Assembly: GCA_029858285.1 (NCBI GenBank)
Contig: JAOUFN010000002.1
Coordinates: 77,896-141,895, forward strand
Reading direction: 5' to 3'
Source of the DNA: Nitrospirota bacterium
Lineage (GTDB): Bacteria; Nitrospirota; JACRHL01
Length of the DNA: 64,000 nucleotides
Of this stretch, positions 1-64,000 are shown piece by piece (position 1 is the first letter of the stretch; each line of letters begins with the position of its first letter). Both the position numbers and the translations under genes were made by a program. The notes under the pieces were generated by a model. That model had not been told where the DNA came from, made no database searches, and saw nothing but the letters and a program-made list of their open reading frames with translations.

Positions 1-663
1 AAACACCGTGTTCACCCGCGCCCGGCCCACCGTCTCCTCCACCGCCTCCTGGCCGATCACCCCCCCGGCTCCTGCGTAAGCGGCGGCTTTGTCCAGCTCC
101 CCGGCCAGGGTGGCCAGATCGGTACCGCAGTACGCAGCCAGGAACTGCGCCGCGCGCGGCTCCAGTTTGTAGCCGCTGCGCCGCGCACGCTGCCCAAGCC
201 ACGCCACCACGTCGCGCTCGTAGAGCGGATTGCAGGCCACCGCGTGCCCCACCTTGCGCACCGCGTTGAACGGTGAACGGCGCAGGTCGGGTTTTTCCCC
301 CTCCAGCAACAGACAGGTGGTGGGGGTCGGATCGGCCACCGCCTCGACCAGCACCGCCAGGTCGTCGGCCCCGAAACGCTCCACGCCGCGCACCACCACC
401 AGCCGCCGCTCGGCCATCACCGGCAGGGTGCGGGTAGCGGCCACCACGTCGGCGGCGGCGCAGCGCCCGGCGTCAAAGCGATCCTGATTGAAGTCCGCCA
501 GCGCCGGATCCAGCGCCGCAGCGCAGATGGCCGCCACCGCCTCGGCCCGCAGCAGACTTTCCTCGCCGTAAACCAGGTAAACCGGGGCCACCGGGGACAG
601 GGGCACGTCCGGCCCAACGCCACCAGCGCCCCGTCCCGTACTGCGTCCCGCGTTGTAACTCAT
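1..663 (-). CDS. holA: DNA polymerase III delta subunit (HolA), N-terminal ~220 aa; C-terminus beyond window start
   Basis: Minus-strand reading frame open to nt 1. The ATG at 663 overlaps the lptE stop (ATGA). The translation contains PVYLVYGEESLL and downstream blocks that align with the E. coli HolA N-terminus. The leuS-lptE-holA order is conserved. Not in the ORF track because it is truncated by the window edge. Confidence 0.65.
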   Translation of the reverse strand, partial: MSYNAGRSTGRGAGGVGPDVPLSPVAPVYLVYGEESLLRAEAVAAICAAALDPALADFNQDRFDAGRCAAADVVAATRTLPVMAERRLVVVRGVERFGADDLAVLVEAVADPTPTTCLLLEGEKPDLRRSPFNAVRKVGHAVACNPLYERDVVAWLGQRARRSGYKLEPRAAQFLAAYCGTDLATLAGELDKAAAYAGAGGVIGQEAVEETVGRARVNTVF

Positions 664-1277
664 GGCCTGCCCCCTTCCCCGACTGTCTCGCCAACTGTCT
701 CGCCGACTGTCTCACTGCCCGGCGTTGCCCCAAGCGCCCCGGGGCCCGCGGTGTCCGGGGTCTCTGCGGCGTCTCCGGGCAGTTCCAGCAGCAGCGCCTC
801 GGCCAGGTCGAAGGCCGCCTCGGCCACGGCGCGGTCCTTGCGGTCGCGGTTAAGGGTGGCATCACCGGTGACCGGGTATTCCGCCACCCCCACCAGACGG
901 CGGTCGCTCCACAGACGGCCGTTCTCCCCCTGCAAATTCACCAGCACGGTCAGCACCAGGCGCCGCTCGCGGGCGACACCGGCGGTGTCGTAAGCCAGGA
1001 TGTCGTCACTGAAACCCACAATGCGCCCGCTCAGGATGGGGGGGCCGTCCGCGACCACCTGCACCCCGGCCACCAGCAGCCGTTCCCGCAACGCGCTGCT
1101 CACCGGACCGGCCAGAAACGGCTCGGCGGTCTGGTTCTGGAACGCCTCCACCGCCAGCGTGACCCCTTCCACCCGGTCCACCTCGCCGCGCACCACATGG
1201 TAGCCGGAACAGGCGGCCAGCAGCACCCCCAGCGACAGGGAGGCCGCAAGCAATGATGGACGCTTACACCACCACAT
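660..1277 (-). CDS. lptE: LPS-assembly lipoprotein LptE
   Basis: Part of ORF 660..1388. The start was moved to the internal Met at 1277, giving a lipoprotein signal (SLLAASLSLGVLLAAC) and only a 14-nt overlap with the leuS stop. Position directly downstream of leuS and the LptE-like sequence support the call. Confidence 0.7.
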   Translation of the reverse strand: MWWCKRPSLLAASLSLGVLLAACSGYHVVRGEVDRVEGVTLAVEAFQNQTAEPFLAGPVSSALRERLLVAGVQVVADGPPILSGRIVGFSDDILAYDTAGVARERRLVLTVLVNLQGENGRLWSDRRLVGVAEYPVTGDATLNRDRKDRAVAEAAFDLAEALLLELPGDAAETPDTAGPGALGATPGSETVGETVGETVGEGGRP

Positions 1278-3822
1278 TGAACAGCTTGCCGGGCACGTGG
1301 ATCTTCTTGCGGATCGGTTTGTCCCCGATGCTGGAAAGCACCACGGCGTTGGACAGGGCTGTCTGCTCCACCGTCTTTTCGTCGGCATCCGCGGGCAGTT
1401 CGATGCGGGCGCGCAGCTTGCCGTTCACCTGCACCACGATGGTGAGGGTGTCCGCCACCAGCCAGCCGGGGTTGGCCACCGGCCACGGCTGGCGGCACGC
1501 CAGCCCGCCGTCGCCGAGCATCTCCCACAACTCCTCGGCGATGTGCGGCGCAAAAGGCGTCAGCAGCAGCACCAGGGTGCGCACCGACTCGTGCAGCACA
1601 GCGCCATCCCCCGCCTTTTCCCCGTCCTGTTCCAGGGCGGCGCGGAATCCGGCGGCGGCGTTGAGCAGTTCCATCTGGGCGGCAATGGCGGTGTTGAACT
1701 GATAGCTGCGCTCGATGTCGTCGGTAACCTTGGCGATGGTGCGGTGGGTGGCGCGGCGCAGGGCGCGGGCGGCCTCCGAAAGGGATTCGGCCTCCGCCGC
1801 GCCGCCCGCCCCGGGCAGCGACTGGGCCAGCGCCCACACCCGCTTGAGGAAACGGTGCGCCCCCTCGACCCCGGCGTCGGACCATTCCAGGTCGCGCTCC
1901 GGCGGCGCCGCAAACAGGATGAACAGCCGCGCCGTGTCGGCGCCGTAGCGCTGCACCAGCGCCTCCGGATCCACCACGTTGCCCTTGCTCTTGGACATCT
2001 TGGCGCCGTCCTTGATCACCATGCCCTGGGTGAGCAGGCGCGCAAACGGCTCGCTGACGCCGGTCAGCCCCAGGTCGCGCAGCAGCTTGGTGAAAAAACG
2101 CGCATACAGCAGGTGCAGGATGGCGTGTTCGATGCCACCGATGTACTGGTCCACCGGCAGCCAGCGGTCCGCCAGCCCCCGGTCGACCATGCAGGTGTCG
2201 GCCAGCGGCGTGCCCTGCAGGGTGTAGCGGGCAAAATACCAGGACGAATCGATGAAGGTGTCCATGGTATCGGTATCGCGCCGCGCCGCGCCGCCGCAGC
2301 GGGGACAGTCGGCCTGAAAAAATTCCGCGCTCTGGGCCAGCCAGGAGCCGGTTTCCGGCAGTTGCACGCCGGTGGGCAACACCACCGGCAGGCTGGCCTG
2401 CGGCACCGGCACGATGCCGCAGGCCGGACAATGAATGACCGGGATCGGCGTGCCCCAGTAACGCTGGCGGCTGATGCCCCAATCGCGCAGGCGGAAATTG
2501 ACGCGGCTGCGCCCCGCGCCCCTGGCCTCCAGACGGTCGGTCACCGCCCGCTTGCCCGCATCGCTCTCCAGGCCGTCGAACTCGTCGCTGTGCACCATGC
2601 GGCCGGGGCCGGTCCAGGCCGCCTCCAGCGTATCGGCGTCCAGCGGTTGCCCCTCGGGCTGGATCACCACGCGGATCGGCAGGCGGTATTTGGTGGCGAA
2701 TTCAAAGTCGCGCTGGTCGTGGGCGGGAACCGCCATCACCGCGCCGGTGCCGTAGGCCATCAGCACGAAGTTGGCGGCATAGACCGGCAATTTGTCGCCC
2801 GTCAGGGGGTGAATCACCCTCCGGCCGGTGTCCATGCCGCGCTTTTCCATGGTTTCCATGGCCGCCTCGTTCACCGCGTGGCGCTTGCACTCGTCCAGGA
2901 ATGCCGCCAGTTGCGGATTGGAAGCCGCCGCCCCCCGCGCCAGGGGATGATCCGGGGCCACCGACAGGAAGGTCACCCCCATCAGGGTGTCGGGGCGCGT
3001 GGTGTAGACGCTGAGGGTTTTGTTCTCTTCCCCGGCGCCCGCGTCCAGCAGGGGAAACTCGATTTCCGCCCCCTCGGAGCGGCCAATCCAGTTGCGCTGC
3101 ATGGCCACCACCCGCTCCGGCCAATCGCCCAGGGTGGACAGGTCGTCCAGCAGCTCCTGGGCGTAATCGGTGATGCGCAGGCACCACTGTTCCAGTTCCC
3201 GCGCCTGCACCGGCGTGTCGCAGCGCCAGCACGCCCCTTCCACCACCTGCTCGTTGGCCAGCACCGTGTGGCACGGCTCACACCAGTTGACCTTGCTGGC
3301 CTTGCGGTAGGCGAGGCCCTTTTCCAGCAGTTGCAGGAACAGCCACTGGTTCCAGCGGTAGTAGCCCGGCTCGCAGGTGGCCACCTCCCGCGACCAGTCG
3401 TAGGAAAGACCCAGACGGCTAAGCTGGGCGCGCATGTCGGCGATGTTGGAACGGGTCCACTGGTCCGGGGGCAGCTTGTGCTTGATGGCGGCGTTTTCGG
3501 CCGGCAGGCCGAAGGCGTCCCACCCCATGGGGTGCAGCACGGCGTGGCCGCGCATGCCTTTGTAGCGGGCGATCACGTCTCCCAATGTGTAGTTGCGCAC
3601 ATGCCCCATGTGGATTTTCCCCGAAGGATAGGGGAACATCTCCAGGCAGTAAAAACGCGGGCGCGGGTCGCCTTCGCTTACGGCGAAGGCCCGCTCGGTC
3701 TCCCAGCGCTGCTGCCAGCGGGACTCGATGGAATGGGGGTCGTATGCGGTCACGGTGGGTGGTCCGGCGGAAGTGGCGAACGGCGGCCGCAGCGCGGCAA
3801 AAACCAGCGCGCAGACTAGCAC
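1264..3822 (-). CDS. leuS: Leucine--tRNA ligase
   Basis: 852-aa ORF with the HMGHVRNY (HIGH) and KMSKSKGN (KMSKS) class-I motifs and overall LeuS collinearity. The true start may be the GTG at 3753 (MTAYDPHSIESRW aligns with E. coli MQEQYRPEEIESK). Confidence 0.96.
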   Translation of the reverse strand: MLVCALVFAALRPPFATSAGPPTVTAYDPHSIESRWQQRWETERAFAVSEGDPRPRFYCLEMFPYPSGKIHMGHVRNYTLGDVIARYKGMRGHAVLHPMGWDAFGLPAENAAIKHKLPPDQWTRSNIADMRAQLSRLGLSYDWSREVATCEPGYYRWNQWLFLQLLEKGLAYRKASKVNWCEPCHTVLANEQVVEGACWRCDTPVQARELEQWCLRITDYAQELLDDLSTLGDWPERVVAMQRNWIGRSEGAEIEFPLLDAGAGEENKTLSVYTTRPDTLMGVTFLSVAPDHPLARGAAASNPQLAAFLDECKRHAVNEAAMETMEKRGMDTGRRVIHPLTGDKLPVYAANFVLMAYGTGAVMAVPAHDQRDFEFATKYRLPIRVVIQPEGQPLDADTLEAAWTGPGRMVHSDEFDGLESDAGKRAVTDRLEARGAGRSRVNFRLRDWGISRQRYWGTPIPVIHCPACGIVPVPQASLPVVLPTGVQLPETGSWLAQSAEFFQADCPRCGGAARRDTDTMDTFIDSSWYFARYTLQGTPLADTCMVDRGLADRWLPVDQYIGGIEHAILHLLYARFFTKLLRDLGLTGVSEPFARLLTQGMVIKDGAKMSKSKGNVVDPEALVQRYGADTARLFILFAAPPERDLEWSDAGVEGAHRFLKRVWALAQSLPGAGGAAEAESLSEAARALRRATHRTIAKVTDDIERSYQFNTAIAAQMELLNAAAGFRAALEQDGEKAGDGAVLHESVRTLVLLLTPFAPHIAEELWEMLGDGGLACRQPWPVANPGWLVADTLTIVVQVNGKLRARIELPADADEKTVEQTALSNAVVLSSIGDKPIRKKIHVPGKLFNVVV

Positions 3823-3951
3823 GCGCGGCCCCTGCGTCGCAAGGCGGCGGGCGTTTGCCGGGGCGAACGGCGGAGACGGGCGCGATTGTGATGCCGGGGG
3901 GTTCGTGGTACCCTATGGGGCACTTTTTGCTCCCCGGAACCCCCCTGTCCC

Positions 3952-5499
3952 ATGTCCCACGCCAACCCCCAACTCCCGGTGGTCGCCCTGGTCGGCCGCC
4001 CCAACGTGGGCAAATCCACCCTGTTCAACCGCATCGCCGGACGCCGCGTGGCCATCGTGCTCAACACGCCGGGGGTCACCCGCGACCGCCGCTACCTTGA
4101 GGTGGCCTGGGGCCGCCTGCACTTCCAGATGGTGGACACCGGCGGCGTGGACATGGAAGACACCGACGAACTGGGCATCAAGGTGGGCCAGCAAAGCCTG
4201 CGCACCCTGCGCGAGGCGCAGGTGGTCATCCTGCTCACCGACGCCCGTCAGGGCCTCACCCCGGCGGACCGCGACATGGTGACCCAGGTGCGCCGCGCCG
4301 GCCTGCCGGTGATCCACCTGCTGAACAAGTGCGACACCGAGACGGTGGCCCAGCAGGCGGTGGCCGACTCCCACATGGGTTTCGACCACACCATCCCCCT
4401 CTCCGCCGAACACGGGCGCGGCCTGGACGAGCTTTACGACACCCTCACCGCACTGCTGCCCGAGGCCGTGGAGACCGAGCCGCCCGCAGAAGAGGATGAA
4501 TTCGGCCCCGACGCAGCCGATACGGACGCGGCCGAGGCGGACGAATTTGACGCCGACGCGGACACCGGCGCGGACGACCTGGACGACGGCGACGCCCACG
4601 CCCGACCGGCCATCACCGGTCCGCCCCGGGTGGCGGTGGTGGGGCGCCCCAACGTGGGCAAGTCCACCCTCATCAACCGCCTGCTGGGGGAAGACCGCCT
4701 GGTGGTGAGCGACATCCCCGGCACCACCCGCGACGCCATCGACACCGAACTGACCTGGCAGGGGCGACCCTACCTGTTCATCGACACCGCCGGCATCCGC
4801 CGCCGCGGGCGCATCGAAAAGGGTGTGGAGCGGGCCAGCATCCAGCGCGCCATGGAGGCGCTGGAACACGCCGAGGTCGCGGTGCTGCTGATGGACGCCA
4901 CCGAGGGCGCCACGGTGCAGGATACCCGCATTGCCGGATTGATTCTGGACAGCCGCCGCGCCTGCGTGCTGGGCATCAACAAGTGGGACCTGTGGCGCGA
5001 CAACGAAGAGGCGCGCCGCCGCATCATCGAGGAGCTGGAGCGGCATTTTCCGTTTCTGGCCCACGCCCCCACCGTGTACCTGTCGGGCCAGACCGGGTTT
5101 CACCTCAACCAGTTGTTCGCGGCCATCGACACCTCGGTGGCCTCCTACCGCCGCCGCATCGGCACCGGGGAACTGAACCGCGAGGTGGAGCGCCTGTTCG
5201 CCCGCCGCCAGCCGCCGGTGTTTCGCGGCCGGGCCATCCGTATTTACTACGCCACCCAGATCGGCGCCGCGCCACCCCGTTTTGCCCTGTTCACCAGCAG
5301 CCCGGAGGGCATCACCGAGGCCTACCGCCGTTATCTGGAAAACGGCCTGCGCGAGGCCTTCGGCTTCGCCGGCGTGCCCCTGTCCCTGGCCTTCCGCCAC
5401 CGCAACAAGGAAAAGCGCGCCGGACAGGGCCGCAAAAAGCCCGCCACCGCCGCCAAACGCCCGGCCCGAAAGGACCGGCGCACTTCGAAAAAGAAATAG
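3952..5499 (+). CDS. der: Ribosome-biogenesis GTPase Der (EngA), double GTPase plus KH domain
   Basis: Two P-loops (GRPNVGKSTLFNR and GRPNVGKSTLINR), an acidic insert between the G domains, and a C-terminal KH-like domain with a basic tail. Confidence 0.94.
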   Translation: MSHANPQLPVVALVGRPNVGKSTLFNRIAGRRVAIVLNTPGVTRDRRYLEVAWGRLHFQMVDTGGVDMEDTDELGIKVGQQSLRTLREAQVVILLTDARQGLTPADRDMVTQVRRAGLPVIHLLNKCDTETVAQQAVADSHMGFDHTIPLSAEHGRGLDELYDTLTALLPEAVETEPPAEEDEFGPDAADTDAAEADEFDADADTGADDLDDGDAHARPAITGPPRVAVVGRPNVGKSTLINRLLGEDRLVVSDIPGTTRDAIDTELTWQGRPYLFIDTAGIRRRGRIEKGVERASIQRAMEALEHAEVAVLLMDATEGATVQDTRIAGLILDSRRACVLGINKWDLWRDNEEARRRIIEELERHFPFLAHAPTVYLSGQTGFHLNQLFAAIDTSVASYRRRIGTGELNREVERLFARRQPPVFRGRAIRIYYATQIGAAPPRFALFTSSPEGITEAYRRYLENGLREAFGFAGVPLSLAFRHRNKEKRAGQGRKKPATAAKRPARKDRRTSKKK

Positions 5500-5512
5500 T
5501 TTGCGCCGGCCG

Positions 5513-6103
5513 TCAGGAGGCGACGAGCTTGTAAAGGACCTCGGAGCGGGAACTGGCGCCCATCTTGTGCATGATGGTCTTCAGGTGATCCTTGACGGTG
5601 TGCTCCGAGATGAACAGCAGTTCGGCGATCTCCCGGTTGCCCTTGCCGTAATACAGCAGGCGCAGCACGTCCTGTTCCCGGCGCGACACGCCGTAGCGGC
5701 GGCGCAGGTTGTCGAGGTCGATCTCCCGCTCCAGTGCCACGGTTTCGATCAACACCAGCACCAGTATCTGGGCGTCCGCCGCCACCGGGGTCATGAGCTG
5801 GGCACGCAAGCCGTAGTGGGTGCCGTGGTCCTCGTGGATGGCGTAGGCGCAGCCGTGGTCCGCGTCGCCGGTCAGCAGCTGCTGCACGGTCACGCGCAAC
5901 TGGCGAGCCAGGGGGCCGTCCCCCGCGCCAGGGACCGAGGCGCCCGCGTCCAGCAGGGCGGCGGCCTCCGGATTCACCACCAGCGGCGCGCAGTGCTGGT
6001 CCAGCACCACCATGCCGGGCTGGCGGCGCTTGCGCAGGATGGCGAGCGGATCGGGGGCGTATTTGGTGTCGGGAGTGACCGGTGTGGAGGCGGGGGTTTT
6101 CAT
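5513..6103 (-). CDS. LuxR/FixJ-family transcriptional regulator (C-terminal HTH)
   Basis: C-terminal REIAELLFISEHTVKDHLKTIMHKMGASSRSEV matches the LuxR-type HTH signature. The start was chosen at the internal ATG at 6103 (MKTPAST...) rather than the extended ORF start at 6412. Confidence 0.65.
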   Translation of the reverse strand: MKTPASTPVTPDTKYAPDPLAILRKRRQPGMVVLDQHCAPLVVNPEAAALLDAGASVPGAGDGPLARQLRVTVQQLLTGDADHGCAYAIHEDHGTHYGLRAQLMTPVAADAQILVLVLIETVALEREIDLDNLRRRYGVSRREQDVLRLLYYGKGNREIAELLFISEHTVKDHLKTIMHKMGASSRSEVLYKLVAS

Positions 6104-6274
6104 CCCCCCTTTTCGCCGGATCCGGGCCCGGACTTGAGCCCCCCCTCGACAAGCGCGCCGCTTCGCGGCACCATGACCGCTTTCCCGGAGCGTGTCCGGG
6201 CCGGGGGCGTTTAACGGCCCCGGCGACGGTGCTCCGGCCAGTCCAACCCACCCCATCCGGATCAGATTTTCACC

Positions 6275-6748
6275 ATGCTCGATACCATTCAGCGCTATTT
6301 CAACCGCCACATGCGCCCCGCCCCGGACGGCATCACCAGCCGACCGGCGGACGCCCACGCCCTGCGCGTGGCCACCGCCGCCCTGCTGGTGGAGGTCACC
6401 CGCGCCGACCACACCGTCACCGACGTGGAACGCGCCGCACTACGCCGCATTCTGGGAGACAAGTTCGAACTCACCGGGGCGGAGGTGGACGACCTGATCG
6501 GCATGGCCGAGGCGGAAGCCACCGAGGCCACCTCGCTGTTTCAGTTCACCCACCTGATCGACAAGGAGTTCACCCACGCCCAGAAGGCGCGGGTGGTGGA
6601 GTTGCTGTGGCAGGTGGCGTTCGCCGACGGCCATCTGGAAGCCCACGAAGAAGCCGTGGTACGCAAGGTGGCGGACCTGATCCACGTGCCCCATCGCACG
6701 TTCATCGAGGCCAAATTGAAGGTGAAGGCGGAACTACCCGTGGACTAG
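6275..6748 (+). CDS. TerB-family (tellurite-resistance TerB / DjlA N-terminal-like) protein
   Basis: 157-aa acidic helical protein. The HTVTDVERAALRRIL...GAEVDDLIG...FADGHLEAHEEAVVRKVADLI pattern is typical of the TerB domain. Confidence 0.55.
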   Translation: MLDTIQRYFNRHMRPAPDGITSRPADAHALRVATAALLVEVTRADHTVTDVERAALRRILGDKFELTGAEVDDLIGMAEAEATEATSLFQFTHLIDKEFTHAQKARVVELLWQVAFADGHLEAHEEAVVRKVADLIHVPHRTFIEAKLKVKAELPVD

Positions 6749-7015
6749 CCCGGATTTCTGGCCGGATTTCTGACCAAATTTCCGGCTGAAAAATACGCGC
6801 AACGCCCGCCACCATCGGCGGTGGGGGCTAGTCCAGGGATTTGAGCGCGATGTCTTCCATGGAGTTCGCCATGTGCAGCCAGGGTGGCGGCGCCACCGAC
6901 ACCGCCGTGAGCATCAGCATGGTGACCATCAGCGCCAGCAGGAACGCCGTCGCGTTGACAGCATTGCGGTACGGATAGGCGGAGCTGCTGCGCTGGCTTC
7001 CCACGGGGTATGCCG

Positions 7016-7153
7016 CCTTATCCGGCGAATGCCGTGGCGTAGAAATCGGCGGCCACCATCCACACCATGGTGAGGGCGGTGAACACAAAGATCAGGCGGG
7101 CCTTGGCCAGCAGGTCCAGGGTGTAGCGGGCGGCAGTGACGGAAAGGGCGCGC
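7016..7153 (-). CDS. Small hydrophobic ORF (45 aa); possibly the 5' part of a frameshifted small membrane protein that continues in ORF 6828..7088
   Basis: MRALSVTAARYTLDLLAKARLIFVFTALTMVWMVAADFYATAFAG followed by TAA. The adjacent ORF 6828..7088, in another frame, ends in the hydrophobic AFLLALMVTMLMLTAVSVAPPPW. Below the ORF-track size cutoff. Confidence 0.2.
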
Positions 7154-7522
7154 ATGGGGGGCAAACTCCTTGGGCGTCAGACACGGGTGATCTCCCCGGC
7201 AGGTCGGCCGTCTCGCGCAGAGACCCGAACCTTTGCGCCCCACCCTCGCGGATGGTTTGCCCCAAAACGGGTGAGTCGACGTTTCAACACACTCAAACCC
7301 ACTATGTCAGCAAGGGGTGTGCCACCCGAACATAATTGATTTTCGCCTTTAAATTACAATCAGTTGTGTGATTAATAAAAAACCATCCCGGCACCCCATG
7401 ATGGAAAACGGGCAGCGACTGGGTAATTATTTTCCGTTTGTCACCCCCGCTCGCCCCACCCGTTCGCCCGACATCCGGCCCGACATCCAGCTCCCTTCCG
7501 GAAAAAGCGCTAGAATGGCGGT

Positions 7523-10021
7523 ATGGACTCCGTCAGCGCCCCCACTGCCACGCGCCGCGTGGAGATGCCCGTTACCGGCATGAGTTGCGCCGCCTGCGCC
7601 GCCCGCATCGAAAAGGTGCTGGGGCGGCGCGAGGGGGTGGTCAGCGCCCAGGTGAATTTTGGCACCACCAGCGCCATCGTGGAATACGACCCCGCCCGCC
7701 TCACCCCCGCCGATCTGGTGGCCACGGTGCAGCAGACCGGCTACGGGGTGGCGGAAGCCGACGCCGACTTTCCCATCGCGGGCATGAGTTGCGCCGCCTG
7801 CGCGGCGCGCATCGAAAAGGTGCTGGGACGGGTGGACGGCGTGCTGGAAGCCCAGGTGAACTTCGGGTCCGGCAGCGCCCATGTGCGGCACCTGCCGGGG
7901 GTGGGCATGGCCGACCTGCGCGCCGCAGTGGCCCGCGCCGGGTACACCGTGCCCGAGGAGCGGGACCCGCTGGCCGCCCCGGACGCCCCGGATCCGGCAG
8001 AGCGGGAGGCCGCCCGCGAGCGCCAGGCTCTCACCCGCAGGCTGCTGATTTCGTCCTTGTTGACCCTGCCCCTGCTGGTGCTGGGCATGCCCGGCCTGTT
8101 TCCGTTTGCGGCGCACGTTCCCGGCCACCTGCTGCTGATGCTGGTGCTGGCGACGCCGGTGCAGTTCTGGGCCGGCTGGCCGTTCCTGCGCGGGGCGTGG
8201 GCGGCAGCGCGCCACGGCGCCAGTGACATGAACACCCTGGTGGCCATCGGCACCGGCGCGGCCTATCTTTACTCCGCCGTGGCGGTGCTGTTCCCCTCCC
8301 TGCTGGAAGGCGCCCGCGGCGGGGCGGAGGGGCATGTTTATTTTGAAACCGCCGCCGTCATCATCACCCTGATCCTGCTCGGCCGCACCCTGGAAGCCCG
8401 CGCCAAAGGCCACACCTCCGACGCCATTCGCCGCCTGATGGGGCTGGCGCCCCGCACCGCCCGCGTCATCCGGGGTGGTACCGAGCAGGAAATTCCCCTC
8501 GACCAGGTGCTCACCGGCGACGTGGTGGCGGTGCGGCCGGGGCAAAAGATTCCGGTGGACGGCACCGTCGCCGAAGGCCACTCCACGGTGGACGAGAGCA
8601 TGCTCACCGGCGAGCCGATCCCGGTAGAAAAACTCCCCGGCGCGGCGGTCATCGGCGGCACCCTCAACAAAACCGGGGCGTTTCGCTTTACCGCCACCCG
8701 CGTGGGGCGCGACACCGCCCTGGCCCACATCATCGAGATGGTGCGCCGGGCGCAGGGCTCCAAGGCCCCCATTCAGCGCCTGGCGGACAAGGTGGCGGGC
8801 ATTTTCGTGCCGGTGGTGCTGGGCATCGCCGCCGCCGCCTTTCTGATCTGGTATCTGGTCGGCCCCGAGCCGCGTTTCGTCAACGCCATGATGGTGTGCG
8901 TGACGGTGCTGATCATCGCCTGCCCCTGCTCCCTGGGGCTGGCCACCCCCACCGCCATCATGGTGGGCACCGGCCGGGGCGCCGAATTCGGCGTGCTGAT
9001 CAAGGGCGGCGAGAGCCTGGAGCACGCCCACCGCGTGACCACTGTGGTGTTCGACAAGACCGGCACCCTCACCCACGGCCGCCCCGAGGTCACCGACCTG
9101 CATGTGGTGGAGGGCAGCGAGGCGGAATTGCTGGCGCTGGCCGCCGGGGTGGAGCAGGCCTCCGAGCACCCCCTGGCCCAGGCGGTGCTGGCCGCCGCCG
9201 ACGCCCGTGGCGTGACTCCCGCCGAGGTACAGCGCTTCGAGGCGCTGGCCGGACGCGGCGTCAGCGCCAGCGTGAACGGCCACCAAGTGCTGCTCGGCAA
9301 CCCGCGCCTGCTGACGGAACGGCAGATTGCCATCGACCCCGTGGCCGGGCATCTGGAGCGCATCACCGGCGAGGGCAAAACCCCGGTGCTGGTGGTGCGG
9401 GACGGCCGTCTTCTGGGGCTGCTGGCGGTGGCCGACCGGGAAAAACCCGAGGCCGTGGCCGCCATCGCCGCCCTGCACCGCATGGGGCTGGCGGTGGCCA
9501 TGATCAGCGGCGACAACCGCCGCACCGCCGAGGCCGTGGCGGGCCGCCTTGGCATCGACCGGGTGCTGGCCGAGGTGCTGCCCCGGGACAAGGCCAACGA
9601 GGTGCAGCGCCTGCAACAGGCGGGGGAGGTGGTGGCCATGGTGGGCGACGGCATCAACGACGCCCCGGCCCTGGCCCAGGCCGACCTGGGCATTGCCCTG
9701 GGCACCGGCACCGACGTGGCCATGGAGGCCGCCGACATCACCCTGATGCGCGGCAACGTGATGGGCGTGGTCACCGCCATCGAGCTGTCCCGCCGCACCC
9801 TGCGCACCATCCGCCAGAACCTGTTCTGGGCCTTCGGCTACAACACGGCGGGCATCCCCCTGGCGGCGGGCATTTTGTACCCCTTCACCGGCACCCTGCT
9901 GTCGCCCATGATCGCCGCCCTGGCGATGGCGTTCTCGTCCGTTTCGGTGGTCACCAATTCCCTGCGCCTGAAGGGTTTTGTGCCTGCCAGCCAGACACCT
10001 GACACCGCCGATTCACGTTGA
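7523..10021 (+). CDS. copA: Copper-translocating P1B-type ATPase with two N-terminal heavy-metal-associated (HMA) domains
   Basis: Two [18 protein letters not shown] motifs, the CPC transmembrane metal site ([12 protein letters not shown]), DKTGTLT phosphorylation motif, and GDGINDAP hinge. Confidence 0.95.
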
Positions 10022-10054
10022 TTTGCCCCCCTCGCGGGCGTACCATCATGGCCT

Positions 10055-10954
10055 ATGAACTGGTCACCGGCTTCCGACACCGGCGAGGGGGTGGACGCCG
10101 CCCGCATCGCCGCCCTGATTCACCTGCTGGGGGACGACGATGACGCCGTGGCGGACACCATTGCCGACCACCTGCGCACCATCGGCGCCCCCGCCCTGCC
10201 CGCCCTGCGCAACGTGGCGGAGGGAGTTGGCTCCCCCCTGCGCGAGCGCGCCGGAGTGCTGGTTCGGGAACTGCTTGAGGAAACCCTCATCGACGACTTC
10301 CGGGCCTACGGGCAGGAGGGGTGTCCCAATCTGGAGGAGGGGCTGTACCTGCTCTCCCGGCTGCACACCCCGGACCTGGACCTAGGCCCCAGCACCCGCC
10401 GCCTGACCCGCATGACCGAGGATTTGATGGTGCGGCTGGATCCGGGAGACGGCGCCGATGTGCTGCTGTCGGGTTTCGGCCGCTACCTGTACGGCGAGAT
10501 GGGATATCACGGCAACGCCGCCGACTACTACAACCCCGAGAACAGCTACCTGCACACCCTGCTCATCAGCCGCGCCGGTATCCCCATCAGCCTCTGCACC
10601 CTGTATCTGATCCTGGCCCGCCGGCTGGGGCTGCCGATGACCGGGGTGGGCATGCCGGGGCATTTTCTGCTCAAGTACGACGACGGCCGGGAACGGCGCG
10701 TCATCGACCCGTTCCACCGCGGCCGCATCATTGACGAGGAGGGGTGCGGCCAGTTGCTGCGCGGTCTCGGCCTGACCTTCGAGGAGCGCTATCTGGACGC
10801 CGTGGACAACCGCTACATCCTGGAGCGGTCCCTCAAAAACCTGATCTCCATCTATTCGGATCGCCGTCAGCAGCGGGAACTGGCCCTCCACCAGCGCGCC
10901 TTCGAGGCCCTGTCGGGGCGCGCCCCGGCGGCAAGGGACGACACCCCGACATAG
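10055..10954 (+). CDS. SirB1/YchA-like transglutaminase-like TPR protein
   Basis: Core YLHTLLISRAGIPISLCTLYLILARRLGLPMTGVGMPGHFLLKY matches the SirB1 (UPF0162) family signature. Confidence 0.55.
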   Translation: MNWSPASDTGEGVDAARIAALIHLLGDDDDAVADTIADHLRTIGAPALPALRNVAEGVGSPLRERAGVLVRELLEETLIDDFRAYGQEGCPNLEEGLYLLSRLHTPDLDLGPSTRRLTRMTEDLMVRLDPGDGADVLLSGFGRYLYGEMGYHGNAADYYNPENSYLHTLLISRAGIPISLCTLYLILARRLGLPMTGVGMPGHFLLKYDDGRERRVIDPFHRGRIIDEEGCGQLLRGLGLTFEERYLDAVDNRYILERSLKNLISIYSDRRQQRELALHQRAFEALSGRAPAARDDTPT

Positions 10955-11000
10955 TCGCCCGCAAATTTTCCGCCCGAAACGCTGGCCCTGCGGCCCCCCC

Positions 11001-12077
11001 TCAGCCCGGAGGCGCGCCAAAAGGCAGGTCGGCAGTTTGCGCCGGGGCGTCATGGATGGTCACGGCGGAGCCCGGCTCCCAGTGGCTGCGTTTCAGGTAG
11101 GCCAGCGCCAGCACCGCGTCCCGCCCCGGGGAGTAGCACACGCTTTTGACCACACCGACCACGGCGTCACCGTCCCGCACCTCGTCCCCTGACTCGGGCA
11201 CCGCCCCGCCCACCAGCAGGCCGCACAGGCGGCGGTTCAATTGGCCGCGAAACACCACCCTCGACAGGGTTTCCTGCCCCACAAAACAGCCTTTTTCGAA
11301 GCTCACGGCATCCGTCAGGCCCGCCTCCAGCAGGATCACCGAGTCGTCCACCTCCATGCCGTAGCGCGGGCGTCCGGCCTCGATGCGCAGTGTCTCCAGG
11401 GTGGTGAAACCGAACGGTCCCACGCGGCGCGGCTCCCCGGCGGCCAGCAGGTCGCCCCAGCGGCGGGCGAAGTCTGCGGCGGGCACGAACAGTTCGAAGC
11501 CCGGCAGGCCGTATTCCCCGGTGACCACCACCAGCGCCCCGCCCGGCCCGTGCAGCACCCCGCCTGCGGCGGCGGTCAGGGCCTCGGCCAGACCCGCGGC
11601 GGGCATCTGTAACGCAGCGGCCACGGTTTCCGCCGCCAGCGGGCCGTAAACCCCGGCGCGTCCCCATTCGCCACTCACGTCGCAGGTGGCCGCGTCGCGG
11701 ATGAGGGTGTATTTTTCCAGAAATTTGTGGGTGAAATCCCCCACCACGGGGTCCATGTCCAGCAGCAGATGGTCCGCCAGCTTGACGCTCAGAAACAGGC
11801 TCTGCACCTTGCCATGACCGGTACAGATGGCGTTGACGATGGCGCTGTCCGGGGCCTGTTTGACCACGTCGTTGGTGGTCATGGCCTGCATGAGGGCCTC
11901 CCGGTCCGGGCCGCTGACCTGGAGCATGCGCCGGTAATTGCGGTCGATCACCCCGCCCCGCTCCCGCACCATGCGGTATTCGGTCACCGGATCGCCGTAA
12001 TCGGCCACCGCCCGGCTCCCCGCCAGTTCGACAAACCGCCCCCCCAGGGCGCGATGCGTTTCAGACATGAGTTCCAT
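11001..12077 (-). CDS. Aminomethyltransferase-fold folate-binding protein (GcvT/YgfZ family)
   Basis: GcvT-like blocks RALGGRFVELAGSRAVADYGDPVTEY...KGCFVGQETLSRVVFRGQLNRRL. The start was moved to the ATG at 12077 (MELMSETH). Confidence 0.7.
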   Translation of the reverse strand: MELMSETHRALGGRFVELAGSRAVADYGDPVTEYRMVRERGGVIDRNYRRMLQVSGPDREALMQAMTTNDVVKQAPDSAIVNAICTGHGKVQSLFLSVKLADHLLLDMDPVVGDFTHKFLEKYTLIRDAATCDVSGEWGRAGVYGPLAAETVAAALQMPAAGLAEALTAAAGGVLHGPGGALVVVTGEYGLPGFELFVPAADFARRWGDLLAAGEPRRVGPFGFTTLETLRIEAGRPRYGMEVDDSVILLEAGLTDAVSFEKGCFVGQETLSRVVFRGQLNRRLCGLLVGGAVPESGDEVRDGDAVVGVVKSVCYSPGRDAVLALAYLKRSHWEPGSAVTIHDAPAQTADLPFGAPPG

Positions 12078-12292
12078 ATGCGATCCCGTCCCCACCCTTT
12101 GGGCATACTGGTTTGCGGCGTACCGGCTCGCGCCGTACGGGTTCGTGACGTACAGCCTGCGAACGGCCCCGCAACCGATTATAGGCCCCGTCGGCACACT
12201 GGGCCACCCGCAGTTTGTCGGCAGATGGCGAGGCAGTCCGCCAACCATTCCGGCAGACCGGACTTGACGCCGCCCCGCAAATTGGCAAACAT

Positions 12293-13249
12293 ATGTTTGC
12301 CATGCAGATTCCCATGTTTTCCAATCTTCCCGCCCGCCCCCCCGGCGGCACCCTGCCAGTGGGGGAGGAACTTGCCAGCCGCAGCACCGGGGTCACCTAC
12401 GAGGAAATCGGCTGTCAGAAGGTGCTGTGCCCTTCCCCGGCGGCGCAAAAGGGCGGCTATCCGTTTTCCTGGACCATCAACCCCTACCGGGGTTGCGAGA
12501 TCGGCTGCGTGTACTGCTACGCGCGCTACACCCACGGCTACCTGGGGGCCGATCCGCAGGATTTCGCCCACCGCATCTTCATCAAGCTGGGGGCGGAGCG
12601 CGGCGTAGCGGGGAGCCTCAGGCCTCCCCACTTTGCCGGTGCCGAGATCGCCATCGGCACCGCCACCGACCCCTATCAGCCCGCCGAACGGAGCTACCGG
12701 CTGACGCGTCGCATTCTGCAGCGGCTGGCGGCATTTTCCGGCCTGACCCTGTCCATCACCACCAAAAGCCCCCTGGTGACGGACGACACCGACCTGCTGG
12801 CGGCCATCGGACGCCGCTCGCGTTTGACCGTTCACATGAGCCTGATCTCCCTGGACGCCTCCCTCATTCGCCATCTGGAGCCGAAGGCGGCCACCCCGGA
12901 GGCGCGCCTGGAGGCGGTGCGCAGGCTGGCCGATGCCGGGGTGCGGGTGGGGCTGTTCCGCATGCCGGTAATCCCCGGCCTGACCGACTCCCCGGATCAG
13001 GCCCAGGCCCTGGACGCGGCCGCCCGCGCCGCCGGGGCCGCCTATGTGATCAGCCAGGAGTTGTCCCTGCGGGACGACGCCTGGCCGGTGCTGGCAGTGG
13101 CGCTGCAAACCCATTATCCACGCATCTACCCGGAAATTTCCCGGCGCATGGCCGCCCGCATGGCCGCCCGTGGCCGACAACACAAGGCCCCCTCCGCAAC
13201 CACCCCACCTTGCCCGGACACCCCCTCCGGCGCCACCCTTTTTGGTTAA
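12293..13249 (+). CDS. Radical SAM protein, spore-photoproduct-lyase (SPL/SplB, COG1533) family
   Basis: CEIGCVYCYARY CxxxCxxC radical-SAM cluster motif, with SPL-family-like flanking sequence. The start is uncertain; candidate ATGs lie at 12293, 12302 and 12314. Confidence 0.65.
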   Translation: MFAMQIPMFSNLPARPPGGTLPVGEELASRSTGVTYEEIGCQKVLCPSPAAQKGGYPFSWTINPYRGCEIGCVYCYARYTHGYLGADPQDFAHRIFIKLGAERGVAGSLRPPHFAGAEIAIGTATDPYQPAERSYRLTRRILQRLAAFSGLTLSITTKSPLVTDDTDLLAAIGRRSRLTVHMSLISLDASLIRHLEPKAATPEARLEAVRRLADAGVRVGLFRMPVIPGLTDSPDQAQALDAAARAAGAAYVISQELSLRDDAWPVLAVALQTHYPRIYPEISRRMAARMAARGRQHKAPSATTPPCPDTPSGATLFG

Positions 13250-13369
13250 CCACAAGGTGAGCATCGGTTGATCATGCGCCCCGCCATTGCTACACTGGTC
13301 GGCCTGTCGTCGGGCTGCCGACGATCCGGGTCGGGAGACATTTTTCCCCCGCCAACACGGAGACACACC

Positions 13370-14422
13370 ATGCGGGACACCATTCGCCGCTTCGAGGAGC
13401 GGGTCATCGCCGGCGACCTGCTCGGCTACCAGGAGGGGTGCCAACTGGCCACTATCGGCGAGGACTCCCCGGACCTGCTCGACCTGATCTCCTCCGCCAA
13501 CCGGGTGCGCCTGCACTTCAAGGGCAACCGCGTGGACACCTGTTCCATCGTCAACGCCAAGAGCGGCTCGTGTTCCGAGGACTGCTCCTTTTGCGCCCAA
13601 TCCGCTCACCACGCCGCAGGCGCCCAGAGCTACCCCCTGCTGGACGGCGACGCCATCGCCCGCGCGGCGGACGAGGCGTTTGACGCCGGGGCCGAGGCCT
13701 TCGGACTGGTGGCCGCGTGGAAGGGGCTGCGCGAGGGGCCGGAACTGGAAACCCTTCTCGACCGCATCCGCGAACTGGTGGCCAAAAACAAAGGCCACGT
13801 GGACGGCTCCCTGGGCCATGTGCCATCCGAGTCCATCGCCCACCGCCTCAAGGAGGCCGGGGTCCACACCTACAACCACAATCTGGAAACCGCCCCCAGC
13901 CACTTTGGCAACATCTGCACCACCCACACCTTCCAGGACCGGGTGGAAACCATCCGCCGCCTGCAGGCAGCGGGGATCCGCATTTGCAGCGGCGGCATCT
14001 TCGGCATGGGTGAAAACTGGGAGCAACGGGTGGAGTTGGCGGTGCACCTGCGCGAGTTGAAGGTGGACGTACTGCCCATGAACTTCCTCAACCCCATCGC
14101 CGGCACGCCGCTGGAGCACGTAGCCCCCCTCACCCCCCGTGAGTGTCTGAAAACCATCGCCCTCTACCGGATGTTGCTGCCCACCGCCAACCTGATGGTG
14201 GCCGGGGGCCGCGAGGTGAACCTGCGCGACCTGCAGAGCTGGGCGTTCCACGCCGGGGCCAACGCTTGCATGGTGGGCAACTATCTCACCACGCCGGGGC
14301 GCAGCGCCGGGGAAGACCGGCGCATGTTGACCGACCTGGGGCTGACCAGTTCTATGGGCGAACCGGCCCCCCTGGTGGCCACCGCCCCCAGCCCGCTGCG
14401 GATGATCGCCGCCGGAGCCTGA
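13370..14422 (+). CDS. bioB: Biotin synthase
   Basis: CSEDCSFC radical-SAM motif and the YNHNLETAPSHF BioB signature. The start was chosen at the ATG at 13370 (MRDTIRRFEER), which is preceded by an ACGGAGA ribosome-binding site. Confidence 0.85.
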   Translation: MRDTIRRFEERVIAGDLLGYQEGCQLATIGEDSPDLLDLISSANRVRLHFKGNRVDTCSIVNAKSGSCSEDCSFCAQSAHHAAGAQSYPLLDGDAIARAADEAFDAGAEAFGLVAAWKGLREGPELETLLDRIRELVAKNKGHVDGSLGHVPSESIAHRLKEAGVHTYNHNLETAPSHFGNICTTHTFQDRVETIRRLQAAGIRICSGGIFGMGENWEQRVELAVHLRELKVDVLPMNFLNPIAGTPLEHVAPLTPRECLKTIALYRMLLPTANLMVAGGREVNLRDLQSWAFHAGANACMVGNYLTTPGRSAGEDRRMLTDLGLTSSMGEPAPLVATAPSPLRMIAAGA

Positions 14423-14494
14423 AGCCTCCCCCCACCCGGCAGCCGGGGCCGGAGAGCTTCCGGACCCCTGGCAACCCGGAGGCCCCTGCGCCGA

Positions 14495-14523
14495 TTGACC
14501 CGTACCACCGGTTTTGGTATGCT
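14495..14523 (+). promoter_or_regulatory. Putative sigma-70 promoter for the tRNA-Met gene (TTGACC-17 nt-TATGCT)
   Basis: TTGACC at 14495-14500, a 17-nt spacer, and TATGCT at 14518-14523, ending about 18 nt before the tRNA 5' end. Confidence 0.45.
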
Positions 14524-14540
14524 GCTCCGCTACAAATTTG

Positions 14541-14617
14541 GCGGCGTAGCTCAGTTGGTTAGAGCAGCGGAATCATAATCCGCGTGTCCGGGGTTCGAAT
14601 CCCTGCGCCGCTACCAT
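14541..14617 (+). tRNA. tRNA-Met (anticodon CAT), elongator-like
   Basis: Manual cloverleaf: acceptor stem GGCGGCG; D-arm TAGCTCAGTTGGTTAGAGCA, identical to E. coli elongator tRNA-Met; anticodon stem-loop GCGGA-ATCATAA-TCCGC; T-loop GGTTCGAATCC; encoded 3' CCA. Not distinguished from tRNA-Ile2 (lysidine) by sequence alone. Confidence 0.88.
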
Positions 14618-14652
14618 TAACACTTCCGGGGACGTCCCGGAAAGCCCACAAG

Positions 14653-14686
14653 GCCCGCAGTTCCCTAGGGATTGCGGGCCTTTTGT
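14653..14686 (+). terminator. Rho-independent terminator after the tRNA
   Basis: Perfect 8-bp stem GGCCCGCA / TGCGGGCC with a 13-nt loop, followed by TTTT. Confidence 0.6.
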
Positions 14687-15167
14687 TGTCTGGCGTTGTC
14701 CAGTCGGACCCACCCACATCCGGGGACCGGTGGGGGTAACAAGCCGACGCAAACCGTTTTCAGAGTGGAGGTCCTCCGCTTCCGGTGGAATGTACCGGGT
14801 ACATCAGGGGGGAAGTCATGTCACACACAGCCTCTTTCGGAAACCGTCGGTCCATGCCCGCGCTCTGGCATTGGGCAGGACGTACCCCGGCGCGTGGCCG
14901 CTGGACAACCAGTGGCGCCCCTACACCATGCGCGGGCGGGAGATTTTTGACCCCAACGGCGGCAACGGCGGCGGCGACCCCTCCACCGGCTGCACCATCA
15001 CCACCCCGGCGGCGGGTGGTACCGGTTCCATCCACTGGCAGATGACTGGCACCCTGCAATCCGGCGCACAGGGGGCGGTCAGCTATGACGCGGTGCTGGA
15101 GTAGGCGCGAACAAACCGGAGTCGGTCGGTCCGCCGCCCGGATACCGGGCGTGGCAGCCTGAAATCC

Positions 15168-16232
15168 CTATGTGACTGTGGATTTCAGGTAAGGAATGTT
15201 CGCAAGCAGCCCTGCAGACGCCGCAGAAAGCACAAACACCACCCCGGTCGTCAGGGGAATGCCCACGGCCGGATGAATGGACAGGCCGCTCAGCCCCACC
15301 TCTCCGACCACGACCATCCAGAAGGGATGAATGGCGTAGATGCCGAGGGTGACAGGGGCCAAACGGCACACCCATCGGCTGGCCGTGCCCGGCACGCCTG
15401 CAAGTTGCGGGGTCGGTCCCGTGTCCATCTGCAAGGGCATTTGCAAGGCTATTTGATAGATAGCCAGCGACATCAGAATGACGAGCGGATTCAGGTACCC
15501 GTACATCACCCTCACCCCACTCACCCCCAGACTCCCCAGCAGCACACCGGCACCCAGGGCGATCAGCGCCCCGCACGACACCGCCACGATCACCAGCGTC
15601 ACACGCGGAATCCGCACCGACAGGGCGCGCAGGTAGTGCCCGGCCACAAAATAGGCGATAAAGGATGGAAATATTGCCAAAAAGGTCGCGGCCGGCCTGC
15701 CTCCCACCAGGGAGGCGACGGTAGAGTGGGCCGAGGCCATCAGGAACAGCACCACAACGGCAACACCCGTCAACTGGCGCGAACCGGTCGCGATCAGCGG
15801 GCGGATGAAGGGCGTCACCAGATACAGTCCCATCAGCATGTAGAAATACCAGAGGTGGAAATATGGCTTCCCCTGGACGATGGACTGGGCCGCAGGCAGG
15901 ACGTTGAAATGCCCATCCTGGAAGGCGCGAAAGGCGATGTAAAAGACCGTCCAGAACACCAGTGGCACGATCAGACGCCCCACCCTCCGCCGGTAAAAAT
16001 GCAACGGCGCCGCTTCGCAAGGCTGGGCCAGCAGCAGTGCGCCGCTGATCATGACAAACGCCGGCACGCACCAGCGGCTGAACGCATCGGCCACATTGCC
16101 GACCCACCAGGCCAGACGGTGCGCATCCGGGTGCGTGCTGACGACCCCGGCAGAGATATGCAGCCACACCACGGTGAACGCGGCCGCAACGCGCAGGGCG
16201 TCCAGACGGAAGTCACGCTGGATCACGGCCAC
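15168..16232 (-). CDS. Acyltransferase family 3 (OafA/OpgC-like) integral membrane acyltransferase
   Basis: N-terminal RLDALRVAAAFTVVWLH acyltransferase-3 motif and 10 or more predicted TM segments. A perfect 10-bp hairpin (CCTGAAATCC...GGATTTCAGG) lies just past the stop at 15130-15165. Confidence 0.8.
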   Translation of the reverse strand: MAVIQRDFRLDALRVAAAFTVVWLHISAGVVSTHPDAHRLAWWVGNVADAFSRWCVPAFVMISGALLLAQPCEAAPLHFYRRRVGRLIVPLVFWTVFYIAFRAFQDGHFNVLPAAQSIVQGKPYFHLWYFYMLMGLYLVTPFIRPLIATGSRQLTGVAVVVLFLMASAHSTVASLVGGRPAATFLAIFPSFIAYFVAGHYLRALSVRIPRVTLVIVAVSCGALIALGAGVLLGSLGVSGVRVMYGYLNPLVILMSLAIYQIALQMPLQMDTGPTPQLAGVPGTASRWVCRLAPVTLGIYAIHPFWMVVVGEVGLSGLSIHPAVGIPLTTGVVFVLSAASAGLLANIPYLKSTVT

Positions 16233-16455
16233 AACACCGCCGCAGGAACTCGGGTGGGTTGCCTCCCCTCAGGGCGGGAACTACGGGACGCTTCCGGCAA
16301 CATGGGTGTTCGTGTCTCTCCCTGGCTGATCTTCCATGCCACGTCGGCAGACATCCCGCAGCCCCCCTTACCGGCCTCCCGCCGGGGAATGATACCATCC
16401 CCCCAACGCGGACATCCGGCCGCCGCCCACCACCCCGATCATCACGGGAGGCCAC

Positions 16456-17433
16456 ATGCAGTACCGACGCCTCGGAAAATCCGGCTTGCAGGTCAGTGCC
16501 ATGGGTCTGGGCTCCTGGACCACCTACGGCAAGCAGGTGGACGAGGCCCAGGCCGGACAGTGCCTGAAGGCCGCGCTGGACGGCGGAATCAACCTGTTCG
16601 ACACCGCCGAGGGCTACGCCGACGGCCGCGCCGAGGAAATTCTGGGGCGGTTTTTCCACAAACAGGGGGTGGCCCGGCGCGATCTGGTGATCTGCACCAA
16701 GGTGTTTTTCGGCGGCGACGGCCCCAACCACGAAGGCTTGTCCCGCAAACACATTCTGGAGGGGCTGGACGCCTCCCTCAAGCGGCTGCGCATGGAATAT
16801 GTGGATATTTTCCTGTGCCACCGCCCCGACCCCCACACCCCCATCGAGGAAACTGTGCGTGCCATGGATCATCTGGTGCGGCAGGGCAAGGTGCTGTATT
16901 GGGGCACTTCCCTGTGGTCCCGCGAGCAGATCGGCCGCGCTATCGACATTGCCGGGCGCCAGATGCTCACTCCACCCACACTGGAACAGCCCCCCTACAG
17001 CCTCATCGAGCGCCGCCAGGTGGAAGACGAACTCGCCCCCCTGTCCCATGCCCACGGCCTAGGCCTCACCACCTACTCCCCGCTGTACGGCGGCGTGCTC
17101 ACCGGCAAATATCGGAACGACGCCATCCCCCCCGGCTCGCGGGGGGAATATCGCGGTGCGGATTGGGTGACGCGCAAGGTTGGCGCAGGCAGTGGTGAGC
17201 ACCGCTCCGCCCGCATCGCCAAACTGGTGGCCATGGCCGACCGCCTCGGCACCACCCCTGCCGCCCTGGCCATCGCCTGGTGCCTGCATAATCCCCGGGT
17301 CTCCAGCGTCATCACCGGCGCCAGTCTGGCGGAACAGGTGCGCGACAACCTGGCGGCCATCCAGGTGGTCACCCACCTCAGCGGAGAACATGTGCAGCGG
17401 CTGAACCACATGTTCCCCCCAGCAGAGGATTAA
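16456..17433 (+). CDS. Aldo/keto reductase (Tas/YajO, K-channel beta-subunit-like subfamily)
   Basis: MQYRRLGKSGLQVSAMGLGSWTTYG N-terminus, the catalytic-tetrad context (FDTAEGY, HRPD), and a length of 325 aa. Confidence 0.88.
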   Translation: MQYRRLGKSGLQVSAMGLGSWTTYGKQVDEAQAGQCLKAALDGGINLFDTAEGYADGRAEEILGRFFHKQGVARRDLVICTKVFFGGDGPNHEGLSRKHILEGLDASLKRLRMEYVDIFLCHRPDPHTPIEETVRAMDHLVRQGKVLYWGTSLWSREQIGRAIDIAGRQMLTPPTLEQPPYSLIERRQVEDELAPLSHAHGLGLTTYSPLYGGVLTGKYRNDAIPPGSRGEYRGADWVTRKVGAGSGEHRSARIAKLVAMADRLGTTPAALAIAWCLHNPRVSSVITGASLAEQVRDNLAAIQVVTHLSGEHVQRLNHMFPPAED

Positions 17434-17497
17434 AACCACCCACCGACACGGCCGACCGGGATGTCGGCCCGCAGGCGTGCATTGAAACCGCAGCGGG

Positions 17498-17551
17498 TTG
17501 GCCCGGTTGGCCCGGTTGGCCCGGTTGGCCCGGTTGGCCCGGTTGGCCCGG
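17498..17551. repeat. Perfect tandem repeat, 6 copies of 9-bp unit GTTGGCCCG (plus partial flanking copies)
   Basis: Read directly from the sequence: (GTTGGCCCG)x6 at 17498-17551, with each copy containing a -35-like TTGGCC. Confidence 0.95.
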
Positions 17552-17563
17552 TTTGTTACAATG
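17535..17563 (+). promoter_or_regulatory. Putative sigma-70 promoter built from the repeat (TTGGCC-17 nt-TACAAT)
   Basis: TTGGCC at 17535-17540 (second-last repeat copy), a 17-nt spacer, and TACAAT at 17558-17563, about 95 nt upstream of the sulfotransferase ATG. Confidence 0.35.
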
Positions 17564-17659
17564 CGCGGCGTATCACCCGACGTCCACGCGGCTCTCCGAC
17601 ATCAATCCGCCCGAATCAGGCGGCCCACGTCGGGAGTCCCCAGCCAATTTCAGCACCCG

Positions 17660-18496
17660 ATGAGCCCTTCCCAGCGCCCCACCTCCCCCAACCCCGATGC
17701 CGCGCCGACCGCCAGTCCGGACGGAAAGATTCGTGTGTTGCGCCACATGGCCCGCGCCGGTGGCACCGTGGTCAGCAAGTGTCTGGCGGTGATGCCCGGC
17801 GTGGCGTTGCTCAGCGAGATCCACCCCTACGCGATCCGCATGTTCAACCCCCTCATCCAGGCCAGGGAGTGGTTCAACCTCTACACGCAGGAGGAAATCG
17901 ACGCCCTGTCGGCAGGAAACCCGACCTTCAACACCGCCATCGCCGACATTGACCGACGGGCACGGGCCGCAGGCCGCACCCTGGTCATCCGCGAATGGTC
18001 CCACCTGGACTATCTGGGGGTGCCGTTCTTGCCGGTCCCCCCCTATCGCCCGGTAATGCTCGACTCGCTGGCCGGGGAGTTCACCGTCATCCAGGCCACC
18101 ACCGTGCGCCACCCCATCGACCAGTGGATCAGCACCGCCCGCCTGGCGATCATGCAGTCCGGTGGATTGAATCTGGGGTCCTTTCTGGAAGGCTACCGCC
18201 GCTTTGCCGAAGACGCCCTGCCCCACGGCATCGTGCGCTATGAAGACTTCGCCACCGACCCGGATACCCACCTGAAAATCCTCTGCGAGCGCCTGCACCT
18301 GACCTTCGACCCCGGTTACCGGGAGCGCTGGTTTTCCTACACCCACGTCACCGGTGACGTCCACCGGCCCGACGCCAGGCCGGAAATCAAAATCCCCCGG
18401 CGCCAGGAGGTGGACGCCGACTTCCTGCGCACCTTCGAGCGCAATCCCGACTACCGCGCCGTCCTCAAGTTGCTGGGCTACGGCCACCCGTCCTGA
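17660..18496 (+). CDS. Sulfotransferase-family protein
   Basis: C-terminal RYEDFATDPDTHLKILCERLHLTFDPG resembles the sulfotransferase 3'-PAPS-binding region. The start was chosen at the ATG at 17660, since the ORF-track start at 17498 lies inside the tandem repeat. Confidence 0.55.
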   Translation: MSPSQRPTSPNPDAAPTASPDGKIRVLRHMARAGGTVVSKCLAVMPGVALLSEIHPYAIRMFNPLIQAREWFNLYTQEEIDALSAGNPTFNTAIADIDRRARAAGRTLVIREWSHLDYLGVPFLPVPPYRPVMLDSLAGEFTVIQATTVRHPIDQWISTARLAIMQSGGLNLGSFLEGYRRFAEDALPHGIVRYEDFATDPDTHLKILCERLHLTFDPGYRERWFSYTHVTGDVHRPDARPEIKIPRRQEVDADFLRTFERNPDYRAVLKLLGYGHPS

Positions 18497-18582
18497 GGTT
18501 TGTTCCCCGATCCGCCCGATCTGCCGCCATGCGGCGGGTCCCGGCCGTACCCCCCGGAAAAAATCTGTTACCATGGGGCTGC

Positions 18583-19551
18583 ATGGAATTTTCCGAGGGG
18601 GCATCCAACCACCCGCTTTCGCCGCCCGCCGCCGAGGTGGTCCTGATTGGCGAAGTGCTGTTCGACCGGTTTCCCGACGGTGACCGCTTGGGGGGCGCGC
18701 CGTTCAACGTCGCCTGGCACCTGGCGGGCCTCGGTGCCACGACCCTGTTCATCAGCCGCATCGGCAAGGACCCTCCCGGCGAACGCATTCTCGCCGCCAT
18801 GCGCTCCCGGCACATGGATACCCGCGGGATTCAGACCGATCCCGCCCATCCCACCGGCAGTGTGCGCATCACCCTCGACCGGCACGGCGGCCACGATTTC
18901 ACCATCCTCCCCGACCAGGCCTACGACCACATCGACGGCGCCACCACCGGCGCCCTGCTCGCCTCCCATCCCTCCCGCCTGTTCGGCTTTGGCACCCTTG
19001 CCCTGCGCTCCCCCGCCAGCCGCGCCGCCATCTTGAATGCCGCCCGCGCCTGTAACGGCCCGCGCTTTCTCGACGTGAACCTGCGCCGCGACTGCTGGAA
19101 CCGCGACAGCGTGACCGCCGCACTGGAACACGCTTCGGTGGTGAAGCTCAACGATGGCGAACTGGAGGTGCTGGGCGCCGAACTGGACCTGCCAGGCTCT
19201 GCCACAGCCTGGGGACCGGCCCTGCGGGAACGCTTCGGCCTTGATGCCGTGTGCGTCACTGCGGCGGAACACGGCGCCTGGTGGCACGATGCGGCGGGCG
19301 GCCTGCACGTCCCCGCCGCCCCGGTCACCGTGGTAGACACGGTGGGCGCCGGGGACGCCTTCTCGGCGGTGCTGATCCTCGGACTGCTGCGCCGCTGGCC
19401 GCCCCGCGTCACCATTGAGCGCGCCGCCACCCTGGCGGCGGCCATGTGCGGTCAGCGCGGCGCCTGCCCCGATTCGGCAGATTTCTATCTGCCGTTTCTG
19501 GCGCGCTGGAGCGAAGACGGTCCGCAAACCCCAGGGGGCACTCCGGGATGA
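18583..19551 (+). CDS. Fructokinase (pfkB-family carbohydrate kinase)
   Basis: VLIGEVLFDRFPDG...GGAPFNVAWHLAGLG N-terminal motif and the DTVGAGDAFSA pfkB signature. The stop overlaps the SPS start (ATGA). Confidence 0.85.
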   Translation: MEFSEGASNHPLSPPAAEVVLIGEVLFDRFPDGDRLGGAPFNVAWHLAGLGATTLFISRIGKDPPGERILAAMRSRHMDTRGIQTDPAHPTGSVRITLDRHGGHDFTILPDQAYDHIDGATTGALLASHPSRLFGFGTLALRSPASRAAILNAARACNGPRFLDVNLRRDCWNRDSVTAALEHASVVKLNDGELEVLGAELDLPGSATAWGPALRERFGLDAVCVTAAEHGAWWHDAAGGLHVPAAPVTVVDTVGAGDAFSAVLILGLLRRWPPRVTIERAATLAAAMCGQRGACPDSADFYLPFLARWSEDGPQTPGGTPG

Positions 19552-21767
19552 GTCAGGGGCTGCACATCGCCATGCTCTCGGTGCACGGCCTGATCCGCGC
19601 CGAACACCCGGAACTGGGGTGTGACGCCGACACCGGTGGCCAGATCACCTATGTGCTGGATCTGGCCCGCCACCTCGCCCGCCACCCCAGGGTGACGCGG
19701 GTGGACCTGTTCACCCGTCAGGTTTTCGACCCCGCAGTGTCTCCCGATTACGCCCGCCCCGTCGAACCGCTGGGGGAGGACGGCGCCCGCATCGTGCGCA
19801 TTCCATGCGGACCGCGCAAATACCTGCGCAAGGAGAGCCTGTGGCCCTACCTCGACGAGTTCGTGGACCGCACCGTGAATTTCCTGCGGCGCGAGGGACA
19901 CCCCCCCCACCTGTTTCACAGCCATTACGCCGATGCCGGATATGTGGGGCACGAACTGTCGCGCTTTCTGGGCATCCCCCTGTTCCACACCGGCCACTCT
20001 CTGGGGCGCACCAAGCGTGACCGCCTGCTGGCGTCGGGCGAGGCCGCCGACACCATCGAGCTGCGTTACCGCCTGCGCCAGCGCATCCGGGTGGAGGAGC
20101 GGGTGTTCCAGCACGCCGCGTGCGTCATCTGCTCTACCCGTCAGGAGGCGGACACCCAGTGGGGCATGTACCAGAACGCCTACGATACCGAATTGCTGGT
20201 GCTGCCCCCCGGCACCGACGCCAGCCTGTTTTCGCCCCCTGCTCGCCACTGGCATCCGCCCCCCATCCGCTACGAGGTGGACCAGTTCCTGCGCCACCCG
20301 CGCCGCCCCATGATCCTCGCCCTGGCGCGCGCCGACCCGCGCAAGAACCTGCGGCGGCTGATGCAGGCTTATGCCCGTTCGCCGCGCTTGCAGGACATGG
20401 CCAACCTGGTAATCGTGGCCGGCAACCGCGACGACGCCCGCGACTTGCCCGGCTCCTCCCGCGACGAGATGACCCAGTTGCTGCTCGACGTGGACAAATT
20501 CGAACTGTACGGCAAGGTGGCCCTGCCCAAACACCACGACGTAACGGAAGTGCCGGAACTCTACCGTCTGGCGGTACGGCGGCGCGGCGTGTTCGTGAAT
20601 GCGGCGCTCACGGAACCGTTCGGCCTGACCCTGATCGAGGCCGCCGCCTCCGGCCTGCCGGTGGTGGCCACCCACGACGGCGGCCCGCGCGACATCATTC
20701 ACAACTGCCGCAACGGCCTTCTGGTAGACCCTCTGGACGTCGGCGCCATCGCCCGCGCCATCGAGGAGGTGCTGTCGGATCGTGCCCGCTGGCGGCGTTT
20801 TTCAGAGGCCGGGCGCGCCGGGGTGCGGCGCCACTACACCTGGACCGCACATGTGAACCGCTATGTGCGGCAGGTGGAATCTGCCATCCAGCGCCTGCGC
20901 CCCAAGGGCGTGCCCCGGCGCAAAACCGACGCACAACGGAGGCGCATGCTGACCTTTGACCGATTGCTGGTCTGCGACATCGACAACACCCTGGTGGGCG
21001 ACCCCGTCGCCCTGGAAAAACTGCTCGCGCTGTTGCGCCGGGAGCACCAGCACCTGGGCTTCGGAGTGGCCACCGGGCGCTCCCTGGAACTGACCCTGGA
21101 GGTACTGGAGCAGCACCGCATCCATCGCCCCGACATGCTCATCACCAGTGTCGGCACCGAGATCCACGAAGGGCCCTACCACGATCCGGCGGACGGCTGG
21201 ACCCAGCACATCAGCCACCGCTGGAACCGGGACGCCGTGGTGGCCGAACTGGCCGACGTGGAGGGGCTGGAGTTGCAGGGCGAGGACGGACAACGCCCGT
21301 TCAAGGTCAGCTACTTTGTGGACGGCCTGCGGGCTGCCCGCGACGATGACGCCGATGCGGTGCAGGACGGCGGACGGCGCATTGAGCGGGAGGTGGCCGA
21401 ACGCCTGCGCAAGGCCCGTGTCCGCTTTACCACCGTGTTTTCCCACGGTCAGTTCCTCGACATCCTGCCGCTGCGGGCCAGCAAGGGCAAGGCCATCCGC
21501 TACCTGGCCGACAAGTGGGGAATCCCCTACGACCGCATCCTGGTGGCGGGGGACTCCGGCAACGACGAAGAGATGCTGCGTGGCGACACCCTGGGGGTGG
21601 TGGTGGGCAACTACAGCGCCGAGCTGGAACCCCTGCGGCGCTACTCGCGCGTCCATTTCGCCACCGGACATTACGCCGCTGGTATCCTCGAAGGGATCGC
21701 CCATTACCGCTTTCTGGAACCCCGCCAGGCACCGGCAAATATCCAGCAATCACAGGAGCACTCATGA
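19548..21767 (+). CDS. sps: Sucrose-phosphate synthase (GT4) with C-terminal sucrose-phosphatase-like HAD domain
   Basis: MLSVHGLIR...[20 protein letters not shown]-terminus; GT4 core; C-terminal [15 protein letters not shown] motif I. The start was set at the ATG at 19548 (MSQGLHIAM), coupled to the fructokinase stop. Confidence 0.9.
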
Positions 21768-24169
21768 TCTCCCGCGTCGAAGCCAGTTTTACCCAGCAGC
21801 GCGAAGCCCTCTACCCCCTGTTTCGGCAACTGACCCTGGTGGGCCGTCCGTTCCTGCTGCGCAGCGACATCCTGGACCGGGTGCGGCAGTTCCGCGCCAC
21901 CGATCCCGCAGTGGACGCCTGCCTGTCCGAAGGCCCCATGGAGCAGTGGTTCCGCCAGGTTCAGGAAGCGGTGGTGGGCAACGGCTGGATATGCCTGGGA
22001 GTACGTACCGACATCGCCCGCTGGCGCTACGTGCGGGTGGACCTGGAAGAGATGCACGTCGAATCGGTCACCCCCCAGGCCTACCTTGAGATGAAGGAGC
22101 AGGCGGTGCTCGGCACCCTGCCGTTCGACGCCCACCCGCTGGAGGTGGACACCGGCCCGTTCTCCCACGGCTTTCCAAAAATGACCAAGACCGCCAGCAT
22201 TGGACGCGGCGTGGAGTTCCTCAACCGCCACCTGGCCAGCCAGATGTTCCGTGACCGCGCGGCGGCAAGCGCGCAGATGCTGAATTTTCTCAAGCTGCAC
22301 CACGTGGACGGCCGTTCTCTGATGCTCAACGAGCGCATCGCCGATGCGGCAGCCCTCGCGGACCGGCTGCGGGAGGCGGTGGACCTCGCCCGTTCCAACC
22401 CCCCGGCCACCCCGTGGACGGAACTGGCCGCCCCCCTGCAGGAGATGGGCTTCGAACCCGGCTGGGGCGGCACCGCCGCTCGCGTGCGGGAGACCATGGA
22501 ACTGCTCTCCGACGTGCTGGAGGCACCGGAGCCCGCCGGGCTGGAGCGCTTCCTGTCACGCATCCCGATGATTTTCCGGATCGCCATCATCTCGCCCCAC
22601 GGCTGGTTCGGCCAGAAGGGGGTGCTGGGGCGGCCGGACACCGGCGGCCAGGTGGTATACATTCTGGATCAGGTGCGTGCCCTGGAGGCGCACATGTGCC
22701 GTTGGTTCGCGGATCAGGGGGTGGACGTCACGCCGCGCATCCTGATCGTCACCCGCCTCATCCCGGAGGCGGAAGAAACCACCTGCAACCAGCGCCTGGA
22801 GGCGGTGCACGGCTGCCGCCACGCGGCCATCCTGCGGGTGCCGTTCCGGGAACGCGGCGGCAACGTGGTGCCACACTGGATCAGCCGCTTCTCGGTGTGG
22901 CCCTACCTGGAGCGCTTTGCCCTGGAAACCGAACGGGAACTGCTGGCGGAGATGGGCCACCGCCCGGATCTGGTGATCGGCAACTACTCCGACGGCAACC
23001 TGGTGGCCTCCATCCTTGCCCACCGGTTGGGCGTCACCCAGTGCAACGTGGCCCACGCCCTGGAAAAATCCAAATACGTACTGTCCGACCTGTACTGGCG
23101 CGACAACGAGGAGCCGTACCATTTCTCCACCCAGTTCACCGCCGACCTCATCGCCATGAACACGGCGGATTTCATCATCACCAGCACTTATCAGGAGATC
23201 GCCGGCACCACCGACACCGCCGGACAGTACGAAAGCTACACCCAGTTCACCCTGCCCGGCCTGTACCGGGTGGTGAATGGCATCGACCTGTTCGATCCCA
23301 AGTTCAACATCGTCTCCCCCGGAGCGGCGGCCGATATCTATTTTCCGTGGTTCGAAGGCGAGCGCCGCCTGCCCGGCCTGCAACCGGAACTGGAAACCCT
23401 GCTGTTCGGCAATCCCCCCGACGGGGTGCCGTTCCGGGGCCATTTGGCCCACCCGGAGCGGCCGGTGATCCTGAGCATGGCGCGCCTCGACCGCATCAAA
23501 AACCTGACCGGACTGGTGGACGCCTTTGGCTCCAGCCCACGTCTGCGGGAACAGGCCAATCTGGTGATCATCGGCGGCCGCGACGTCAATCCCGATGCCA
23601 TGAACGACACCGAGGAGGCCGACGAGGCGCGGCGCATGCACGAGTTGATGAGCCAGCACGGACTGGATGACCAGGTGCGCTGGCTGGCGGTGCATCTGGG
23701 CAAGCCCCAGGCGGGAGAGTTGTACCGGATGATCGCCGACCGCCGGGGGGTGTTTGTGCAGCCGGCGCGCTTCGAGGCCTTCGGGCTCACGGTGATCGAG
23801 GCCATGGTGTCCGGGCTGCCCACTTTCGCCACCTGTTATGGCGGCCCGCTGGAGATCATCGAGGACGGCCACAGCGGCTTCCACATCGACCCCATCCACC
23901 CCCGACAGATGGCCGAGCGCGTCGCGGATTTTCTGGAACGCGCCGCCAGTCTGCCGGAGATTTGGCAGGCCGTGTCACGTCAGGGGGTGGAGCGCGTACA
24001 TCAGCGCTACACGTGGGATCTTTATGCCGAGCGCCTGATGACCCTTTCCAAGGTGTACGGGTTCTGGCGCTTCGTCTCCGATCTGGAGCGGCGCGAGACG
24101 GTGCGCTATCTGGAGATGTTCTATCACCTCCAGTACCGCCCCCTGGCAGAGCGCATCGGCGAGAGCTGA
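21764..24169 (+). CDS. sus: Sucrose synthase
   Basis: About 800 aa with the [15 protein letters not shown] motif and GT4 C-terminal half. The start ATG at 21764 (MISRVEAS) overlaps the SPS stop (ATGA), with a CAGGAG ribosome-binding site. Confidence 0.92.
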
Positions 24170-24196
24170 TCCCTCCGCACTGCCTTTCCGGTCATG

Positions 24197-24222
24197 CAAT
24201 CCGCTCATGCAGTCGGATTTTG
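24197..24222 (+). terminator. Possible rho-independent terminator after sus (hairpin plus TTTT), convergent with thiO
   Basis: CAATCCG...CGGATT stem with a 10-nt loop, followed by TTTT at 24218-24221. Confidence 0.35.
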
Positions 24223-24246
24223 CCCGTCCGGTTTTCCCGGATGGTT

Positions 24247-25425
24247 TCAGGCCGGGAAACCCAGCGCGGCGTGAGCTTCCCTTTTGCGGTCCACGGCAAA
24301 CGCCTCCAGCCCCACCGGAGGGGCGCGGTCGGTAATCAGGCAGGCCATGGCCTCGGCGGTGGCAGGGGCCAGAATCACCCCGTTGCGATAGTGCCCGGCG
24401 GCCACGAACAGGTTGTCCAGACCCGGCGCCTGCCCCAGAAACGGCAGTCCGTCCGGGGTGCCGGGACGGAAGCCGGTCCACTGCCGCTCCACCTCTGCCT
24501 CCGCCAGACAGGGGGTCATGGACAGCAGCGCCCCGGACAAAAAATGCATGGCCTCCAGTGTGGTGGTGCGGTCGAACCCGGCCATTTCCATGGTGGCCCC
24601 CACCAAAATGCGGCCGTCGGCGCGCGGCACCAGATAGGCGCGGTCGTGCTTGACGATGCGGCGAAGGGTGCCGGGGGCGGTCTTGAGCAGCAGGATCTGC
24701 CCCTTTACCGGTGCCACCGGCAAGGCCAGCCCGGCGTGCTCCCCCAGTTGTCCGCTCCACGCCCCGGCGGCCAGTAGCACCCGTCCGGCGGAAAAACGCC
24801 CGGCGGAGGTCACCACCGCGTTCACCCGCCCTCGGGCGATTTCCCAGCCTGTTACCTCGGCATCGCCGACGACAACCACCCCGGCCGCCCGCGCCGCCGC
24901 CTCGGCGGCTTTTGCCAGACGCGGATTGCGAATCTGCCGCACCTCGGGCCAGAACAGCGCCCCGCACACCGACTCCGCCAGACACGGCTCGATCCCTCGC
25001 GCCGCCACGCCGTCCAGCCGTTGCACCGGCCACCCAAAACGCCCGCTCCACGGCTGGGCTCCCGCCAGGTCCGCCCACTCGGAGGCATGGAACACCGGGA
25101 TCAACAGACCGCTGGCGCGCATCTGCGGGTCCACCCCGGAGACCTCTTTCAAGTCCGCCACCAGCCCCGGATACAGGGCCAGGCTGCGGTTGACCAGGTG
25201 GCTCAGGGCATCCGGATATTTCCAGGGATAGATGGGCGAAAGGATGCCCGCCCCCGCCCAGGACGACTCCTTGAGCGGGCTGCCCCGCTCCAGCACCATC
25301 ACCCTGAGGCCGTCCCGCGCCAGCGCCAGGGCGCTCAACATGCCGATGATACCGCCCCCCACGACCAGCACGTCCGGCGTGGTCTGCGGGTGCGGCGGTG
25401 AAAATGCCTGACTGCTCGCGGCCAC
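24247..25425 (-). CDS. thiO: FAD-dependent glycine oxidase ThiO / D-amino-acid oxidase family
   Basis: DVLVVGGGIIGMLSALALARDGLRVMVLE dinucleotide-binding fold and ThiO-like length. The start was set at the GTG at 25425 (AGGGGGG ribosome-binding site); the ORF-track start at 25626 would add an implausible 67-aa extension. Confidence 0.75.
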   Translation of the reverse strand: MAASSQAFSPPHPQTTPDVLVVGGGIIGMLSALALARDGLRVMVLERGSPLKESSWAGAGILSPIYPWKYPDALSHLVNRSLALYPGLVADLKEVSGVDPQMRASGLLIPVFHASEWADLAGAQPWSGRFGWPVQRLDGVAARGIEPCLAESVCGALFWPEVRQIRNPRLAKAAEAAARAAGVVVVGDAEVTGWEIARGRVNAVVTSAGRFSAGRVLLAAGAWSGQLGEHAGLALPVAPVKGQILLLKTAPGTLRRIVKHDRAYLVPRADGRILVGATMEMAGFDRTTTLEAMHFLSGALLSMTPCLAEAEVERQWTGFRPGTPDGLPFLGQAPGLDNLFVAAGHYRNGVILAPATAEAMACLITDRAPPVGLEAFAVDRKREAHAALGFPA

Positions 25426-25706
25426 TCGCCCCCCTTCGTCAAATAGTTGACGAATCTGTTTTGATGTCCCATTGTCCGCCCTTTTCACCTGTCGGGGCAA
25501 GCCGTTGCGCGGCATCTCTCCCGATTTGACGGAGGACCAAAAAGGCCATTCCGGACCATGGATCGTCAAAACCACGGCGATTTTTCCGTTTCCCGCAGCC
25601 GGGATGGGTCCTTTGGATGCCCGCAAAGTGCCCCATATCGGCGTCGGGATTGTTGAAAAAAGAGCGGCATGGGAGGTCTTTTAAAATTTCTTCCGCGATT
25701 TGGCGG

Positions 25707-25725
25707 AACATGGCACTGGCATTGC
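25707..25725 (+). promoter_or_regulatory. Sigma-54 (-24/-12) promoter: TGGCAC-N5-TTGC
   Basis: GGAACATGGCACTGGCATTGCTC. GG at 25711-12 and GC at 25723-24 have the exact GG-N10-GC spacing, oriented toward flhG-fliA-che. Confidence 0.55.
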
Positions 25726-26039
25726 TCTTATCCCCCGGGAAGGTCGCCACCCCCGCCCCGCCGACACGGCAAAAGGTGTCTGGCGGGGAGCCATCGGGGG
25801 CGGGAACGGCGGCCACGAAAACCACCCGGGTGGAAATTCTCCCGCGTCCCGCAAAACGGTGCCGCACTAGGGGGCGGGTGGTGCAGAACAATTTTTTTTC
25901 GGGGTACCTGCCACGACCGCGGAGGACGGCGCCCCAACGGGATGGTCATAAGGATGCGACAGCCCGAAGCACACATCAATATCGACGACGACATCGTCAC
26001 CGGCGTGACGCTGGTCGTCAGCCGCACGGGCATTCGGCC

Positions 26040-26918
26040 GTGAGCCGTCACCCGGACAAACGCCCCCGCGCACCCCGCGCCGCCGGTGCAGGCGTCGCTG
26101 CGGAGCGTCCGGCTTTGGGGCGGGTGCTGGCGGTGACCTCCGGCAAGGGCGGGGTGGGCAAGACCGGCATTGCCCTCAACCTGTCCGCCTGCCTCGCCGC
26201 GCGCGGCAACCGGGTGTTGCTGCTGGATGGCGATCTGGGGCTGGGCAATGTGGATGTAATGGTCGGGCTCACGCCGACGCGCTCCCTCGATCAGGTGTTG
26301 AACGGCGGCTTTTCCCTGGCGGATGTCATTCTGGAAGGTCCGGCGGGGTTGCGCATCATTCCTGCCGGCACCGGCGTGGCGCGCCTCGCCCGCCTCGGCA
26401 AGGACGGTCAGCGGACCTTGCTGGCGCAGGTGGCGGCCCTGACCCCACCGCCGGACTACCTGATTGTGGACACCAGTTCCGGCATCGGCGACAACGTGCG
26501 CTTTCTGGCCGCGTGTGCCCAGGAGGTGCTGGTGGTGACCACCCCCGAGCCCACCGCCGTAACCGACGCCTACGCCCTGATGAAGGTGTTGGCGCGCACC
26601 CAGGGCACGCGCCGTTTTCGGCTGGTGGTGAATCTGGCCGAGACCGAGGCCGTGGCGCTGGAGGTTTACCACCGCCTGAGCGTGGTGGCCGATCGTTTTC
26701 TGGGGGTGGGGCTGGATTTGGCGGGATTTGTGCCGCCGGACCGCGCCGTGCCTGCGGCGGTGCAGCGCCGCAACGGGGTATTGACCACCGGTCACGCCGC
26801 CGGCGCCATGCGGCGCCTGGCGGAGACCGTGGCCGGATGGCGCCCCGGAGAGCCGACCCACGGGGGATTGCAGTTGTTCGTAAATCAAATGGCGGAGCCA
26901 GGGGATTCCGCTTCCTGA
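26040..26918 (+). CDS. flhG: Flagellar number/placement ATPase FlhG (FleN, MinD/ParA family)
   Basis: Deviant Walker A VTSGKGGVGKTGIALNL and MinD-like core. The start was chosen at the GTG at 26040; upstream of it the track ORF (from 25617) is low-complexity and Arg-rich. Confidence 0.75.
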   Translation: MSRHPDKRPRAPRAAGAGVAAERPALGRVLAVTSGKGGVGKTGIALNLSACLAARGNRVLLLDGDLGLGNVDVMVGLTPTRSLDQVLNGGFSLADVILEGPAGLRIIPAGTGVARLARLGKDGQRTLLAQVAALTPPPDYLIVDTSSGIGDNVRFLAACAQEVLVVTTPEPTAVTDAYALMKVLARTQGTRRFRLVVNLAETEAVALEVYHRLSVVADRFLGVGLDLAGFVPPDRAVPAAVQRRNGVLTTGHAAGAMRRLAETVAGWRPGEPTHGGLQLFVNQMAEPGDSAS

Positions 26919-26919
26919 C

Positions 26920-27798
26920 ATGCAGGAGGAGCACAACGTGGACAACGCCCAACCTCGCGACTACGGCGTCGGGGTATCCCATATCGCCCTGGAGGTCCAG
27001 GAGCGACTGATCGCGGAGTTCGCCCCCAAGATCCGCATCATGGCCAACCGGCTGGCCACGCGCCTGCCGGCCCACCTGGACGTGGATGACATCATCAACG
27101 TCGGGGTGATCGGCTTGATGGACGCGATGACCAAGTACGACCCGAACCGGGAAACCCTGTTCAAGACCTACGCGGAGTTTCGCATCCGGGGCGCCATGCT
27201 GGACGAGATCCGCGCCATGGACTGGGTGCCGCGCAGCATCCGCGAAAAAGCCGCCCGCCTGCGCGGCGCCTATCAGTCTCTGGAGCAGAAGCTGGGCCGC
27301 CCGGCCTCCGAGGAGGAGGTGTCCGCCGCCCTCGGCGTGGACCTGCCGACGCTGCACAAACTGTTGCAGCAGGTCTCCCACACCGCAGTGCTGAGCCTGG
27401 ACGATCTGGGGGTGGATTCGGACCGCGAGATGAACATCCTCGACTGCATCGCCCAGGAAGGGGTTCCCGATCCCCTCGCCAACCTGATCCAGCAGGACAT
27501 GTGGGATCTGCTGGGCGAGGCCATCGAGCACCTGCCCAAAAAGGAACGTCTGGTGGTCACCCTCTATTACTACGAGGAGCTCACCATGCGCGAAATCGGC
27601 AACGTATTGAACATTACCGAGTCCCGCGTATCCCAGTTGCACAGCCAGGCAATCCTGCGCATCAAGGGCAAAATAGCCTCGGTTCGCAGCAGTCGCGGGC
27701 GGCAGTCCGTCCGCAGCAAAGGTTCTCTCAAGGATGCCGGCCACGGAACCGAGAAGAACCGCAGGTATGTTCTCAGCACCCCTTCCGGGCGTGCGTGA
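26920..27798 (+). CDS. fliA: Flagellar sigma factor sigma-28 (FliA)
   Basis: Sigma-70 region 2 ([20 protein letters not shown]) and region 4 ([29 protein letters not shown]), directly after flhG. Confidence 0.9.
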
Positions 27799-27844
27799 GA
27801 CTTCGGAATCAGCTCCACGACCGGAAGAAGGGAAAGAGGGTGCC

Positions 27845-28210
27845 ATGAAGTTTTTGGTTGTCGATGATTTTTCGACCATGCGCCGCATTGTCCGCAACAT
27901 TCTCAAGCAGATCGGTTACACCGATGTGGAGGAAGCGGAGAACGGCAAGGACGCGCTGGACAAGCTGAAGGCGAGTCACTACGACTTTATTATCTCCGAC
28001 TGGAACATGCCCACCATGACCGGCCTGGAGCTGCTCAAGGCGGTGCGCGAGGATTCGGGCCTTAAAGGGACCCCGTTCCTGATGGTGACCGCCGAGTCCA
28101 AGCAGGAAAACGTCGTGGAAGCCATTCAGGCGGGGGTCAGCAACTACATCGTGAAGCCGTTCACAGCCGACGTTCTGAAGGGCAAGATCGACAAGATTCT
28201 GGCCTCCTGA
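27845..28210 (+). CDS. cheY: Chemotaxis response regulator CheY
   Basis: [16 protein letters not shown]...[10 protein letters not shown] receiver domain of 121 aa. The ATG at 27845 is preceded by a GGAAAGAGGG ribosome-binding site. Confidence 0.9.
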
Positions 28211-28251
28211 GTCCCCTCCCCAGTCCAACGTAACCACGGGAGAGGCACACC

Positions 28252-29604
28252 ATGGCGGAACATCGTTCCACGGTCCGCGGCGGTACGACCATGCGACAAA
28301 TGGTCGGCTTCCGGCTGGGAACCGAAAAATTCGCCATCGATATCGGCAAGATCCACGAAATCATCAAGCCGCGTCCGGTCACCATGCTGCCCGACATACC
28401 CGAGGGGTATTCCGGGATGATCCAGTTGCGTGACCGCGTGGTGGTGATGGCCGATCTGCACCTGCGTTTCGGTCTTCCCCCCCACCAGGGAGGCAAGGAC
28501 GCGCGCATCATCGTGCTGGAGCGCCCCGGGCAACCGGTGGGGATTCTGGTGGATGCGGTGTCCGAAGTGGTGCGCTTTTCCCCCCAGATGATCGAATCGC
28601 CACCCGATTTCAGCAACGGCGCCCGGGTGGCCTGCATCGACGGAGTGGGCAAGCTGGGTGGCGAACTGCTCACCATCCTCAATCTGGACGTGCTGTTCAC
28701 CCAGTCCGACATCGTCCTCGCCGATCTGGGCCGGAAAAAGGCCGCCAAGGCGGCGGCAACACCGGCCAAGGCCGACCGGCCCGATGCCAACGCCACTGCG
28801 GAGCAGCCGGAAAAACACCCCGCGGAGACCGAGCCTGCCGGGCCGGAGTCCGCATCCATGACCGAACCCGAAACCGAGACCGCCGCAATGCCGGAGTCTC
28901 CATCATCCGATCCCGACTGGGCACCGCTGGCGGCCACCCCGCTGCCGCCGTCCGCGCCGGGGGAACCCACGGACGAAGCAATCACGAGCGAACCGGGAGC
29001 CGACATCATGAACGACGACCTTTATCAGGACCTGGGACATCTGGCCCGGTACATCAACAGGGCCCACCAGTCCTTCAACGCCTCCCTTCAGGATGACGAG
29101 CCGATTCGCGTCAAGGCCAAAGACCTGCCTACCGCCACCGACATCCTGCAACAGGTAACGCTGGATACCGAAAACGCCACCATGCGCATCATGTCCGGGG
29201 TGGAAGAGGCCAGTGGCTCCCTGAACAAACTGCGCGGCATCATCGACGAACTCGACGCGGCCATCCCCGCCTCCAGCGAGGAGCGCGCCAAGGCCGGCGA
29301 CATCATCGAGCGCATGCGCGACGAGATCACCGGCGTGGAATCCCTCCAGGACCAGACCCTGATCACCCTCTCCTTCCAGGACCTCACCGGCCAGAAGATC
29401 AAGCAGGTGATGGCGCTGATGATGGAGATCGAGGAGCGCATCCTCGGCATGGTGGTGAAATTCGGTGTTGGCCGCGCCGACGAGGCCGCGCAGGAAGTCG
29501 CCACGCAGGACGTGGCGGAGCGCATCGACGACGTGCGCGCCAAGCCGAACCCCGGCCTGCGCCAGGACCGCGTGGACAGCCTGCTGGCGGATTTCGGGTT
29601 CTAA
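28252..29604 (+). CDS. cheZ: CheW-domain / CheZ phosphatase fusion protein
   Basis: Residues ~1-150 form a CheW-like domain (FRLGTEKFAIDIGKIHEII...GILVDAVSEV). A Pro/Glu/Ala/Thr-rich linker follows. Residues ~240-450 form a full CheZ domain (SFQDLTGQKIKQVMALMMEIEERIL and the C-terminal CheY-binding tail DSLLADFGF). All of this sits in one uninterrupted frame. Confidence 0.8.
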   Translation: MAEHRSTVRGGTTMRQMVGFRLGTEKFAIDIGKIHEIIKPRPVTMLPDIPEGYSGMIQLRDRVVVMADLHLRFGLPPHQGGKDARIIVLERPGQPVGILVDAVSEVVRFSPQMIESPPDFSNGARVACIDGVGKLGGELLTILNLDVLFTQSDIVLADLGRKKAAKAAATPAKADRPDANATAEQPEKHPAETEPAGPESASMTEPETETAAMPESPSSDPDWAPLAATPLPPSAPGEPTDEAITSEPGADIMNDDLYQDLGHLARYINRAHQSFNASLQDDEPIRVKAKDLPTATDILQQVTLDTENATMRIMSGVEEASGSLNKLRGIIDELDAAIPASSEERAKAGDIIERMRDEITGVESLQDQTLITLSFQDLTGQKIKQVMALMMEIEERILGMVVKFGVGRADEAAQEVATQDVAERIDDVRAKPNPGLRQDRVDSLLADFGF

Positions 29605-29679
29605 AAACCGCATTCAGCGGACCGGAAGGGGACCCCGGGCAGAGGGAACAGACAAGGGAACAGGGACACAGGGGAAGCG

Positions 29680-31629
29680 ATGAGACCCGACATTCCAGAG
29701 GACATGGCGGAGATCTTCGACGAGTTTCTCGTCGAAACGACCGAGTCCCTGGTGGACCTGGATCAGCACTTCCTCGCCCTCGAGTCCAACCCCGGCGACA
29801 CCGGGCTGCTCAACCAGATTTTTCGCACCGTCCACAGCATCAAGGGCGGCGCCGGCTTTCTGGGTCTCAACGACCTGGTGTCGGTGGCCCACGGCTCCGA
29901 AAACATCCTCAACAAATTGCGTAACGGTGAACTCGGCGTCACCCCCGAGATCATCGACATCGTCCTCCAGTCGGTGGATGTCATCAAGGCGATCCTGGCC
30001 CAATGCCGGGGCGAGGATGTCGGCCAGATGGACATCCCCAACATCGTCCAGAAACTGGAGTTGATGCTCCAGTTCGCCGAGGAAATGGGCTCCCACGCGG
30101 CCACCGCCGCCACCACCGCGCTGCAGGACGCCCCGCAGGGGGAAACTCAGGGGGAAACCCAGGGCGACATTCAGGACAAAAACCGGGACGACGCCCAGTC
30201 GGCGCCCCCGGCTCACCCCCGGTCCCCGGCCTCGGCCGCCCCGCCAGACGACGACTTTGCGGCGGCACTGGTGGAGACTCCAGCCGCCCCCGCCCCCGCC
30301 CCCGCCGCACCGGCGGCCACGGCAGTCTCCACCGAAGAGATTGCCGCCACCGCAGCCCCGGCCACGGCACCGCGCATGGAGATGGAAACCACCATCCGGG
30401 TGGACACCTCGCGCCTGGACAATGTGATGAACCTGGTGGGCGAACTGGTGCTGTGCCGCAACCGTACCCTCAAGCTGGTGTCGGAGCTCGATACCCGCTA
30501 CGAAAACGATCCCGCCCTGCGTGCCCTGGTCACCACCGCCGGACAGATGAATCTGGTCACCACCGACCTGCAACTGTCGGTGATGAAGACGCGCATGCAG
30601 CCGGTGGGCAAGATTTTCCAGAAATTCCCGCGCATGGTGCGCGACATTTCGCGCAAGCTGGGCAAGCAGATCGACCTGGTCATCTCCGGCGAAGAAACCG
30701 AACTCGACAAGTCCATGCTCGAAGAACTGGGCGACCCTCTGGTGCACTTGGTGCGCAATTCCGTGGACCACGGCATCGAAACCGCCGAAGAGCGCGAACA
30801 GTCCGGCAAACCGGCCCTGGGGATCATCCAGTTGTCCGCCGAACACGATGGCGCTTCCATCCTGATCCGCATCCAGGACGACGGGGCCGGCATCAACCAC
30901 ACCCGCATCCGCGCCAAGGTGATCGAGAAGGGGCTGATGCCCGCCGATCAGGTGACGGCCATGTCCGACCGCGAAGCGCTCAACCTGATCTTCCTGCCGG
31001 GACTGTCCACCAAGGACCAGATTTCCGACCTGTCGGGCCGTGGCGTGGGCATGGACGTGGTGCTCAGCAACATCCGCAAGGTGGGTGGCATCATCGACGT
31101 GGAATCCGAACCCGGCAAGGGCACCTCCATCACCCTGTCATTGCCCCTCACCATCGCCATCATCCCGACCCTGATGGTGCAGGTGGACACGCGCCTGTTT
31201 GCCATCCCCCTGTCGTCCATCGTCGAAACCCTGCGCGTCGGCCGCGACGAAATCCAGATGGTGGATGGCCGACCGGTCATCCGCCTGCGCGACCGCATCC
31301 TGCCGGTCACCCCCCTGGGCGACCTGTTTGGAGTCGACAATTCCCGGATCGCCTACGCCGGCATGGAATTCGCCGGGGCGGAACACACCGGCGCCCAGGT
31401 GGCCGCCGTCAACCCGGACCCGGATCGCCTCAACATCGTGGTAGTGGCGCTGGCAGAAAAGAAAATCGGCCTTGTGGTAGACGACCTGCAACAACAGGAA
31501 GAGGTGGTGATTAAATCGCTGGGGGACTACCTCGGCAGCGTTCCCGGCATCTCCGGAGCCACCATCAACGGCGAGGGTCAGGTAGTGCTGATCCTGGATG
31601 TGGGCACCGTAATCGACCTGATGCATTGA
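29680..31629 (+). CDS. cheA: Chemotaxis histidine kinase CheA
   Basis: Hpt domain (HSIKGGAGFLGL); dimerisation region; HATPase (GRGVGMDVV, GKGTSITLSLPLT); C-terminal CheW-like domain. Confidence 0.95.
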   Translation: MRPDIPEDMAEIFDEFLVETTESLVDLDQHFLALESNPGDTGLLNQIFRTVHSIKGGAGFLGLNDLVSVAHGSENILNKLRNGELGVTPEIIDIVLQSVDVIKAILAQCRGEDVGQMDIPNIVQKLELMLQFAEEMGSHAATAATTALQDAPQGETQGETQGDIQDKNRDDAQSAPPAHPRSPASAAPPDDDFAAALVETPAAPAPAPAAPAATAVSTEEIAATAAPATAPRMEMETTIRVDTSRLDNVMNLVGELVLCRNRTLKLVSELDTRYENDPALRALVTTAGQMNLVTTDLQLSVMKTRMQPVGKIFQKFPRMVRDISRKLGKQIDLVISGEETELDKSMLEELGDPLVHLVRNSVDHGIETAEEREQSGKPALGIIQLSAEHDGASILIRIQDDGAGINHTRIRAKVIEKGLMPADQVTAMSDREALNLIFLPGLSTKDQISDLSGRGVGMDVVLSNIRKVGGIIDVESEPGKGTSITLSLPLTIAIIPTLMVQVDTRLFAIPLSSIVETLRVGRDEIQMVDGRPVIRLRDRILPVTPLGDLFGVDNSRIAYAGMEFAGAEHTGAQVAAVNPDPDRLNIVVVALAEKKIGLVVDDLQQQEEVVIKSLGDYLGSVPGISGATINGEGQVVLILDVGTVIDLMH

Positions 31630-31633
31630 AGGC

Positions 31634-32806
31634 ATGGGCATGAATTCCATCCGCGTACTGGTGATCGACGACTCCGCATTCATGCGCACGGTAATCTGCC
31701 AGATGCTGGCGGGCGCGCCGGACATCCGCGTGGTCGGCCAGGCCACCAACGGCAAGGAAGGCCTGCGCATGGCCAAGGAGTTGAAGCCGGACGTCATCAC
31801 CCTGGATGTGGAAATGCCGGTGCTGGGCGGGCTTGAGATGCTCACCATCCTGATGCGCACCAACCCCACCCCGGTCATCATGCTCAGCAGCCTCACCCAG
31901 GAGGGGGCGGAGGTCACCGTCAAGGCGCTGCAACTGGGGGCGGTGGATTACCTGCCAAAGAACAACAGTGGCGGCGCCATGGGAATGCGCCGCATTGCGC
32001 CGCAACTGATCGACAAGGTGCGCGCCGTGGGTACCGGGGAAACCAGCCGGGCCATCACCGAATCGCGCCAGGCAATGCGCGAATTCGTCGACCCCAGCGG
32101 CGCGCCCCGCCGCACTGCGGAACGGCTTTCCCGCCCCGGCGATATTCCGGTGGTGGCCATCGGCTGCTCCACCGGAGGACCGGCGGCACTGTGCGAGGTG
32201 ATTCCGCACCTGCCGGAAGAGCTGGGGGCGGCAGTGGTGATCTCGCAGCACATGTCGGCCACCTTCACCCGCGCCCTGGCGGAACGGCTGGACCGCCTGA
32301 GCCCCACCTTCACGGTCCGTGAGGCCGTCGACGGCGACCGCCTGGAACCCGGCGTGGCCATTGTCGCCAAGGGCGGGCGTCACCTGACCATCGACTGTAT
32401 GCAGGACGGCTCGCTGATCTGCCGCCTGGCCTCCACCCCCGAAATGCCCACGCAACCGTCGGTGGACCTGTTGTTCGAATCCCTGGCGCGGGCCTGCCCC
32501 GAGCGTACCCTGGGCGTGGTGCTGACCGGCATGGGCAGCGACGGAGCAAGTGGCGCACACAAGCTGGTGGAGCGCGGGGGCGGTCTGATCACCCAGGCCC
32601 AGACCGGCTGTCTGGTTTACGGCATGCCTCGTGCGGTAGTGGCCACGGGGGTAGCCAGCAACGTCGCCCCGCTGGGGCGCATCGCCAAGGAAATTTACCT
32701 GTGGTCGCGCACCCAGCGCGATCTCATCGCCGCATCCAGGACCATACCCGGGGCCACGTCCAGGATCACACCCAGGGTCACACCCAGGGTCACACCCAGG
32801 GGATAA
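31634..32806 (+). CDS. cheB: Chemotaxis protein-glutamate methylesterase CheB (receiver plus methylesterase) with a repeat-encoded C-terminal tail
   Basis: Receiver domain (RVLVIDDSAFMR), catalytic GCSTGGPAAL and the HMSATFT methylesterase motif. The last ~25 aa (...ITPRVTPRVTPRG) are encoded by the 12-bp tandem repeat. Confidence 0.92.
   Translation: MGMNSIRVLVIDDSAFMRTVICQMLAGAPDIRVVGQATNGKEGLRMAKELKPDVITLDVEMPVLGGLEMLTILMRTNPTPVIMLSSLTQEGAEVTVKALQLGAVDYLPKNNSGGAMGMRRIAPQLIDKVRAVGTGETSRAITESRQAMREFVDPSGAPRRTAERLSRPGDIPVVAIGCSTGGPAALCEVIPHLPEELGAAVVISQHMSATFTRALAERLDRLSPTFTVREAVDGDRLEPGVAIVAKGGRHLTIDCMQDGSLICRLASTPEMPTQPSVDLLFESLARACPERTLGVVLTGMGSDGASGAHKLVERGGGLITQAQTGCLVYGMPRAVVATGVASNVAPLGRIAKEIYLWSRTQRDLIAASRTIPGATSRITPRVTPRVTPRG
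32766..32801. repeat. Tandem repeat, 3 x 12-bp unit TCACACCCAGGG at the 3' end of cheB
   Basis: Three perfect copies at 32766-32801 immediately before the cheB stop (32804-32806) and the cheR ATG (32811). Confidence 0.95.
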
Positions 32807-32810
32807 ACGG

Positions 32811-33680
32811 ATGTCCGACGAGCGCCCCATAGACGCAGGACCCGTCCTCAGCGCCGAGGCCTTCCAGGTGTTGCAGGAACTGGTGCGCGACGCCTGCGGC
32901 ATTATGATCCCCGACAACCGCAACAGCGCCCTGGAGGCCCGCCTGGCCGAGCAGATGGCCAAACTTGGCCTCGACAGCTACCGCGACTATCTCGACCGCC
33001 TGCAACGGACACCTTACTCCAGCCCCCTCTGGCAGGAGTTGTTCCACCATATCAGCACCAACGAGACCTATTTTTTCCGCAACCAGTCCCAGAACCAGGT
33101 GTTTGCCGAGCACCTGTTGCCCCGGGTGCTGAAGCGCCAGGAGGGGCGGCTGTTCAAGCGCCTCAAGGTTTGGAGCGCCGCCTGCGCCACGGGTGAGGAG
33201 GCCTACACCCTGGCCATCCAGATCCTGGACGCCCTGGGCAGCAAGGCGGCCGACTGGCAGCCGCAGGTAGTCGGCACCGACATCGACGCCGAGGCCATCC
33301 GCGTGGCGGAGGGCGGCACCTATTCCGGGCGCTCCCTGCAATACGTCCCGCATCGGGTGCTGAAGCGCCACTTCGACAAGGACGGCAACACCTACAAGGT
33401 GGACGAGAAGGTCCGCCAGATGGTGTCTTTCAAGGTGGTGAACTTCGCCAGCGAGGCGGAAATGGCCACACAAATTAATATGGACGTCATCTTCTGCCGA
33501 AACGTACTTATCTACTTTGATGGGGAGTTCCGGAAGAGGGTGGTGGATCGTCTGTATCACAGTTTGAAACCGGGTGGCTATCTGGTGATCGGCCATTCGG
33601 AGTCCCTGCGTGGAGTCCATACCGGATTCGACGCCGTGCAGTTTCCGGGAACACATGTCTATCAACGTCCGGAGGAGTAG
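32811..33680 (+). CDS. cheR: Chemotaxis protein methyltransferase CheR
   Basis: N-terminal helical domain followed by the SAM-methyltransferase domain (LKVWSAACATGEEAYTLA, VIFCRNVLIYFD). Confidence 0.93.
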   Translation: MSDERPIDAGPVLSAEAFQVLQELVRDACGIMIPDNRNSALEARLAEQMAKLGLDSYRDYLDRLQRTPYSSPLWQELFHHISTNETYFFRNQSQNQVFAEHLLPRVLKRQEGRLFKRLKVWSAACATGEEAYTLAIQILDALGSKAADWQPQVVGTDIDAEAIRVAEGGTYSGRSLQYVPHRVLKRHFDKDGNTYKVDEKVRQMVSFKVVNFASEAEMATQINMDVIFCRNVLIYFDGEFRKRVVDRLYHSLKPGGYLVIGHSESLRGVHTGFDAVQFPGTHVYQRPEE

Positions 33681-33686
33681 GGTCCG

Positions 33687-35378
33687 ATGAATGGCAAAGC
33701 CTCACATCTGAGTATCCATGCGCGCATCCTGTTGGGAATGTGTGCGGTAGTCCTGCTTTTTTCCATTGCCGGGACGTACTCCATCGTCGCCTCCGGCCAG
33801 TCATCGCGCATGCTGACCAGCATGGCGAAGACGGAATTTCCCCTGCTGCAGGATGTTTATAACCTGACGCGCACTTTCTCCGAGGTGGACACCCAACTCG
33901 TCAGTGCCGCCGCCATGGCCGACCCCGGCAGGCTCAAGGCGGCCAACGAGTCCGCCGTGCAGTTCCGCGCCCTGCTCACCCAGATGGGTGAGCGCCCGGG
34001 TGCCGATCCGGAACGTCTGGCCAATATTGGTGAGCGCTTCGACGCCACCTTGCGCACCGGGCTGGAAATGGCCCAAAGCGCCCTGGACGGACGCTCCGAA
34101 CGGTCGGGGGTGCTGGCCAGCCGCTACGCGGCCAGCAGCCAGGAAATGCAGGGGGTGCTGCGCAACCACCTGCAGGCCACCCAGGCGCACTTCCAGCTTG
34201 CCCTCACCAAGACCAGTCTGGACACCGGGCGCGCCCGTTCCGCGATGATCTGGGGGGCTCTGGCCGTAGTGGTCATCGGCCTGTTGCTCGGCACCACCCT
34301 GGCGCGCAGCATCGTGGCGCCGATCCGCGCCATCTCCGGGGCGATCCGCGAAATCGCCCAGGGGCGCGGCGACCTGACCAGCCGCGTGCATCACAACACC
34401 ACCGATGAACTCGGAGATCTGACCCGCAATTTCAACGAGTTGCTGGACAAGCTCGAATCCATTATCTATCAGGTGTCGGTGACTTCCGCAGATATTTCCC
34501 ACTCCACCGAGACCATCGCGGTCAAGAACACCCAGATGTCCGAGGGGGCGCAGAACCAGTCCTCGCAGGCACTCAAAATCGCCGCCGCCATGGAGCAGAT
34601 GAACGCCACCGTATCCGAGGTGAGCAAAAACTCTGCCGTCGCGGCCGATTCCGCCCGTGAGGCCATGAACATCGCCACCAAGGGCGGCGAGGTGGTGCAG
34701 CAGACCATCATGGGCATGCAGGTGCTGGCGGAGCGCGTGACGCAGGCCGCCAACACCATCCAGACCCTGGGCACCAACACCGACAAGATCGGCGAAATTG
34801 TGCTGGTGATCGACGAGATTGCCGACCAGACCAACCTGCTCGCCCTCAACGCCGCCATCGAGGCGGCGCGCGCCGGCGATCAGGGACGCGGCTTCTCGGT
34901 GGTGGCAGACGAGGTACGCAAGCTGGCCGAGCGCACCACCCTGGCCACGCGCGAAATCGCCACCATGATCTCTGCCATCCAGAAGGAAACCAACAGCGTG
35001 GTCGAGATGATGAACTCCAGCCGTGCCGAGGCGGAAAAGGAGACCACCCTGGTCAACGAATCCGGCGACGCGCTGGCCAACATCATCGACGTTATCGCCA
35101 GCGTGACCGACATGGTGGAGCAGATCGCCACGGCGGCGCGGGAGCAGGCCATCGCCACCGACGAGATCACCACCAACATCGAGGGCATCGCCACCGTCAC
35201 CGACGACACCTCCAAGGGGGTGCAACAGTCGGCGGACGCCGCCACCCAGCTCAACCGGCTGGCCTCCGACCTGAAGACCATGGTGGGACAGTTCAATGTG
35301 CGCGGGACCGCCGCGGCCAAGGCGGTTCAGGATTCGGGTCGCCCGGGCAAGTCCCCGGCGCGGGTGGCTGTGGGGTAA
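33687..35378 (+). CDS. Methyl-accepting chemotaxis protein (2 TM, HAMP, MCP signalling domain)
   Basis: N-terminal TM ([15 protein letters not shown]), a second TM followed by HAMP, and the highly conserved signalling-domain hairpin [36 protein letters not shown]. Confidence 0.92.
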
Positions 35379-35381
35379 CCC

Positions 35382-35912
35382 ATGGAAACCGCAACGACCA
35401 CCCGACACGACGACGCCGCTCCGGCGTCCCGCACCGGTGCCCATCCAGACACCGGCGTGCCGGACCAGGAGGCCCAGGACTCCCTTCAGCTGATCACGTT
35501 TTCACTGGGGGAAGAGCTGTTCGCCCTGGATATTCTGAAAGTGCAGGAAATCATCCGCGTGTCGCCCATCACGCCCGTCCCCCACACCCCCGACTTCGTG
35601 GACGGCGTCCTGACCCTGCGCGGCAAGATCGTGCCGGTCATCGACCTGCGTACCCGCCTGAGCCTGTCCCGCACCGGACACGGTATCTCCACCCGGGTGG
35701 TGGTGACCAACGTGCGCGGCCAGTTACTGGGGTTGGTGGTGGACCGGGTGCACGAAGTGGCGCGGCTGCCCCTGAACAAAATAGAGTCCGCCGCCACCGC
35801 TGGCGCAGCAGTGCATGACTATGTGCACGGAGTGGGGCGGCTGGGGGCCCGCCTGGTAACCCTGCTGGACATCGAAGCCATCAGTGTTCCCCTGGCCGCC
35901 CACGCGGCATAA
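35382..35912 (+). CDS. cheW: Chemotaxis coupling protein CheW
   Basis: QLITFSLGEELFALDILKVQEIIRV...GKIVPVIDLR CheW domain, 176 aa. Confidence 0.9.
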   Translation: METATTTRHDDAAPASRTGAHPDTGVPDQEAQDSLQLITFSLGEELFALDILKVQEIIRVSPITPVPHTPDFVDGVLTLRGKIVPVIDLRTRLSLSRTGHGISTRVVVTNVRGQLLGLVVDRVHEVARLPLNKIESAATAGAAVHDYVHGVGRLGARLVTLLDIEAISVPLAAHAA

Positions 35913-35935
35913 CCACCGGGGAGGCGGCGCCTGTC

Positions 35936-36199
35936 CTAGTGGGTGTGGCGCGACCCGGGAAAGTGCAGCACCTTGCCGTCGCTCGGGACGGTCGGAACTT
36001 CCGGGCGCGGCCCGGAGAGTTCCTTGAGCACCCGGGTGGAAACTTCCATCAACTCGGTGGCGGCCTTGAGCGTCAGGTTGAACTGCTGCAGGGCCTCCTC
36101 GTTGCGACCATCGCGGCGCAGTTCCTTGAAGCGCTCGTAATGCTGCTGCAGGGCTTCCTTCATCTCGCGAATCTGTCTGACCTTGTCGGTTTCCGGCAT
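35936..36199 (-). CDS. Hypothetical small coiled-coil protein (87 aa)
   Basis: Internal ATG of ORF 35936..36334; helical charged sequence KVRQIREMKEALQQHYERFKELRRDGRNEEALQQFNLTLKAATELMEVSTRVLKEL. No recognisable family, and convergent with cheW. Confidence 0.3.
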   Translation of the reverse strand: MPETDKVRQIREMKEALQQHYERFKELRRDGRNEEALQQFNLTLKAATELMEVSTRVLKELSGPRPEVPTVPSDGKVLHFPGSRHTH

Positions 36200-36676
36200 T
36201 GGCTTTGTCACCTTTCGTCCCGTTTTGGCCTGCGCCCGGTTGCCCCCGCACCGTGCAGGGAACTTCCTCGGCCGGAACCGCATCGGGCTGTTGGCACACA
36301 TCGGGCACACACTCTGGCGGATATCCCGCCGCAAGCGACACCCCTACACTCTACCGCCGTTTCCGGCATGAATTCCCGCCCCCGTGGAGAATTCCCCTCC
36401 CGGTGGCAGCTGCAAACCCAATGCCGTCACCGGTCACCCTCGGAAAAACTGGGATTTCCTGTTCCGATTGGCTATGATGGGGATTCGGGCACGATCTGTC
36501 GTCGGCTTGCCGTCGGTGGTGGCTTTTCCGAAAAACGGTAGAAAAGTATCTCATGTGGGGACGGGCGCCCGGGCCGGATGGCTTCGGCGGCGGCCCGCCA
36601 ATACAGGTTCCGGCCAGGCATCTCCGTTGACGAAATTTCGTCGGTGGGGCCCGGTTGCGGAGGGGGAGGCGCACGG

Positions 36677-37810
36677 ATGATCCGGTCAATACCTGCCACC
36701 AGGGCCGTCCTGGTCCCCCTGCTGTGTGCAGGTGTGGTCTGGCTGGCTGGCTCCGGCGCGGCGCAGGCTTTCGAGTTCAACGGCTTCGGCGACATGACCT
36801 ACCGGGCGCGCGGAGCCTCGAACGGCGGAGGCGCGAACAACGGCTTTGCCCTTGGCCAGCTCGACCTGTACGCCACCAAGGAGGTCACCGACCGCACCGA
36901 CGTGCTGATAGAGATCGTCGCCGAGGACCGCCAGCAGGGCGGCTTCGAGGTAGACCTGGAGCGCCTGCAGTTCACCTACACCCTGAGCAACGTGCACCGG
37001 CTGCGCGCCGGCCGTTTTCACACCATCCTCGGCTACTGGGGCCACGCCTATCACCACGGCGCCCACCTGCAAACCACCATTTACCGGCCCTTCTTTCTGG
37101 AATTCGAGGACCGCGGCGGCGCGCTGCCGGCCCACGCCGTGGGCCTGTGGTGGTCGGGCCGCTGGGCCTCTGCGGCGGGCCGCCTGGAAACCTCGGCCAT
37201 GGTCCACAACGGCAGCACCGTGATCTGGAACTCCGCTGCTGGTTCCCCAACCGGGACGCTTGAGACCTCCACCGGGGGCGACTCCGACAACCATAAATCC
37301 GTGGTGTTTGCCATCAATTTCCGCCCCTCCGCGCTGGAGGGTCTGGAGGTCGGCGCATCGGGACAGAGCGGCGCAGTGCGGGTGACAGACACCGCAATTC
37401 CCCTTTCCCCCACCGACAAGGACGTGCGCGAGGTCATCACCGCGGCCCACGTCGCCTACCCCGGAGAACAGGTGGAATTTATCGCCGAGCGCTACGATTG
37501 GCACCATACCCGCGGGGGTACCCAGACCAGTGCCAACGCCTGGTATCTTCAGGCCGGTGGACGCGTCGGCAAGGGCTTTTTGTACATGCGTTACGCCACC
37601 ATGGACGCGGAGAAGGACGACTACTTCGACGGTATCGGTTTTACCACCTTCTCCTCCTCTCTTGCGGGGCGGCGCCGCACCATCGGCACCGCCGGAGTGC
37701 GCCTGGACATTCATTACCTGACCGCCCTCAAGCTGGAACTCAGCCAGGTGGACGACGATCAGGACGGCCAGTACGAAACCGGGACGGTCCAGTGGACCTT
37801 CGCGTTTTGA
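36677..37810 (+). CDS. Putative outer-membrane beta-barrel porin
   Basis: Signal peptide MIRSIPATRAVLVPLLCAGVVWLAGSGAAQA (start moved to 36677). Alternating amphipathic beta-strands and a C-terminal aromatic-terminated signature ...GTVQWTFAF. Confidence 0.55.
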   Translation: MIRSIPATRAVLVPLLCAGVVWLAGSGAAQAFEFNGFGDMTYRARGASNGGGANNGFALGQLDLYATKEVTDRTDVLIEIVAEDRQQGGFEVDLERLQFTYTLSNVHRLRAGRFHTILGYWGHAYHHGAHLQTTIYRPFFLEFEDRGGALPAHAVGLWWSGRWASAAGRLETSAMVHNGSTVIWNSAAGSPTGTLETSTGGDSDNHKSVVFAINFRPSALEGLEVGASGQSGAVRVTDTAIPLSPTDKDVREVITAAHVAYPGEQVEFIAERYDWHHTRGGTQTSANAWYLQAGGRVGKGFLYMRYATMDAEKDDYFDGIGFTTFSSSLAGRRRTIGTAGVRLDIHYLTALKLELSQVDDDQDGQYETGTVQWTFAF

Positions 37811-37893
37811 GGGCCCAGGGTATGGCAGGAAACAGCCTTTCGGGTGGGACGGGGTATGTGGCGGGACTTGTGGCAAGGCTCGGGGCGGGGCAC

Positions 37894-38373
37894 ATGTTGA
37901 GGACTGGCGGCAGGCATTGGCATCAAAAGATCGCCCATCTGGCATGGGTTCTGGCTGTCCTGTGTCTGACCATGGGCACGCTTGCCGCCGAGGCCCGGGC
38001 GGTGGAGGTGGTGGTCATCACCAACCGCGAGGCTCCGGTGGACCCCCTTACCAAGGTTCAGTTGCGCAACATCTACCTGGGAGAAATAACCTTCTGGGGC
38101 AACACCCGCCTGACCCCGGTCACCTACCAGCACGAAACCCCCCTGCAGATCAGTTTCTTCCAGCAGGTGGTGGGGATCTCGGCGAACGCTTTCAAGACCT
38201 ACTGGATCAAGCGCATCTTCCGGGAGGGCGGCATCCCCCCGCAGCGGGTGAACTCTGTGGATGAAGCTATCCGGCTGGTGGGAGACACCCCGGGAGCGGT
38301 TGGTTACGTTCCGGTGGGGGCCGCCGCCGACCACCCCAAGGTGCGCGAAGTGCTGCGCATTCCGGACAACTGA
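37894..38373 (+). CDS. Small periplasmic PBP-like (phosphate-binding-protein-fold) domain protein
   Basis: Signal peptide MLRTGGRHWHQKIAHLAWVLAVLCLTMGTLAAEA. A VVVITNREAPVDPLTKVQLRNIYLGEITFW...AVGYVPVGAA segment resembles PstS-like PBP domains; 159 aa. Confidence 0.45.
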   Translation: MLRTGGRHWHQKIAHLAWVLAVLCLTMGTLAAEARAVEVVVITNREAPVDPLTKVQLRNIYLGEITFWGNTRLTPVTYQHETPLQISFFQQVVGISANAFKTYWIKRIFREGGIPPQRVNSVDEAIRLVGDTPGAVGYVPVGAAADHPKVREVLRIPDN

Positions 38374-38454
38374 CTAAAACCGATTGACCCCGGCCGGTTG
38401 ACCCCAGCCGGTCGGTCGAACCCGGCAATCGGGACCCGGCCTGTCCCCCGGAAA

Positions 38455-39267
38455 TCAGTCTTCCGGCCCGGCGGCGCGTTCACACCCAGCCCGTTCAAAG
38501 GCCACCAGCAACCCCAGCAGTGTCAGTTCGGGCACATGCTCGTGGGGCACCCGCAACAGGGGAGACAGCAGCGGCGCCCGGCCCCCGGTGAGCAGCACCG
38601 CCGGGGCGTTGCCCCTCGCCATCCCGGCCCCCGCCTGTAGTGCGGTGCGGATTTCTTCCGCCAGCCGCTCCACCAGCCCTGCATAGCCATACACAATGCC
38701 CGCCTGCATGGCGGCCCCGGTGCTGGCGCCGATCGGTCCCCGGGGCATGGCAATGTCGATCTGCGGCAACCGTTCGGCACGGGCCACCAGACCAGACAGG
38801 GCCACATCCATCCCCGGCGCGATGGCTCCCCCCAGGTAACGCCCGACGCCATCCACAGCAGTAAGGGTGACGGCGGTCCCGATATCGGCCACCACCACCG
38901 CGCCCCGCACCCGCTGCCACGCGGCGGCGGCATTGGCCAGACGGTCGGCGCCGGTGGTCTCGGGGGCGTCCACGCACAGGGTCAGCCCCAGATCGGCGTG
39001 GTGATCCACCACCACCGCCTCCCGCCCGGTGATCCGCCGCACAACCCCCCTCAGGTCGGCGTCACGCGACGGGGTAACACTGGCCACCGCGCCCCCGGCC
39101 CACGGCCCCTCGCCGGACAGGTTTTCCTCCAGTTCCACTAACCGGGCATGGCCAATGCGCCACATGCGCTCCAGCTTCCCGCCCCGGAACACCCCCACCG
39201 TCACCGTACTGTTGCCCGCGTCCAGCGCCAACACCCCCGGCACCGACGGGCTCGGCGGCGGGTTCAT
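38455..39267 (-). CDS. coaX: Type III pantothenate kinase
   Basis: LALDAGNSTVTVGVF N-terminal ASKHA motif and overall CoaX/Baf collinearity. The start overlaps the birA stop. Confidence 0.85.
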   Translation of the reverse strand: MNPPPSPSVPGVLALDAGNSTVTVGVFRGGKLERMWRIGHARLVELEENLSGEGPWAGGAVASVTPSRDADLRGVVRRITGREAVVVDHHADLGLTLCVDAPETTGADRLANAAAAWQRVRGAVVVADIGTAVTLTAVDGVGRYLGGAIAPGMDVALSGLVARAERLPQIDIAMPRGPIGASTGAAMQAGIVYGYAGLVERLAEEIRTALQAGAGMARGNAPAVLLTGGRAPLLSPLLRVPHEHVPELTLLGLLVAFERAGCERAAGPED

Positions 39268-40307
39268 CGGGAATCCCCGCGTTTTCCCCGGTGGCCGTTT
39301 CCTGCCGGGGCAGACAGGGAGACATCCCCGGAATACATGCGCACCGGGCGCCCCTCCACCCGCAGCACCAGAGCCCCGTCATCCCCCACCGCCTCGGCCA
39401 GACCGGTCACCCGGTCTCCCCCCGCGCCGTGTACCGTCACTTCCCGGCCCAGGGTGGTGCACAGCGGGCGATACCGGCGCAGAACTTCCCCTCCCTGCCC
39501 GTCCATAAGGTACCCATAGATCACCTCCAGCCGGTCCAGCACACGGGCCAGCAGGGGGGCCACCGCCACCGGAGCGCCCACTGCCTCTGCCAGGGAGGCC
39601 GCCAACGGGCGCACCTCCGGGGGCAGATCGTCGGCACGGGTGTTGACGTTCAGGCCAATGCCCACCACGGCGCGGGTGATGCGGTCGGGGTCGGTGCGCG
39701 CCTCGGTGAGGATGCCCGCCACCTTGCGGCCCTGCCACAGCAGGTCGTTCGGCCACTTGATGTCGAGGTTCACTCCGCAGTGGGCGGCAATCCCCTCTGC
39801 CAGCCCGACGGCGGTGGCCAGGGTGACCAGGGGCACCCCGGCGGGGGGCATTCCGGCGGGTTCCAGGACCAGGGAAAAGGGCACCGTGCCGGTGGGAGTC
39901 TCCCACCGCCGCCCCAGCCGACCACGCCCGCCGGTCTGGCGCAGGGCGGCCAGCACCGTGCCATGGCCCAGGGCCGGGTCATCCAGGGCGCGGCGGTTGG
40001 TGGAATCCACCTCCGGCAGCACCAGCAGAGGGTGACCCAGCCAGCGGCTGGTCAACAGCGCCGTCACCTCACGCGGCGACAAACCCTGCGGCGCGGCGGC
40101 CAACCGATACCCCCGGCGCGGGTGGGACTCGATGACATACCCCTCGCCCTGCAACACCTGCATCTGCTTCCACACTGCGGTGCGCGAGATGCCCAGTTCC
40201 CGCGCCAGCACGCTTCCCGACACAAAGCCGTCCGACCCCGCGCAGCGCAAACGCGCCAGCAGCCGGTCGGCGGTTCGGGTGACGCTGTCGGCAGCACTCA
40301 TGGGCAC
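39264..40307 (-). CDS. birA: Bifunctional biotin--[acetyl-CoA-carboxylase] ligase / biotin operon repressor BirA
   Basis: N-terminal wHTH (GFVSGSVLARELGISRTAVWKQMQVL); GRGRLGRRW biotin-binding motif; KWPNDLL; C-terminal SH3-like domain. Confidence 0.9.
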   Translation of the reverse strand: MPMSAADSVTRTADRLLARLRCAGSDGFVSGSVLARELGISRTAVWKQMQVLQGEGYVIESHPRRGYRLAAAPQGLSPREVTALLTSRWLGHPLLVLPEVDSTNRRALDDPALGHGTVLAALRQTGGRGRLGRRWETPTGTVPFSLVLEPAGMPPAGVPLVTLATAVGLAEGIAAHCGVNLDIKWPNDLLWQGRKVAGILTEARTDPDRITRAVVGIGLNVNTRADDLPPEVRPLAASLAEAVGAPVAVAPLLARVLDRLEVIYGYLMDGQGGEVLRRYRPLCTTLGREVTVHGAGGDRVTGLAEAVGDDGALVLRVEGRPVRMYSGDVSLSAPAGNGHRGKRGDSR

Positions 40308-40328
40308 TTCACATGAACCCGCCGGGCA

Positions 40329-40808
40329 TCAGCAGCGGCGCAGGCGCGCCACCAGAGCCAGTTCCACGGTGGCGTTGCGCGGCAGGGCAAATGCCCCCAG
40401 CGCCATGCGGGTGTGGCGCCCGGTTTCGCCAAACACCTGAAACAACCATTCGGATGCGCCGTTGAGCACCTGGGGCTGATCGCAAAATCCGGGGGCCGAC
40501 AGCACATGTCCCGACACCTGCACGATCTGCTCCACCCGGTCCAGACCGTCCAGCCCTCCCAGGTGGGCCGCCAGCGCGGCCACGGCGTTCATGGCGCACA
40601 GGCGCGCCGCCTCGGCCCCCTCGGTCACATCGTGTCCGGAACCACCCACGATGCCGGTGAACATCACCCTGCCGTCGATCATCGGCAACATGCCGCTGGT
40701 AAACACCAGTTCACCACTCTCCAGCACCGGAAGATACGCCCCCAGCGGCAGGGGGGCGGTGGGCAACACGCACCCCAGTTCGGACAGCCGTCCAGCCACT
40801 ACGCCCAT
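40329..40808 (-). CDS. RidA/YjgF-family (Rid) protein
   Basis: GELVFTSGMLPMIDGRV...EAARLCAMNAVAAL...GASEWLFQVFGETGRHTRMALGAFALPRNATVELALV matches the Rid-family pattern. Confidence 0.75.
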   Translation of the reverse strand: MGVVAGRLSELGCVLPTAPLPLGAYLPVLESGELVFTSGMLPMIDGRVMFTGIVGGSGHDVTEGAEAARLCAMNAVAALAAHLGGLDGLDRVEQIVQVSGHVLSAPGFCDQPQVLNGASEWLFQVFGETGRHTRMALGAFALPRNATVELALVARLRRC

Positions 40809-40839
40809 GACACGTTTCCCATCGACACACTCCCCGTCA

Positions 40840-41103
40840 TCACACTCCCCGTGATTGCGGCAGTCCCGCCACGGCCTTCACCACACTCGCCCGTACCTCG
40901 GCGGTCACCCGGTCGTCCTGCTCCAGATCCAGCAGATCGTCCTCGGCCACAGTGACAAACACCCGCCCACCGCCCCGGGACAGTGCGATCAGAAAGCGGT
41001 CGTCCGTGGCCCGCACAGGGATCACCGCCTGCGCGCCGGGGGCAACCTCCGCCAGCAATCGATTGAATGCCGCCTTGCCTGCTTCGATATCGTCCACGGT
41101 CAA
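40840..41103 (-). CDS. Hypothetical protein (87 aa)
   Basis: ORF upstream of ridA on the same strand; acidic; no recognised motif. Confidence 0.3.
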   Translation of the reverse strand: MTVDDIEAGKAAFNRLLAEVAPGAQAVIPVRATDDRFLIALSRGGGRVFVTVAEDDLLDLEQDDRVTAEVRASVVKAVAGLPQSRGV

Positions 41104-41345
41104 TCAACACTCCGGAGGAAGGAGAAATAGCGGGGAAAACTGCCCGTACCGATCACAAAAAGAATGCGCTGAGTCTAGCCCCATCGGCGTGCCACACACA
41201 AGCGCCACCTACCCCCGGCGTGCCCGCCCGGTCTGCGTATCCCTCGCCCGGTTTCCATGCTAGAGTGAACCGGATTCGAATTGAACCGGCCGCCGTCGTC
41301 ACCGGTATCACCGGCGGCCCGCAATAGCGCAGGGGGGATAAACCC

Positions 41346-41807
41346 ATGGCGATCGTGCAAATGCAGATCCAGGGTCTGATGGTCGACCCGTACAATCAGG
41401 CTTACATCGTGGTGCTGCGCCCGGATGAGGAATCCGGCGGCGAGTTGCTGCCGATCTGGGTCGGCAAGCCGGAGGCCAACGCCATCGGCCTGGCCCTGGA
41501 ACATGTGGACAGCCCCCGCCCCATGACCCACGACTTGCTCAAGGAAGTGATCGAGGCCCTGGGTGCCCGCGTGCTCAGCGTGGTGGTCACCGATCTGGTG
41601 GAAAATACCTTTTACGCCAAGGTGCATCTGCTACACGGCGATGGCGAGATCACCGTGGACGCCCGCCCCTCCGACGCCATCGCCCTGGCCCTGCGCACCG
41701 AGTGCCCGGTATTTGTCGACAGCGACGTGTTGAGCAAAAGCCGCACCGGCGAAATTGAACAGTGGCTGGAAAACCTCAAGCCCGAGGATTTTGGCAAGGC
41801 GGACTGA
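41346..41807 (+). CDS. Bifunctional nuclease family protein (BFN/DUF151)
   Basis: LPIWVGKPEANAIGLAL...VVVTDLVENTFYAKVHL...DARPSDAIALALRTECPVFVDSDVL matches the BFN domain. Confidence 0.7.
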   Translation: MAIVQMQIQGLMVDPYNQAYIVVLRPDEESGGELLPIWVGKPEANAIGLALEHVDSPRPMTHDLLKEVIEALGARVLSVVVTDLVENTFYAKVHLLHGDGEITVDARPSDAIALALRTECPVFVDSDVLSKSRTGEIEQWLENLKPEDFGKAD

Positions 41808-41867
41808 CACCCGTCCCGGCCACCCTCCCGGAGTCTGCTATCGGCCCAAAATTATCGGCCCACAGAG

Positions 41868-42098
41868 CTACCTGGACGGCGGCGCGGGCTGTGGAAGACG
41901 GGCGGCGTTTTTACGGCGCTGTTCGTCACGCCGGGCACGCACCACCAGGGAGGTGAGAGTGGCCACGAACAGCAGCACCATGCCGATGGAGACGAGGCCG
42001 TCATCCATAGGGTAGATCACGTCATCGTAAATGGCGGTGACGATCATTCCCGCAAACCACAACAGTAGCAGCGCCGAATGCAGCGGATACCTGATCAC
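41868..42098 (-). CDS. Small 2-TM membrane protein (76 aa), GTG start
   Basis: Hydrophobic segments LLLLWFAGMIVTAIY and IGMVLLFVATLTSLVV. The GTG start overlaps the upstream gene stop (GTGA). Confidence 0.3.
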   Translation of the reverse strand: MIRYPLHSALLLLWFAGMIVTAIYDDVIYPMDDGLVSIGMVLLFVATLTSLVVRARRDEQRRKNAARLPQPAPPSR

Positions 42099-42238
42099 CC
42101 CCCGTACTCCCGCTGCACGAACACGACGATGGAGAAGATGAAGAACAGTGTGGCCAGCACGAAAAGAATCGCTGCGAGGCGCTTTTCCCGCTTCTGTTTG
42201 TCGCTTCCCTGTTGCCCGGAGGGCTTCTTTTTCGGCAT
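42095..42238 (-). CDS. Small single-TM membrane protein (~47 aa)
   Basis: MPKKKPSGQQGSDKQKREKRLAAILFVLATLFFIFSIVVFVQREYGG: a basic N-terminus followed by one TM. The start was chosen at the internal ATG of ORF 42095..42382. Confidence 0.3.
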   Translation of the reverse strand: MPKKKPSGQQGSDKQKREKRLAAILFVLATLFFIFSIVVFVQREYGG

Positions 42239-42380
42239 GTTAGACACACCACAGTGAGGGGTTTTCCGCATGGATGACCGGCATTGTACCGGCAGCCCCC
42301 CCAGGCGGCAACCCGAGCCGAAGGCCGCCAGACGCCGGGCACCACACCCGATTTTCAACCCGTAGTCGAAGGACAGACAC

Positions 42381-42812
42381 ATGCCGATTTCCCACTTCTA
42401 CCGCACCCTGCCGCCCGCAGCCCTGCTGGCCGCCGTCCTGCTGTCCGGCGCGGCGTGCAACAAGTCCACCTCGCCGCCCCCCGAACTGGCCCACAGCGCC
42501 GACGCCCCCGCCACTGCCGTGCCCGCATCATCCAGTACGGACGCCACCGGCGGCGAAAAACTGTTTTTGGACCACTGTGCCCGTTGCCACGGTGAGCGCG
42601 GCGTCGGCACCAATCAGGGGCCGCCGCTGGTGCACAAGATTTACGAGCCCAATCACCACCCGGACGCAGCCTTCTACCGGGCCGCCGCCCAGGGGGTACG
42701 CGCCCACCACTGGCAGTTTGGCGACATGCCCGCCGTCGGCGCAGATCACGATCAGGTGACCGCCATCATCGGCTATGTGCGCGCCCTGCAACGGGAGGCC
42801 GGGATTTTCTAG
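42381..42812 (+). CDS. Mono-haem c-type cytochrome (class I), probable lipoprotein
   Basis: Signal/lipobox LLSGAAC, one CARCH haem-binding motif, and Met in GDMPAVG as the distal ligand candidate; 143 aa. Confidence 0.75.
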   Translation: MPISHFYRTLPPAALLAAVLLSGAACNKSTSPPPELAHSADAPATAVPASSSTDATGGEKLFLDHCARCHGERGVGTNQGPPLVHKIYEPNHHPDAAFYRAAAQGVRAHHWQFGDMPAVGADHDQVTAIIGYVRALQREAGIF

Positions 42813-42818
42813 GGGAGG

Positions 42819-42839
42819 ACGCCCCCGCAGGCGTTTTCC
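42819..42839 (+). terminator. Possible terminator after the cytochrome gene
   Basis: GC-rich 5-bp hairpin ACGCC...GGCGT followed by TTTT; a second GC hairpin follows. Confidence 0.3.
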
Positions 42840-43025
42840 CGGCGGGGGCGCCCCTGCGGGCGTATTCGCGTAAACCTGCGGCACGGCACGGTTCATCGCG
42901 AAACAGGCCGCGCCCCTGCCTGGTTTTTCCCGACGTACCGCAAGGATACCGTCCGGTACCCAGGGCCGTGACCCATGGAGGGTCACGGGCCGGTCATCGC
43001 CGTGCACCGCCGCCCGCCGCGCGGG

Positions 43026-44399
43026 CTAGATTTCGTAGAGATCGCCGGTGGCGGTAGTGACAAGTTCTTCCACGCGCGGATCATGGCTGGCGAAGGGATC
43101 GGTGCAGAGGATGGTTTCCTCAAAATAGCCCGACAGCTTCAGATAGGTCCAGTCCACGCTGTAGGGGCGGCCCGCCTCCTTGGCAAAGCGGATGAACTGG
43201 CCGCGAATGCGCGCCCGGGTGTTGCTGGGGGGGTATTGCATGGCGTGGTCCACCTCCGGATCGGTGGACAGGCGCACCATGCGGCGGTCGCGCTCCAGCA
43301 GATAGAACAACCCGCGGGTGCGGTCGATGTCGTGGTATTGCAGATCGATCATCGACACCCGTGGATCTTCCAGTGTGCAGTTCTGGCGCTCCATGAAGCG
43401 CTGCATGAGCTGATATTTAGCCACCCAGTCGAGGCGATCTGCCAGTTGGGTAAAATCCTTTTCCAGCCATTTCAACACTTCGCGCCACTGCCCCAGAAGG
43501 GCGGAAAAAACGCCGTGGGTAAGGCCGGAAAAATGATGCTCGGCGGCCTCCAGGTAGGCCCACTGCATTTCCAGCGCCGACATGCGGCGGCCATTGGTGA
43601 GCTTCAGGGGCGAGCGCAGGGTCAGATCGAGAGAAATCTGGCGCAGGGCGTCCACCGCATCCTCCAGGGACAGGTCGGGCAGCACCGCCCCCTCCTCCAG
43701 GGCGGTGAGCAGCAGGCAGGTGATGCCCACCTTCAGGTGGGTGGTGAACTCGCTCATGTTGGAGTCGCCCACGATAATGTGCAGACGGCGGTAGCGTTCG
43801 GCGTCGGCGTGGGGCTCGTCACGGGTATTGATGATGCTGCGGCTGCTGGTGGTGGACGAGGATGACGCCTCGTGGATGTGTGTGGCGCGCTGGCTGATGG
43901 AATAGCGTGCGTGGCCCGCCTGGCGAAACACCTTGCCTGCACCGCAGAAGATCTGGCGGGTGACAAAGAACGGAATCATGCGCTCCGCCAGTTGCCAAAA
44001 ATCCACCTGCCGCTCCACCAGATAATTTTCGTGGCAGCCGTAGGTGTTGCCCATGGTGTCGGTATTGTTCTTGTAGGCGTACAGGCGGCCCCTGAATCCC
44101 TCCTCGGCGAGCTTGGCCTGGGCGGGCCCCAGACGTGACTCCAGTAGACGCTCGCCGGCGCGGTCGTGGATCACCGCGCTGCGCACCGAAGCGCACTCCG
44201 GGGTGGCATATTCCGGGTGACAGCCGGTGTCCTGATAAAAGCGCGCGCCGTTGGGGAGAAAGGCGTTGGAGGGCCAGCCGGTGGGGATGACTTCCTCGAA
44301 CAGGTAGCCGATGACCTTTTCCATCGGCAGATAGGCCTTGCCGGTGGGGAAAAAGGTCAGCCCGTACTCGGTTTCGATGCCGACGATGCGGCGGCGCAC
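43026..44399 (-). CDS. pafA: Pup--protein ligase PafA
   Basis: MRRRIVGIETEYGLTF...YLFEEVI...SNAFLPNGARFYQDTGCHPEYATPEC closely parallels the PafA N-terminus; 457 aa with no Dop-loop insertion. Confidence 0.9.
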   Translation of the reverse strand: MRRRIVGIETEYGLTFFPTGKAYLPMEKVIGYLFEEVIPTGWPSNAFLPNGARFYQDTGCHPEYATPECASVRSAVIHDRAGERLLESRLGPAQAKLAEEGFRGRLYAYKNNTDTMGNTYGCHENYLVERQVDFWQLAERMIPFFVTRQIFCGAGKVFRQAGHARYSISQRATHIHEASSSSTTSSRSIINTRDEPHADAERYRRLHIIVGDSNMSEFTTHLKVGITCLLLTALEEGAVLPDLSLEDAVDALRQISLDLTLRSPLKLTNGRRMSALEMQWAYLEAAEHHFSGLTHGVFSALLGQWREVLKWLEKDFTQLADRLDWVAKYQLMQRFMERQNCTLEDPRVSMIDLQYHDIDRTRGLFYLLERDRRMVRLSTDPEVDHAMQYPPSNTRARIRGQFIRFAKEAGRPYSVDWTYLKLSGYFEETILCTDPFASHDPRVEELVTTATGDLYEI

Positions 44400-44405
44400 G
44401 GCGGG

Positions 44406-45104
44406 TCAGGCTGGCAGCAAGGCTGCCACCTCGGTGGTGGACAGGCGGCGGAAGGTGCGTCCGCGCAAGGCCCGGTCCAGCAGGGCGACCTCGAAATCGG
44501 CGGCGGACAGGCGACCGTTTGCCCCGGCCCCGGCTCCGGAACTACCCAGCACCTCGCGGCACAACGACAGGGAGGCCCGCACGTCGGCCACGCGGGAAAA
44601 ATCCCGGTCCAGGGCCACGCGCACACGGTCGGCGTCACCGCCCACCACGGCGTAATCGCCCTCGCCGATAATGTTGCCGTCGAAGGAGACGCGGTAGATG
44701 GTGTCGTTTTCCGGGCTTGCTCCCACTTCGGCGACCACCAGTTCCACCTCCATCGGCTTGACCTCGTGGGCGAACACCTCGCCCAGCATGTGGGAATAGC
44801 CGTTGGCCAGGGATTTGGCGGTGACGTCTTCACGGCTGTAGGAGTAGCCGGTGACATCGGCGTGGCGGATGCCGGCCTTGCGCAGGGATTCAAACTCGCT
44901 GAAGCGACCGGCCCCGGCAAAGCCGATGCGATCGTAAATTTCGGAGATCTTGTTGAGGGCGGAACCGGGGTTGTGGGCCACGAACAGCACCCCATCGGTA
45001 GTACGCATGACCACGGTGGCACGGCCCCGGCTGATGCCCTTTTTGGCGAACTCCGCCTTGTCCTGCATCAATTGTTCGGGGGAAACGTAATACGGCATGG
45101 CCAT
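44406..45104 (-). CDS. prcA: Proteasome alpha subunit PrcA
   Basis: MAMPYYVSPEQLMQDKAEFAKKGISRG matches the actinobacterial-type PrcA N-terminus. Confidence 0.9.
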   Translation of the reverse strand: MAMPYYVSPEQLMQDKAEFAKKGISRGRATVVMRTTDGVLFVAHNPGSALNKISEIYDRIGFAGAGRFSEFESLRKAGIRHADVTGYSYSREDVTAKSLANGYSHMLGEVFAHEVKPMEVELVVAEVGASPENDTIYRVSFDGNIIGEGDYAVVGGDADRVRVALDRDFSRVADVRASLSLCREVLGSSGAGAGANGRLSAADFEVALLDRALRGRTFRRLSTTEVAALLPA

Positions 45105-45107
45105 GGC

Positions 45108-45929
45108 TTATTTCCCCTTCTTTCTCGAACCGCCCCCGGCATCGGGACCGGCGCCTGGACGGGGAAGTCCCCCGCAAACCTGCCGGATGTGATCCGCGTC
45201 CACCTCACGCGCGCCGTCGGCATCGATGACCAGGGCAGAGGGAAAAATGCCGCGCTGAGGGTCGGGGCCGGCGGTGGCCAGGTCCTCGTCGGCGGCATCC
45301 AGCAGAGAGGCCAGCGCCAGCCCGAGGGCCCCGGCCTCGTCCATGCCGGGGCGGAAGGCGCGTTTGATGGCGCTGCGGGCCAGGCCGCCACCGGAACCGG
45401 CGGTCACATAGTCCGGCTCCTCGGTCTTGCCCCCCGCCACGTCGTACTTGAACACCCGCCCCGCTCCGCGCTCGGGGTCGAAGCCGGCGAACACCGGAAT
45501 CACCGCCAGCCCCTGCATAGCCAAAGCCAGGTTGCCGCGCACCATTTGCGCCAGCTTGTTGGCCTTGCCGGACAGGGACAGGGCCCGCCCCTCGATCTTT
45601 TCGTAGTATTCCAGCTCGGTGGCAAACAGCCGCGCCATGTCGAGGCACGGCCCCACCGCGCCAGAGATGGCCATCGCGGAGTGGCGGTCGGTGCGAATCA
45701 CCTTGTCCATGTGGCGGCTGGAGACGCTGTGGCCGTCGGAGGCCATGCGGTCCCCGGCGATCACCACCCCTCCGGCGTAGACCAGGGCCACTACGGTAGT
45801 GCCGTGAGGCACCGCCACCGGTCCCTCCATGGCGCCGCGAATGGCGGTGGGCAGCAGGTCCGGCCGCACACTGACCAGATAATCGTAAAAACTCGCCCCG
45901 GCTTGGGGCGAAAAGGCATCCCCTCTCAC
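45108..45929 (-). CDS. prcB: Proteasome beta subunit PrcB (with propeptide)
   Basis: Propeptide followed by the ...PHG/TTVVALVYAGGVVIAGDR catalytic Thr1 context; Ntn-hydrolase fold. Confidence 0.9.
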   Translation of the reverse strand: MRGDAFSPQAGASFYDYLVSVRPDLLPTAIRGAMEGPVAVPHGTTVVALVYAGGVVIAGDRMASDGHSVSSRHMDKVIRTDRHSAMAISGAVGPCLDMARLFATELEYYEKIEGRALSLSGKANKLAQMVRGNLALAMQGLAVIPVFAGFDPERGAGRVFKYDVAGGKTEEPDYVTAGSGGGLARSAIKRAFRPGMDEAGALGLALASLLDAADEDLATAGPDPQRGIFPSALVIDADGAREVDADHIRQVCGGLPRPGAGPDAGGGSRKKGK

Positions 45930-45948
45930 GTTGTACTCCCGTCCGTGG

Positions 45949-46146
45949 TTACTGTCCGCCCTTCTGGACGTAATTTTTGACGAATTCCTCGGCGTTCTTC
46001 TCCAGCACGTCGTCGATCTCGTCCATCAGCTTATCCATGTCCTGGGCAAGCTCCTTGCCCTTTTCGGTAATGGCTGGCGCCTTGGTCTCCTCCTCGGAGG
46101 GCGCCTTCTCGGCGGGTTTTTCGCGGGTTTCCTTTTTCTGGGCCAT
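45949..46146 (-). CDS. pup: Prokaryotic ubiquitin-like protein Pup (64 aa, C-terminal GGQ)
   Basis: MAQKKETREKP...DMDKLMDEIDDVLEKNAEEFVKNYVQKGGQ: conserved Pup C-terminal helix and GGQ terminus. The start was set at the internal ATG at 46146. Confidence 0.9.
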   Translation of the reverse strand: MAQKKETREKPAEKAPSEEETKAPAITEKGKELAQDMDKLMDEIDDVLEKNAEEFVKNYVQKGGQ

Positions 46147-46218
46147 GAATGTTCCGTCTGCCTCCGTGCGGTCGGGTACGGGGCGCAACCCTCGCCCTGC
46201 CCGTGGCCTGCCTGATAC

Positions 46219-47709
46219 CTATCCGGCGTTTCCTTCGAGACGCGCAACCAGCTCCGCAGGGGTGGCGGAGGCGTCCAGGAGTTCACCGATGACATCCCGT
46301 GTGCCCCGGAACGGATCCAGCATGGGGATGCGACGCACCTCCTCGCCGGTGTCCAGCAGCACTGAACTCCAACTTACACCGTAAACTCCTTTTCCGAAAC
46401 GGGCAAGACATTGCCCGCGGAACCAGGCGCGGGTATCGACGGGTGGCTGCTCCTGCGCGGCGGCGATCTCTGCAGGGGTCACTAGGATATCCACCATGCC
46501 GCGTTTCTCCAGAGTGTGGTACAGCCCCTTGGCCAGGTCCACATCGTGGTACTGCAGGTCCATGGCGCGGGCGCGCGGATGGCTCCAGTCCAGCCCCTTG
46601 TGGGTCAGGTAGGTGTCGATCATGCGGTATTTGATGACCCAGTCCACCTCCCGGTCCGGCGACATGGGATCGGCCTCAAGGTCGTTCAGCACCTTCTCCC
46701 AGCGTTCCACCACCAGGGGAAAGCTGCCCGGCAGGGGGTGACGCGCGGCGTAGGCCTTGACGCGCTCCAGATAGACACGCTGGATGTCGATGGCGCTCAT
46801 GGAGCCGCCCCCCTCAATGTCCACCACCCGTCCCAAGGCCAGATCGCGGGACACGGCACGGAACGCCTCCACCGGATCGGCGGGCCACGGCACGTCGCCC
46901 AGGGCGTCGTCCTCGATCAGGCGCAGGATCAGGGCCGTGGTACCCACCTTGAGGAAGGTGGAAACCTGGCTCATGTTGGAATCGCCGGGGATCACATGCA
47001 GGCGCAGCCAGCGCTCCGGATCGGCGTGGGGTTCGTTGCGGGTGTTGAACAGGGGGCGGCGGACCATGGTGTTGAGTTCCGCCAGTGCCTCAAAAAAATC
47101 GGCCCGCTGGGACATCTGGTAGCGGCACGCCTCGCGCCCGTGCTCGGAGCCCACCTTGCCCGCGCCGCAGAACACGGTGCGGGTGACAAAATGCGGTACC
47201 AGACCACGAATCAGGCGCTCCGCAGGAATGCCTCGAACCACCAGATAATTCTCATGGTAGCCATAGCTGTTGCCCTTGCCGTCGGAGTTGTTCTTGTGCA
47301 GGGCAAAGCGCGGCCTGCCGGTGGCGCGCTCGGCGCCCTTGCGGCAGGCGTCGGCGATGCGCTCGCCGGCGGTCTCGAAACGCACCAGATCGAGAGGGTC
47401 GCTGACCTCGGGGGTGGAATATTCGGGGTGGGCGCCGTCCACATACAGACGGCCCCCGTTGGCCAGGGGCTTGTTGAGGGCGCGGTTGGCGTACAGGTCG
47501 GGATCTTCGCGCTCCCCCTCCATGAGGCTGCCGAACAGGTCCAGAAGGGGGTTTTCCCCGGCGTAATCCCACAGACACTCGGGGGCCGGACGGCCGGGGC
47601 AGAATCCCACCAGTTGCAGGGAATTGGTGATGTGATTCTGTTCCCGGGGGTCGGCGCAGGAGATGCCGAACTCGGTCTCGCTGCCGAGGAGAAAGGGGCG
47701 GTCTGTCAT
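46219..47709 (-). CDS. dop: Depupylase/deamidase Dop
   Basis: MTDRPFLLGSETEFGIS... aligns with the Dop N-terminus. About 497 aa with an extra insertion (Dop loop) relative to the PafA paralogue in this locus. Confidence 0.88.
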   Translation of the reverse strand: MTDRPFLLGSETEFGISCADPREQNHITNSLQLVGFCPGRPAPECLWDYAGENPLLDLFGSLMEGEREDPDLYANRALNKPLANGGRLYVDGAHPEYSTPEVSDPLDLVRFETAGERIADACRKGAERATGRPRFALHKNNSDGKGNSYGYHENYLVVRGIPAERLIRGLVPHFVTRTVFCGAGKVGSEHGREACRYQMSQRADFFEALAELNTMVRRPLFNTRNEPHADPERWLRLHVIPGDSNMSQVSTFLKVGTTALILRLIEDDALGDVPWPADPVEAFRAVSRDLALGRVVDIEGGGSMSAIDIQRVYLERVKAYAARHPLPGSFPLVVERWEKVLNDLEADPMSPDREVDWVIKYRMIDTYLTHKGLDWSHPRARAMDLQYHDVDLAKGLYHTLEKRGMVDILVTPAEIAAAQEQPPVDTRAWFRGQCLARFGKGVYGVSWSSVLLDTGEEVRRIPMLDPFRGTRDVIGELLDASATPAELVARLEGNAG

Positions 47710-47764
47710 GGCGTTTCCGATGCGGCGGAGGGCGGCGTGAACCACCCCCCGCCGCTGGCTTCGG

Positions 47765-49519
47765 TTACAGGTAGTGACCGGCGGAGACCGGCTTGATCTC
47801 CTTGGCCTGATGCCCGTCGTGGGTGATGGTGCGGATGTTCACGATCCGCTCCCCCTTGCGACCGGCGATCTTGGCCCAGTCGTCCGGATTAGTGTTATTG
47901 GGCAGGTCCTCGTTTTCCTGGTACTCCTTGCGCATGCCGCGCAGCAGGTCGTCCAGGCGGATGCCGCGCCCGCCACCGTCGATGGCACGCTTGATCGCAT
48001 ATTTCTTGGCCCGCGAAACGATGCCCTCGATCATGGCACCGCTGGAGAAGTCCTTGAAGTAGCAGATCTCGCGCTCCCCATTGGCGTAGGTGACCTCGAG
48101 GAACTGGTTGCTCTCCCCGGTGGCGTACATCTCGTCCACCACCGCGTCGATCATGCGGCCAAAGGAGGTTTCCGGCACCTCGCCGGCCGCCACTGCCTCC
48201 GCGTGCAGGGGCAGGTCCGGGGTGAGGTACTTGCGAAAGATCTCCCGCGCCCCCGCCGCGTCCGGCCGGTCGACGCGAATCTTCACGTCCAGACGACCGG
48301 GGCGCAGCACCGCAGGATCAATCAGATCCTGGCGGTTGGTGGCGCCAATGACGATCACGTTGCGCAGCCGCTCCACGCCGTCGATCTCCGCCAGGAACTG
48401 GGGCACGATGGTCGATTCCACGTCCGAGCTGACGCCGGTGCCGCGGGTACGGAACAGGGAGTCCATCTCGTCGAAGAAAATGATCACCGGTACCCCCCGG
48501 TCGGCCTTTTCCTTGGCCTTCTGGAAGATTTCGCGGATGCGGCGCTCGCTTTCGCCCACGTACTTGTTGAGCAACTCCGGCCCCTTGATGTGCAGGAAGA
48601 AGCTGCGCCGCTCCTTGTCGCCCCGGTCGCTGACCCGGGCCGAAATGGCCTGGGCCACGGCCTTGGCGATCAAGGTCTTGCCGCAGCCTGGAGGGCCGTA
48701 GAGCAGGATGCCCTTGGGCGGGCTGAGACGGTGCTCCTGATACAGTTCGGGGTGCAGGAACGGCAGTTCCACGGCGTCGCGGATCTCCTCGATCTGGGCC
48801 CCCAGCCCGCCGATGCGGCTGTAGTCCACGTCGGGGATCTCTTCGATCACCAGTTCCTCGGCCTCGCACTTGGGAAGCTTTTCCAGCAGGTAGCCGGAAC
48901 GGGTGTCCAGCAGCACGTTGTCGCCGACCCGCAGCACCTCTTTGCGCAACCGGTCGGTGAGGCGCGCCACGCGTTCCTCGTCGCCGTGCAGGTTGACGAT
49001 GGCGCGGCCCTCGTCCAGCACCTCCTTGATGGTGACCACCTCGCCCTGCACCTGGAAGCCCTTGGCCTCCACCACGTTGTAGGCCTCGTTGAGCACCAGT
49101 TCCTGGCCCACCTGCAAGGTGTGGATGTCGATGTCAGGATGGGCATGAACCTTCATCTTGCGCCCCGCGACATACACGTTGACCGTGCCGTCGTCGTTGA
49201 CCGAGGAAAAGAATCCGTACGGATTGGGCGGCAGCGTGAGCTTTTCCACCTCTTCCTTGAGGGCTTCGATATGCGCCCGGGATTCCTGAAGGATCTGCAC
49301 CAGCTTCTGATTCTGCTGGTACGCCTGATCCAGTTGGTTGCGCATGGGAAACAGGTGCAGCAGTTCCGTCTCCATGGACTGCATCTGCACGCGCAGGCGC
49401 TGGATCTCCTGTTCGTAATCGGTTTTGGTGAATGTTCCCTTGCGCCCGGGGCCGGCACCCTGGGGTCCCTCGCCCCCGGCAGTGCCCCCGGAAGTATTGT
49501 GCGAACGGGAAGTGGCCAT
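47765..49519 (-). CDS. arc: Proteasome-associated AAA+ ATPase ARC/Mpa
   Basis: N-terminal coiled coil and tandem OB region; AAA+ Walker [21 protein letters not shown]; 584 aa; C-terminal ...GHYL (HbYX-like docking motif). GAGGAGGAGG ribosome-binding site. Confidence 0.93.
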
Positions 49520-49600
49520 GTCGCCTCCTCCTCAGGATTCGGTCGTTGTGGGCGTCCGGCACGGGGCGATCCCGTACCCGGGGCATACCCTCCAAGACCA

Positions 49601-49629
49601 AGCATAAGGGGGTTACGGGATTCGGTCAA
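49601..49629 (-). promoter_or_regulatory. Putative sigma-70 promoter for arc-dop-pup-prcBA-pafA (TTGACC-17 nt-TATGCT on the minus strand)
   Basis: On the minus strand, TTGACC (49624-49629), a 17-nt spacer and TATGCT (49601-49606), preceded by an AT-rich UP-like stretch. Same hexamers as the tRNA promoter. Confidence 0.4.
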
Positions 49630-49659
49630 ACTTATGAAATTACAGAATTTTGACGCCAA

Positions 49660-50307
49660 CTATCGGTTTTTTGGCGGTTCTCCGGCGGCCAGCAAATCCG
49701 CAGCCGCACGGCCTGGGTCGGCATTTGCCATGATTGCCGAAATAACGGCCACGCCGTGGGCCCCGGCAGCCATAATGGAATCTGAATGGGCATTTTTGAT
49801 GCCACCCAGGGCAAATACCGGCAGGGCCGCCCCGCGCGCCGCCAGGGCCAGGCCTTCGAGACCCTGTGGAGTACCCATACCGCGCTTGGAAGGGGTATCA
49901 AATACCGGGCCGAAGGTCACCAGACTGGCCCCTTCGGTGGCGGCTCGCAAAATATCCTGCGGATGATGGGTGGAGACCCCGATCAGCGTTTCGGCGCCGA
50001 GCAGGGCGCGCACCTCGCGCACCGGCGGGTCCGAACTGGTCAGGTGTACCCCGGCCCCCACGGCGCGGGCCACGTCGGCGCGGTCGTTCACCAGCAGGCG
50101 CGCCCCGTGGCGCAGGCACAGGGCCTGAACCTCCCGCGCCAGGACCAGCAGGGCACGGGCGCTCAGGTCTTTTTCGCGCAGTTGCACCAGCCGCACCCCG
50201 GCTTTCAGGGCCGCCTCCAGACAGGCCAGAAGGTCACCGCCGGGCACCTGATGGCGGTCGGTAATCAGGTACAGGCGCGGCAGCAGGGCGGGGGCCTTAA
50301 GTGTCAC
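49660..50307 (-). CDS. thiE: Thiamine-phosphate synthase
   Basis: LYLITDRH...LVQLREKDLSARA...ThiE TIM-barrel signature; 215 aa. Confidence 0.9.
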   Translation of the reverse strand: MTLKAPALLPRLYLITDRHQVPGGDLLACLEAALKAGVRLVQLREKDLSARALLVLAREVQALCLRHGARLLVNDRADVARAVGAGVHLTSSDPPVREVRALLGAETLIGVSTHHPQDILRAATEGASLVTFGPVFDTPSKRGMGTPQGLEGLALAARGAALPVFALGGIKNAHSDSIMAAGAHGVAVISAIMANADPGRAAADLLAAGEPPKNR

Positions 50308-50341
50308 ACTGGAACCCCGTGACCGCCGCCGGAATCACCGC

Positions 50342-51166
50342 TCAATCGGCTGTTGCCGCCGCTGCGGCCGCCGCGATGTGGCCGTGCAGGGGCGAACTGG
50401 CCGTGGCGTGGAGTTTTTTCGGGATGCGCCCGGCCAAAAAGGCCTCGCGCCCGGCAATCACCGCGTGGCGCATGGCACGGGCCATGCGGATCGGCTCCCG
50501 TGCCCCGGCAATGGCCGTGTTCAGCAGCACCGCGTCCACTCCCAGTTCCATGGCCACCGCCACGTCCGAGGCGGTGCCGACCCCAGCGTCCACGATCACC
50601 GGGCAACTCACGCTCTCGCGGATGATCTGGATGGTGTACGGGTTGCACACCCCCAGACCGGAGCCGATGGGAGCGGCCAACGGCATCACCGCCGCGCACC
50701 CGGCGTCCTCGAAACGTTTGGCCATGATCGGGTCGTCGGTCATGTAGGGCAGCACGATAAAGCCCTCGCGCACCAGCACCTTGGCCGCTTCCAGGGTCGC
50801 CTGGTTGTCGGGAAACAGGGTGCGCTCGTCGGCGATCACCTCCAGCTTCACCAGGTCGCCGACGCCAGCCGCACGCGCCAGCCGCGCGGTGCGGATGGCC
50901 TCCTCGGCGGTATAGCAGCCCGCCGTGTTGGGCAGGATCTTGTAGATTTTCGGGTCCAGGTAATCCAGCAGGTTCGGCTGGCCGGGATCGGTGATATTCA
51001 CCCGCCGCACCGCCACCGTCACCACGTCGGCACCGGATTCCTCGATGGCGCGGCGTGTCTCGTCAAAATCCTTGTATTTGCCAGTGCCCACCCACAGCCG
51101 GGACCTGAAGGTGATGCCACCGAGGGTGAATGAATCCTGCGGGGCCTTTTGATCCTGCTGTGCCAT
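50342..51166 (-). CDS. thiG: Thiazole synthase
   Basis: [41 protein letters not shown] and the lysine Schiff-base region; 274 aa. Confidence 0.93.
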
Positions 51167-51211
51167 GGGTGATGCTCCCGAAAACGCAAAAAAGGCGGTG
51201 AACGGGCGGCT

Positions 51212-51421
51212 TCAGCGTCCGCCGCCGACAAAGTGGATGATCTCGATGCGGTCGCCGTCGGTCAGCACCGTGTCGCCAAAGCGCTCGCGCTCGACGATGT
51301 CGAGGTTGCGCTCCACGGCCACGCGCGGTCCGCTGATGCCCAGTTCGGCGATCAGCCCCTGCACCGTGGTGCCGTCGGGGGTTTCCCGTGGACTGCCGTT
51401 GACGATGATGTTCACCCGCAC
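51212..51421 (-). CDS. thiS: Sulfur-carrier protein ThiS (ends ...VGGGR, one residue past the Gly-Gly)
   Basis: 69-aa beta-grasp protein MRVNIIVNG...DGDRIEIIHFVGGGR directly upstream of thiG. The C-terminus carries an Arg after the GG(G). Confidence 0.8.
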   Translation of the reverse strand: MRVNIIVNGSPRETPDGTTVQGLIAELGISGPRVAVERNLDIVERERFGDTVLTDGDRIEIIHFVGGGR

Positions 51422-51521
51422 ACCTGTCTTTCAGAGGGTTTCAGCGTAAAACGTGGGCAGGTCCATGGTCAATGTTGAATTCCCGACCGGCTCCCCGACC
51501 GGTTTTGCCCACCACGGCACG

Positions 51522-52025
51522 TCAGCGCGGCGGTTCCGGGTAGTTGGCGCTGCCGGGCATGGATTTCTGCGCGAACAGAAAGGTGGCGATGCGGTCTTTC
51601 TCGGTGGCGGACAGTTCGGTGAAATCCATGGCGTAGCGCCCGTCGTGCAGGGTTTTGCCGTTCATCTGGCGGCGCGGATCCTCCAGATAGGCGCGAATCC
51701 ACATGTAGGGATGACGGGTGCCCTCGCCGTCCAGTTCCGGGGCCAGCCCCCACTCCCCCACCTTGAGCACGGTGTGGCAGTTGCGGCAGCCGTACTGCTT
51801 GACCAGATGGAAGCCGACATCCGCCTCCGGCGACTCCTCGTAGACGTCGCGCACCCGCATCACGTCGCTGACGCCGGTAATGGCCAGCACCCAGAACACC
51901 ATCCCGAACACCAGCAACACGCCGACGGTGAACAGCAACACCCGCTCGCCGGTCTTCAGCCCGTTCCATGCGCCGCGCAGGCGCTCCCGCAAACCGGGAG
52001 CGGCAGGATGCCCCGGATCGCCCAT
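51522..52025 (-). CDS. Membrane-anchored mono-haem c-type cytochrome
   Basis: N-terminal TM (VLLFTVGVLLVFGMVFWVLAITGV) and CRNCH haem motif. The start was set at the ATG at 52025, overlapping the upstream gene stop (TGATG). Confidence 0.65.
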   Translation of the reverse strand: MGDPGHPAAPGLRERLRGAWNGLKTGERVLLFTVGVLLVFGMVFWVLAITGVSDVMRVRDVYEESPEADVGFHLVKQYGCRNCHTVLKVGEWGLAPELDGEGTRHPYMWIRAYLEDPRRQMNGKTLHDGRYAMDFTELSATEKDRIATFLFAQKSMPGSANYPEPPR

Positions 52026-52264
52026 CAGATGATGATCTTGAACACAAAGGCGAACAGGGCGTACACCAGTACCAGCACCACCCCTACCAGGGAGGCCCAC
52101 ACCATTACCTGCTCACCACGCTTGATGCGGTCGCCGCTGTGGTGAAAAAAACGCCACGCGATGTACAGGAACACCAGCACCGACAGCACAAAAAAGCCGA
52201 AGATGCTGTAACCAAAGATGTTTTCCGGGTTTGTGTCCATACCTCCAGGGCGCTTGTCGTACAT
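52025..52264 (-). CDS. Small 2-TM membrane protein (~79 aa), translationally coupled to the cytochrome
   Basis: IFGYSIFGFFVLSVLVFLYIAW and MVWASLVGVVLVLVYALFAFVF TM segments. The start chosen at 52264 has a GGGGAG ribosome-binding site. Confidence 0.35.
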   Translation of the reverse strand: MYDKRPGGMDTNPENIFGYSIFGFFVLSVLVFLYIAWRFFHHSGDRIKRGEQVMVWASLVGVVLVLVYALFAFVFKIII

Positions 52265-52433
52265 GCCCGCGCCACTCCCCACCCGCAACGAACCGGCAGC
52301 GGGGCAGGGCGCGAAGTCCGGGGTCTTTCCTTAACCCCCCGGTTTTTCCTATGCTTGACCGCTCAAGACAGGGTTCCAAGCGGGTCATTGTACGGCAACA
52401 GCATCCTCTTGGGGCAACATCCCGCAGGCGTGG

Positions 52434-53249
52434 ATGCAATCGGAGTACAGAATGCAACAGCGTTTTCTGGTGATCGGCGGCACGGGGGTGGCGGGAGGCG
52501 CGGCCATTGAGGCGGTCCACCGGCACTACGGCAAGGACGCCCACGTCACTGCCCTGTGGTACGGCCGCAAGCAGGAAGAACTGGCCATCGAGGGGGCGCA
52601 CACCGTGCTGTTCGGCGACATCAGCAACCCACAGGCATGGGACAGCATCGAGGCGGCCTCTGGCCGCGCCTATACCGCCCTGTTCTACGCCACCGCCCTG
52701 GGCGACGTGGGGTTCCCATCCTACCAGGCCAGCGCCGGGCAGATTGCCGAATCCAACCGCCTGTCCTTCGACCCGCTGCCGCAACTGGAAAAGCGCTTCG
52801 ACTGCGCGGCGGTGTTTTCCTATTCGACCTTTTACAATCTGGCCCACCAGCGCGTGACCTACGGCGCCATGGCCCATTCCAAGGCCGCCCTGGAGGCGTG
52901 GACCACGCAGCCTGGCAAAAGCCGCCGCGTGTGCATTCGCGCCGGGGCGTTCGTATCGGCCTCGTCCCAGGCCATCAAGCTGCTGGTGCGCCGCAACGCC
53001 GCCAAACTGGCCACCAGCGACGACCCGATCCTGCGTCAGTACTTCACCGACGTCAAACCGTCCGAGGCGGTGGAGAACATGCAGCAGGCGGTGTTCGACG
53101 AGGAGCGGGAACAGTTCGGCGACACCGGCACCGACCGCGAGGGGCTGATTCTGGCGCACTTGCGAGCATTCGCCGAGCCGGACGCCCGTTTCGTGTGCGT
53201 GGCCGGCAAGCGCGTGTGGGTAGAGGCCGAGCCCCAGCCGGTGCTGTGA
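52434..53249 (+). CDS. NAD(P)-binding short-chain dehydrogenase, FabI-like (enoyl-ACP reductase-like, Y-x6-K)
   Basis: Rossmann N-terminus RFLVIGGTGVAGGAAIEAV and YGAMAHSKAALEAW (Tyr-x6-Lys, as in the FabI YNVMGLAKASLEA motif); 271 aa. Confidence 0.45.
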   Translation: MQSEYRMQQRFLVIGGTGVAGGAAIEAVHRHYGKDAHVTALWYGRKQEELAIEGAHTVLFGDISNPQAWDSIEAASGRAYTALFYATALGDVGFPSYQASAGQIAESNRLSFDPLPQLEKRFDCAAVFSYSTFYNLAHQRVTYGAMAHSKAALEAWTTQPGKSRRVCIRAGAFVSASSQAIKLLVRRNAAKLATSDDPILRQYFTDVKPSEAVENMQQAVFDEEREQFGDTGTDREGLILAHLRAFAEPDARFVCVAGKRVWVEAEPQPVL

Positions 53250-53332
53250 ACGACAGGCTTTCCCCGCCACCCCGGCGGGGCCTATAATCGGAGCCTTTGC
53301 ACTCCCCTCTTCCGCCCGGGCACAGGATTTTT

Positions 53333-53806
53333 ATGAGCAAAACCCTCGCGGCGGGCCAGCCCGCCCCTGCTTTTGAACTGGACGCCAGCACCGGCAACAA
53401 GGTGTCCCTGGCGTCCCTCAAGGGGCACCCGGTGGTGCTGTTTTTCTATCCCAAGGACAACACCCCCGGCTGCACCCGCGAGGCCTGCGGCTTTCGCGAC
53501 CTGAAGGCCGACTTCGACGCCGTCGGGGCACGGGTGTTCGGCGTCAGCGCCGACTCTCTCAAGTCCCACGACAAATTCGTGCAGGACCACGGCCTCAACA
53601 TGCCCCTGCTGTCGGACCCGCAACACGCCATGCTGGAAGCCTACGGTGTGTGGGGCGAAAAGAAAAATTACGGCAAGACCTACATGGGCATCACCCGCAC
53701 CACGGTGCTGATCGATGCCAGCGGCAGGGTGGCACGGGTGTGGGCCAAGGTGCAGGTGGACGGCCACCCCGAAGAGGTGCTGGCCGCCGTGCGTGAACTG
53801 GCCTAG
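53333..53806 (+). CDS. bcp: Thiol peroxidase Bcp (peroxiredoxin Q family)
   Basis: PAPAFELDASTGNKVSLASLKGHPVVLFFYPKDNTPGCTREAC peroxidatic-Cys motif. A TATAAT lies at 53283-53288 upstream. Confidence 0.9.
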   Translation: MSKTLAAGQPAPAFELDASTGNKVSLASLKGHPVVLFFYPKDNTPGCTREACGFRDLKADFDAVGARVFGVSADSLKSHDKFVQDHGLNMPLLSDPQHAMLEAYGVWGEKKNYGKTYMGITRTTVLIDASGRVARVWAKVQVDGHPEEVLAAVRELA

Positions 53807-53831
53807 CGGCCCGCCGGAAGCCCCCCGCCCC

Positions 53832-55330
<1,499 letters not shown>

Positions 55331-55334
<4 letters not shown>

Positions 55335-55636
55335 GCGGCAGTGGCGGAAAAAGCGGCGCGGGGGCGCGCATCGTGGTCACCGTGCAAGGGGTGGACCAGG
55401 TGGGAATCGTGGCCCGGGTCACCACACTGCTCGCGGAGTGTCGCGCCAACCTGACGGATATCTCCCAGTCGGTGCTGGGGGGCGACCTGTTCGTGATGGT
55501 GGCGGTGGCCGACCTGCTGCCGGACGGTGCCTCCTTCGAAAACCTGTCCGATCACATGGCCGCTCTGGCGGAATCGCTGGGGGTGGAAATCCGCGTGCAG
55601 CGCGAGGAAATCTTCCGCGCCATGCACCGGGTATAG
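55331..55636 (+). CDS. ACT-domain protein (UPF0237 family)
   Basis: IVVTVQGVDQVGIVARVTTLLAECRANLTDISQ...GDLFVMVAVAD ACT fold of 101 aa. The ATG overlaps the trpE stop (ATGA). Confidence 0.65.
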
Positions 55637-55645
55637 GTCTCCCCA

Positions 55646-57006
55646 TGTCCCTGACCCTGCACGAAATTTTCGAAACCCTGGGCATGGTGCGCGAGGCACA
55701 CCTGGACATCCGCACCGTGACCATGGGCATCAACCTTCAGGACTGTTCCGGGCCCGATGCCCGGGAGGTTGCCCGGCGGGTGGCCGGACGCATCCGCGAG
55801 CGCGCGGCACGTCTCAAGGAGGAGACCCGGCGGGTGTCGCGGGAGTACGGGGTGCCCATCGTCAACGCCCGCGTGGCGGTGACCCCGGTGGCCAACCTGC
55901 TGCAAAACCCCTCGCCGGATGATTTCCTGTTGCTGGCCAAAGCCATGGATCAGGCTGCAAGGGAGATCGGCGTCGATTTTCTGGGGGGCTTTTCCGCCCT
56001 GGTGGAAAAGGGCACCACACGAGCCGAGGATGCCTATCTGGAAGCCCTGCCAACGGTGCTGGCGGAGACCGAGCGGGTGTGCGCCAGCGTCAACGTGGCC
56101 TCCACCCACGCGGGCATCCACATGGGGGCGGTGGCGCGCATGGGGCATGTGATCGCCGAGGCCGCCCGCCTCACCGCCCATGCGGACGGCATCGCCTGCG
56201 CCAAGCTGGTGGTGTTCGCCAACGCGGTGGGTGACAACCCGTTCATGGCCGGGGCCTTTCACGGCTTTGGCGAGCCGGAGTGCGCCGTCAACGTTGGCAT
56301 CAGCGGCCCCGGCGTGGTGTCCCGCGCCCTTGACCGGGTGGCAGGCGGCGACCTGGGGGAGGTGGCCGAGACCATCAAGCGGGCCGCCTTCCAGATCACC
56401 CGCGCCGGAGAACTGATTGGCCGCGAACTGGCTTCCCGTCTGGGGGTTCCCTTCGGGGTGCTGGACCTGTCCCTGGCCCCCACCAACACGGTGGGCGACT
56501 CGGTGGGAGAAATTCTCGAAAAGATCGGTCTGGAGCAGGTCGGCGGCCACGGTTCCACCGCCGCCCTGGCGCTGCTCAACGACGCGGTCAAGAAGGGCGG
56601 GGCGTTCGCCTCCAGTTATGTGGGGGGGTTGTCCGGGGCGTTCATTCCGGTCAGCGAGGACACCGTGATGGCCGCAGCGGCGGCGGCGGGCACCCTGACC
56701 CTCGCCAAGCTCGAGGCCATGACCAGTGTCTGCTCCGTGGGGCTGGACATGGTGGCGGTCCCCGGTGACACGCCCCCGGAAACCCTGGCGGCGATCATCG
56801 CCGACGAGGCCGCCATCGGCGTTATCAACAACAAGACCACCGCCGTGCGGCTGGTGCCGGTACCCGGCAAAAAAGTGGGGGATATGGCCCGCTTTGGTGG
56901 GTTGTTGGGGGAGGCGCCGGTGATCGCGGTGCACCCTGCGTCCGCCGCAGTGATGATCCGCCGGGGGGGGCGCATCCCGGCCCCCCTGAACGCCCTGAAA
57001 AATTAA
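55646..57006 (+). CDS. UPF0210 (DUF711, PFL-like) family protein, partner of the ACT protein
   Basis: MSLTLHEIFETLGMVREAHLDIRTVTMGINL N-terminus characteristic of UPF0210; 453 aa; conserved pairing with UPF0237. Confidence 0.65.
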
Positions 57007-57027
57007 TCCGAAAAACCCGACCCGGGC

Positions 57028-57243
57028 TTACTGGTGGCGGGCCGCCTCCGTCACCATGAACAGGTGTGCCCACTTCTTCTCCCCCGCCTTGTTGCGGTAG
57101 GCAACGCGGAAATTGCGCGCCGAAGTGGTGGTGTCGATGGAGAGCAATTCTTCGGGGCTCAGGTCGCTGCGACGCAGCGCGGCGGCCAGCATCTCCTCGG
57201 TAACCCCCATGCGCTGGCACCCGGCGCGGAACTCGTCCGACAT
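57028..57243 (-). CDS. Hypothetical small protein (71 aa)
   Basis: Internal ATG of ORF 57028..57588: MSDEFRAGCQRMGVTEEMLAAALRRSDLSPEELLSIDTTTSARNFRVAYRNKAGEKKWAHLFMVTEAARHQ. Divergent from the STAND gene. Confidence 0.3.
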   Translation of the reverse strand: MSDEFRAGCQRMGVTEEMLAAALRRSDLSPEELLSIDTTTSARNFRVAYRNKAGEKKWAHLFMVTEAARHQ

Positions 57244-57506
57244 GTTTAATTCGATCGTGGTCACGTTGGCTCCCGTTGCTGCCACAATTCCCGTTTCCGG
57301 GCGACCCCGCCCCGCCCGGCACCCGTGTTCGAAAAACGCCCCCGGCATCTCGCCCCCGGCGTCCACCAAAGTGCCCGGGCATGCTAACATGGGCGCTTTC
57401 CATGAACAAGGTCCCCCTGCGGCCGGGTACCGGCGGACCCCCCAGGCCGTACGACAGGACTTGTCCGGAAAGCCCCGTTTTGAATGCCTAGTTTTGGACA
57501 GAACCG

Positions 57507-59492
57507 ATGAGTCATACCACACCCCACAACCTGCTCCCCGTCTCCAACGCCTTTTGTGGGCGAGACACGGAACTGGACTCCCTGGCAAACCAGGTGGTCG
57601 AACACTCCGTCAGCCACCTGTGCGGCCTGGCCGGTATCGGCAAAACCGCCCTGGCCACCGCATTGGGACACCGGCTGCGCGCCGGGAGCGACTTTCCGGG
57701 GGGCATCTGGCATGTGTCCCTGGATGCCGCCAGCGGGGAAAGCGCGTGGGCCGGCGACCTCACCCGGATCCTGGGTACGACCGGCCCCGGACCGGGCCGC
57801 CTGCTGGTGTTGTGGGATCAGACCGATTCCCTGCTCGAAGTGGATCCGGAAAAAATTGCCGCCACCCTGAGTGAGTTGTTTCCGTCCACGCTCGCCCACC
57901 ACCTGGTGGTGGCGCGACAGGCACTGCCGGAAACCCCCGGCACTCTGCTGGGCGGATTGGCGCAGGAATTCGCAGCCAGCGTGTTCGACGCCACCCGGAA
58001 GGCGGTCGGCATCCACGGCGCGGCAACCCTGCCCGCAGGTGCCACGGGCAATCCCCTGGCCCTGTTGCTGGCGGCACACGCCAGCGCCAATGGAACTGCC
58101 CCGCAGGTGGCGGACACGGCAGAGACCGCCATTCAGCGCGCCACCACGCACCTGGATACCACCGGTCGACGGCTGCTGGTCATCCTCAGCGCCCTCCCCG
58201 GTGGTGTCACCGGTGAAGCGCTGCACTCCATCATCGGCGACGACTGGAACGACGGCCTCGAGGCGCTGGAAAAATCCGGGCTGGCCATTGCCTCCGGCTC
58301 GCGCCACGCCACGCACCCCGCCGTAACCCTGTGGCTGGAGCAGCACGCCGATGAATGGCGGCTGGACACCTACCGCGATCAGGTGGCGTTTTATTTGCAG
58401 CACATGCTCAATGCGTGCAAGGAACAGGTTTCCAGCGGCAACATGGGCGCGGTGTTGCGCTACATGGACGGGGAGTGGAGCAACCTGCGAGCTGCCTTTT
58501 CCTGGGCCGTGAAGCGCATCGAACAACAGGGCGCGGACATGGAGGAGCAGCAAGCTGTGGTGATGGATTTCGCCCTCGGCCTGTTCCACCTGTTCACCTA
58601 CCGCCGCATGACCGCCGACGGCATCCGCTGGCTGGACCGGGGATTGGCCGCTGGCCAGACACTGGGACGCCCCCAGGAACTGGCACTGCTGTACGACTAC
58701 CGGGGGCTGTTGCGGGTGGAAATGAACCAGCAGGAGCTGGCCCGCGAAGATTTTCTCCTCGCCTGGCAGGCCTTCCGCAACTCCGACGATGACCAGCCCG
58801 CTGCCATGACGGCTTACCACCTCGGCCAGTTGGCGCTGGACATGCAAAATCTGGCGGAGGCGCGGGAGTATTTCGAATTAGCACTGCCCGTGCTGCGCCG
58901 CAACAAAAACCGCATGTTCGCCGCCCAGGTGGGCACCCTGCTGGGACAGGTCTATCTGAAAGACCACGAGTACGAGAACGCCCACGAAGAGTTTACCGAC
59001 GCCCTGGAACTCTACGCGGAGGGCACTCTTTCACCGGAATTGCGAATCGCCGCCATGTTTGGCCTGGCCCAGGCCAGTGCCCAGGACAGGCAACCCGAGA
59101 CCGCCGCGACCGAGGCGCGGCAGGCGCTGGAAGCCTTGATGCAAATGCCGCCCCGCGCCGCCACCGCCCTGATCCTGAATGTGGTGAACACGGCGCGGAG
59201 TTTTGCCAGTGCCGGGTCCGGCGCCATCCTGCTGGAAGGCCTGGGGGCCGCCCTTGAGGAAGCCCTGGCCCAATACCGGACAAAGGCCCCGCGTCCCGAA
59301 TTCGTCAACGACTGGCGGCTGACCTGCGAACTCTTTGGCCGACTGGCGTCCGTGGTAAATACCGCGGCCGCGGCGGTGGGGGGAGACAAGGAGGCCCGTG
59401 AATTCCTGGTGGAGCTGGCCCGTGACGTGGACCAGTCCACCGGTCGCCTGATGCGCCTCGAGGAGTGGACCCAGTCGCTGGTCGCGGGCTGA
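57507..59492 (+). CDS. STAND-class NTPase (NB-ARC-like) with C-terminal TPR-like helical repeats, no N-terminal effector domain
   Basis: FCGRDTELDSL followed by P-loop GLAGIGKTALATALG, Walker B LLVLWDQTD, then a long helical TPR-like region (EAREYFELALPVLRR...); 661 aa. Confidence 0.6.
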   Translation: MSHTTPHNLLPVSNAFCGRDTELDSLANQVVEHSVSHLCGLAGIGKTALATALGHRLRAGSDFPGGIWHVSLDAASGESAWAGDLTRILGTTGPGPGRLLVLWDQTDSLLEVDPEKIAATLSELFPSTLAHHLVVARQALPETPGTLLGGLAQEFAASVFDATRKAVGIHGAATLPAGATGNPLALLLAAHASANGTAPQVADTAETAIQRATTHLDTTGRRLLVILSALPGGVTGEALHSIIGDDWNDGLEALEKSGLAIASGSRHATHPAVTLWLEQHADEWRLDTYRDQVAFYLQHMLNACKEQVSSGNMGAVLRYMDGEWSNLRAAFSWAVKRIEQQGADMEEQQAVVMDFALGLFHLFTYRRMTADGIRWLDRGLAAGQTLGRPQELALLYDYRGLLRVEMNQQELAREDFLLAWQAFRNSDDDQPAAMTAYHLGQLALDMQNLAEAREYFELALPVLRRNKNRMFAAQVGTLLGQVYLKDHEYENAHEEFTDALELYAEGTLSPELRIAAMFGLAQASAQDRQPETAATEARQALEALMQMPPRAATALILNVVNTARSFASAGSGAILLEGLGAALEEALAQYRTKAPRPEFVNDWRLTCELFGRLASVVNTAAAAVGGDKEAREFLVELARDVDQSTGRLMRLEEWTQSLVAG

Positions 59493-59549
59493 AGCGCTGC
59501 CCCGTCCGGTACGGAGTGGCCGGGCCGTTGAGGCCGTGGCGGATGCGGG

Positions 59550-60068
59550 CTATTCGCCTTCCGGCGATTTTTCCAGCAAGTTTTTCGCCAAATCTTCCGG
59601 CAAATCTTCCGGCGGATGGGGAGGGCGGTGGCGCCGGTAGCTGCGGACCAGCACCCTCACCCCCCAGTAGCTGAGGACGGAACACACCACACCTACCAGC
59701 GTCGAGCCCACCACAAACGGCATGACGTAGGGGCCAAGCTGGCTGATGAACTGGCTGAAGGAAAGGCCCGCGAAATCCAGCGGGGGCAGCGTTTTCCCTG
59801 GCGCCCAGATGTGCAACCCAACCCACAGGCAGGCACCGTAAAGGGGCACCATGGTCCAGAAATTATTCATCAGCACCCCTGCGAACAGCGCCACCGGGTT
59901 AAGCCGGAACAGGGCTACTGCGGCGACCGCCAGCGGCACATGCAAGCCGAACAACGGGGAAAAGGCGATGAACACCCCCACGGCGAAGGCCTGCGCCAGG
60001 TGATGGGGGTCTCCACCCAACACCAGCAGGGCGCGCAGGCGCTCACGCAGCGTGGGCTTGGTCGTCAC
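59550..60068 (-). CDS. DUF2062-like small membrane protein
   Basis: LRERLRALLVLGGDPHHLAQAFAVGVFIAFSP pattern followed by 3-4 TM segments. The start was chosen at the GTG at 60068 (GTGA overlap with the thiL stop); the ATG at 60128 would overlap thiL by 60 nt. Confidence 0.5.
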   Translation of the reverse strand: MTTKPTLRERLRALLVLGGDPHHLAQAFAVGVFIAFSPLFGLHVPLAVAAVALFRLNPVALFAGVLMNNFWTMVPLYGACLWVGLHIWAPGKTLPPLDFAGLSFSQFISQLGPYVMPFVVGSTLVGVVCSVLSYWGVRVLVRSYRRHRPPHPPEDLPEDLAKNLLEKSPEGE

Positions 60069-61045
60069 TGGAGAAAATGCTCGTAGCCGGGCGCCGGAGG
60101 CCGACACGCCCGACCGTCGGCGTACCACTGGAGTCCGGGTTCGGTGGTGATGGAGCCGATGCGCACTGCCGCCACGCTGCCTGCCCGCACCAGCGCCTCC
60201 ACCCGGTCCACTGCATCGGCGGGCACGGTAAACAGCAGTTCGTAGTCCTCCCCGCCCCCGGCGGCGAACGGCACCGCATCCAGCCCCAGGGACCGGCAGG
60301 CGGCCTGCAACGCAGCCGAAACCGGCAGCAGTTCCGCATCCACACGCGCCCCCACGCCACTCTGCTCCAGAATGTGCCCCAGATCACGCAACAGGCCGTC
60401 AGAGATGTCGATCATGGCGCTCACTCCCGCCTCGCGCAGCAATGGCCCCTCGGCCACCCGGGCGCGCGGGGCCAGGTGTCGTCGCACCAGTTCCTCGCGT
60501 GCCGGTTGCGGCACCCCGCCCGGCCCGTCGGTCAGCAGGCGCAACCCCAGGGCGCTGTCACCGGGGGTTCCGGTGACGTACAGGGCGTCCCCCGCGCGGG
60601 CGCCGGAGCGCCGTACCGCCCGCCCCTCGGGCACCTCGCCCAACACGGTGACCGCGATCATCAGGGACCCCGGCGAGGCACAGGTATCGCCACCGGCCAA
60701 GGTAACACCACAACGACGGGCCACGGTGCAAAAGCCATCCACCAGCGGCAGGAAGCGGGCAGGCTCCCTCCCCGGTAACCCCAGTCCCAAAACGGCATGC
60801 CGGGGAGTCCCCCCCATGGCGGCGACATCGCTCAGGTTCACAGCCAGGGCCTTGGCCCCCAAATCTTCGAGGGTGCCGTGGCCGAGGGTGAAATGCACCC
60901 CCTCGATCAGCAGGTCCGAGGTGACCAACTGGTCACACCCGGGGGCCGGGCTCCACACCGCGCAATCGTCACCGATGCCCAGCGCAAGGCTGCCAGAGGG
61001 GGCCACGGCCCGCACACGCTGAATGAAATCGAATTCGGCTACCAC
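60065..61045 (-). CDS. thiL: Thiamine-monophosphate kinase
   Basis: EFDFIQRV...GIGDDCAV...TSDLLIEGVHF ThiL/AIR-synthase-related fold; 326 aa. Confidence 0.88.
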   Translation of the reverse strand: MVAEFDFIQRVRAVAPSGSLALGIGDDCAVWSPAPGCDQLVTSDLLIEGVHFTLGHGTLEDLGAKALAVNLSDVAAMGGTPRHAVLGLGLPGREPARFLPLVDGFCTVARRCGVTLAGGDTCASPGSLMIAVTVLGEVPEGRAVRRSGARAGDALYVTGTPGDSALGLRLLTDGPGGVPQPAREELVRRHLAPRARVAEGPLLREAGVSAMIDISDGLLRDLGHILEQSGVGARVDAELLPVSAALQAACRSLGLDAVPFAAGGGEDYELLFTVPADAVDRVEALVRAGSVAAVRIGSITTEPGLQWYADGRACRPPAPGYEHFLQ

Positions 61046-61191
61046 CTGGGAAAAATCCTGACCGCGAGACCGGGCTCGCCCATGTTAGCCGCAGGCACCC
61101 CACCGACTCAAACCTGAAGCGGAGACACAACGGGATATTGTCCGGGTCATTCTACACGCGAACCGACCCGAACCAGCCCGCACGACCGAAG

Positions 61192-63612
61192 TCACACCAT
61201 CATCTGAGGCGCCGGGCTGCGAGGCGTCTCACCGGGGCGATGTGGGCCGGGGCTGCCCCCCGGCGGAGAAGCGAAGGCTTCGGCAAACACCTGATCCAGG
61301 GTTTCCGCAAAGGCAAAACGCAGGGAGCCGCGCACCTCGCGGGGCAGTTCGTCCAGATCCTTGCGGTTCTGCAGCGGCAGGATCACCGTGGCCAATCCGG
61401 CGCGACGGGCGGCCAGCACTTTTTCCTTGATGCCGCCTACCGGCAGCACGTGGCCACGCAGCGTCACCTCGCCGGTCATCGCCACCTCCGGGCGCAGCGA
61501 CTCGCCGGAATAAATGGACGCGATGGCGCTGGCCATGGTGACTCCGGCGCTGGGACCATCCTTGGGAATGGCCCCGGCCGGCACATGGATGTGCAGGTCG
61601 TACCCGGAGATCAGGTCGTCATGAATCCCCAGCGCCGCCTGCCGGGAACGCACACAGGTGAAGGCCGCCTGGGCCGACTCCTTCATCACGTCGCCGAGCT
61701 GACCGGTAAGGATCAGTTGCCCCTTGCCCTTCACCAGGGTGGCCTCGATGCGGATCAGGTCGCCCCCCACCGGGGTCCAGGCCAGACCGGTGGCGCTGCC
61801 GGGCTCGCTGTCGCGGGCACCCTCGACGTCGTCCAGGAAGCGCGGCACCCCCAGGTACCGGTGCAGGTTGGCGGGGGTGATGCGGTACAGCGTGTCACGC
61901 CCTTCTGCCACCCGGCGCGCCACCTTGCGGCACACGTTGGCCACTTCGCGCTCCAGGTTGCGCACCCCGGCCTCCCGCGTGTAGCGCGTAACCATGTGCT
62001 CCAGGGTACGGTCGGAAAGGTGGATGTGGGCATCGCCGATGCCGTGCTCGCCCATTTGCTTGGGGAGCAGATAACGGCGGGCGATCTGCACCTTTTCCGT
62101 CACCATGTAACTGGACAGGGAGATGATCTCCATGCGGTCCCGCAGCGGTCCTGGAATGGTGTCGAGCTGGTTGCAGGTAGTGATGAACATGACCCGCGAC
62201 AGGTCGAACGGCACACCCAGATAGTGGTCGGTAAAGGACGCGTTCTGCTCCGGGTCCAGCACCTCCAGCAAGGCCGAGGCGGGGTCGCCACGGAAGTCGG
62301 AGCCGAGTTTGTCGATCTCGTCCAGCATGAACACCGGGTTGTACGACCCGGCCTGCTTGAGGGACTGCACAATGCGACCGGGCATGGCGCCCACATAGGT
62401 GCGCCGGTGGCCTCGAATTTCCGCCTCATCGCGCATGCCCCCCAAGGCCACGCGCACGAAGTTGCGCCCCACGGCGCGGGCAATGGAGCGGCCCAGGGAG
62501 GTTTTGCCCACGCCGGGGGGGCCGAAGAAGCACAGGATCGGCCCCTTCATCTCGCCCTTGAGTTTGCACACCGCCAGGTATTCCAGGATGCGCTCCTTGA
62601 TTTTTTCCAGCCCGTAGTGGTCCTCGTCCAACACCAGGCGGGCCTGTTCCAGGTCCAGCACGTCCTGGGTGGAGACCGCCCACGGCAGTTCCGTGATCCA
62701 GTCCAGATAGGTACGGGTGATGGAGGCCTCGGAAGAGTCCGGGTGCATGCGCTCCAGCCGCGCCAGTTGCTTGCGCACCTCCTTCTCCACTTTGTCCGGC
62801 ATGTGCGCGTTTTCGATGGCGGTGAGCAGTTCCCGCGTCTCGGCGTCGCGGTCTTCCTCGCCCAGTTCCCGCTTGATGGACTTCATCTGCTCGCGCAGGA
62901 TGTACTCCCGCTGGGATTTGTCGATCTCGCTTTTGGCGTCGGTCTGGATCTGGTGCTGCACCTCGAGCACCGACAATTCGGTGGCCAGAACGCCGTTGAC
63001 CCGCTTCAGGCGGTCCACCGGATCCAGGTTCTCCAGCACCTCCTGGGCGATTTCCGCCCGCAGCCCGAGGTTGGAGACGATCATGTCCGCCAGTCGGCCC
63101 GGTTCGTCGATTTTCTCCAGCAGCACCAGGATGTCCGGTGCCATGCTCTTTCCATAGCCCACCAACCGTTCCATCTGTTCGGTGGCGGTGCGAATCAGCG
63201 CCTGCAACTCCACCCCTTCGATGTCCGGCGCCTGGTCGCTGACCGGCTCCACGGCCACGCGAAAATACTCTCCGGAGCCCGTAAACGAGGTTATGCGCGC
63301 CTTGCCCACCCCCTGCACCAGAATCTTGATACGTCCGTCCGGCAATTTGAGCATGCGCATCACCTGCGCCACCGTGCCCATGGTGAACACGTCCTCCGGG
63401 TCCGGCTCCTCGACCTCGATCAGTTTCTGGGTGGCCAGCAGGATCAGCCGGTTGTCCTCAAGGGCCGCCTCCACCGCCGCCACCGAGCGTGGGCGACCGA
63501 CAAACAAGGGCAGCACCATGTAGGGGAATACCACGATATCCCGCACCGGCAGCAGCGGCAGTGCTTCCGGGATCGTCACGGACTCCGGGACGGTATCTGG
63601 CAGTTCGTTCAT
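61192..63612 (-). CDS. lon: ATP-dependent Lon protease
   Basis: [17 protein letters not shown]-domain; AAA+ [15 protein letters not shown]; proteolytic [15 protein letters not shown] Ser-Lys dyad; 806 aa. Confidence 0.96.
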
Positions 63613-63739
63613 TGGTGATCCTCAACGCAAATCGAGATGGAAAAAACGGAAGACACCCGCGCCGCCACCCCCATCCTTGCAAGCCAGGCCAGGCAGATCC
63701 AACCCGGCAGCTCGTCCCGGGACAGCCCGGCCAGTCGGG

Positions 63740-64000
63740 TCACAGCTTCAGGTCGTGGAGAAACGCCCGGAACTCTCCCCCCAGTTCCGGGGAGTCCATG
63801 GCCAGGGCCACGGTGGCCTTCAGGAAGCCCAGCTTGCTGCCCGCGTCGTAGCGCTCCCCCTTGAGTTCCAGACCGTGCACCACGCGACCCTGCAGCATCA
63901 TGCGGATGGCGTCGGTGAGTTGCAGCTCCCCACCCGCTCCGCGACTGATCTGTTCCAGGGAATTGAAAATAGCCGGATCAAGGATGTAGCGGCCAATCAC
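63740..64000 (-). CDS. galU: UTP--glucose-1-phosphate uridylyltransferase, C-terminal ~86 aa (5' part beyond window end)
   Basis: ...GGELQLTDAIRMM...ERYDAGSKLGFLKATVALAM matches the GalU C-terminus; truncated by the window edge. Confidence 0.7.
   Translation of the reverse strand: MIGRYILDPAIFNSLEQISRGAGGELQLTDAIRMMLQGRVVHGLELKGERYDAGSKLGFLKATVALAMDSPELGGEFRAFLHDLKL

Follow-up and report, generated by a model that had tools for sequence, protein, structure and literature searches.

The flagellar chemotaxis operon of a high-GC Nitrospirota bacterium contains a genuine single gene whose product joins a CheW-like domain to a complete CheZ, and we consider it probable, from residue conservation and by analogy with other CheW-bearing proteins, that the N-terminal domain tethers a CheY-P phosphatase and docks it in the receptor/CheA/CheW lattice. 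The gene lies in a 64,000-nucleotide stretch of DNA (the window) with a GC content of 66%. As proposed in the initial annotation, which was made from the sequence alone, the ORF listing gives one plus-strand frame of 450 aa with neither a stop nor a frame change, and Pfam models PF01584 (CheW) and PF04344 (CheZ) both score above their cut-offs within it. An identical protein (P0001) is already present in public databases, where NCBI names it "protein phosphatase CheZ". The relevant features of the window are as follows.

25617..27798, plus strand: flhG/minD-like ATPase gene, followed by fliA (sigma-28); together they open the operon (Pfam)
27845..28210, plus strand: cheY, the presumed substrate response regulator, directly upstream of the fusion gene (PF00072, E=1.3e-31)
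28238..28245, plus strand: Shine-Dalgarno-like GGGAGAGG, read from the sequence 6 nt upstream of the fusion-gene ATG, a putative ribosome-binding site of that gene
28252..29604, plus strand: cheW-cheZ fusion gene, 450 aa plus stop, ATG start (ORF listing, both Pfam domains in one frame)
28297..28704, plus strand: CheW-like domain, residues 16-151 (PF01584, E=3e-33)
28705..29016, plus strand: acidic low-complexity linker, residues 152-255 (composition, pLDDT, low identity)
29017..29601, plus strand: complete CheZ domain, residues 256-450 (PF04344, 1KMI alignment, AF2 helices)
29374..29394, plus strand: FQDLTGQ catalytic motif, including D377 and Q381; E. coli CheZ has the identical motif at the aligned position
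29563..29601, plus strand: putative C-terminal CheY-P-binding peptide QDRVDSLLADFGF, aligning to the E. coli CheZ C-terminus QDQVDDLLDSLGF
29680..31629, plus strand: cheA, with Hpt, dimerization, HATPase and P5/CheW-like domains (Pfam)
31634..35378, plus strand: cheB, cheR and one methyl-accepting chemotaxis protein (MCP) gene, the last at 33687..35378 (Pfam)
35382..35912, plus strand: free single-domain cheW (PF01584, E=8.7e-40)

The operon thus has the order flhG-fliA-cheY-cheW/Z-cheA-cheB-cheR-mcp-cheW, and its flhG-like/fliA head is also seen at loci L001 and L002. The MCP is of the transmembrane type with a HAMP domain, and no P2 domain was detected in the window CheA with Pfam. Apart from the fusion, the only CheW matches in the window are those described at the outset, the free CheW and the CheW-like P5 of CheA (residues 498-645 of the 29680-31629 product), and there is only one CheZ gene. 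Among the loci with flanks long enough to be scored, a free CheW is kept in the window and 14 distinct relatives (15 loci). We note that conserved genes of a family designated unk410 share clusters with the fusion; neither unk410 nor unk200 has a Pfam or NCBIfam match.

The N-terminal domain, initially placed at residues ~10-150 and here at 16-151, covers positions 1-136 of the 138 in the PF01584 profile with 114.8 bits against a cut-off of 23.5. Searches with phmmer match it to the CheW structures 2qdl and 2ho9/6s1k, and the AlphaFold (AF2) model is beta-rich over residues 17-148. The best Foldseek matches of this model are the CheW chains 2qdl, 6s1k_C, 8c5v_E and 2ch4_W, with target-normalized TM scores of 0.68-0.74, confirming the CheW fold of the domain at the level of the predicted structure; solved CheW structures have a two-subdomain beta fold. 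The NCBIfam CheW and CheZ equivalog models match their respective halves of the protein, both well under the equivalog cut-offs.

In E. coli CheW the receptor is contacted by I33, V36, E38, I39, V105, S106, V108 and R62 (PMC13098124), which correspond by alignment to I31, I34, E36, I37, V103, S104, V106 and R60 of the window protein. These contacts are the best-conserved part of the fused domain, being kept in 5/5 domains of the window clade and in 37-38 of the 38 in the larger clade, and G57, G99 and G133 (E. coli numbering) are also kept, all as in free CheWs. Interface 1, where E. coli CheW contacts CheA-P5 through T46, V58, N60, G63, I65 and P67 (PMC13098124), differs in part in the window protein: T44 is kept and V63 is a conservative replacement, but Q58, D61 and V65 stand in place of N60, G63 and P67. 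The aspartate in place of G63 is found in three of the five window-clade members, whereas canonical residues prevail at this interface in the larger cheA-[WZ] clade (N in 37/38, G in 37/38 and P in 32/38). Because these interface-1 residues differ, binding to CheA-P5 may be altered in the window clade, or compensated in the cognate CheA.

The CheZ half matches PF04344 across positions 2-203 of 203 (70.1 bits, E=3.2e-19, cut-off 30.7) and aligns with residues 21-214 of E. coli CheZ (1KMI; phmmer E ~2e-4). It is a member of the CheZ family but not an enteric-type equivalog, since its score against NCBIfam PRK11166 is 48 where the cut-off is 257. The motif FQDLTGQ, within SFQDLTGQKIKQ at residues 374-385, has all seven positions (F375, Q376, D377, L378, T379, G380 and Q381) invariant in 32/32 aligned fusion proteins, in accord with the complete CheZ and catalytic helix first reported. 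In E. coli CheZ the catalytic residues D143 and Q147 lie within this same motif. The protein ends in DSLLADFGF, which had been picked out as the CheY-P-binding peptide, and over the same 32 proteins the C-terminal peptide does not vary at Q438, V441, D442 and L445 and hardly varies at A446, F448, G449 and F450; its alignment points to homology with the E. coli peptide. The fusion protein is presumably a CheY-P phosphatase, the same enzyme as E. coli CheZ.

AF2 predicts helices at residues 251-281, 295-337, 344-430 and 438-447, that is, an N-terminal helix, a long helical hairpin and a C-terminal helix within the peptide. The hairpin helices reach a pLDDT of 93 in the monomer model, although overall confidence in the full model is low (pTM 0.35). 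A Foldseek search with the full model recovered CheW but not CheZ, with 1KMI absent from the matches, and this is probably due to the weak discrimination of a helical hairpin; for CheZ the evidence is the Pfam match together with the sequence alignment to 1KMI. At the tip of the E. coli CheZ hairpin two neighboring aromatic residues, W97/F98, bind CheA-short (PMC7750401, where they appear as Phe-97/Trp-98). The window protein lacks such a pair at its tip ELDAAIPASSEE (AIPASS), and there is no F, W or Y at all between residues 276 and 374.

The two domains are separated by a linker that is, as first described, acidic and rich in Pro, Thr and Glu, with Ala as a further major component; residues 152-255 are 74% P/A/E/T/S/D with a net charge of -14. 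A short helix (152-169) directly follows the CheW domain, and AlphaFold pLDDT is below 50 over residues 174-251, so the linker is predicted to be disordered. Across the clade the linker varies from 33 to 104 aa.

The fusion is widespread within one lineage. Some 35 protein clusters, at 40-57% identity, have CheW and CheZ in a single ORF (both Pfam domains are present in P0001-P0032, P0034 and P0035), as do at least 41 GTDB species representatives, which makes 43 loci when L001 and L002 are included. All of the genes are inside che clusters and adjoin cheA, and the carriers are nearly all Nitrospirota, including the cultured Thermodesulfovibrio sp. N1 (L052). Mean identities are 66% for the CheW domain, 61% for the CheZ domain and 25% for the linker, and both domains contain positions invariant in the 32 aligned proteins; both are complete and under purifying selection. 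Neighbor-joining trees, which are crude (midpoint-rooted, BLOSUM distances), place the fusions in two or more divergent groups that differ in gene order and are compatible with either a single origin or several; in these trees the fused CheW domains fall into clades separate from the free CheWs encoded at their loci. A profile search of 1.84 billion representatives gives no usable count of fusions, as its best 150 matches are dominated by proteins with 3-5 CheW domains and include about six full-length fusion representatives (P0021, P0002, P0060, P0071, P0139 and P0154).

Database entries name these proteins either "CheZ" or "CheW", and the CheW-CheZ combination is listed among the rare ones, in one sentence, in the survey of CheW architectures by Vass et al. 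2022; beyond that mention we found no functional study or analysis in the searchable literature. The suggestion in the initial annotation that the architecture had not been described before was therefore overstated, because it is present in many clusters and species, the protein itself is deposited and named, and the 2022 survey lists it. CheW-CheZ is an uncharacterized variant of a known system, with an architecture already catalogued.

In the docking arrangement that we favor, the disordered linker of about 100 residues would tie CheZ to the N-terminal CheW domain, and that domain would take CheW positions in the lattice, either in CheA-P5/CheW rings or in CheW-only rings. CheZ is characteristically a dimer, in which the long helical hairpins form a four-helix bundle, and each molecule of the fusion would therefore carry two CheW domains, able to fill two lattice sites. 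Flexible tethers would hold the CheZ dimer immediately beneath the array, at the place where CheA produces CheY-P, so that direct docking would replace the CheA-short-mediated recruitment of E. coli and would co-localize kinase and phosphatase. Direct docking in the array had been suggested in the initial annotation, and the sequence agrees with it. The conserved receptor contacts, the absence of the CheA-short-binding aromatic tip and the single CheZ in the window are consistent with this, and CheW or CheW-like domains are array-insertion modules in ParP (PMC5706961), CheV (PMC12691637) and the Treponema denticola CheW-CheR-like protein (PMC7666581). The interface-1 replacements of the window clade (N60 to Q, G63 to D and P67 to V) count against it. 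The fused domain would not be needed as the only coupling protein, since a free CheW is retained.

In a different role, the fused domain would be a working coupling protein and more than an anchor: either the receptor state, passed on through it, would tune the phosphatase, or a pair of CheW sites would be cross-linked by the CheZ dimer, which would shape the array as the CheR-like domain does in Treponema. The receptor-binding groove is fully conserved, two CheW domains would be presented through CheZ dimerization, and the separation of the fused domains from the free CheWs of their loci implies specialization; there are also precedents in the T. denticola CheW-CheR-like protein, which is required for array order (PMC7666581), and in CheV as an example of a regulatory CheW fusion (PMC12691637). 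We nonetheless regard this role as unlikely, as the disordered and variable linker is ill-suited to passing a conformational change in the window clade, and free CheW is kept alongside the fusion. A particular form of it, in which the protein is an integral lattice subunit whose dimer spans a pair of CheW positions, such as those of CheW-only rings, and whose phosphatase output follows receptor state or array geometry, seems to us slightly less likely again.

A binding partner outside the membrane array is about as doubtful as the bridging subunit. The fused CheW would then bind soluble CheA through P5 only, a cytoplasmic receptor cluster or some other protein of the che cluster, and the Q58, D61 and V65 replacements at interface 1 in the window clade and the unk410 genes of the same clusters could be read in its favor. 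However, the receptor contacts are the part of the domain most strongly conserved, the operon MCP is of the transmembrane type, and the larger fusion clade is canonical at interface 1.

Tandem translation, by which an internal start at M253 would also yield a free CheZ in the manner of CheA-long and CheA-short, is very improbable and we reject it. The ATG at residue 253 has GGGAG 8-9 nt upstream, and the closest relative has an ATG with GGAGGA about ten residues before its CheZ domain, but such Shine-Dalgarno-like strings arise from the Glu and Gly codons of the acidic linker; the candidate positions are not conserved, Met253 is not conserved in the alignment of fusion proteins, and 13/42 loci have no candidate at all.

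It is scarcely credible, finally, that two distinct genes, cheW and cheZ, were joined by a misassembly, by read-through that arose by chance or by a frameshift, the last a concern raised in the initial annotation, and this too we reject: long spurious ORFs are common at this GC content, and one relative (L041) has the two domains in separate overlapping frames, but the same frame is held across some 35 clusters and 41 species genomes from unrelated, independent assemblies with differing linker lengths, among them the cultured Thermodesulfovibrio isolate, the linker contains no stop codon and no conserved second ribosome-binding or start signal, and L041, the sole split case, has its cheA broken into two frames as well, so its split is likely to come from indel errors in that metagenome-assembled genome.

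The general picture of chemotaxis is unchanged by CheW-CheZ, and its significance lies in where a phosphatase is placed. How evenly CheY-P spreads through the cell is influenced by where its phosphatase lies with respect to the kinase (discussed in PMC7750401). CheZ is placed indirectly in the known cases: enterics use CheA-short, Helicobacter uses ChePep, and Azorhizobium some partner. Joining CheW and CheZ covalently is as simple a solution as can be imagined, and across the Nitrospirota lineage it amounts to a natural experiment. It offers a direct test of the kinase/phosphatase co-localization idea and a way to find out how many CheW-type subunits of a non-canonical kind can be accommodated in an array. 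Annotation pipelines that call the fusion only "CheZ" or "CheW" could also be corrected. Were the protein an integral lattice subunit, Nitrospirota arrays would control kinase and phosphatase reciprocally from one lattice, which to our knowledge is not seen in any studied chemotaxis system.

Compared with the CheZ of E. coli and Salmonella (PF04344, 1KMI), the fusion is alike in its full profile match, FQDLTGQ motif, C-terminal peptide and predicted hairpin, and differs in its low identity, its additional CheW domain and linker, and its lack of the CheA-short-binding aromatic pair; E. coli CheZ is recruited by a CheA isoform, whereas recruitment of the fusion would be covalent and direct. With the CheW coupling protein (PF01584; 2HO9, 6S1K, 2QDL) the fused domain shares fold, length and receptor contacts, but it is joined to an enzyme, carries the interface-1 replacements in the window clade and belongs to distinct clades.

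Several other proteins use a CheW-like domain in a related way. In CheV an N-terminal CheW-like domain serves to bring another chemotaxis module to the array (PMC12691637), as we propose for the fusion, but the C-terminal module of CheV is a phosphorylatable receiver and that of the fusion is a phosphatase; Pfam gives no REC domain (PF00072) match in the fusion protein, which sets it apart from CheV. The CheW-like domain of Vibrio and Pseudomonas ParP contacts MCP and CheA and so inserts a protein from outside the core set into the core units (PMC5706961); the role of ParP is to link arrays to ParC, the polar anchor, and its CheW-like domain is at the C-terminus, whereas the fusion would bring in an enzyme and has the reverse domain order. 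The spirochaete CheW-CheR-like protein (F2 systems, T. denticola) is likewise a lineage-wide N-terminal CheW fusion and is a demonstrated array component (PMC7666581), but its CheR-like domain has lost the catalytic residues and has a structural role, while the catalytic motif of the fused CheZ is invariant. Lastly, Helicobacter CheZ-HP/ChePep and Azorhizobium CheZ also position CheZ, at the pole, without CheA-short (PMC7750401), using the separate partner ChePep or an N-terminal helix of CheZ where the fusion has a CheW domain instead.

The single cheY gene of the chemotaxis operon is followed, 41 nt beyond its stop codon, by the start of a long ORF that has a GGGAGAGG motif 6 nt 5′ of its ATG and contains two recognizable domains:

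28252–29604, + strand: cheW-cheZ fusion gene, 450 aa, a single ORF with an ATG start
Residues 16–151: CheW-like domain (Pfam PF01584, 114.8 bits, E=3e-33)
Residues 256–450: complete CheZ domain (Pfam PF04344, profile positions 2–203 of 203, 70.1 bits, E=3.2e-19)

Both Pfam scores are well over the curated cut-offs. The 104 residues between the domains are 74% Pro/Ala/Glu/Thr/Ser/Asp with a net charge of −14, the CheZ half carries the SFQDLTGQKIKQ motif, and the protein ends in DSLLADFGF. The initial annotation, which read CheW, an acidic linker and CheZ in one frame, is borne out in every detail, including by HMM search. The NCBIfam CheW and CheZ equivalog models match the respective halves with scores far under the equivalog thresholds, so the halves are family members rather than enteric-type orthologues.

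The protein search returned an identical public protein (P0001, from a 182-kb contig of a Nitrospirota MAG, named "protein phosphatase CheZ"), 32 further clusters with PF01584 and PF04344 at 40–57% identity, and two more at about 30%. In an alignment of 32 fusion proteins there are invariant residues in the CheW and CheZ halves alike, and the linker varies freely; mean pairwise identities are 66% (CheW), 61% (CheZ) and 25% (linker), and linkers are 33–104 aa long. With every GTDB species represented by one genome, a scan gave at least 80 loci, the closest relatives of the window not being among them, and these were searched with HMMs made from the two halves of the fusion alignment. At least 41 species genomes have both halves in one stop-free frame; 39 of the 41 listed are Nitrospirota (Thermodesulfovibrionales, Nitrospiraceae, a Nitrospira enrichment, and the cultured Thermodesulfovibrio sp. 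N1, locus L052), the others being a Methylococcaceae MAG (L006) and one unclassified. The only apparently split case is locus L041 (CAWCLI010000004.1, Nitrospirota MAG, 8121–11184), where the halves lie in overlapping frames; its cheA is likewise broken into two frames, and the split likely comes from indel errors in the assembly, not from two truly separate genes. A frameshift merging two genes is thus very strongly disfavored by the in-frame fusion kept across homologues with a variable linker, and the fusion is almost certainly a real gene.

That the architecture might be undescribed, as the initial annotation suggested, does not hold, since these clusters and species, together with the work of Vass, Branscum, Bourret and Foster (bioRxiv 10.1101/2022.05.07.491035), make it uncommon rather than novel. 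Their paper, the one relevant mention, names CheW fused to CheZ in a single sentence as one of the rare CheW architectures, and these are left out of their analysis. The architecture is already catalogued, auto-annotated and widespread within one phylum, with automatic names that are inconsistently "CheZ" or "CheW". The string "CheW-CheZ" is absent from papers of the searchable library, and no study of the fusion emerged when CheZ was searched together with words for fusions or names of Nitrospirota taxa. It appears to be functionally unexamined, and we rate it as an uncharacterized variant, not the discovery of a new architecture.

The genes in the window are ordered flhG-fliA-cheY-[WZ]-cheA-cheB-cheR-mcp-cheW, where [WZ] is the fusion, and the operon ends with two genes for which Pfam and NCBIfam searches gave no family match:

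35939–36541, + strand: shorter ORF
36578–37810, + strand: ORF of 410 aa

Homologues of the 410-aa ORF are within che clusters of three loci (L001, L003 and L045), immediately 3′ of cheB in the latter two, and it looks like a conserved uncharacterized che-cluster gene of these Nitrospirota. Two gene orders are seen among the fusions: cheY-[WZ]-cheA-cheB in the window clade, L003 and L045, and cheR-cheY-cheY-cheA-[WZ]-cheB in a large Thermodesulfovibrionales/Nitrospiraceae clade. The window clade has one cheY (27845–28210 in the window) between fliA and the fusion, and most other fusion clusters (L003–L064 compared) have cheR-cheY-cheY upstream, with two CheY paralogues. Besides the fusion, the window and all 15 fusion loci with long enough flanks (14 distinct relatives, as L001 and L002 carry the same protein) have a stand-alone single-domain cheW. 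Of the 55 CheA ORFs above 450 aa, 53 retain a P5 domain of their own, and the window encodes only one CheZ. The window CheA (29680–31629, +) has no detected P2 (CheY-binding) domain, and residues of about 102–236, between the Hpt and dimerization domains, form ~135 aa of low-complexity Pro/Ala-rich sequence with a GETQGETQGD repeat. The large-clade-type fusion of L006 (VEPB01000206.1, Methylococcaceae MAG MnB_9; cheA-[WZ]-cheB on a 7.3-kb contig; see also proteins P0035 and P0039) was either acquired horizontally or lies on a contig assigned to the wrong bin.

The 57%-identical relative (L001/L002) shares the window gene order, including the upstream sucrose-metabolism genes, which lie at 487–6041 there and at 18529–24169 (+) in the window (PfkB kinase, a sucrose-phosphate synthase/sucrose-phosphate phosphatase fusion, and sucrose synthase). 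An FAD-dependent oxidoreductase (DAO) gene (24247–25626, −) separates this block from flhG, and its end is overlapped by the flhG/minD-like ORF (25617–26918, +; 433 aa); in the latter the ATPase domain is not reached until residue 169, the homologue in L001 has been called with 293 aa, and translation probably begins well 3′ of 25617. Ordinary housekeeping context is found at 7523–10021, which encodes a heavy-metal P-type ATPase carrying two HMA domains, and at 12215–14422, where two adjoining radical-SAM genes lie, one with a BATS domain (BioB/ThiH-like). At 43026–49519 (−) is a Pup-proteasome cluster with two Pup-ligase-family genes (PafA/Dop type), one or more proteasome subunit genes, and an ARC/Mpa-type AAA ATPase that has proteasomal OB domains; Actinobacteria and Nitrospirota are known to have such a system.

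Some Deltaproteobacteria MAGs and Nitrospiria bins have otherwise similar clusters in which an unfused CheZ gene of about 195–245 aa takes the place of the fusion, so the fusion is the derived state. In neighbor-joining trees the fused CheW domains form clades of their own that exclude the free CheWs encoded at these loci, with at least two divergent fusion groups; the trees are crude and compatible with one or several fusion events. In the large clade (L005–L064) the spacer is near-constant (90–97 aa in most loci, range 80–100) and resembles the N-terminal extension of the unfused CheZ of L053 (L047 also compared); it probably forms a structured N-terminal part of CheZ and not a free linker, in contrast to the window clade with its variable acidic linker.

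An AlphaFold2 model built on the 32-sequence alignment has a beta-rich domain at residues 17–148 (pLDDT about 78), a short helix at 152–169, disorder at 174–251 (pLDDT below 50) and helices at 251–281, 295–337, 344–430 and 438–447 (pLDDT up to 93). The top Foldseek matches in the PDB are CheW chains (2qdl, 6s1k_C, 8c5v_E, 2ch4_W; target-normalized TM 0.68–0.74), and CheZ is not among the matches; the CheZ assignment rests on Pfam and a phmmer alignment to residues 21–214 of E. coli CheZ (1KMI), in which the C-terminal peptides align and FQDLTGQ, whose D143 and Q147 are the E. coli catalytic residues, is identical. E. coli CheW numbering was mapped onto 43 fused and 28 free CheW domains, with residue roles from a 2026 review of array interfaces (PMC13098124). 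The receptor contacts I33, V36, E38, I39, V105, S106 and V108 are conserved in both sets, as are R62, G57, G99 and G133. At CheA-P5 interface 1 the large clade is canonical and the window clade is not (N60→Q, G63→D, P67→V; window CheW residues 58, 61 and 65, in the 28423–28446 region). G63 is kept in 28/28 free CheWs and 37/38 large-clade fused domains, with Asp there in three of five window-clade members, which suggests an altered or co-evolved CheA-P5 contact. At interface 2 and the CheW/CheW ring F122 is retained, and R117 is Glu in fused and free CheWs of these organisms.

The conserved gene thus joins an intact CheW to an intact CheZ via a flexible tether, and is encoded between genes for the substrate (cheY) and the kinase (cheA). 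The CheW domain would insert at CheW positions of the receptor/CheA/CheW lattice and hold a CheZ dimer beneath the array, co-localizing phosphatase and kinase without CheA-short. E. coli CheZ is a dimer (1KMI), so two CheW domains per fusion molecule are expected. Without a CheA P2 domain, the C-terminal peptide of an array-tethered CheZ could be the sole CheY-docking element at the array. A regulatory or structural role of the fusion in the lattice is unlikely, and binding of the CheW domain to a non-array partner quite unlikely. Tandem translation that also yields free CheZ finds no support from conservation and is very improbable, and the chance that the fusion is an artefact is close to negligible.

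Docking of CheZ into the lattice through its CheW domain, as the initial annotation proposed, is the probable arrangement, which we infer from the conserved receptor-binding groove, the absence of the CheA-short determinant, and three precedents. In E. coli CheZ an aromatic pair at the hairpin tip binds CheA-short (PMC7750401), whereas the tip here is AIPASS and there is no aromatic residue between 276 and 374. The precedents are ParP (PMC5706961), CheV (PMC12691637) and a spirochaete CheW-CheR-like protein (PMC7666581), all of them cases of a CheW-like domain that brings a further module into arrays.

Follow-up and report, generated by a model that had tools for sequence, protein, structure and literature searches.

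The Pup-proteasome locus of an uncultured Nitrospirota bacterium and its comparison with related loci

The Pup-proteasome system is as routine in Nitrospirota as in Actinobacteria, with Dop and PafA conserved in both phyla (PMC7947786, PMC3511204). Publications from 2007-2008 onwards describe the occurrence of the system in Nitrospirae, the order of its genes and its ancient origin. The Leptospirillum locus goes back to De Mot 2007, as cited in PMC3511204, and further accounts of Nitrospirae loci are those of Iyer et al. 2008 (PMC2588565), where Nitrospirae were listed among the Pup-bearing lineages, Barandun et al. 2012 (PMC3511204) and Hecht et al. 2020 (PMC7947786). The order of the genes is rigidly conserved, the Leptospirillum locus included (PMC3511204). 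The accepted history is one ancient transfer from Actinobacteria to the ancestor of Nitrospirae (PMC7947786, PMC3511204), and the question of the donor is left here to these two papers.

The window, i.e. the whole stretch of DNA that was analysed, has a length of 64,000 nucleotides. Six co-directional genes, arc/mpa, dop, pup, prcB, prcA and pafA, occupy positions 43026-49519 of its minus strand; all are intact, and each of the six proteins strongly matched its family model. The rigid order arc-dop-pup-prcB-prcA-pafA is kept here as in related loci. The intergenic spacing of 3-72 bp suggests that the genes form a single operon, and those from pup to pafA, through prcB and prcA, are tightly packed with gaps of 3-19 bp. 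The placement of all six genes on one strand in a sequence-only reading of this DNA was correct in coordinates, order and identities, as judged by family-model and PDB matches. No second (L2/UBact-like) copy was found within the window by tblastn. The locus is interpreted, with a probability of about 0.9, as a canonical operon for the Pup-proteasome, vertically inherited within Nitrospirota, in a host of that phylum from an uncultured lineage closest to MAGs labelled Nitrospirota/Leptospirillia.

The first gene, arc/mpa (47765-49519, minus strand), encodes a proteasomal AAA+ ATPase of 584 aa that scored 737 bits against TIGR03689 (cut-off 505) and also matched PF17758, PF16450 and PF00004. In ARC, an N-terminal coiled coil is followed by a tandem pair of OB domains and the AAA domain, and the C-terminal tail ends in SAGHYL. 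M. tuberculosis Mpa (7PX9) matched it with 641 bits over residues 59-566, Mpa residues 59-588 being aligned, and the Walker motifs and pore loop align to those of Mpa. An exact look-up identified the protein as GenBank MDH4228430.1, 'proteasome ATPase [Nitrospirota bacterium]'. The ending GHYL, pointed out earlier as a departure from the canonical GQYL, was confirmed, but it is not unusual. All 68 related loci encode an ARC with GHYL or GHYF at the C-terminus; judging from these, the ending is the Nitrospirota norm and no peculiarity of the present locus. The tail is of the proteasome-docking G-x-Y-L type, and docking is predicted.

The two enzymes of the ligase fold were distinguished by several independent comparisons. 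The dop gene (46219-47709, minus strand) encodes a Pup deamidase/depupylase of 496 aa. Its start is more likely the ATG at 47709 than the first in-frame GTG at 47745 (508 aa), and it is called as a 496-aa gene in the public assembly. The protein scored 488.0 bits against the Dop model TIGR03688 and 357.4 against the PafA model, whereas PafA, a Pup-protein ligase of 457 aa (43026-44399, minus strand), scored 547.4 bits against the PafA model TIGR03686 and 394.4 against the Dop model; each protein lies 4 bits below the NCBIfam equivalog cut-off of its own model (492.3 for TIGR03688 and 551.3 for TIGR03686). Among PDB chains, Dop is matched by Acidothermus Dop (4B0R) with 429 bits, end to end through the loop region, and by PafA with 243 bits, and PafA by Corynebacterium PafA (4B0T) with 367 bits over residues 2-449 and by Dop with 309 bits. 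Relative to PafA, which has no Dop-loop, Dop carries an insertion of ~31 residues that contains WDY..ENPL at the position of the loop. Model scores, PDB scores and the insertion rule out a reversed Dop/PafA assignment, and the original assignment stands together with the Dop-loop that had been ascribed to Dop. An exact protein look-up of PafA matched no entry, probably owing to its GTG start.

The GhExE motif and the Asp are present in both enzymes. In PafA they are GIETE and the catalytic Asp in FYQDTGCHPEYATPE, and FYQDTGCHPEY is present; the corresponding catalytic-Asp motif of Dop is LYVDGAHPEYSTPE. The residue next to this Asp is Gly in 69 of 69 Nitrospirota Dops, whereas a highly conserved His occupies the position in actinobacterial Dop (PMC7947786 Table 1), and hence the kinetics or regulation of Dop could differ in Nitrospirota.

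The pup gene (45949-46146, minus strand) encodes a prokaryotic ubiquitin-like protein of 65 aa that matched PF05639 with E=6e-21 and TIGR03687 with 65.9 bits (cut-off 41.45). It is called as a 65-aa gene in the public assembly, and GenBank MDH4228428.1, 'ubiquitin-like protein Pup' [Nitrospirota bacterium], is the exact protein. The C-terminus reads NYVQKGGQ. The GGQ end upholds the deamidation-dependent pathway proposed previously, since a Pup ending in GGQ requires the deamidation step by Dop. Within Nitrospirota the ends of Pup are mixed, both GGQ and GGE being found. In Nitrospiraceae loci, no pup was detected within +/-10 kb by tblastn, by the Pup HMM on six-frame peptides or among small ORFs ending in G[QE], and the linked gene has apparently been lost there. 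The absence of a linked pup in these loci is a minor curiosity, as is the phylum-wide linkage to thiSGE described below.

The 20S core is encoded by prcB (45108-45929, minus strand; beta subunit, 273 aa; TIGR03690, 275 bits) and prcA (44406-45104, minus strand; alpha subunit, 232 aa; TIGR03691, 282 bits, cut-off 139). PrcB has a propeptide of 43 residues, and the mature chain begins at Thr44 (Thr1) after Gly43 (PHG|TTVV); the mature beta chains of Rhodococcus and M. tuberculosis in PDB align from residue 44. The exact PrcA protein is GenBank MDH4228426.1, 'proteasome subunit alpha' [Nitrospirota bacterium].

Upstream of arc, a consensus scan and direct reading revealed a sigma-70-type promoter motif TTGACC-N17-TATGCT at 49601-49629 of the minus strand, with the -35 box TTGACC at 49629-49624 and the -10 box TATGCT at 49606-49601. 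By count, such promoter-like matches do not exceed chance (2 in 10 kb versus 1.4 expected). The evidence lies in position: TTGACC-N17-TAnnnT was found in 53 of 55 Nitrospirota thiE-arc spacers, and when the sequence was aligned with four related loci (L001, L003, L004 and L006), TTTGACC was invariant and the -10 box nearly so, while the flanks diverged. Given this positional conservation, the motif very probably is a real promoter, and the earlier proposal that arc has a promoter of its own is borne out. Between it and the arc ATG lies a Shine-Dalgarno-like GAGGAGGAGG (49524-49533, minus strand), read from the sequence, with an AGGAGG block that the aligned relatives share.

The genes thiS (51212-51421), thiG (50342-51166) and thiE (49660-50307), all on the minus strand, were identified by TIGR01683 and TIGR00693 for thiS and thiE and by PF05690 for ThiG. 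Their position directly upstream of arc on the same strand, noted before, was confirmed, and the same co-directional arrangement occurs in 50 of 54 Nitrospirota loci from Leptospirillia, Nitrospiria, Manganitrophaceae and Troglogloeales. The Pup-proteasome genes might therefore lie partly on a long thiS-thiG-thiE-arc...pafA transcript, which would couple their expression to thiazole/thiamine synthesis. Such read-through would be favoured by the shared strand, by a distance of only 30 nt from the thiE stop to the -35 box, by the lack of any terminator-like site at 49520-49659 or of a significantly stable fold in the thiE-arc spacer (z=-0.5), and by the persistence of the adjacency across classes of the phylum. 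However, the dedicated promoter, conserved in nearly all spacers, would be enough for arc expression; searches for a TPP riboswitch or another Rfam element upstream of thiS and of arc were negative both at the gathering threshold and at E<=1; and plain inherited synteny can explain the conserved adjacency. Partial read-through is thus considered possible but doubtful. That the adjacency reflects, beyond frozen synteny, a functional coupling of the Pup-proteasome with ThiS, a ubiquitin-fold sulfur carrier, and the thiazole pathway is improbable; if true, it could mean, for example, read-through co-expression or a Nitrospirota-specific control of thiamine enzymes by pupylation.

For the operon as read here, the steps of the proposed mechanism follow from homology with the actinobacterial system and are set on the gene content, motifs, synteny, phylum and promoter conservation observed directly. 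Transcription of arc-dop-pup-prcB-prcA-pafA would start from the conserved sigma-70-type promoter. Pup would be synthesised with a C-terminal Gln, which Dop would deamidate to Glu, and PafA would then phosphorylate the gamma-carboxylate of this Glu and ligate Pup to substrate lysines. The coiled coils of an ARC/Mpa hexamer are expected to bind Pup, the substrate being unfolded by the ATPase, and the hexamer would use its GHYL tail to dock on the 20S core of PrcA and PrcB, in which the PrcB beta subunits would self-activate at Thr1. Dop would also strip Pup from substrates. By analogy, the locus is predicted to bring about lysine pupylation and Pup-dependent degradation by the proteasome. A literature search found no biochemical test of any Nitrospirota Pup-proteasome system; hence its function in the phylum rests on homology.

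Conceivably, pupylation in this host could, as in Corynebacterium, serve mainly for regulation independently of the proteasome, the 20S genes being dispensable or decaying. Actinobacteria without a proteasome provide examples of such roles (PMC3511204, cluster III), and the apparent loss of linked pup in Nitrospiraceae loci implies that the module can be remodelled. However, prcB and prcA are intact and score far above the cut-offs, Thr1 and the propeptide are kept, a docking-type tail is retained on ARC in all 68 loci, and the genes from pup to pafA are closely packed. A mainly regulatory role is very unlikely on this evidence.

The flanking genes named in the sequence-only reading were all confirmed, i.e. 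lon, LptE, flhG-like and fliA-like genes and the che genes (cheW/Z/A/B/R) besides thiSGE, and an MCP gene was identified as well; from LptE and the flagellar and chemotaxis genes the host is indeed diderm. The best 80 PafA loci from 185,579 species genomes share the same gene order and are essentially all labelled Nitrospirota. The exceptions are L003, labelled 'uncultured bacterium', and L041, labelled 'uncultured Nitrosospira sp.', which groups with Nitrospira loci; no proteobacteria-labelled locus occurs among these 80. The best relative shows 85% PafA identity, and the closest named class-level relative, a Leptospirillia MAG, 76%. Approximately 25 kb of the window (~29.7 to 55.3 kb), che genes included, is collinear with Nitrospirota/Leptospirillia MAGs. 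The comparison of GC3 and codon usage with the flanks, suggested with the earlier reading, gave a match (GC3 0.818 for the locus versus 0.827+/-0.034; codon-usage correlation r=0.981 versus 0.986+/-0.007 for the control), and hence revealed no compositional island at the locus.

That a proteobacteria-like chromosome, in whose relatives such systems are sporadic, acquired the locus horizontally as an island is refuted for practical purposes: although diderm and flagellar genes do occur in the flanks and an ancient transfer from Actinobacteria to the Nitrospirae ancestor is accepted (PMC7947786, PMC3511204), the exact proteins are labelled Nitrospirota in GenBank, the closest loci and the collinear flanks point to the same phylum, composition shows no island, and the thiSGE neighbours are kept across the whole phylum, so that any transfer must be older than the Nitrospirota radiation. 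Both the proteobacterial backbone and the sporadic acquisition that had been proposed are thereby withdrawn, the system and its thiSGE neighbours being standard across Nitrospirota. The host proves to be one in which the system is routine, a finding equivalent to the actinobacterial host that had been named as fatal to the proposal, with Nitrospirota in place of Actinobacteria.

The Pup-proteasome locus is real but ordinary, the system being already known in Nitrospirota and annotated in GenBank. As a discovery it matters little; its value is that of a clean example correcting a taxonomic misreading, in that a diderm envelope and flagella do not make a proteobacterium. It also displays small, checkable traits of the Nitrospirota version, namely the conserved arc promoter, the GHY[LF] tail of the ATPase, Asp-Gly-Ala in Dop, mixed GGQ/GGE Pup, the thiSGE linkage and the apparent loss of linked pup in Nitrospiraceae, which could guide studies of pupylation in nitrifiers or iron oxidisers.

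Of the known systems, the Leptospirillum/Nitrospirae locus comes from the same phylum, shares the six genes and their order and has a bona fide Pup (PMC3511204, PMC2588565, PMC7947786), and the collinear flanks include those of a Leptospirillia MAG. The present host differs in being an uncultured high-GC (~65%) lineage and not Leptospirillum itself, and L. ferrooxidans is reported to have two divergent copies (PMC3511204) as compared with one within the window.

The system of M. tuberculosis and other actinobacteria (Mpa-Dop-Pup-PrcB-PrcA ... PafA) shares all components, the gene order, the domain architecture of the ATPase, the C-terminal half of Pup (DEIDDVLE.NAE.FV..YVQKGGQ) with the need for deamidation of GGQ by Dop, the Dop-loop and Thr1 of the beta subunit. 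It differs in the ARC tail (GQYL versus GHYL here) and in a 17-residue insert in the OB region of M. tuberculosis Mpa that is absent from ARC (alignment gap). Around the catalytic Asp, the actinobacterial enzymes have Asp-His-Ala in Dop and Leu-Asp-Val-Gly-Ser in PafA, compared with Asp-Gly-Ala and Gln-Asp-Thr-Gly-Cys here (PMC7947786 Table 1). In the present diderm host, moreover, pafA directly follows prcA and is followed not by pafB/pafC but by a convergent cytochrome c gene.

The Plesiocystis (deltaproteobacteria) and Rhodopirellula loci likewise belong to Gram-negative hosts and pair a Pup-like gene with one of the PafA family, but they encode membrane-anchored ligases with a four-TM insertion and include no proteasome genes (Iyer et al. 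2008, PMC2588565). The present locus is not of this type, since the alignment of its PafA with soluble PafA (residues 2-449) shows no large insertion and prcB and prcA are adjacent. UBact, reportedly described by Lehmann et al. in 2017, is said to be a Gram-negative analogue of Pup that is too divergent for Pup models and has no canonical QKGG[QE] tail. The modifier encoded here strongly matches Pfam Pup and TIGR03687 and ends in QKGGQ, and is therefore Pup proper.

The ORF listing over 40-52 kb gave six closely packed genes, all on the minus strand: arc/mpa for the proteasomal AAA+ ATPase (47765-49519, 584 aa), dop for the Pup deamidase/depupylase (46219-47745, 508 aa, from the first GTG, or 46219-47709, 496 aa, from an ATG), pup for the prokaryotic ubiquitin-like protein (45949-46146, 65 aa), prcB (45108-45929, 273 aa) and prcA (44406-45104, 232 aa) for the 20S proteasome beta and alpha subunits, and pafA for the Pup-protein ligase (43026-44399, 457 aa). 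Adjacent genes in this arc-pafA operon are 3-72 bp apart. For dop and pup, the starts that give 496 and 65 aa are those called in a public assembly of the same sequence.

Comparison with NCBIfam and Pfam models placed each of the six proteins in the expected family. The arc product matches the proteasome ATPase model TIGR03689 (737 bits), Pup matches TIGR03687 and PF05639, and PrcB and PrcA match the bacterial 20S beta (TIGR03690, 275 bits) and alpha (TIGR03691, 282 bits) models. Dop scores 488 bits with TIGR03688 and only 357 with the PafA model, and PafA 547 bits with TIGR03686 and only 394 with the Dop model. Both are 4 bits below the NCBI strict equivalog cut-offs, and the 130-150-bit gap between the paralogue models makes the assignment of Dop and PafA unambiguous. 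In a search of solved structures, Dop aligned end-to-end with Acidothermus Dop (4B0R, 429 bits), whereas it aligned with PafA from residue 91 onward only (243 bits). Residues 2-449 of PafA align with Corynebacterium PafA (4B0T, 367 bits), and residues 59-566 of ARC with M. tuberculosis Mpa. Thr44 of PrcB, after ...PHG, is where the mature Rhodococcus and Mycobacterium beta subunits begin. Direct alignment with PafA revealed an insertion of ~31 residues in Dop at the Dop-loop position, containing WDY..ENPL. The C-termini are YVQKGGQ in Pup and SAGHYL in ARC. All six components are intact and keep their signature motifs, i.e. GhExE and the catalytic Asp in Dop and PafA, the beta-subunit Thr1, the ATPase motifs, and GG[Q] in Pup. 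ORFs, family models and solved structures hence agree with the sequence-only reading on the six-gene content, the Dop-loop and the GGQ end of Pup.

The enzymatic activities of these proteins are predicted from their homology to the pathway of Actinobacteria (PMC3511204). Dop would deamidate Pup-GGQ to Pup-GGE, and PafA would activate the gamma-carboxylate of Pup-GGE and then join Pup to lysines. The coiled coils of ARC would capture Pup, the AAA+ ring would unfold the substrate, and the C-terminal tail of ARC would dock onto the PrcA/PrcB core, in which the beta subunits would mature at Thr1. Dop would also reverse the modification. A terminator-like GC hairpin with a T-run lies at 45892-45912 on the minus strand, ~40 nt past the pup stop and within the first prcB codons. 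It could act as an attenuator of prcBA relative to pup; terminator-like matches, this hairpin included, number 8 against 7.7 expected by chance.

ARC, Pup and PrcA match exactly the GenBank entries MDH4228430.1, MDH4228428.1 and MDH4228426.1, which belong to a MAG labelled "Nitrospirota bacterium" (182.5-kb contig) and already bear the names proteasome ATPase, ubiquitin-like protein Pup and proteasome subunit alpha, respectively. A PafA scan of one genome per species (185,579 species) gave 587 confirmed relatives. The best 80 of the 587, numbered L001-L080, are essentially all labelled Nitrospirota; among them PafA identity reaches 85% with a Nitrospirota MAG, is 72-78% in a small clade including a "Leptospirillia bacterium", and drops to ~58-60% for Nitrospira, Manganitrophaceae and Troglogloeales. 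Only two titles in this set differ, "uncultured bacterium" (L003) and "uncultured Nitrosospira sp." (L041), the latter clustering with Nitrospira loci. The window is collinear with L002, L003, L005 and L006 from ~29.7 kb (cheA) to 55.3 kb (trpE), with 40-87% amino-acid identity, and therefore the backbone as well as the operon is Nitrospirota.

A proteobacteria-like backbone with a presumed horizontally acquired locus had been proposed from the flanking genes. These are indeed present (LptE, a flhG-like ATPase, a fliA-like sigma factor, CheW-CheZ, CheA, CheB, CheR, MCP and Lon). However, the GenBank labels, the best 80 of 587 PafA relatives and the collinearity on a 25-kb scale contradict this placement, and the flanking genes indicate a motile diderm, as Leptospirillum-like Nitrospirota are, not a proteobacterium. 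Nor did GC3 and codon usage, compared with other genes, give any compositional sign of a recent island at the locus: GC3 is 0.818 versus 0.827±0.034 in 40 other genes, and the codon-usage correlation is 0.981 versus 0.986±0.007 in random gene sets.

Other elements were observed in the window. At 28252-29604 on the plus strand, CheW (residues 16-151) and CheZ phosphatase (residues 256-450) domains occur together in one ORF. Genes for a sucrose-phosphate synthase/phosphatase fusion (19446-21767) and, after it, a sucrose synthase (21515-24169; PF00862, 476 bits) lie on the plus strand; this pair (19446-24169) is a compatible-solute module adjoining the flagellar and chemotaxis genes. A c-di-GMP-I riboswitch (RF01051, 7195-7271, minus strand, 49.9 bits, E=9e-7) has small ORFs on one side and, on the other, a copper/heavy-metal P-type ATPase gene of the opposite strand.

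The order arc-dop-(pup)-prcB-prcA-pafA is universal across the related loci. The GHYL end of ARC, which had been singled out as non-canonical, is present in the window and is not peculiar to it, as among the best 80 of 587 relatives the tail is GHYL in 58/68 loci and GHYF in 10/68. The GGQ end of Pup is shared with the nearest relatives L001, L003, L004 and L005. Across Nitrospirota loci (L001-L077), 20 Pups end in GGE and 7 in GGQ, not counting the window; the ending varies even between the close relatives L005 (GGQ) and L006 (GGE). Dop is always kept with either ending, as its additional function as depupylase would predict. All 69 of 69 Nitrospirota Dops contain YVD-G-AHPEY, with Gly directly after the catalytic Asp, in place of the His that is highly conserved in actinobacterial Dop (PMC7947786, Table 1); in the window this motif is LYVDGAHPEYSTPE, at approximately 47440-47480. 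FYQDTGCHPEY is found in 80/80 PafAs (best 80 of 587). These signatures beside the catalytic Asp, which are phylum-wide and not window-specific, could alter kinetics.

In ~40 Nitrospiraceae/Nitrospira loci (L014, L017, L021, L022, L024, L026, L027, L035, L037-L039, L041, L043, L045, L046, L048-L054, L058-L067, L071-L076 and L078-L080), thiSGE-arc-dop-prcB-prcA-pafA is kept and no pup was detected within ±10 kb by tblastn, by searching six-frame peptides with the Pup HMM or among small ORFs ending in G[QE]. The dop-prcB gap, at locus positions ~8300-8450, is 14-110 bp in all but a few (L026 and L060 have larger nominal gaps and the L048 estimate is unreliable). Pup must be encoded elsewhere or replaced in these genomes.

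Upstream of arc, TTGACC-N17-TATGCT was found at 49629-49601 on the minus strand, ~75 nt before the arc ATG, which follows GAGGAGGAGG. Promoter-like matches in 10 kb number 2 versus 1.4 expected, so that counting alone is not significant. TTGACC-N17-TAnnnT is, though, present in 53/55 thiE-arc spacers from L001-L080, and the five closest sequences all share TTTGACC within a spacer that has otherwise diverged. The motif noted in the sequence-only reading is therefore likely to be the real arc promoter, the phylogenetic footprint being good evidence for it. Nitrospiria promoters have an extended -10, TG[AT]TAGAAT, and the clade of the window has TATGCT.

Likewise as proposed, the operon is directly preceded by thiS, thiG and thiE in the same orientation (49660-51421), the thiE stop being just 30 nt from the -35 box. 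ThiS has a ubiquitin fold itself. Of the 54 loci with enough sequence, 50 have thiG-thiE immediately before arc (exceptions L010, L030, L057 and L069), and thiSGE is co-directional with arc in Leptospirillia-like, Nitrospiria, Manganitrophaceae and Troglogloeales loci. This phylum-wide adjacency makes read-through a fair question. The thiE-arc spacer contains no terminator-like site, and the spacer with the 5' UTR is no more stably folded than its shuffled versions (z=-0.5); read-through from thiSGE is therefore possible. Nevertheless, the conserved dedicated promoter alone suffices to explain arc expression, and we regard some read-through into the arc operon as rather unlikely and a real functional coupling of thiSGE with the Pup-proteasome operon as highly improbable. 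Upstream of thiS and of arc, searches for a TPP riboswitch or any other Rfam element were negative. A second TTGACC box with a weak -10 (TTGACC-N18-TACGCT, 51443-51472, minus strand) was found ahead of thiS, within the 100-nt gap that follows a cytochrome-c-like gene.

Two other known types were rejected. The modifier is Pup proper by its NCBIfam and Pfam matches and not of the UBact type, and the locus, with PafA residues 2-449 aligning to the soluble Corynebacterium enzyme, is not of the proteasome-less, membrane-anchored type of Plesiocystis and Rhodopirellula. Nitrospirae were listed among Pup-bearing lineages with linked proteasome genes by Iyer et al. 2008 (PMC2588565). Transfer from Acidimicrobiales was proposed by De Mot 2007, as relayed by Barandun et al. 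2012 (PMC3511204). Ancient transfer from Actinobacteria to the ancestor of the Nitrospirae is the accepted history (Hecht et al. 2020, PMC7947786; PMC3511204). The synteny fits one ancient acquisition and vertical descent thereafter, because the same operon, thiSGE neighbour and promoter recur across classes of the phylum. The gene content and mechanism of the sequence-only reading thus stand, and the taxonomic context behind its appeal does not. The window holds a known system, routine in Nitrospirota and already annotated in GenBank, with the same rigid gene order as the Leptospirillum ferrooxidans locus described by Barandun et al. (PMC3511204).
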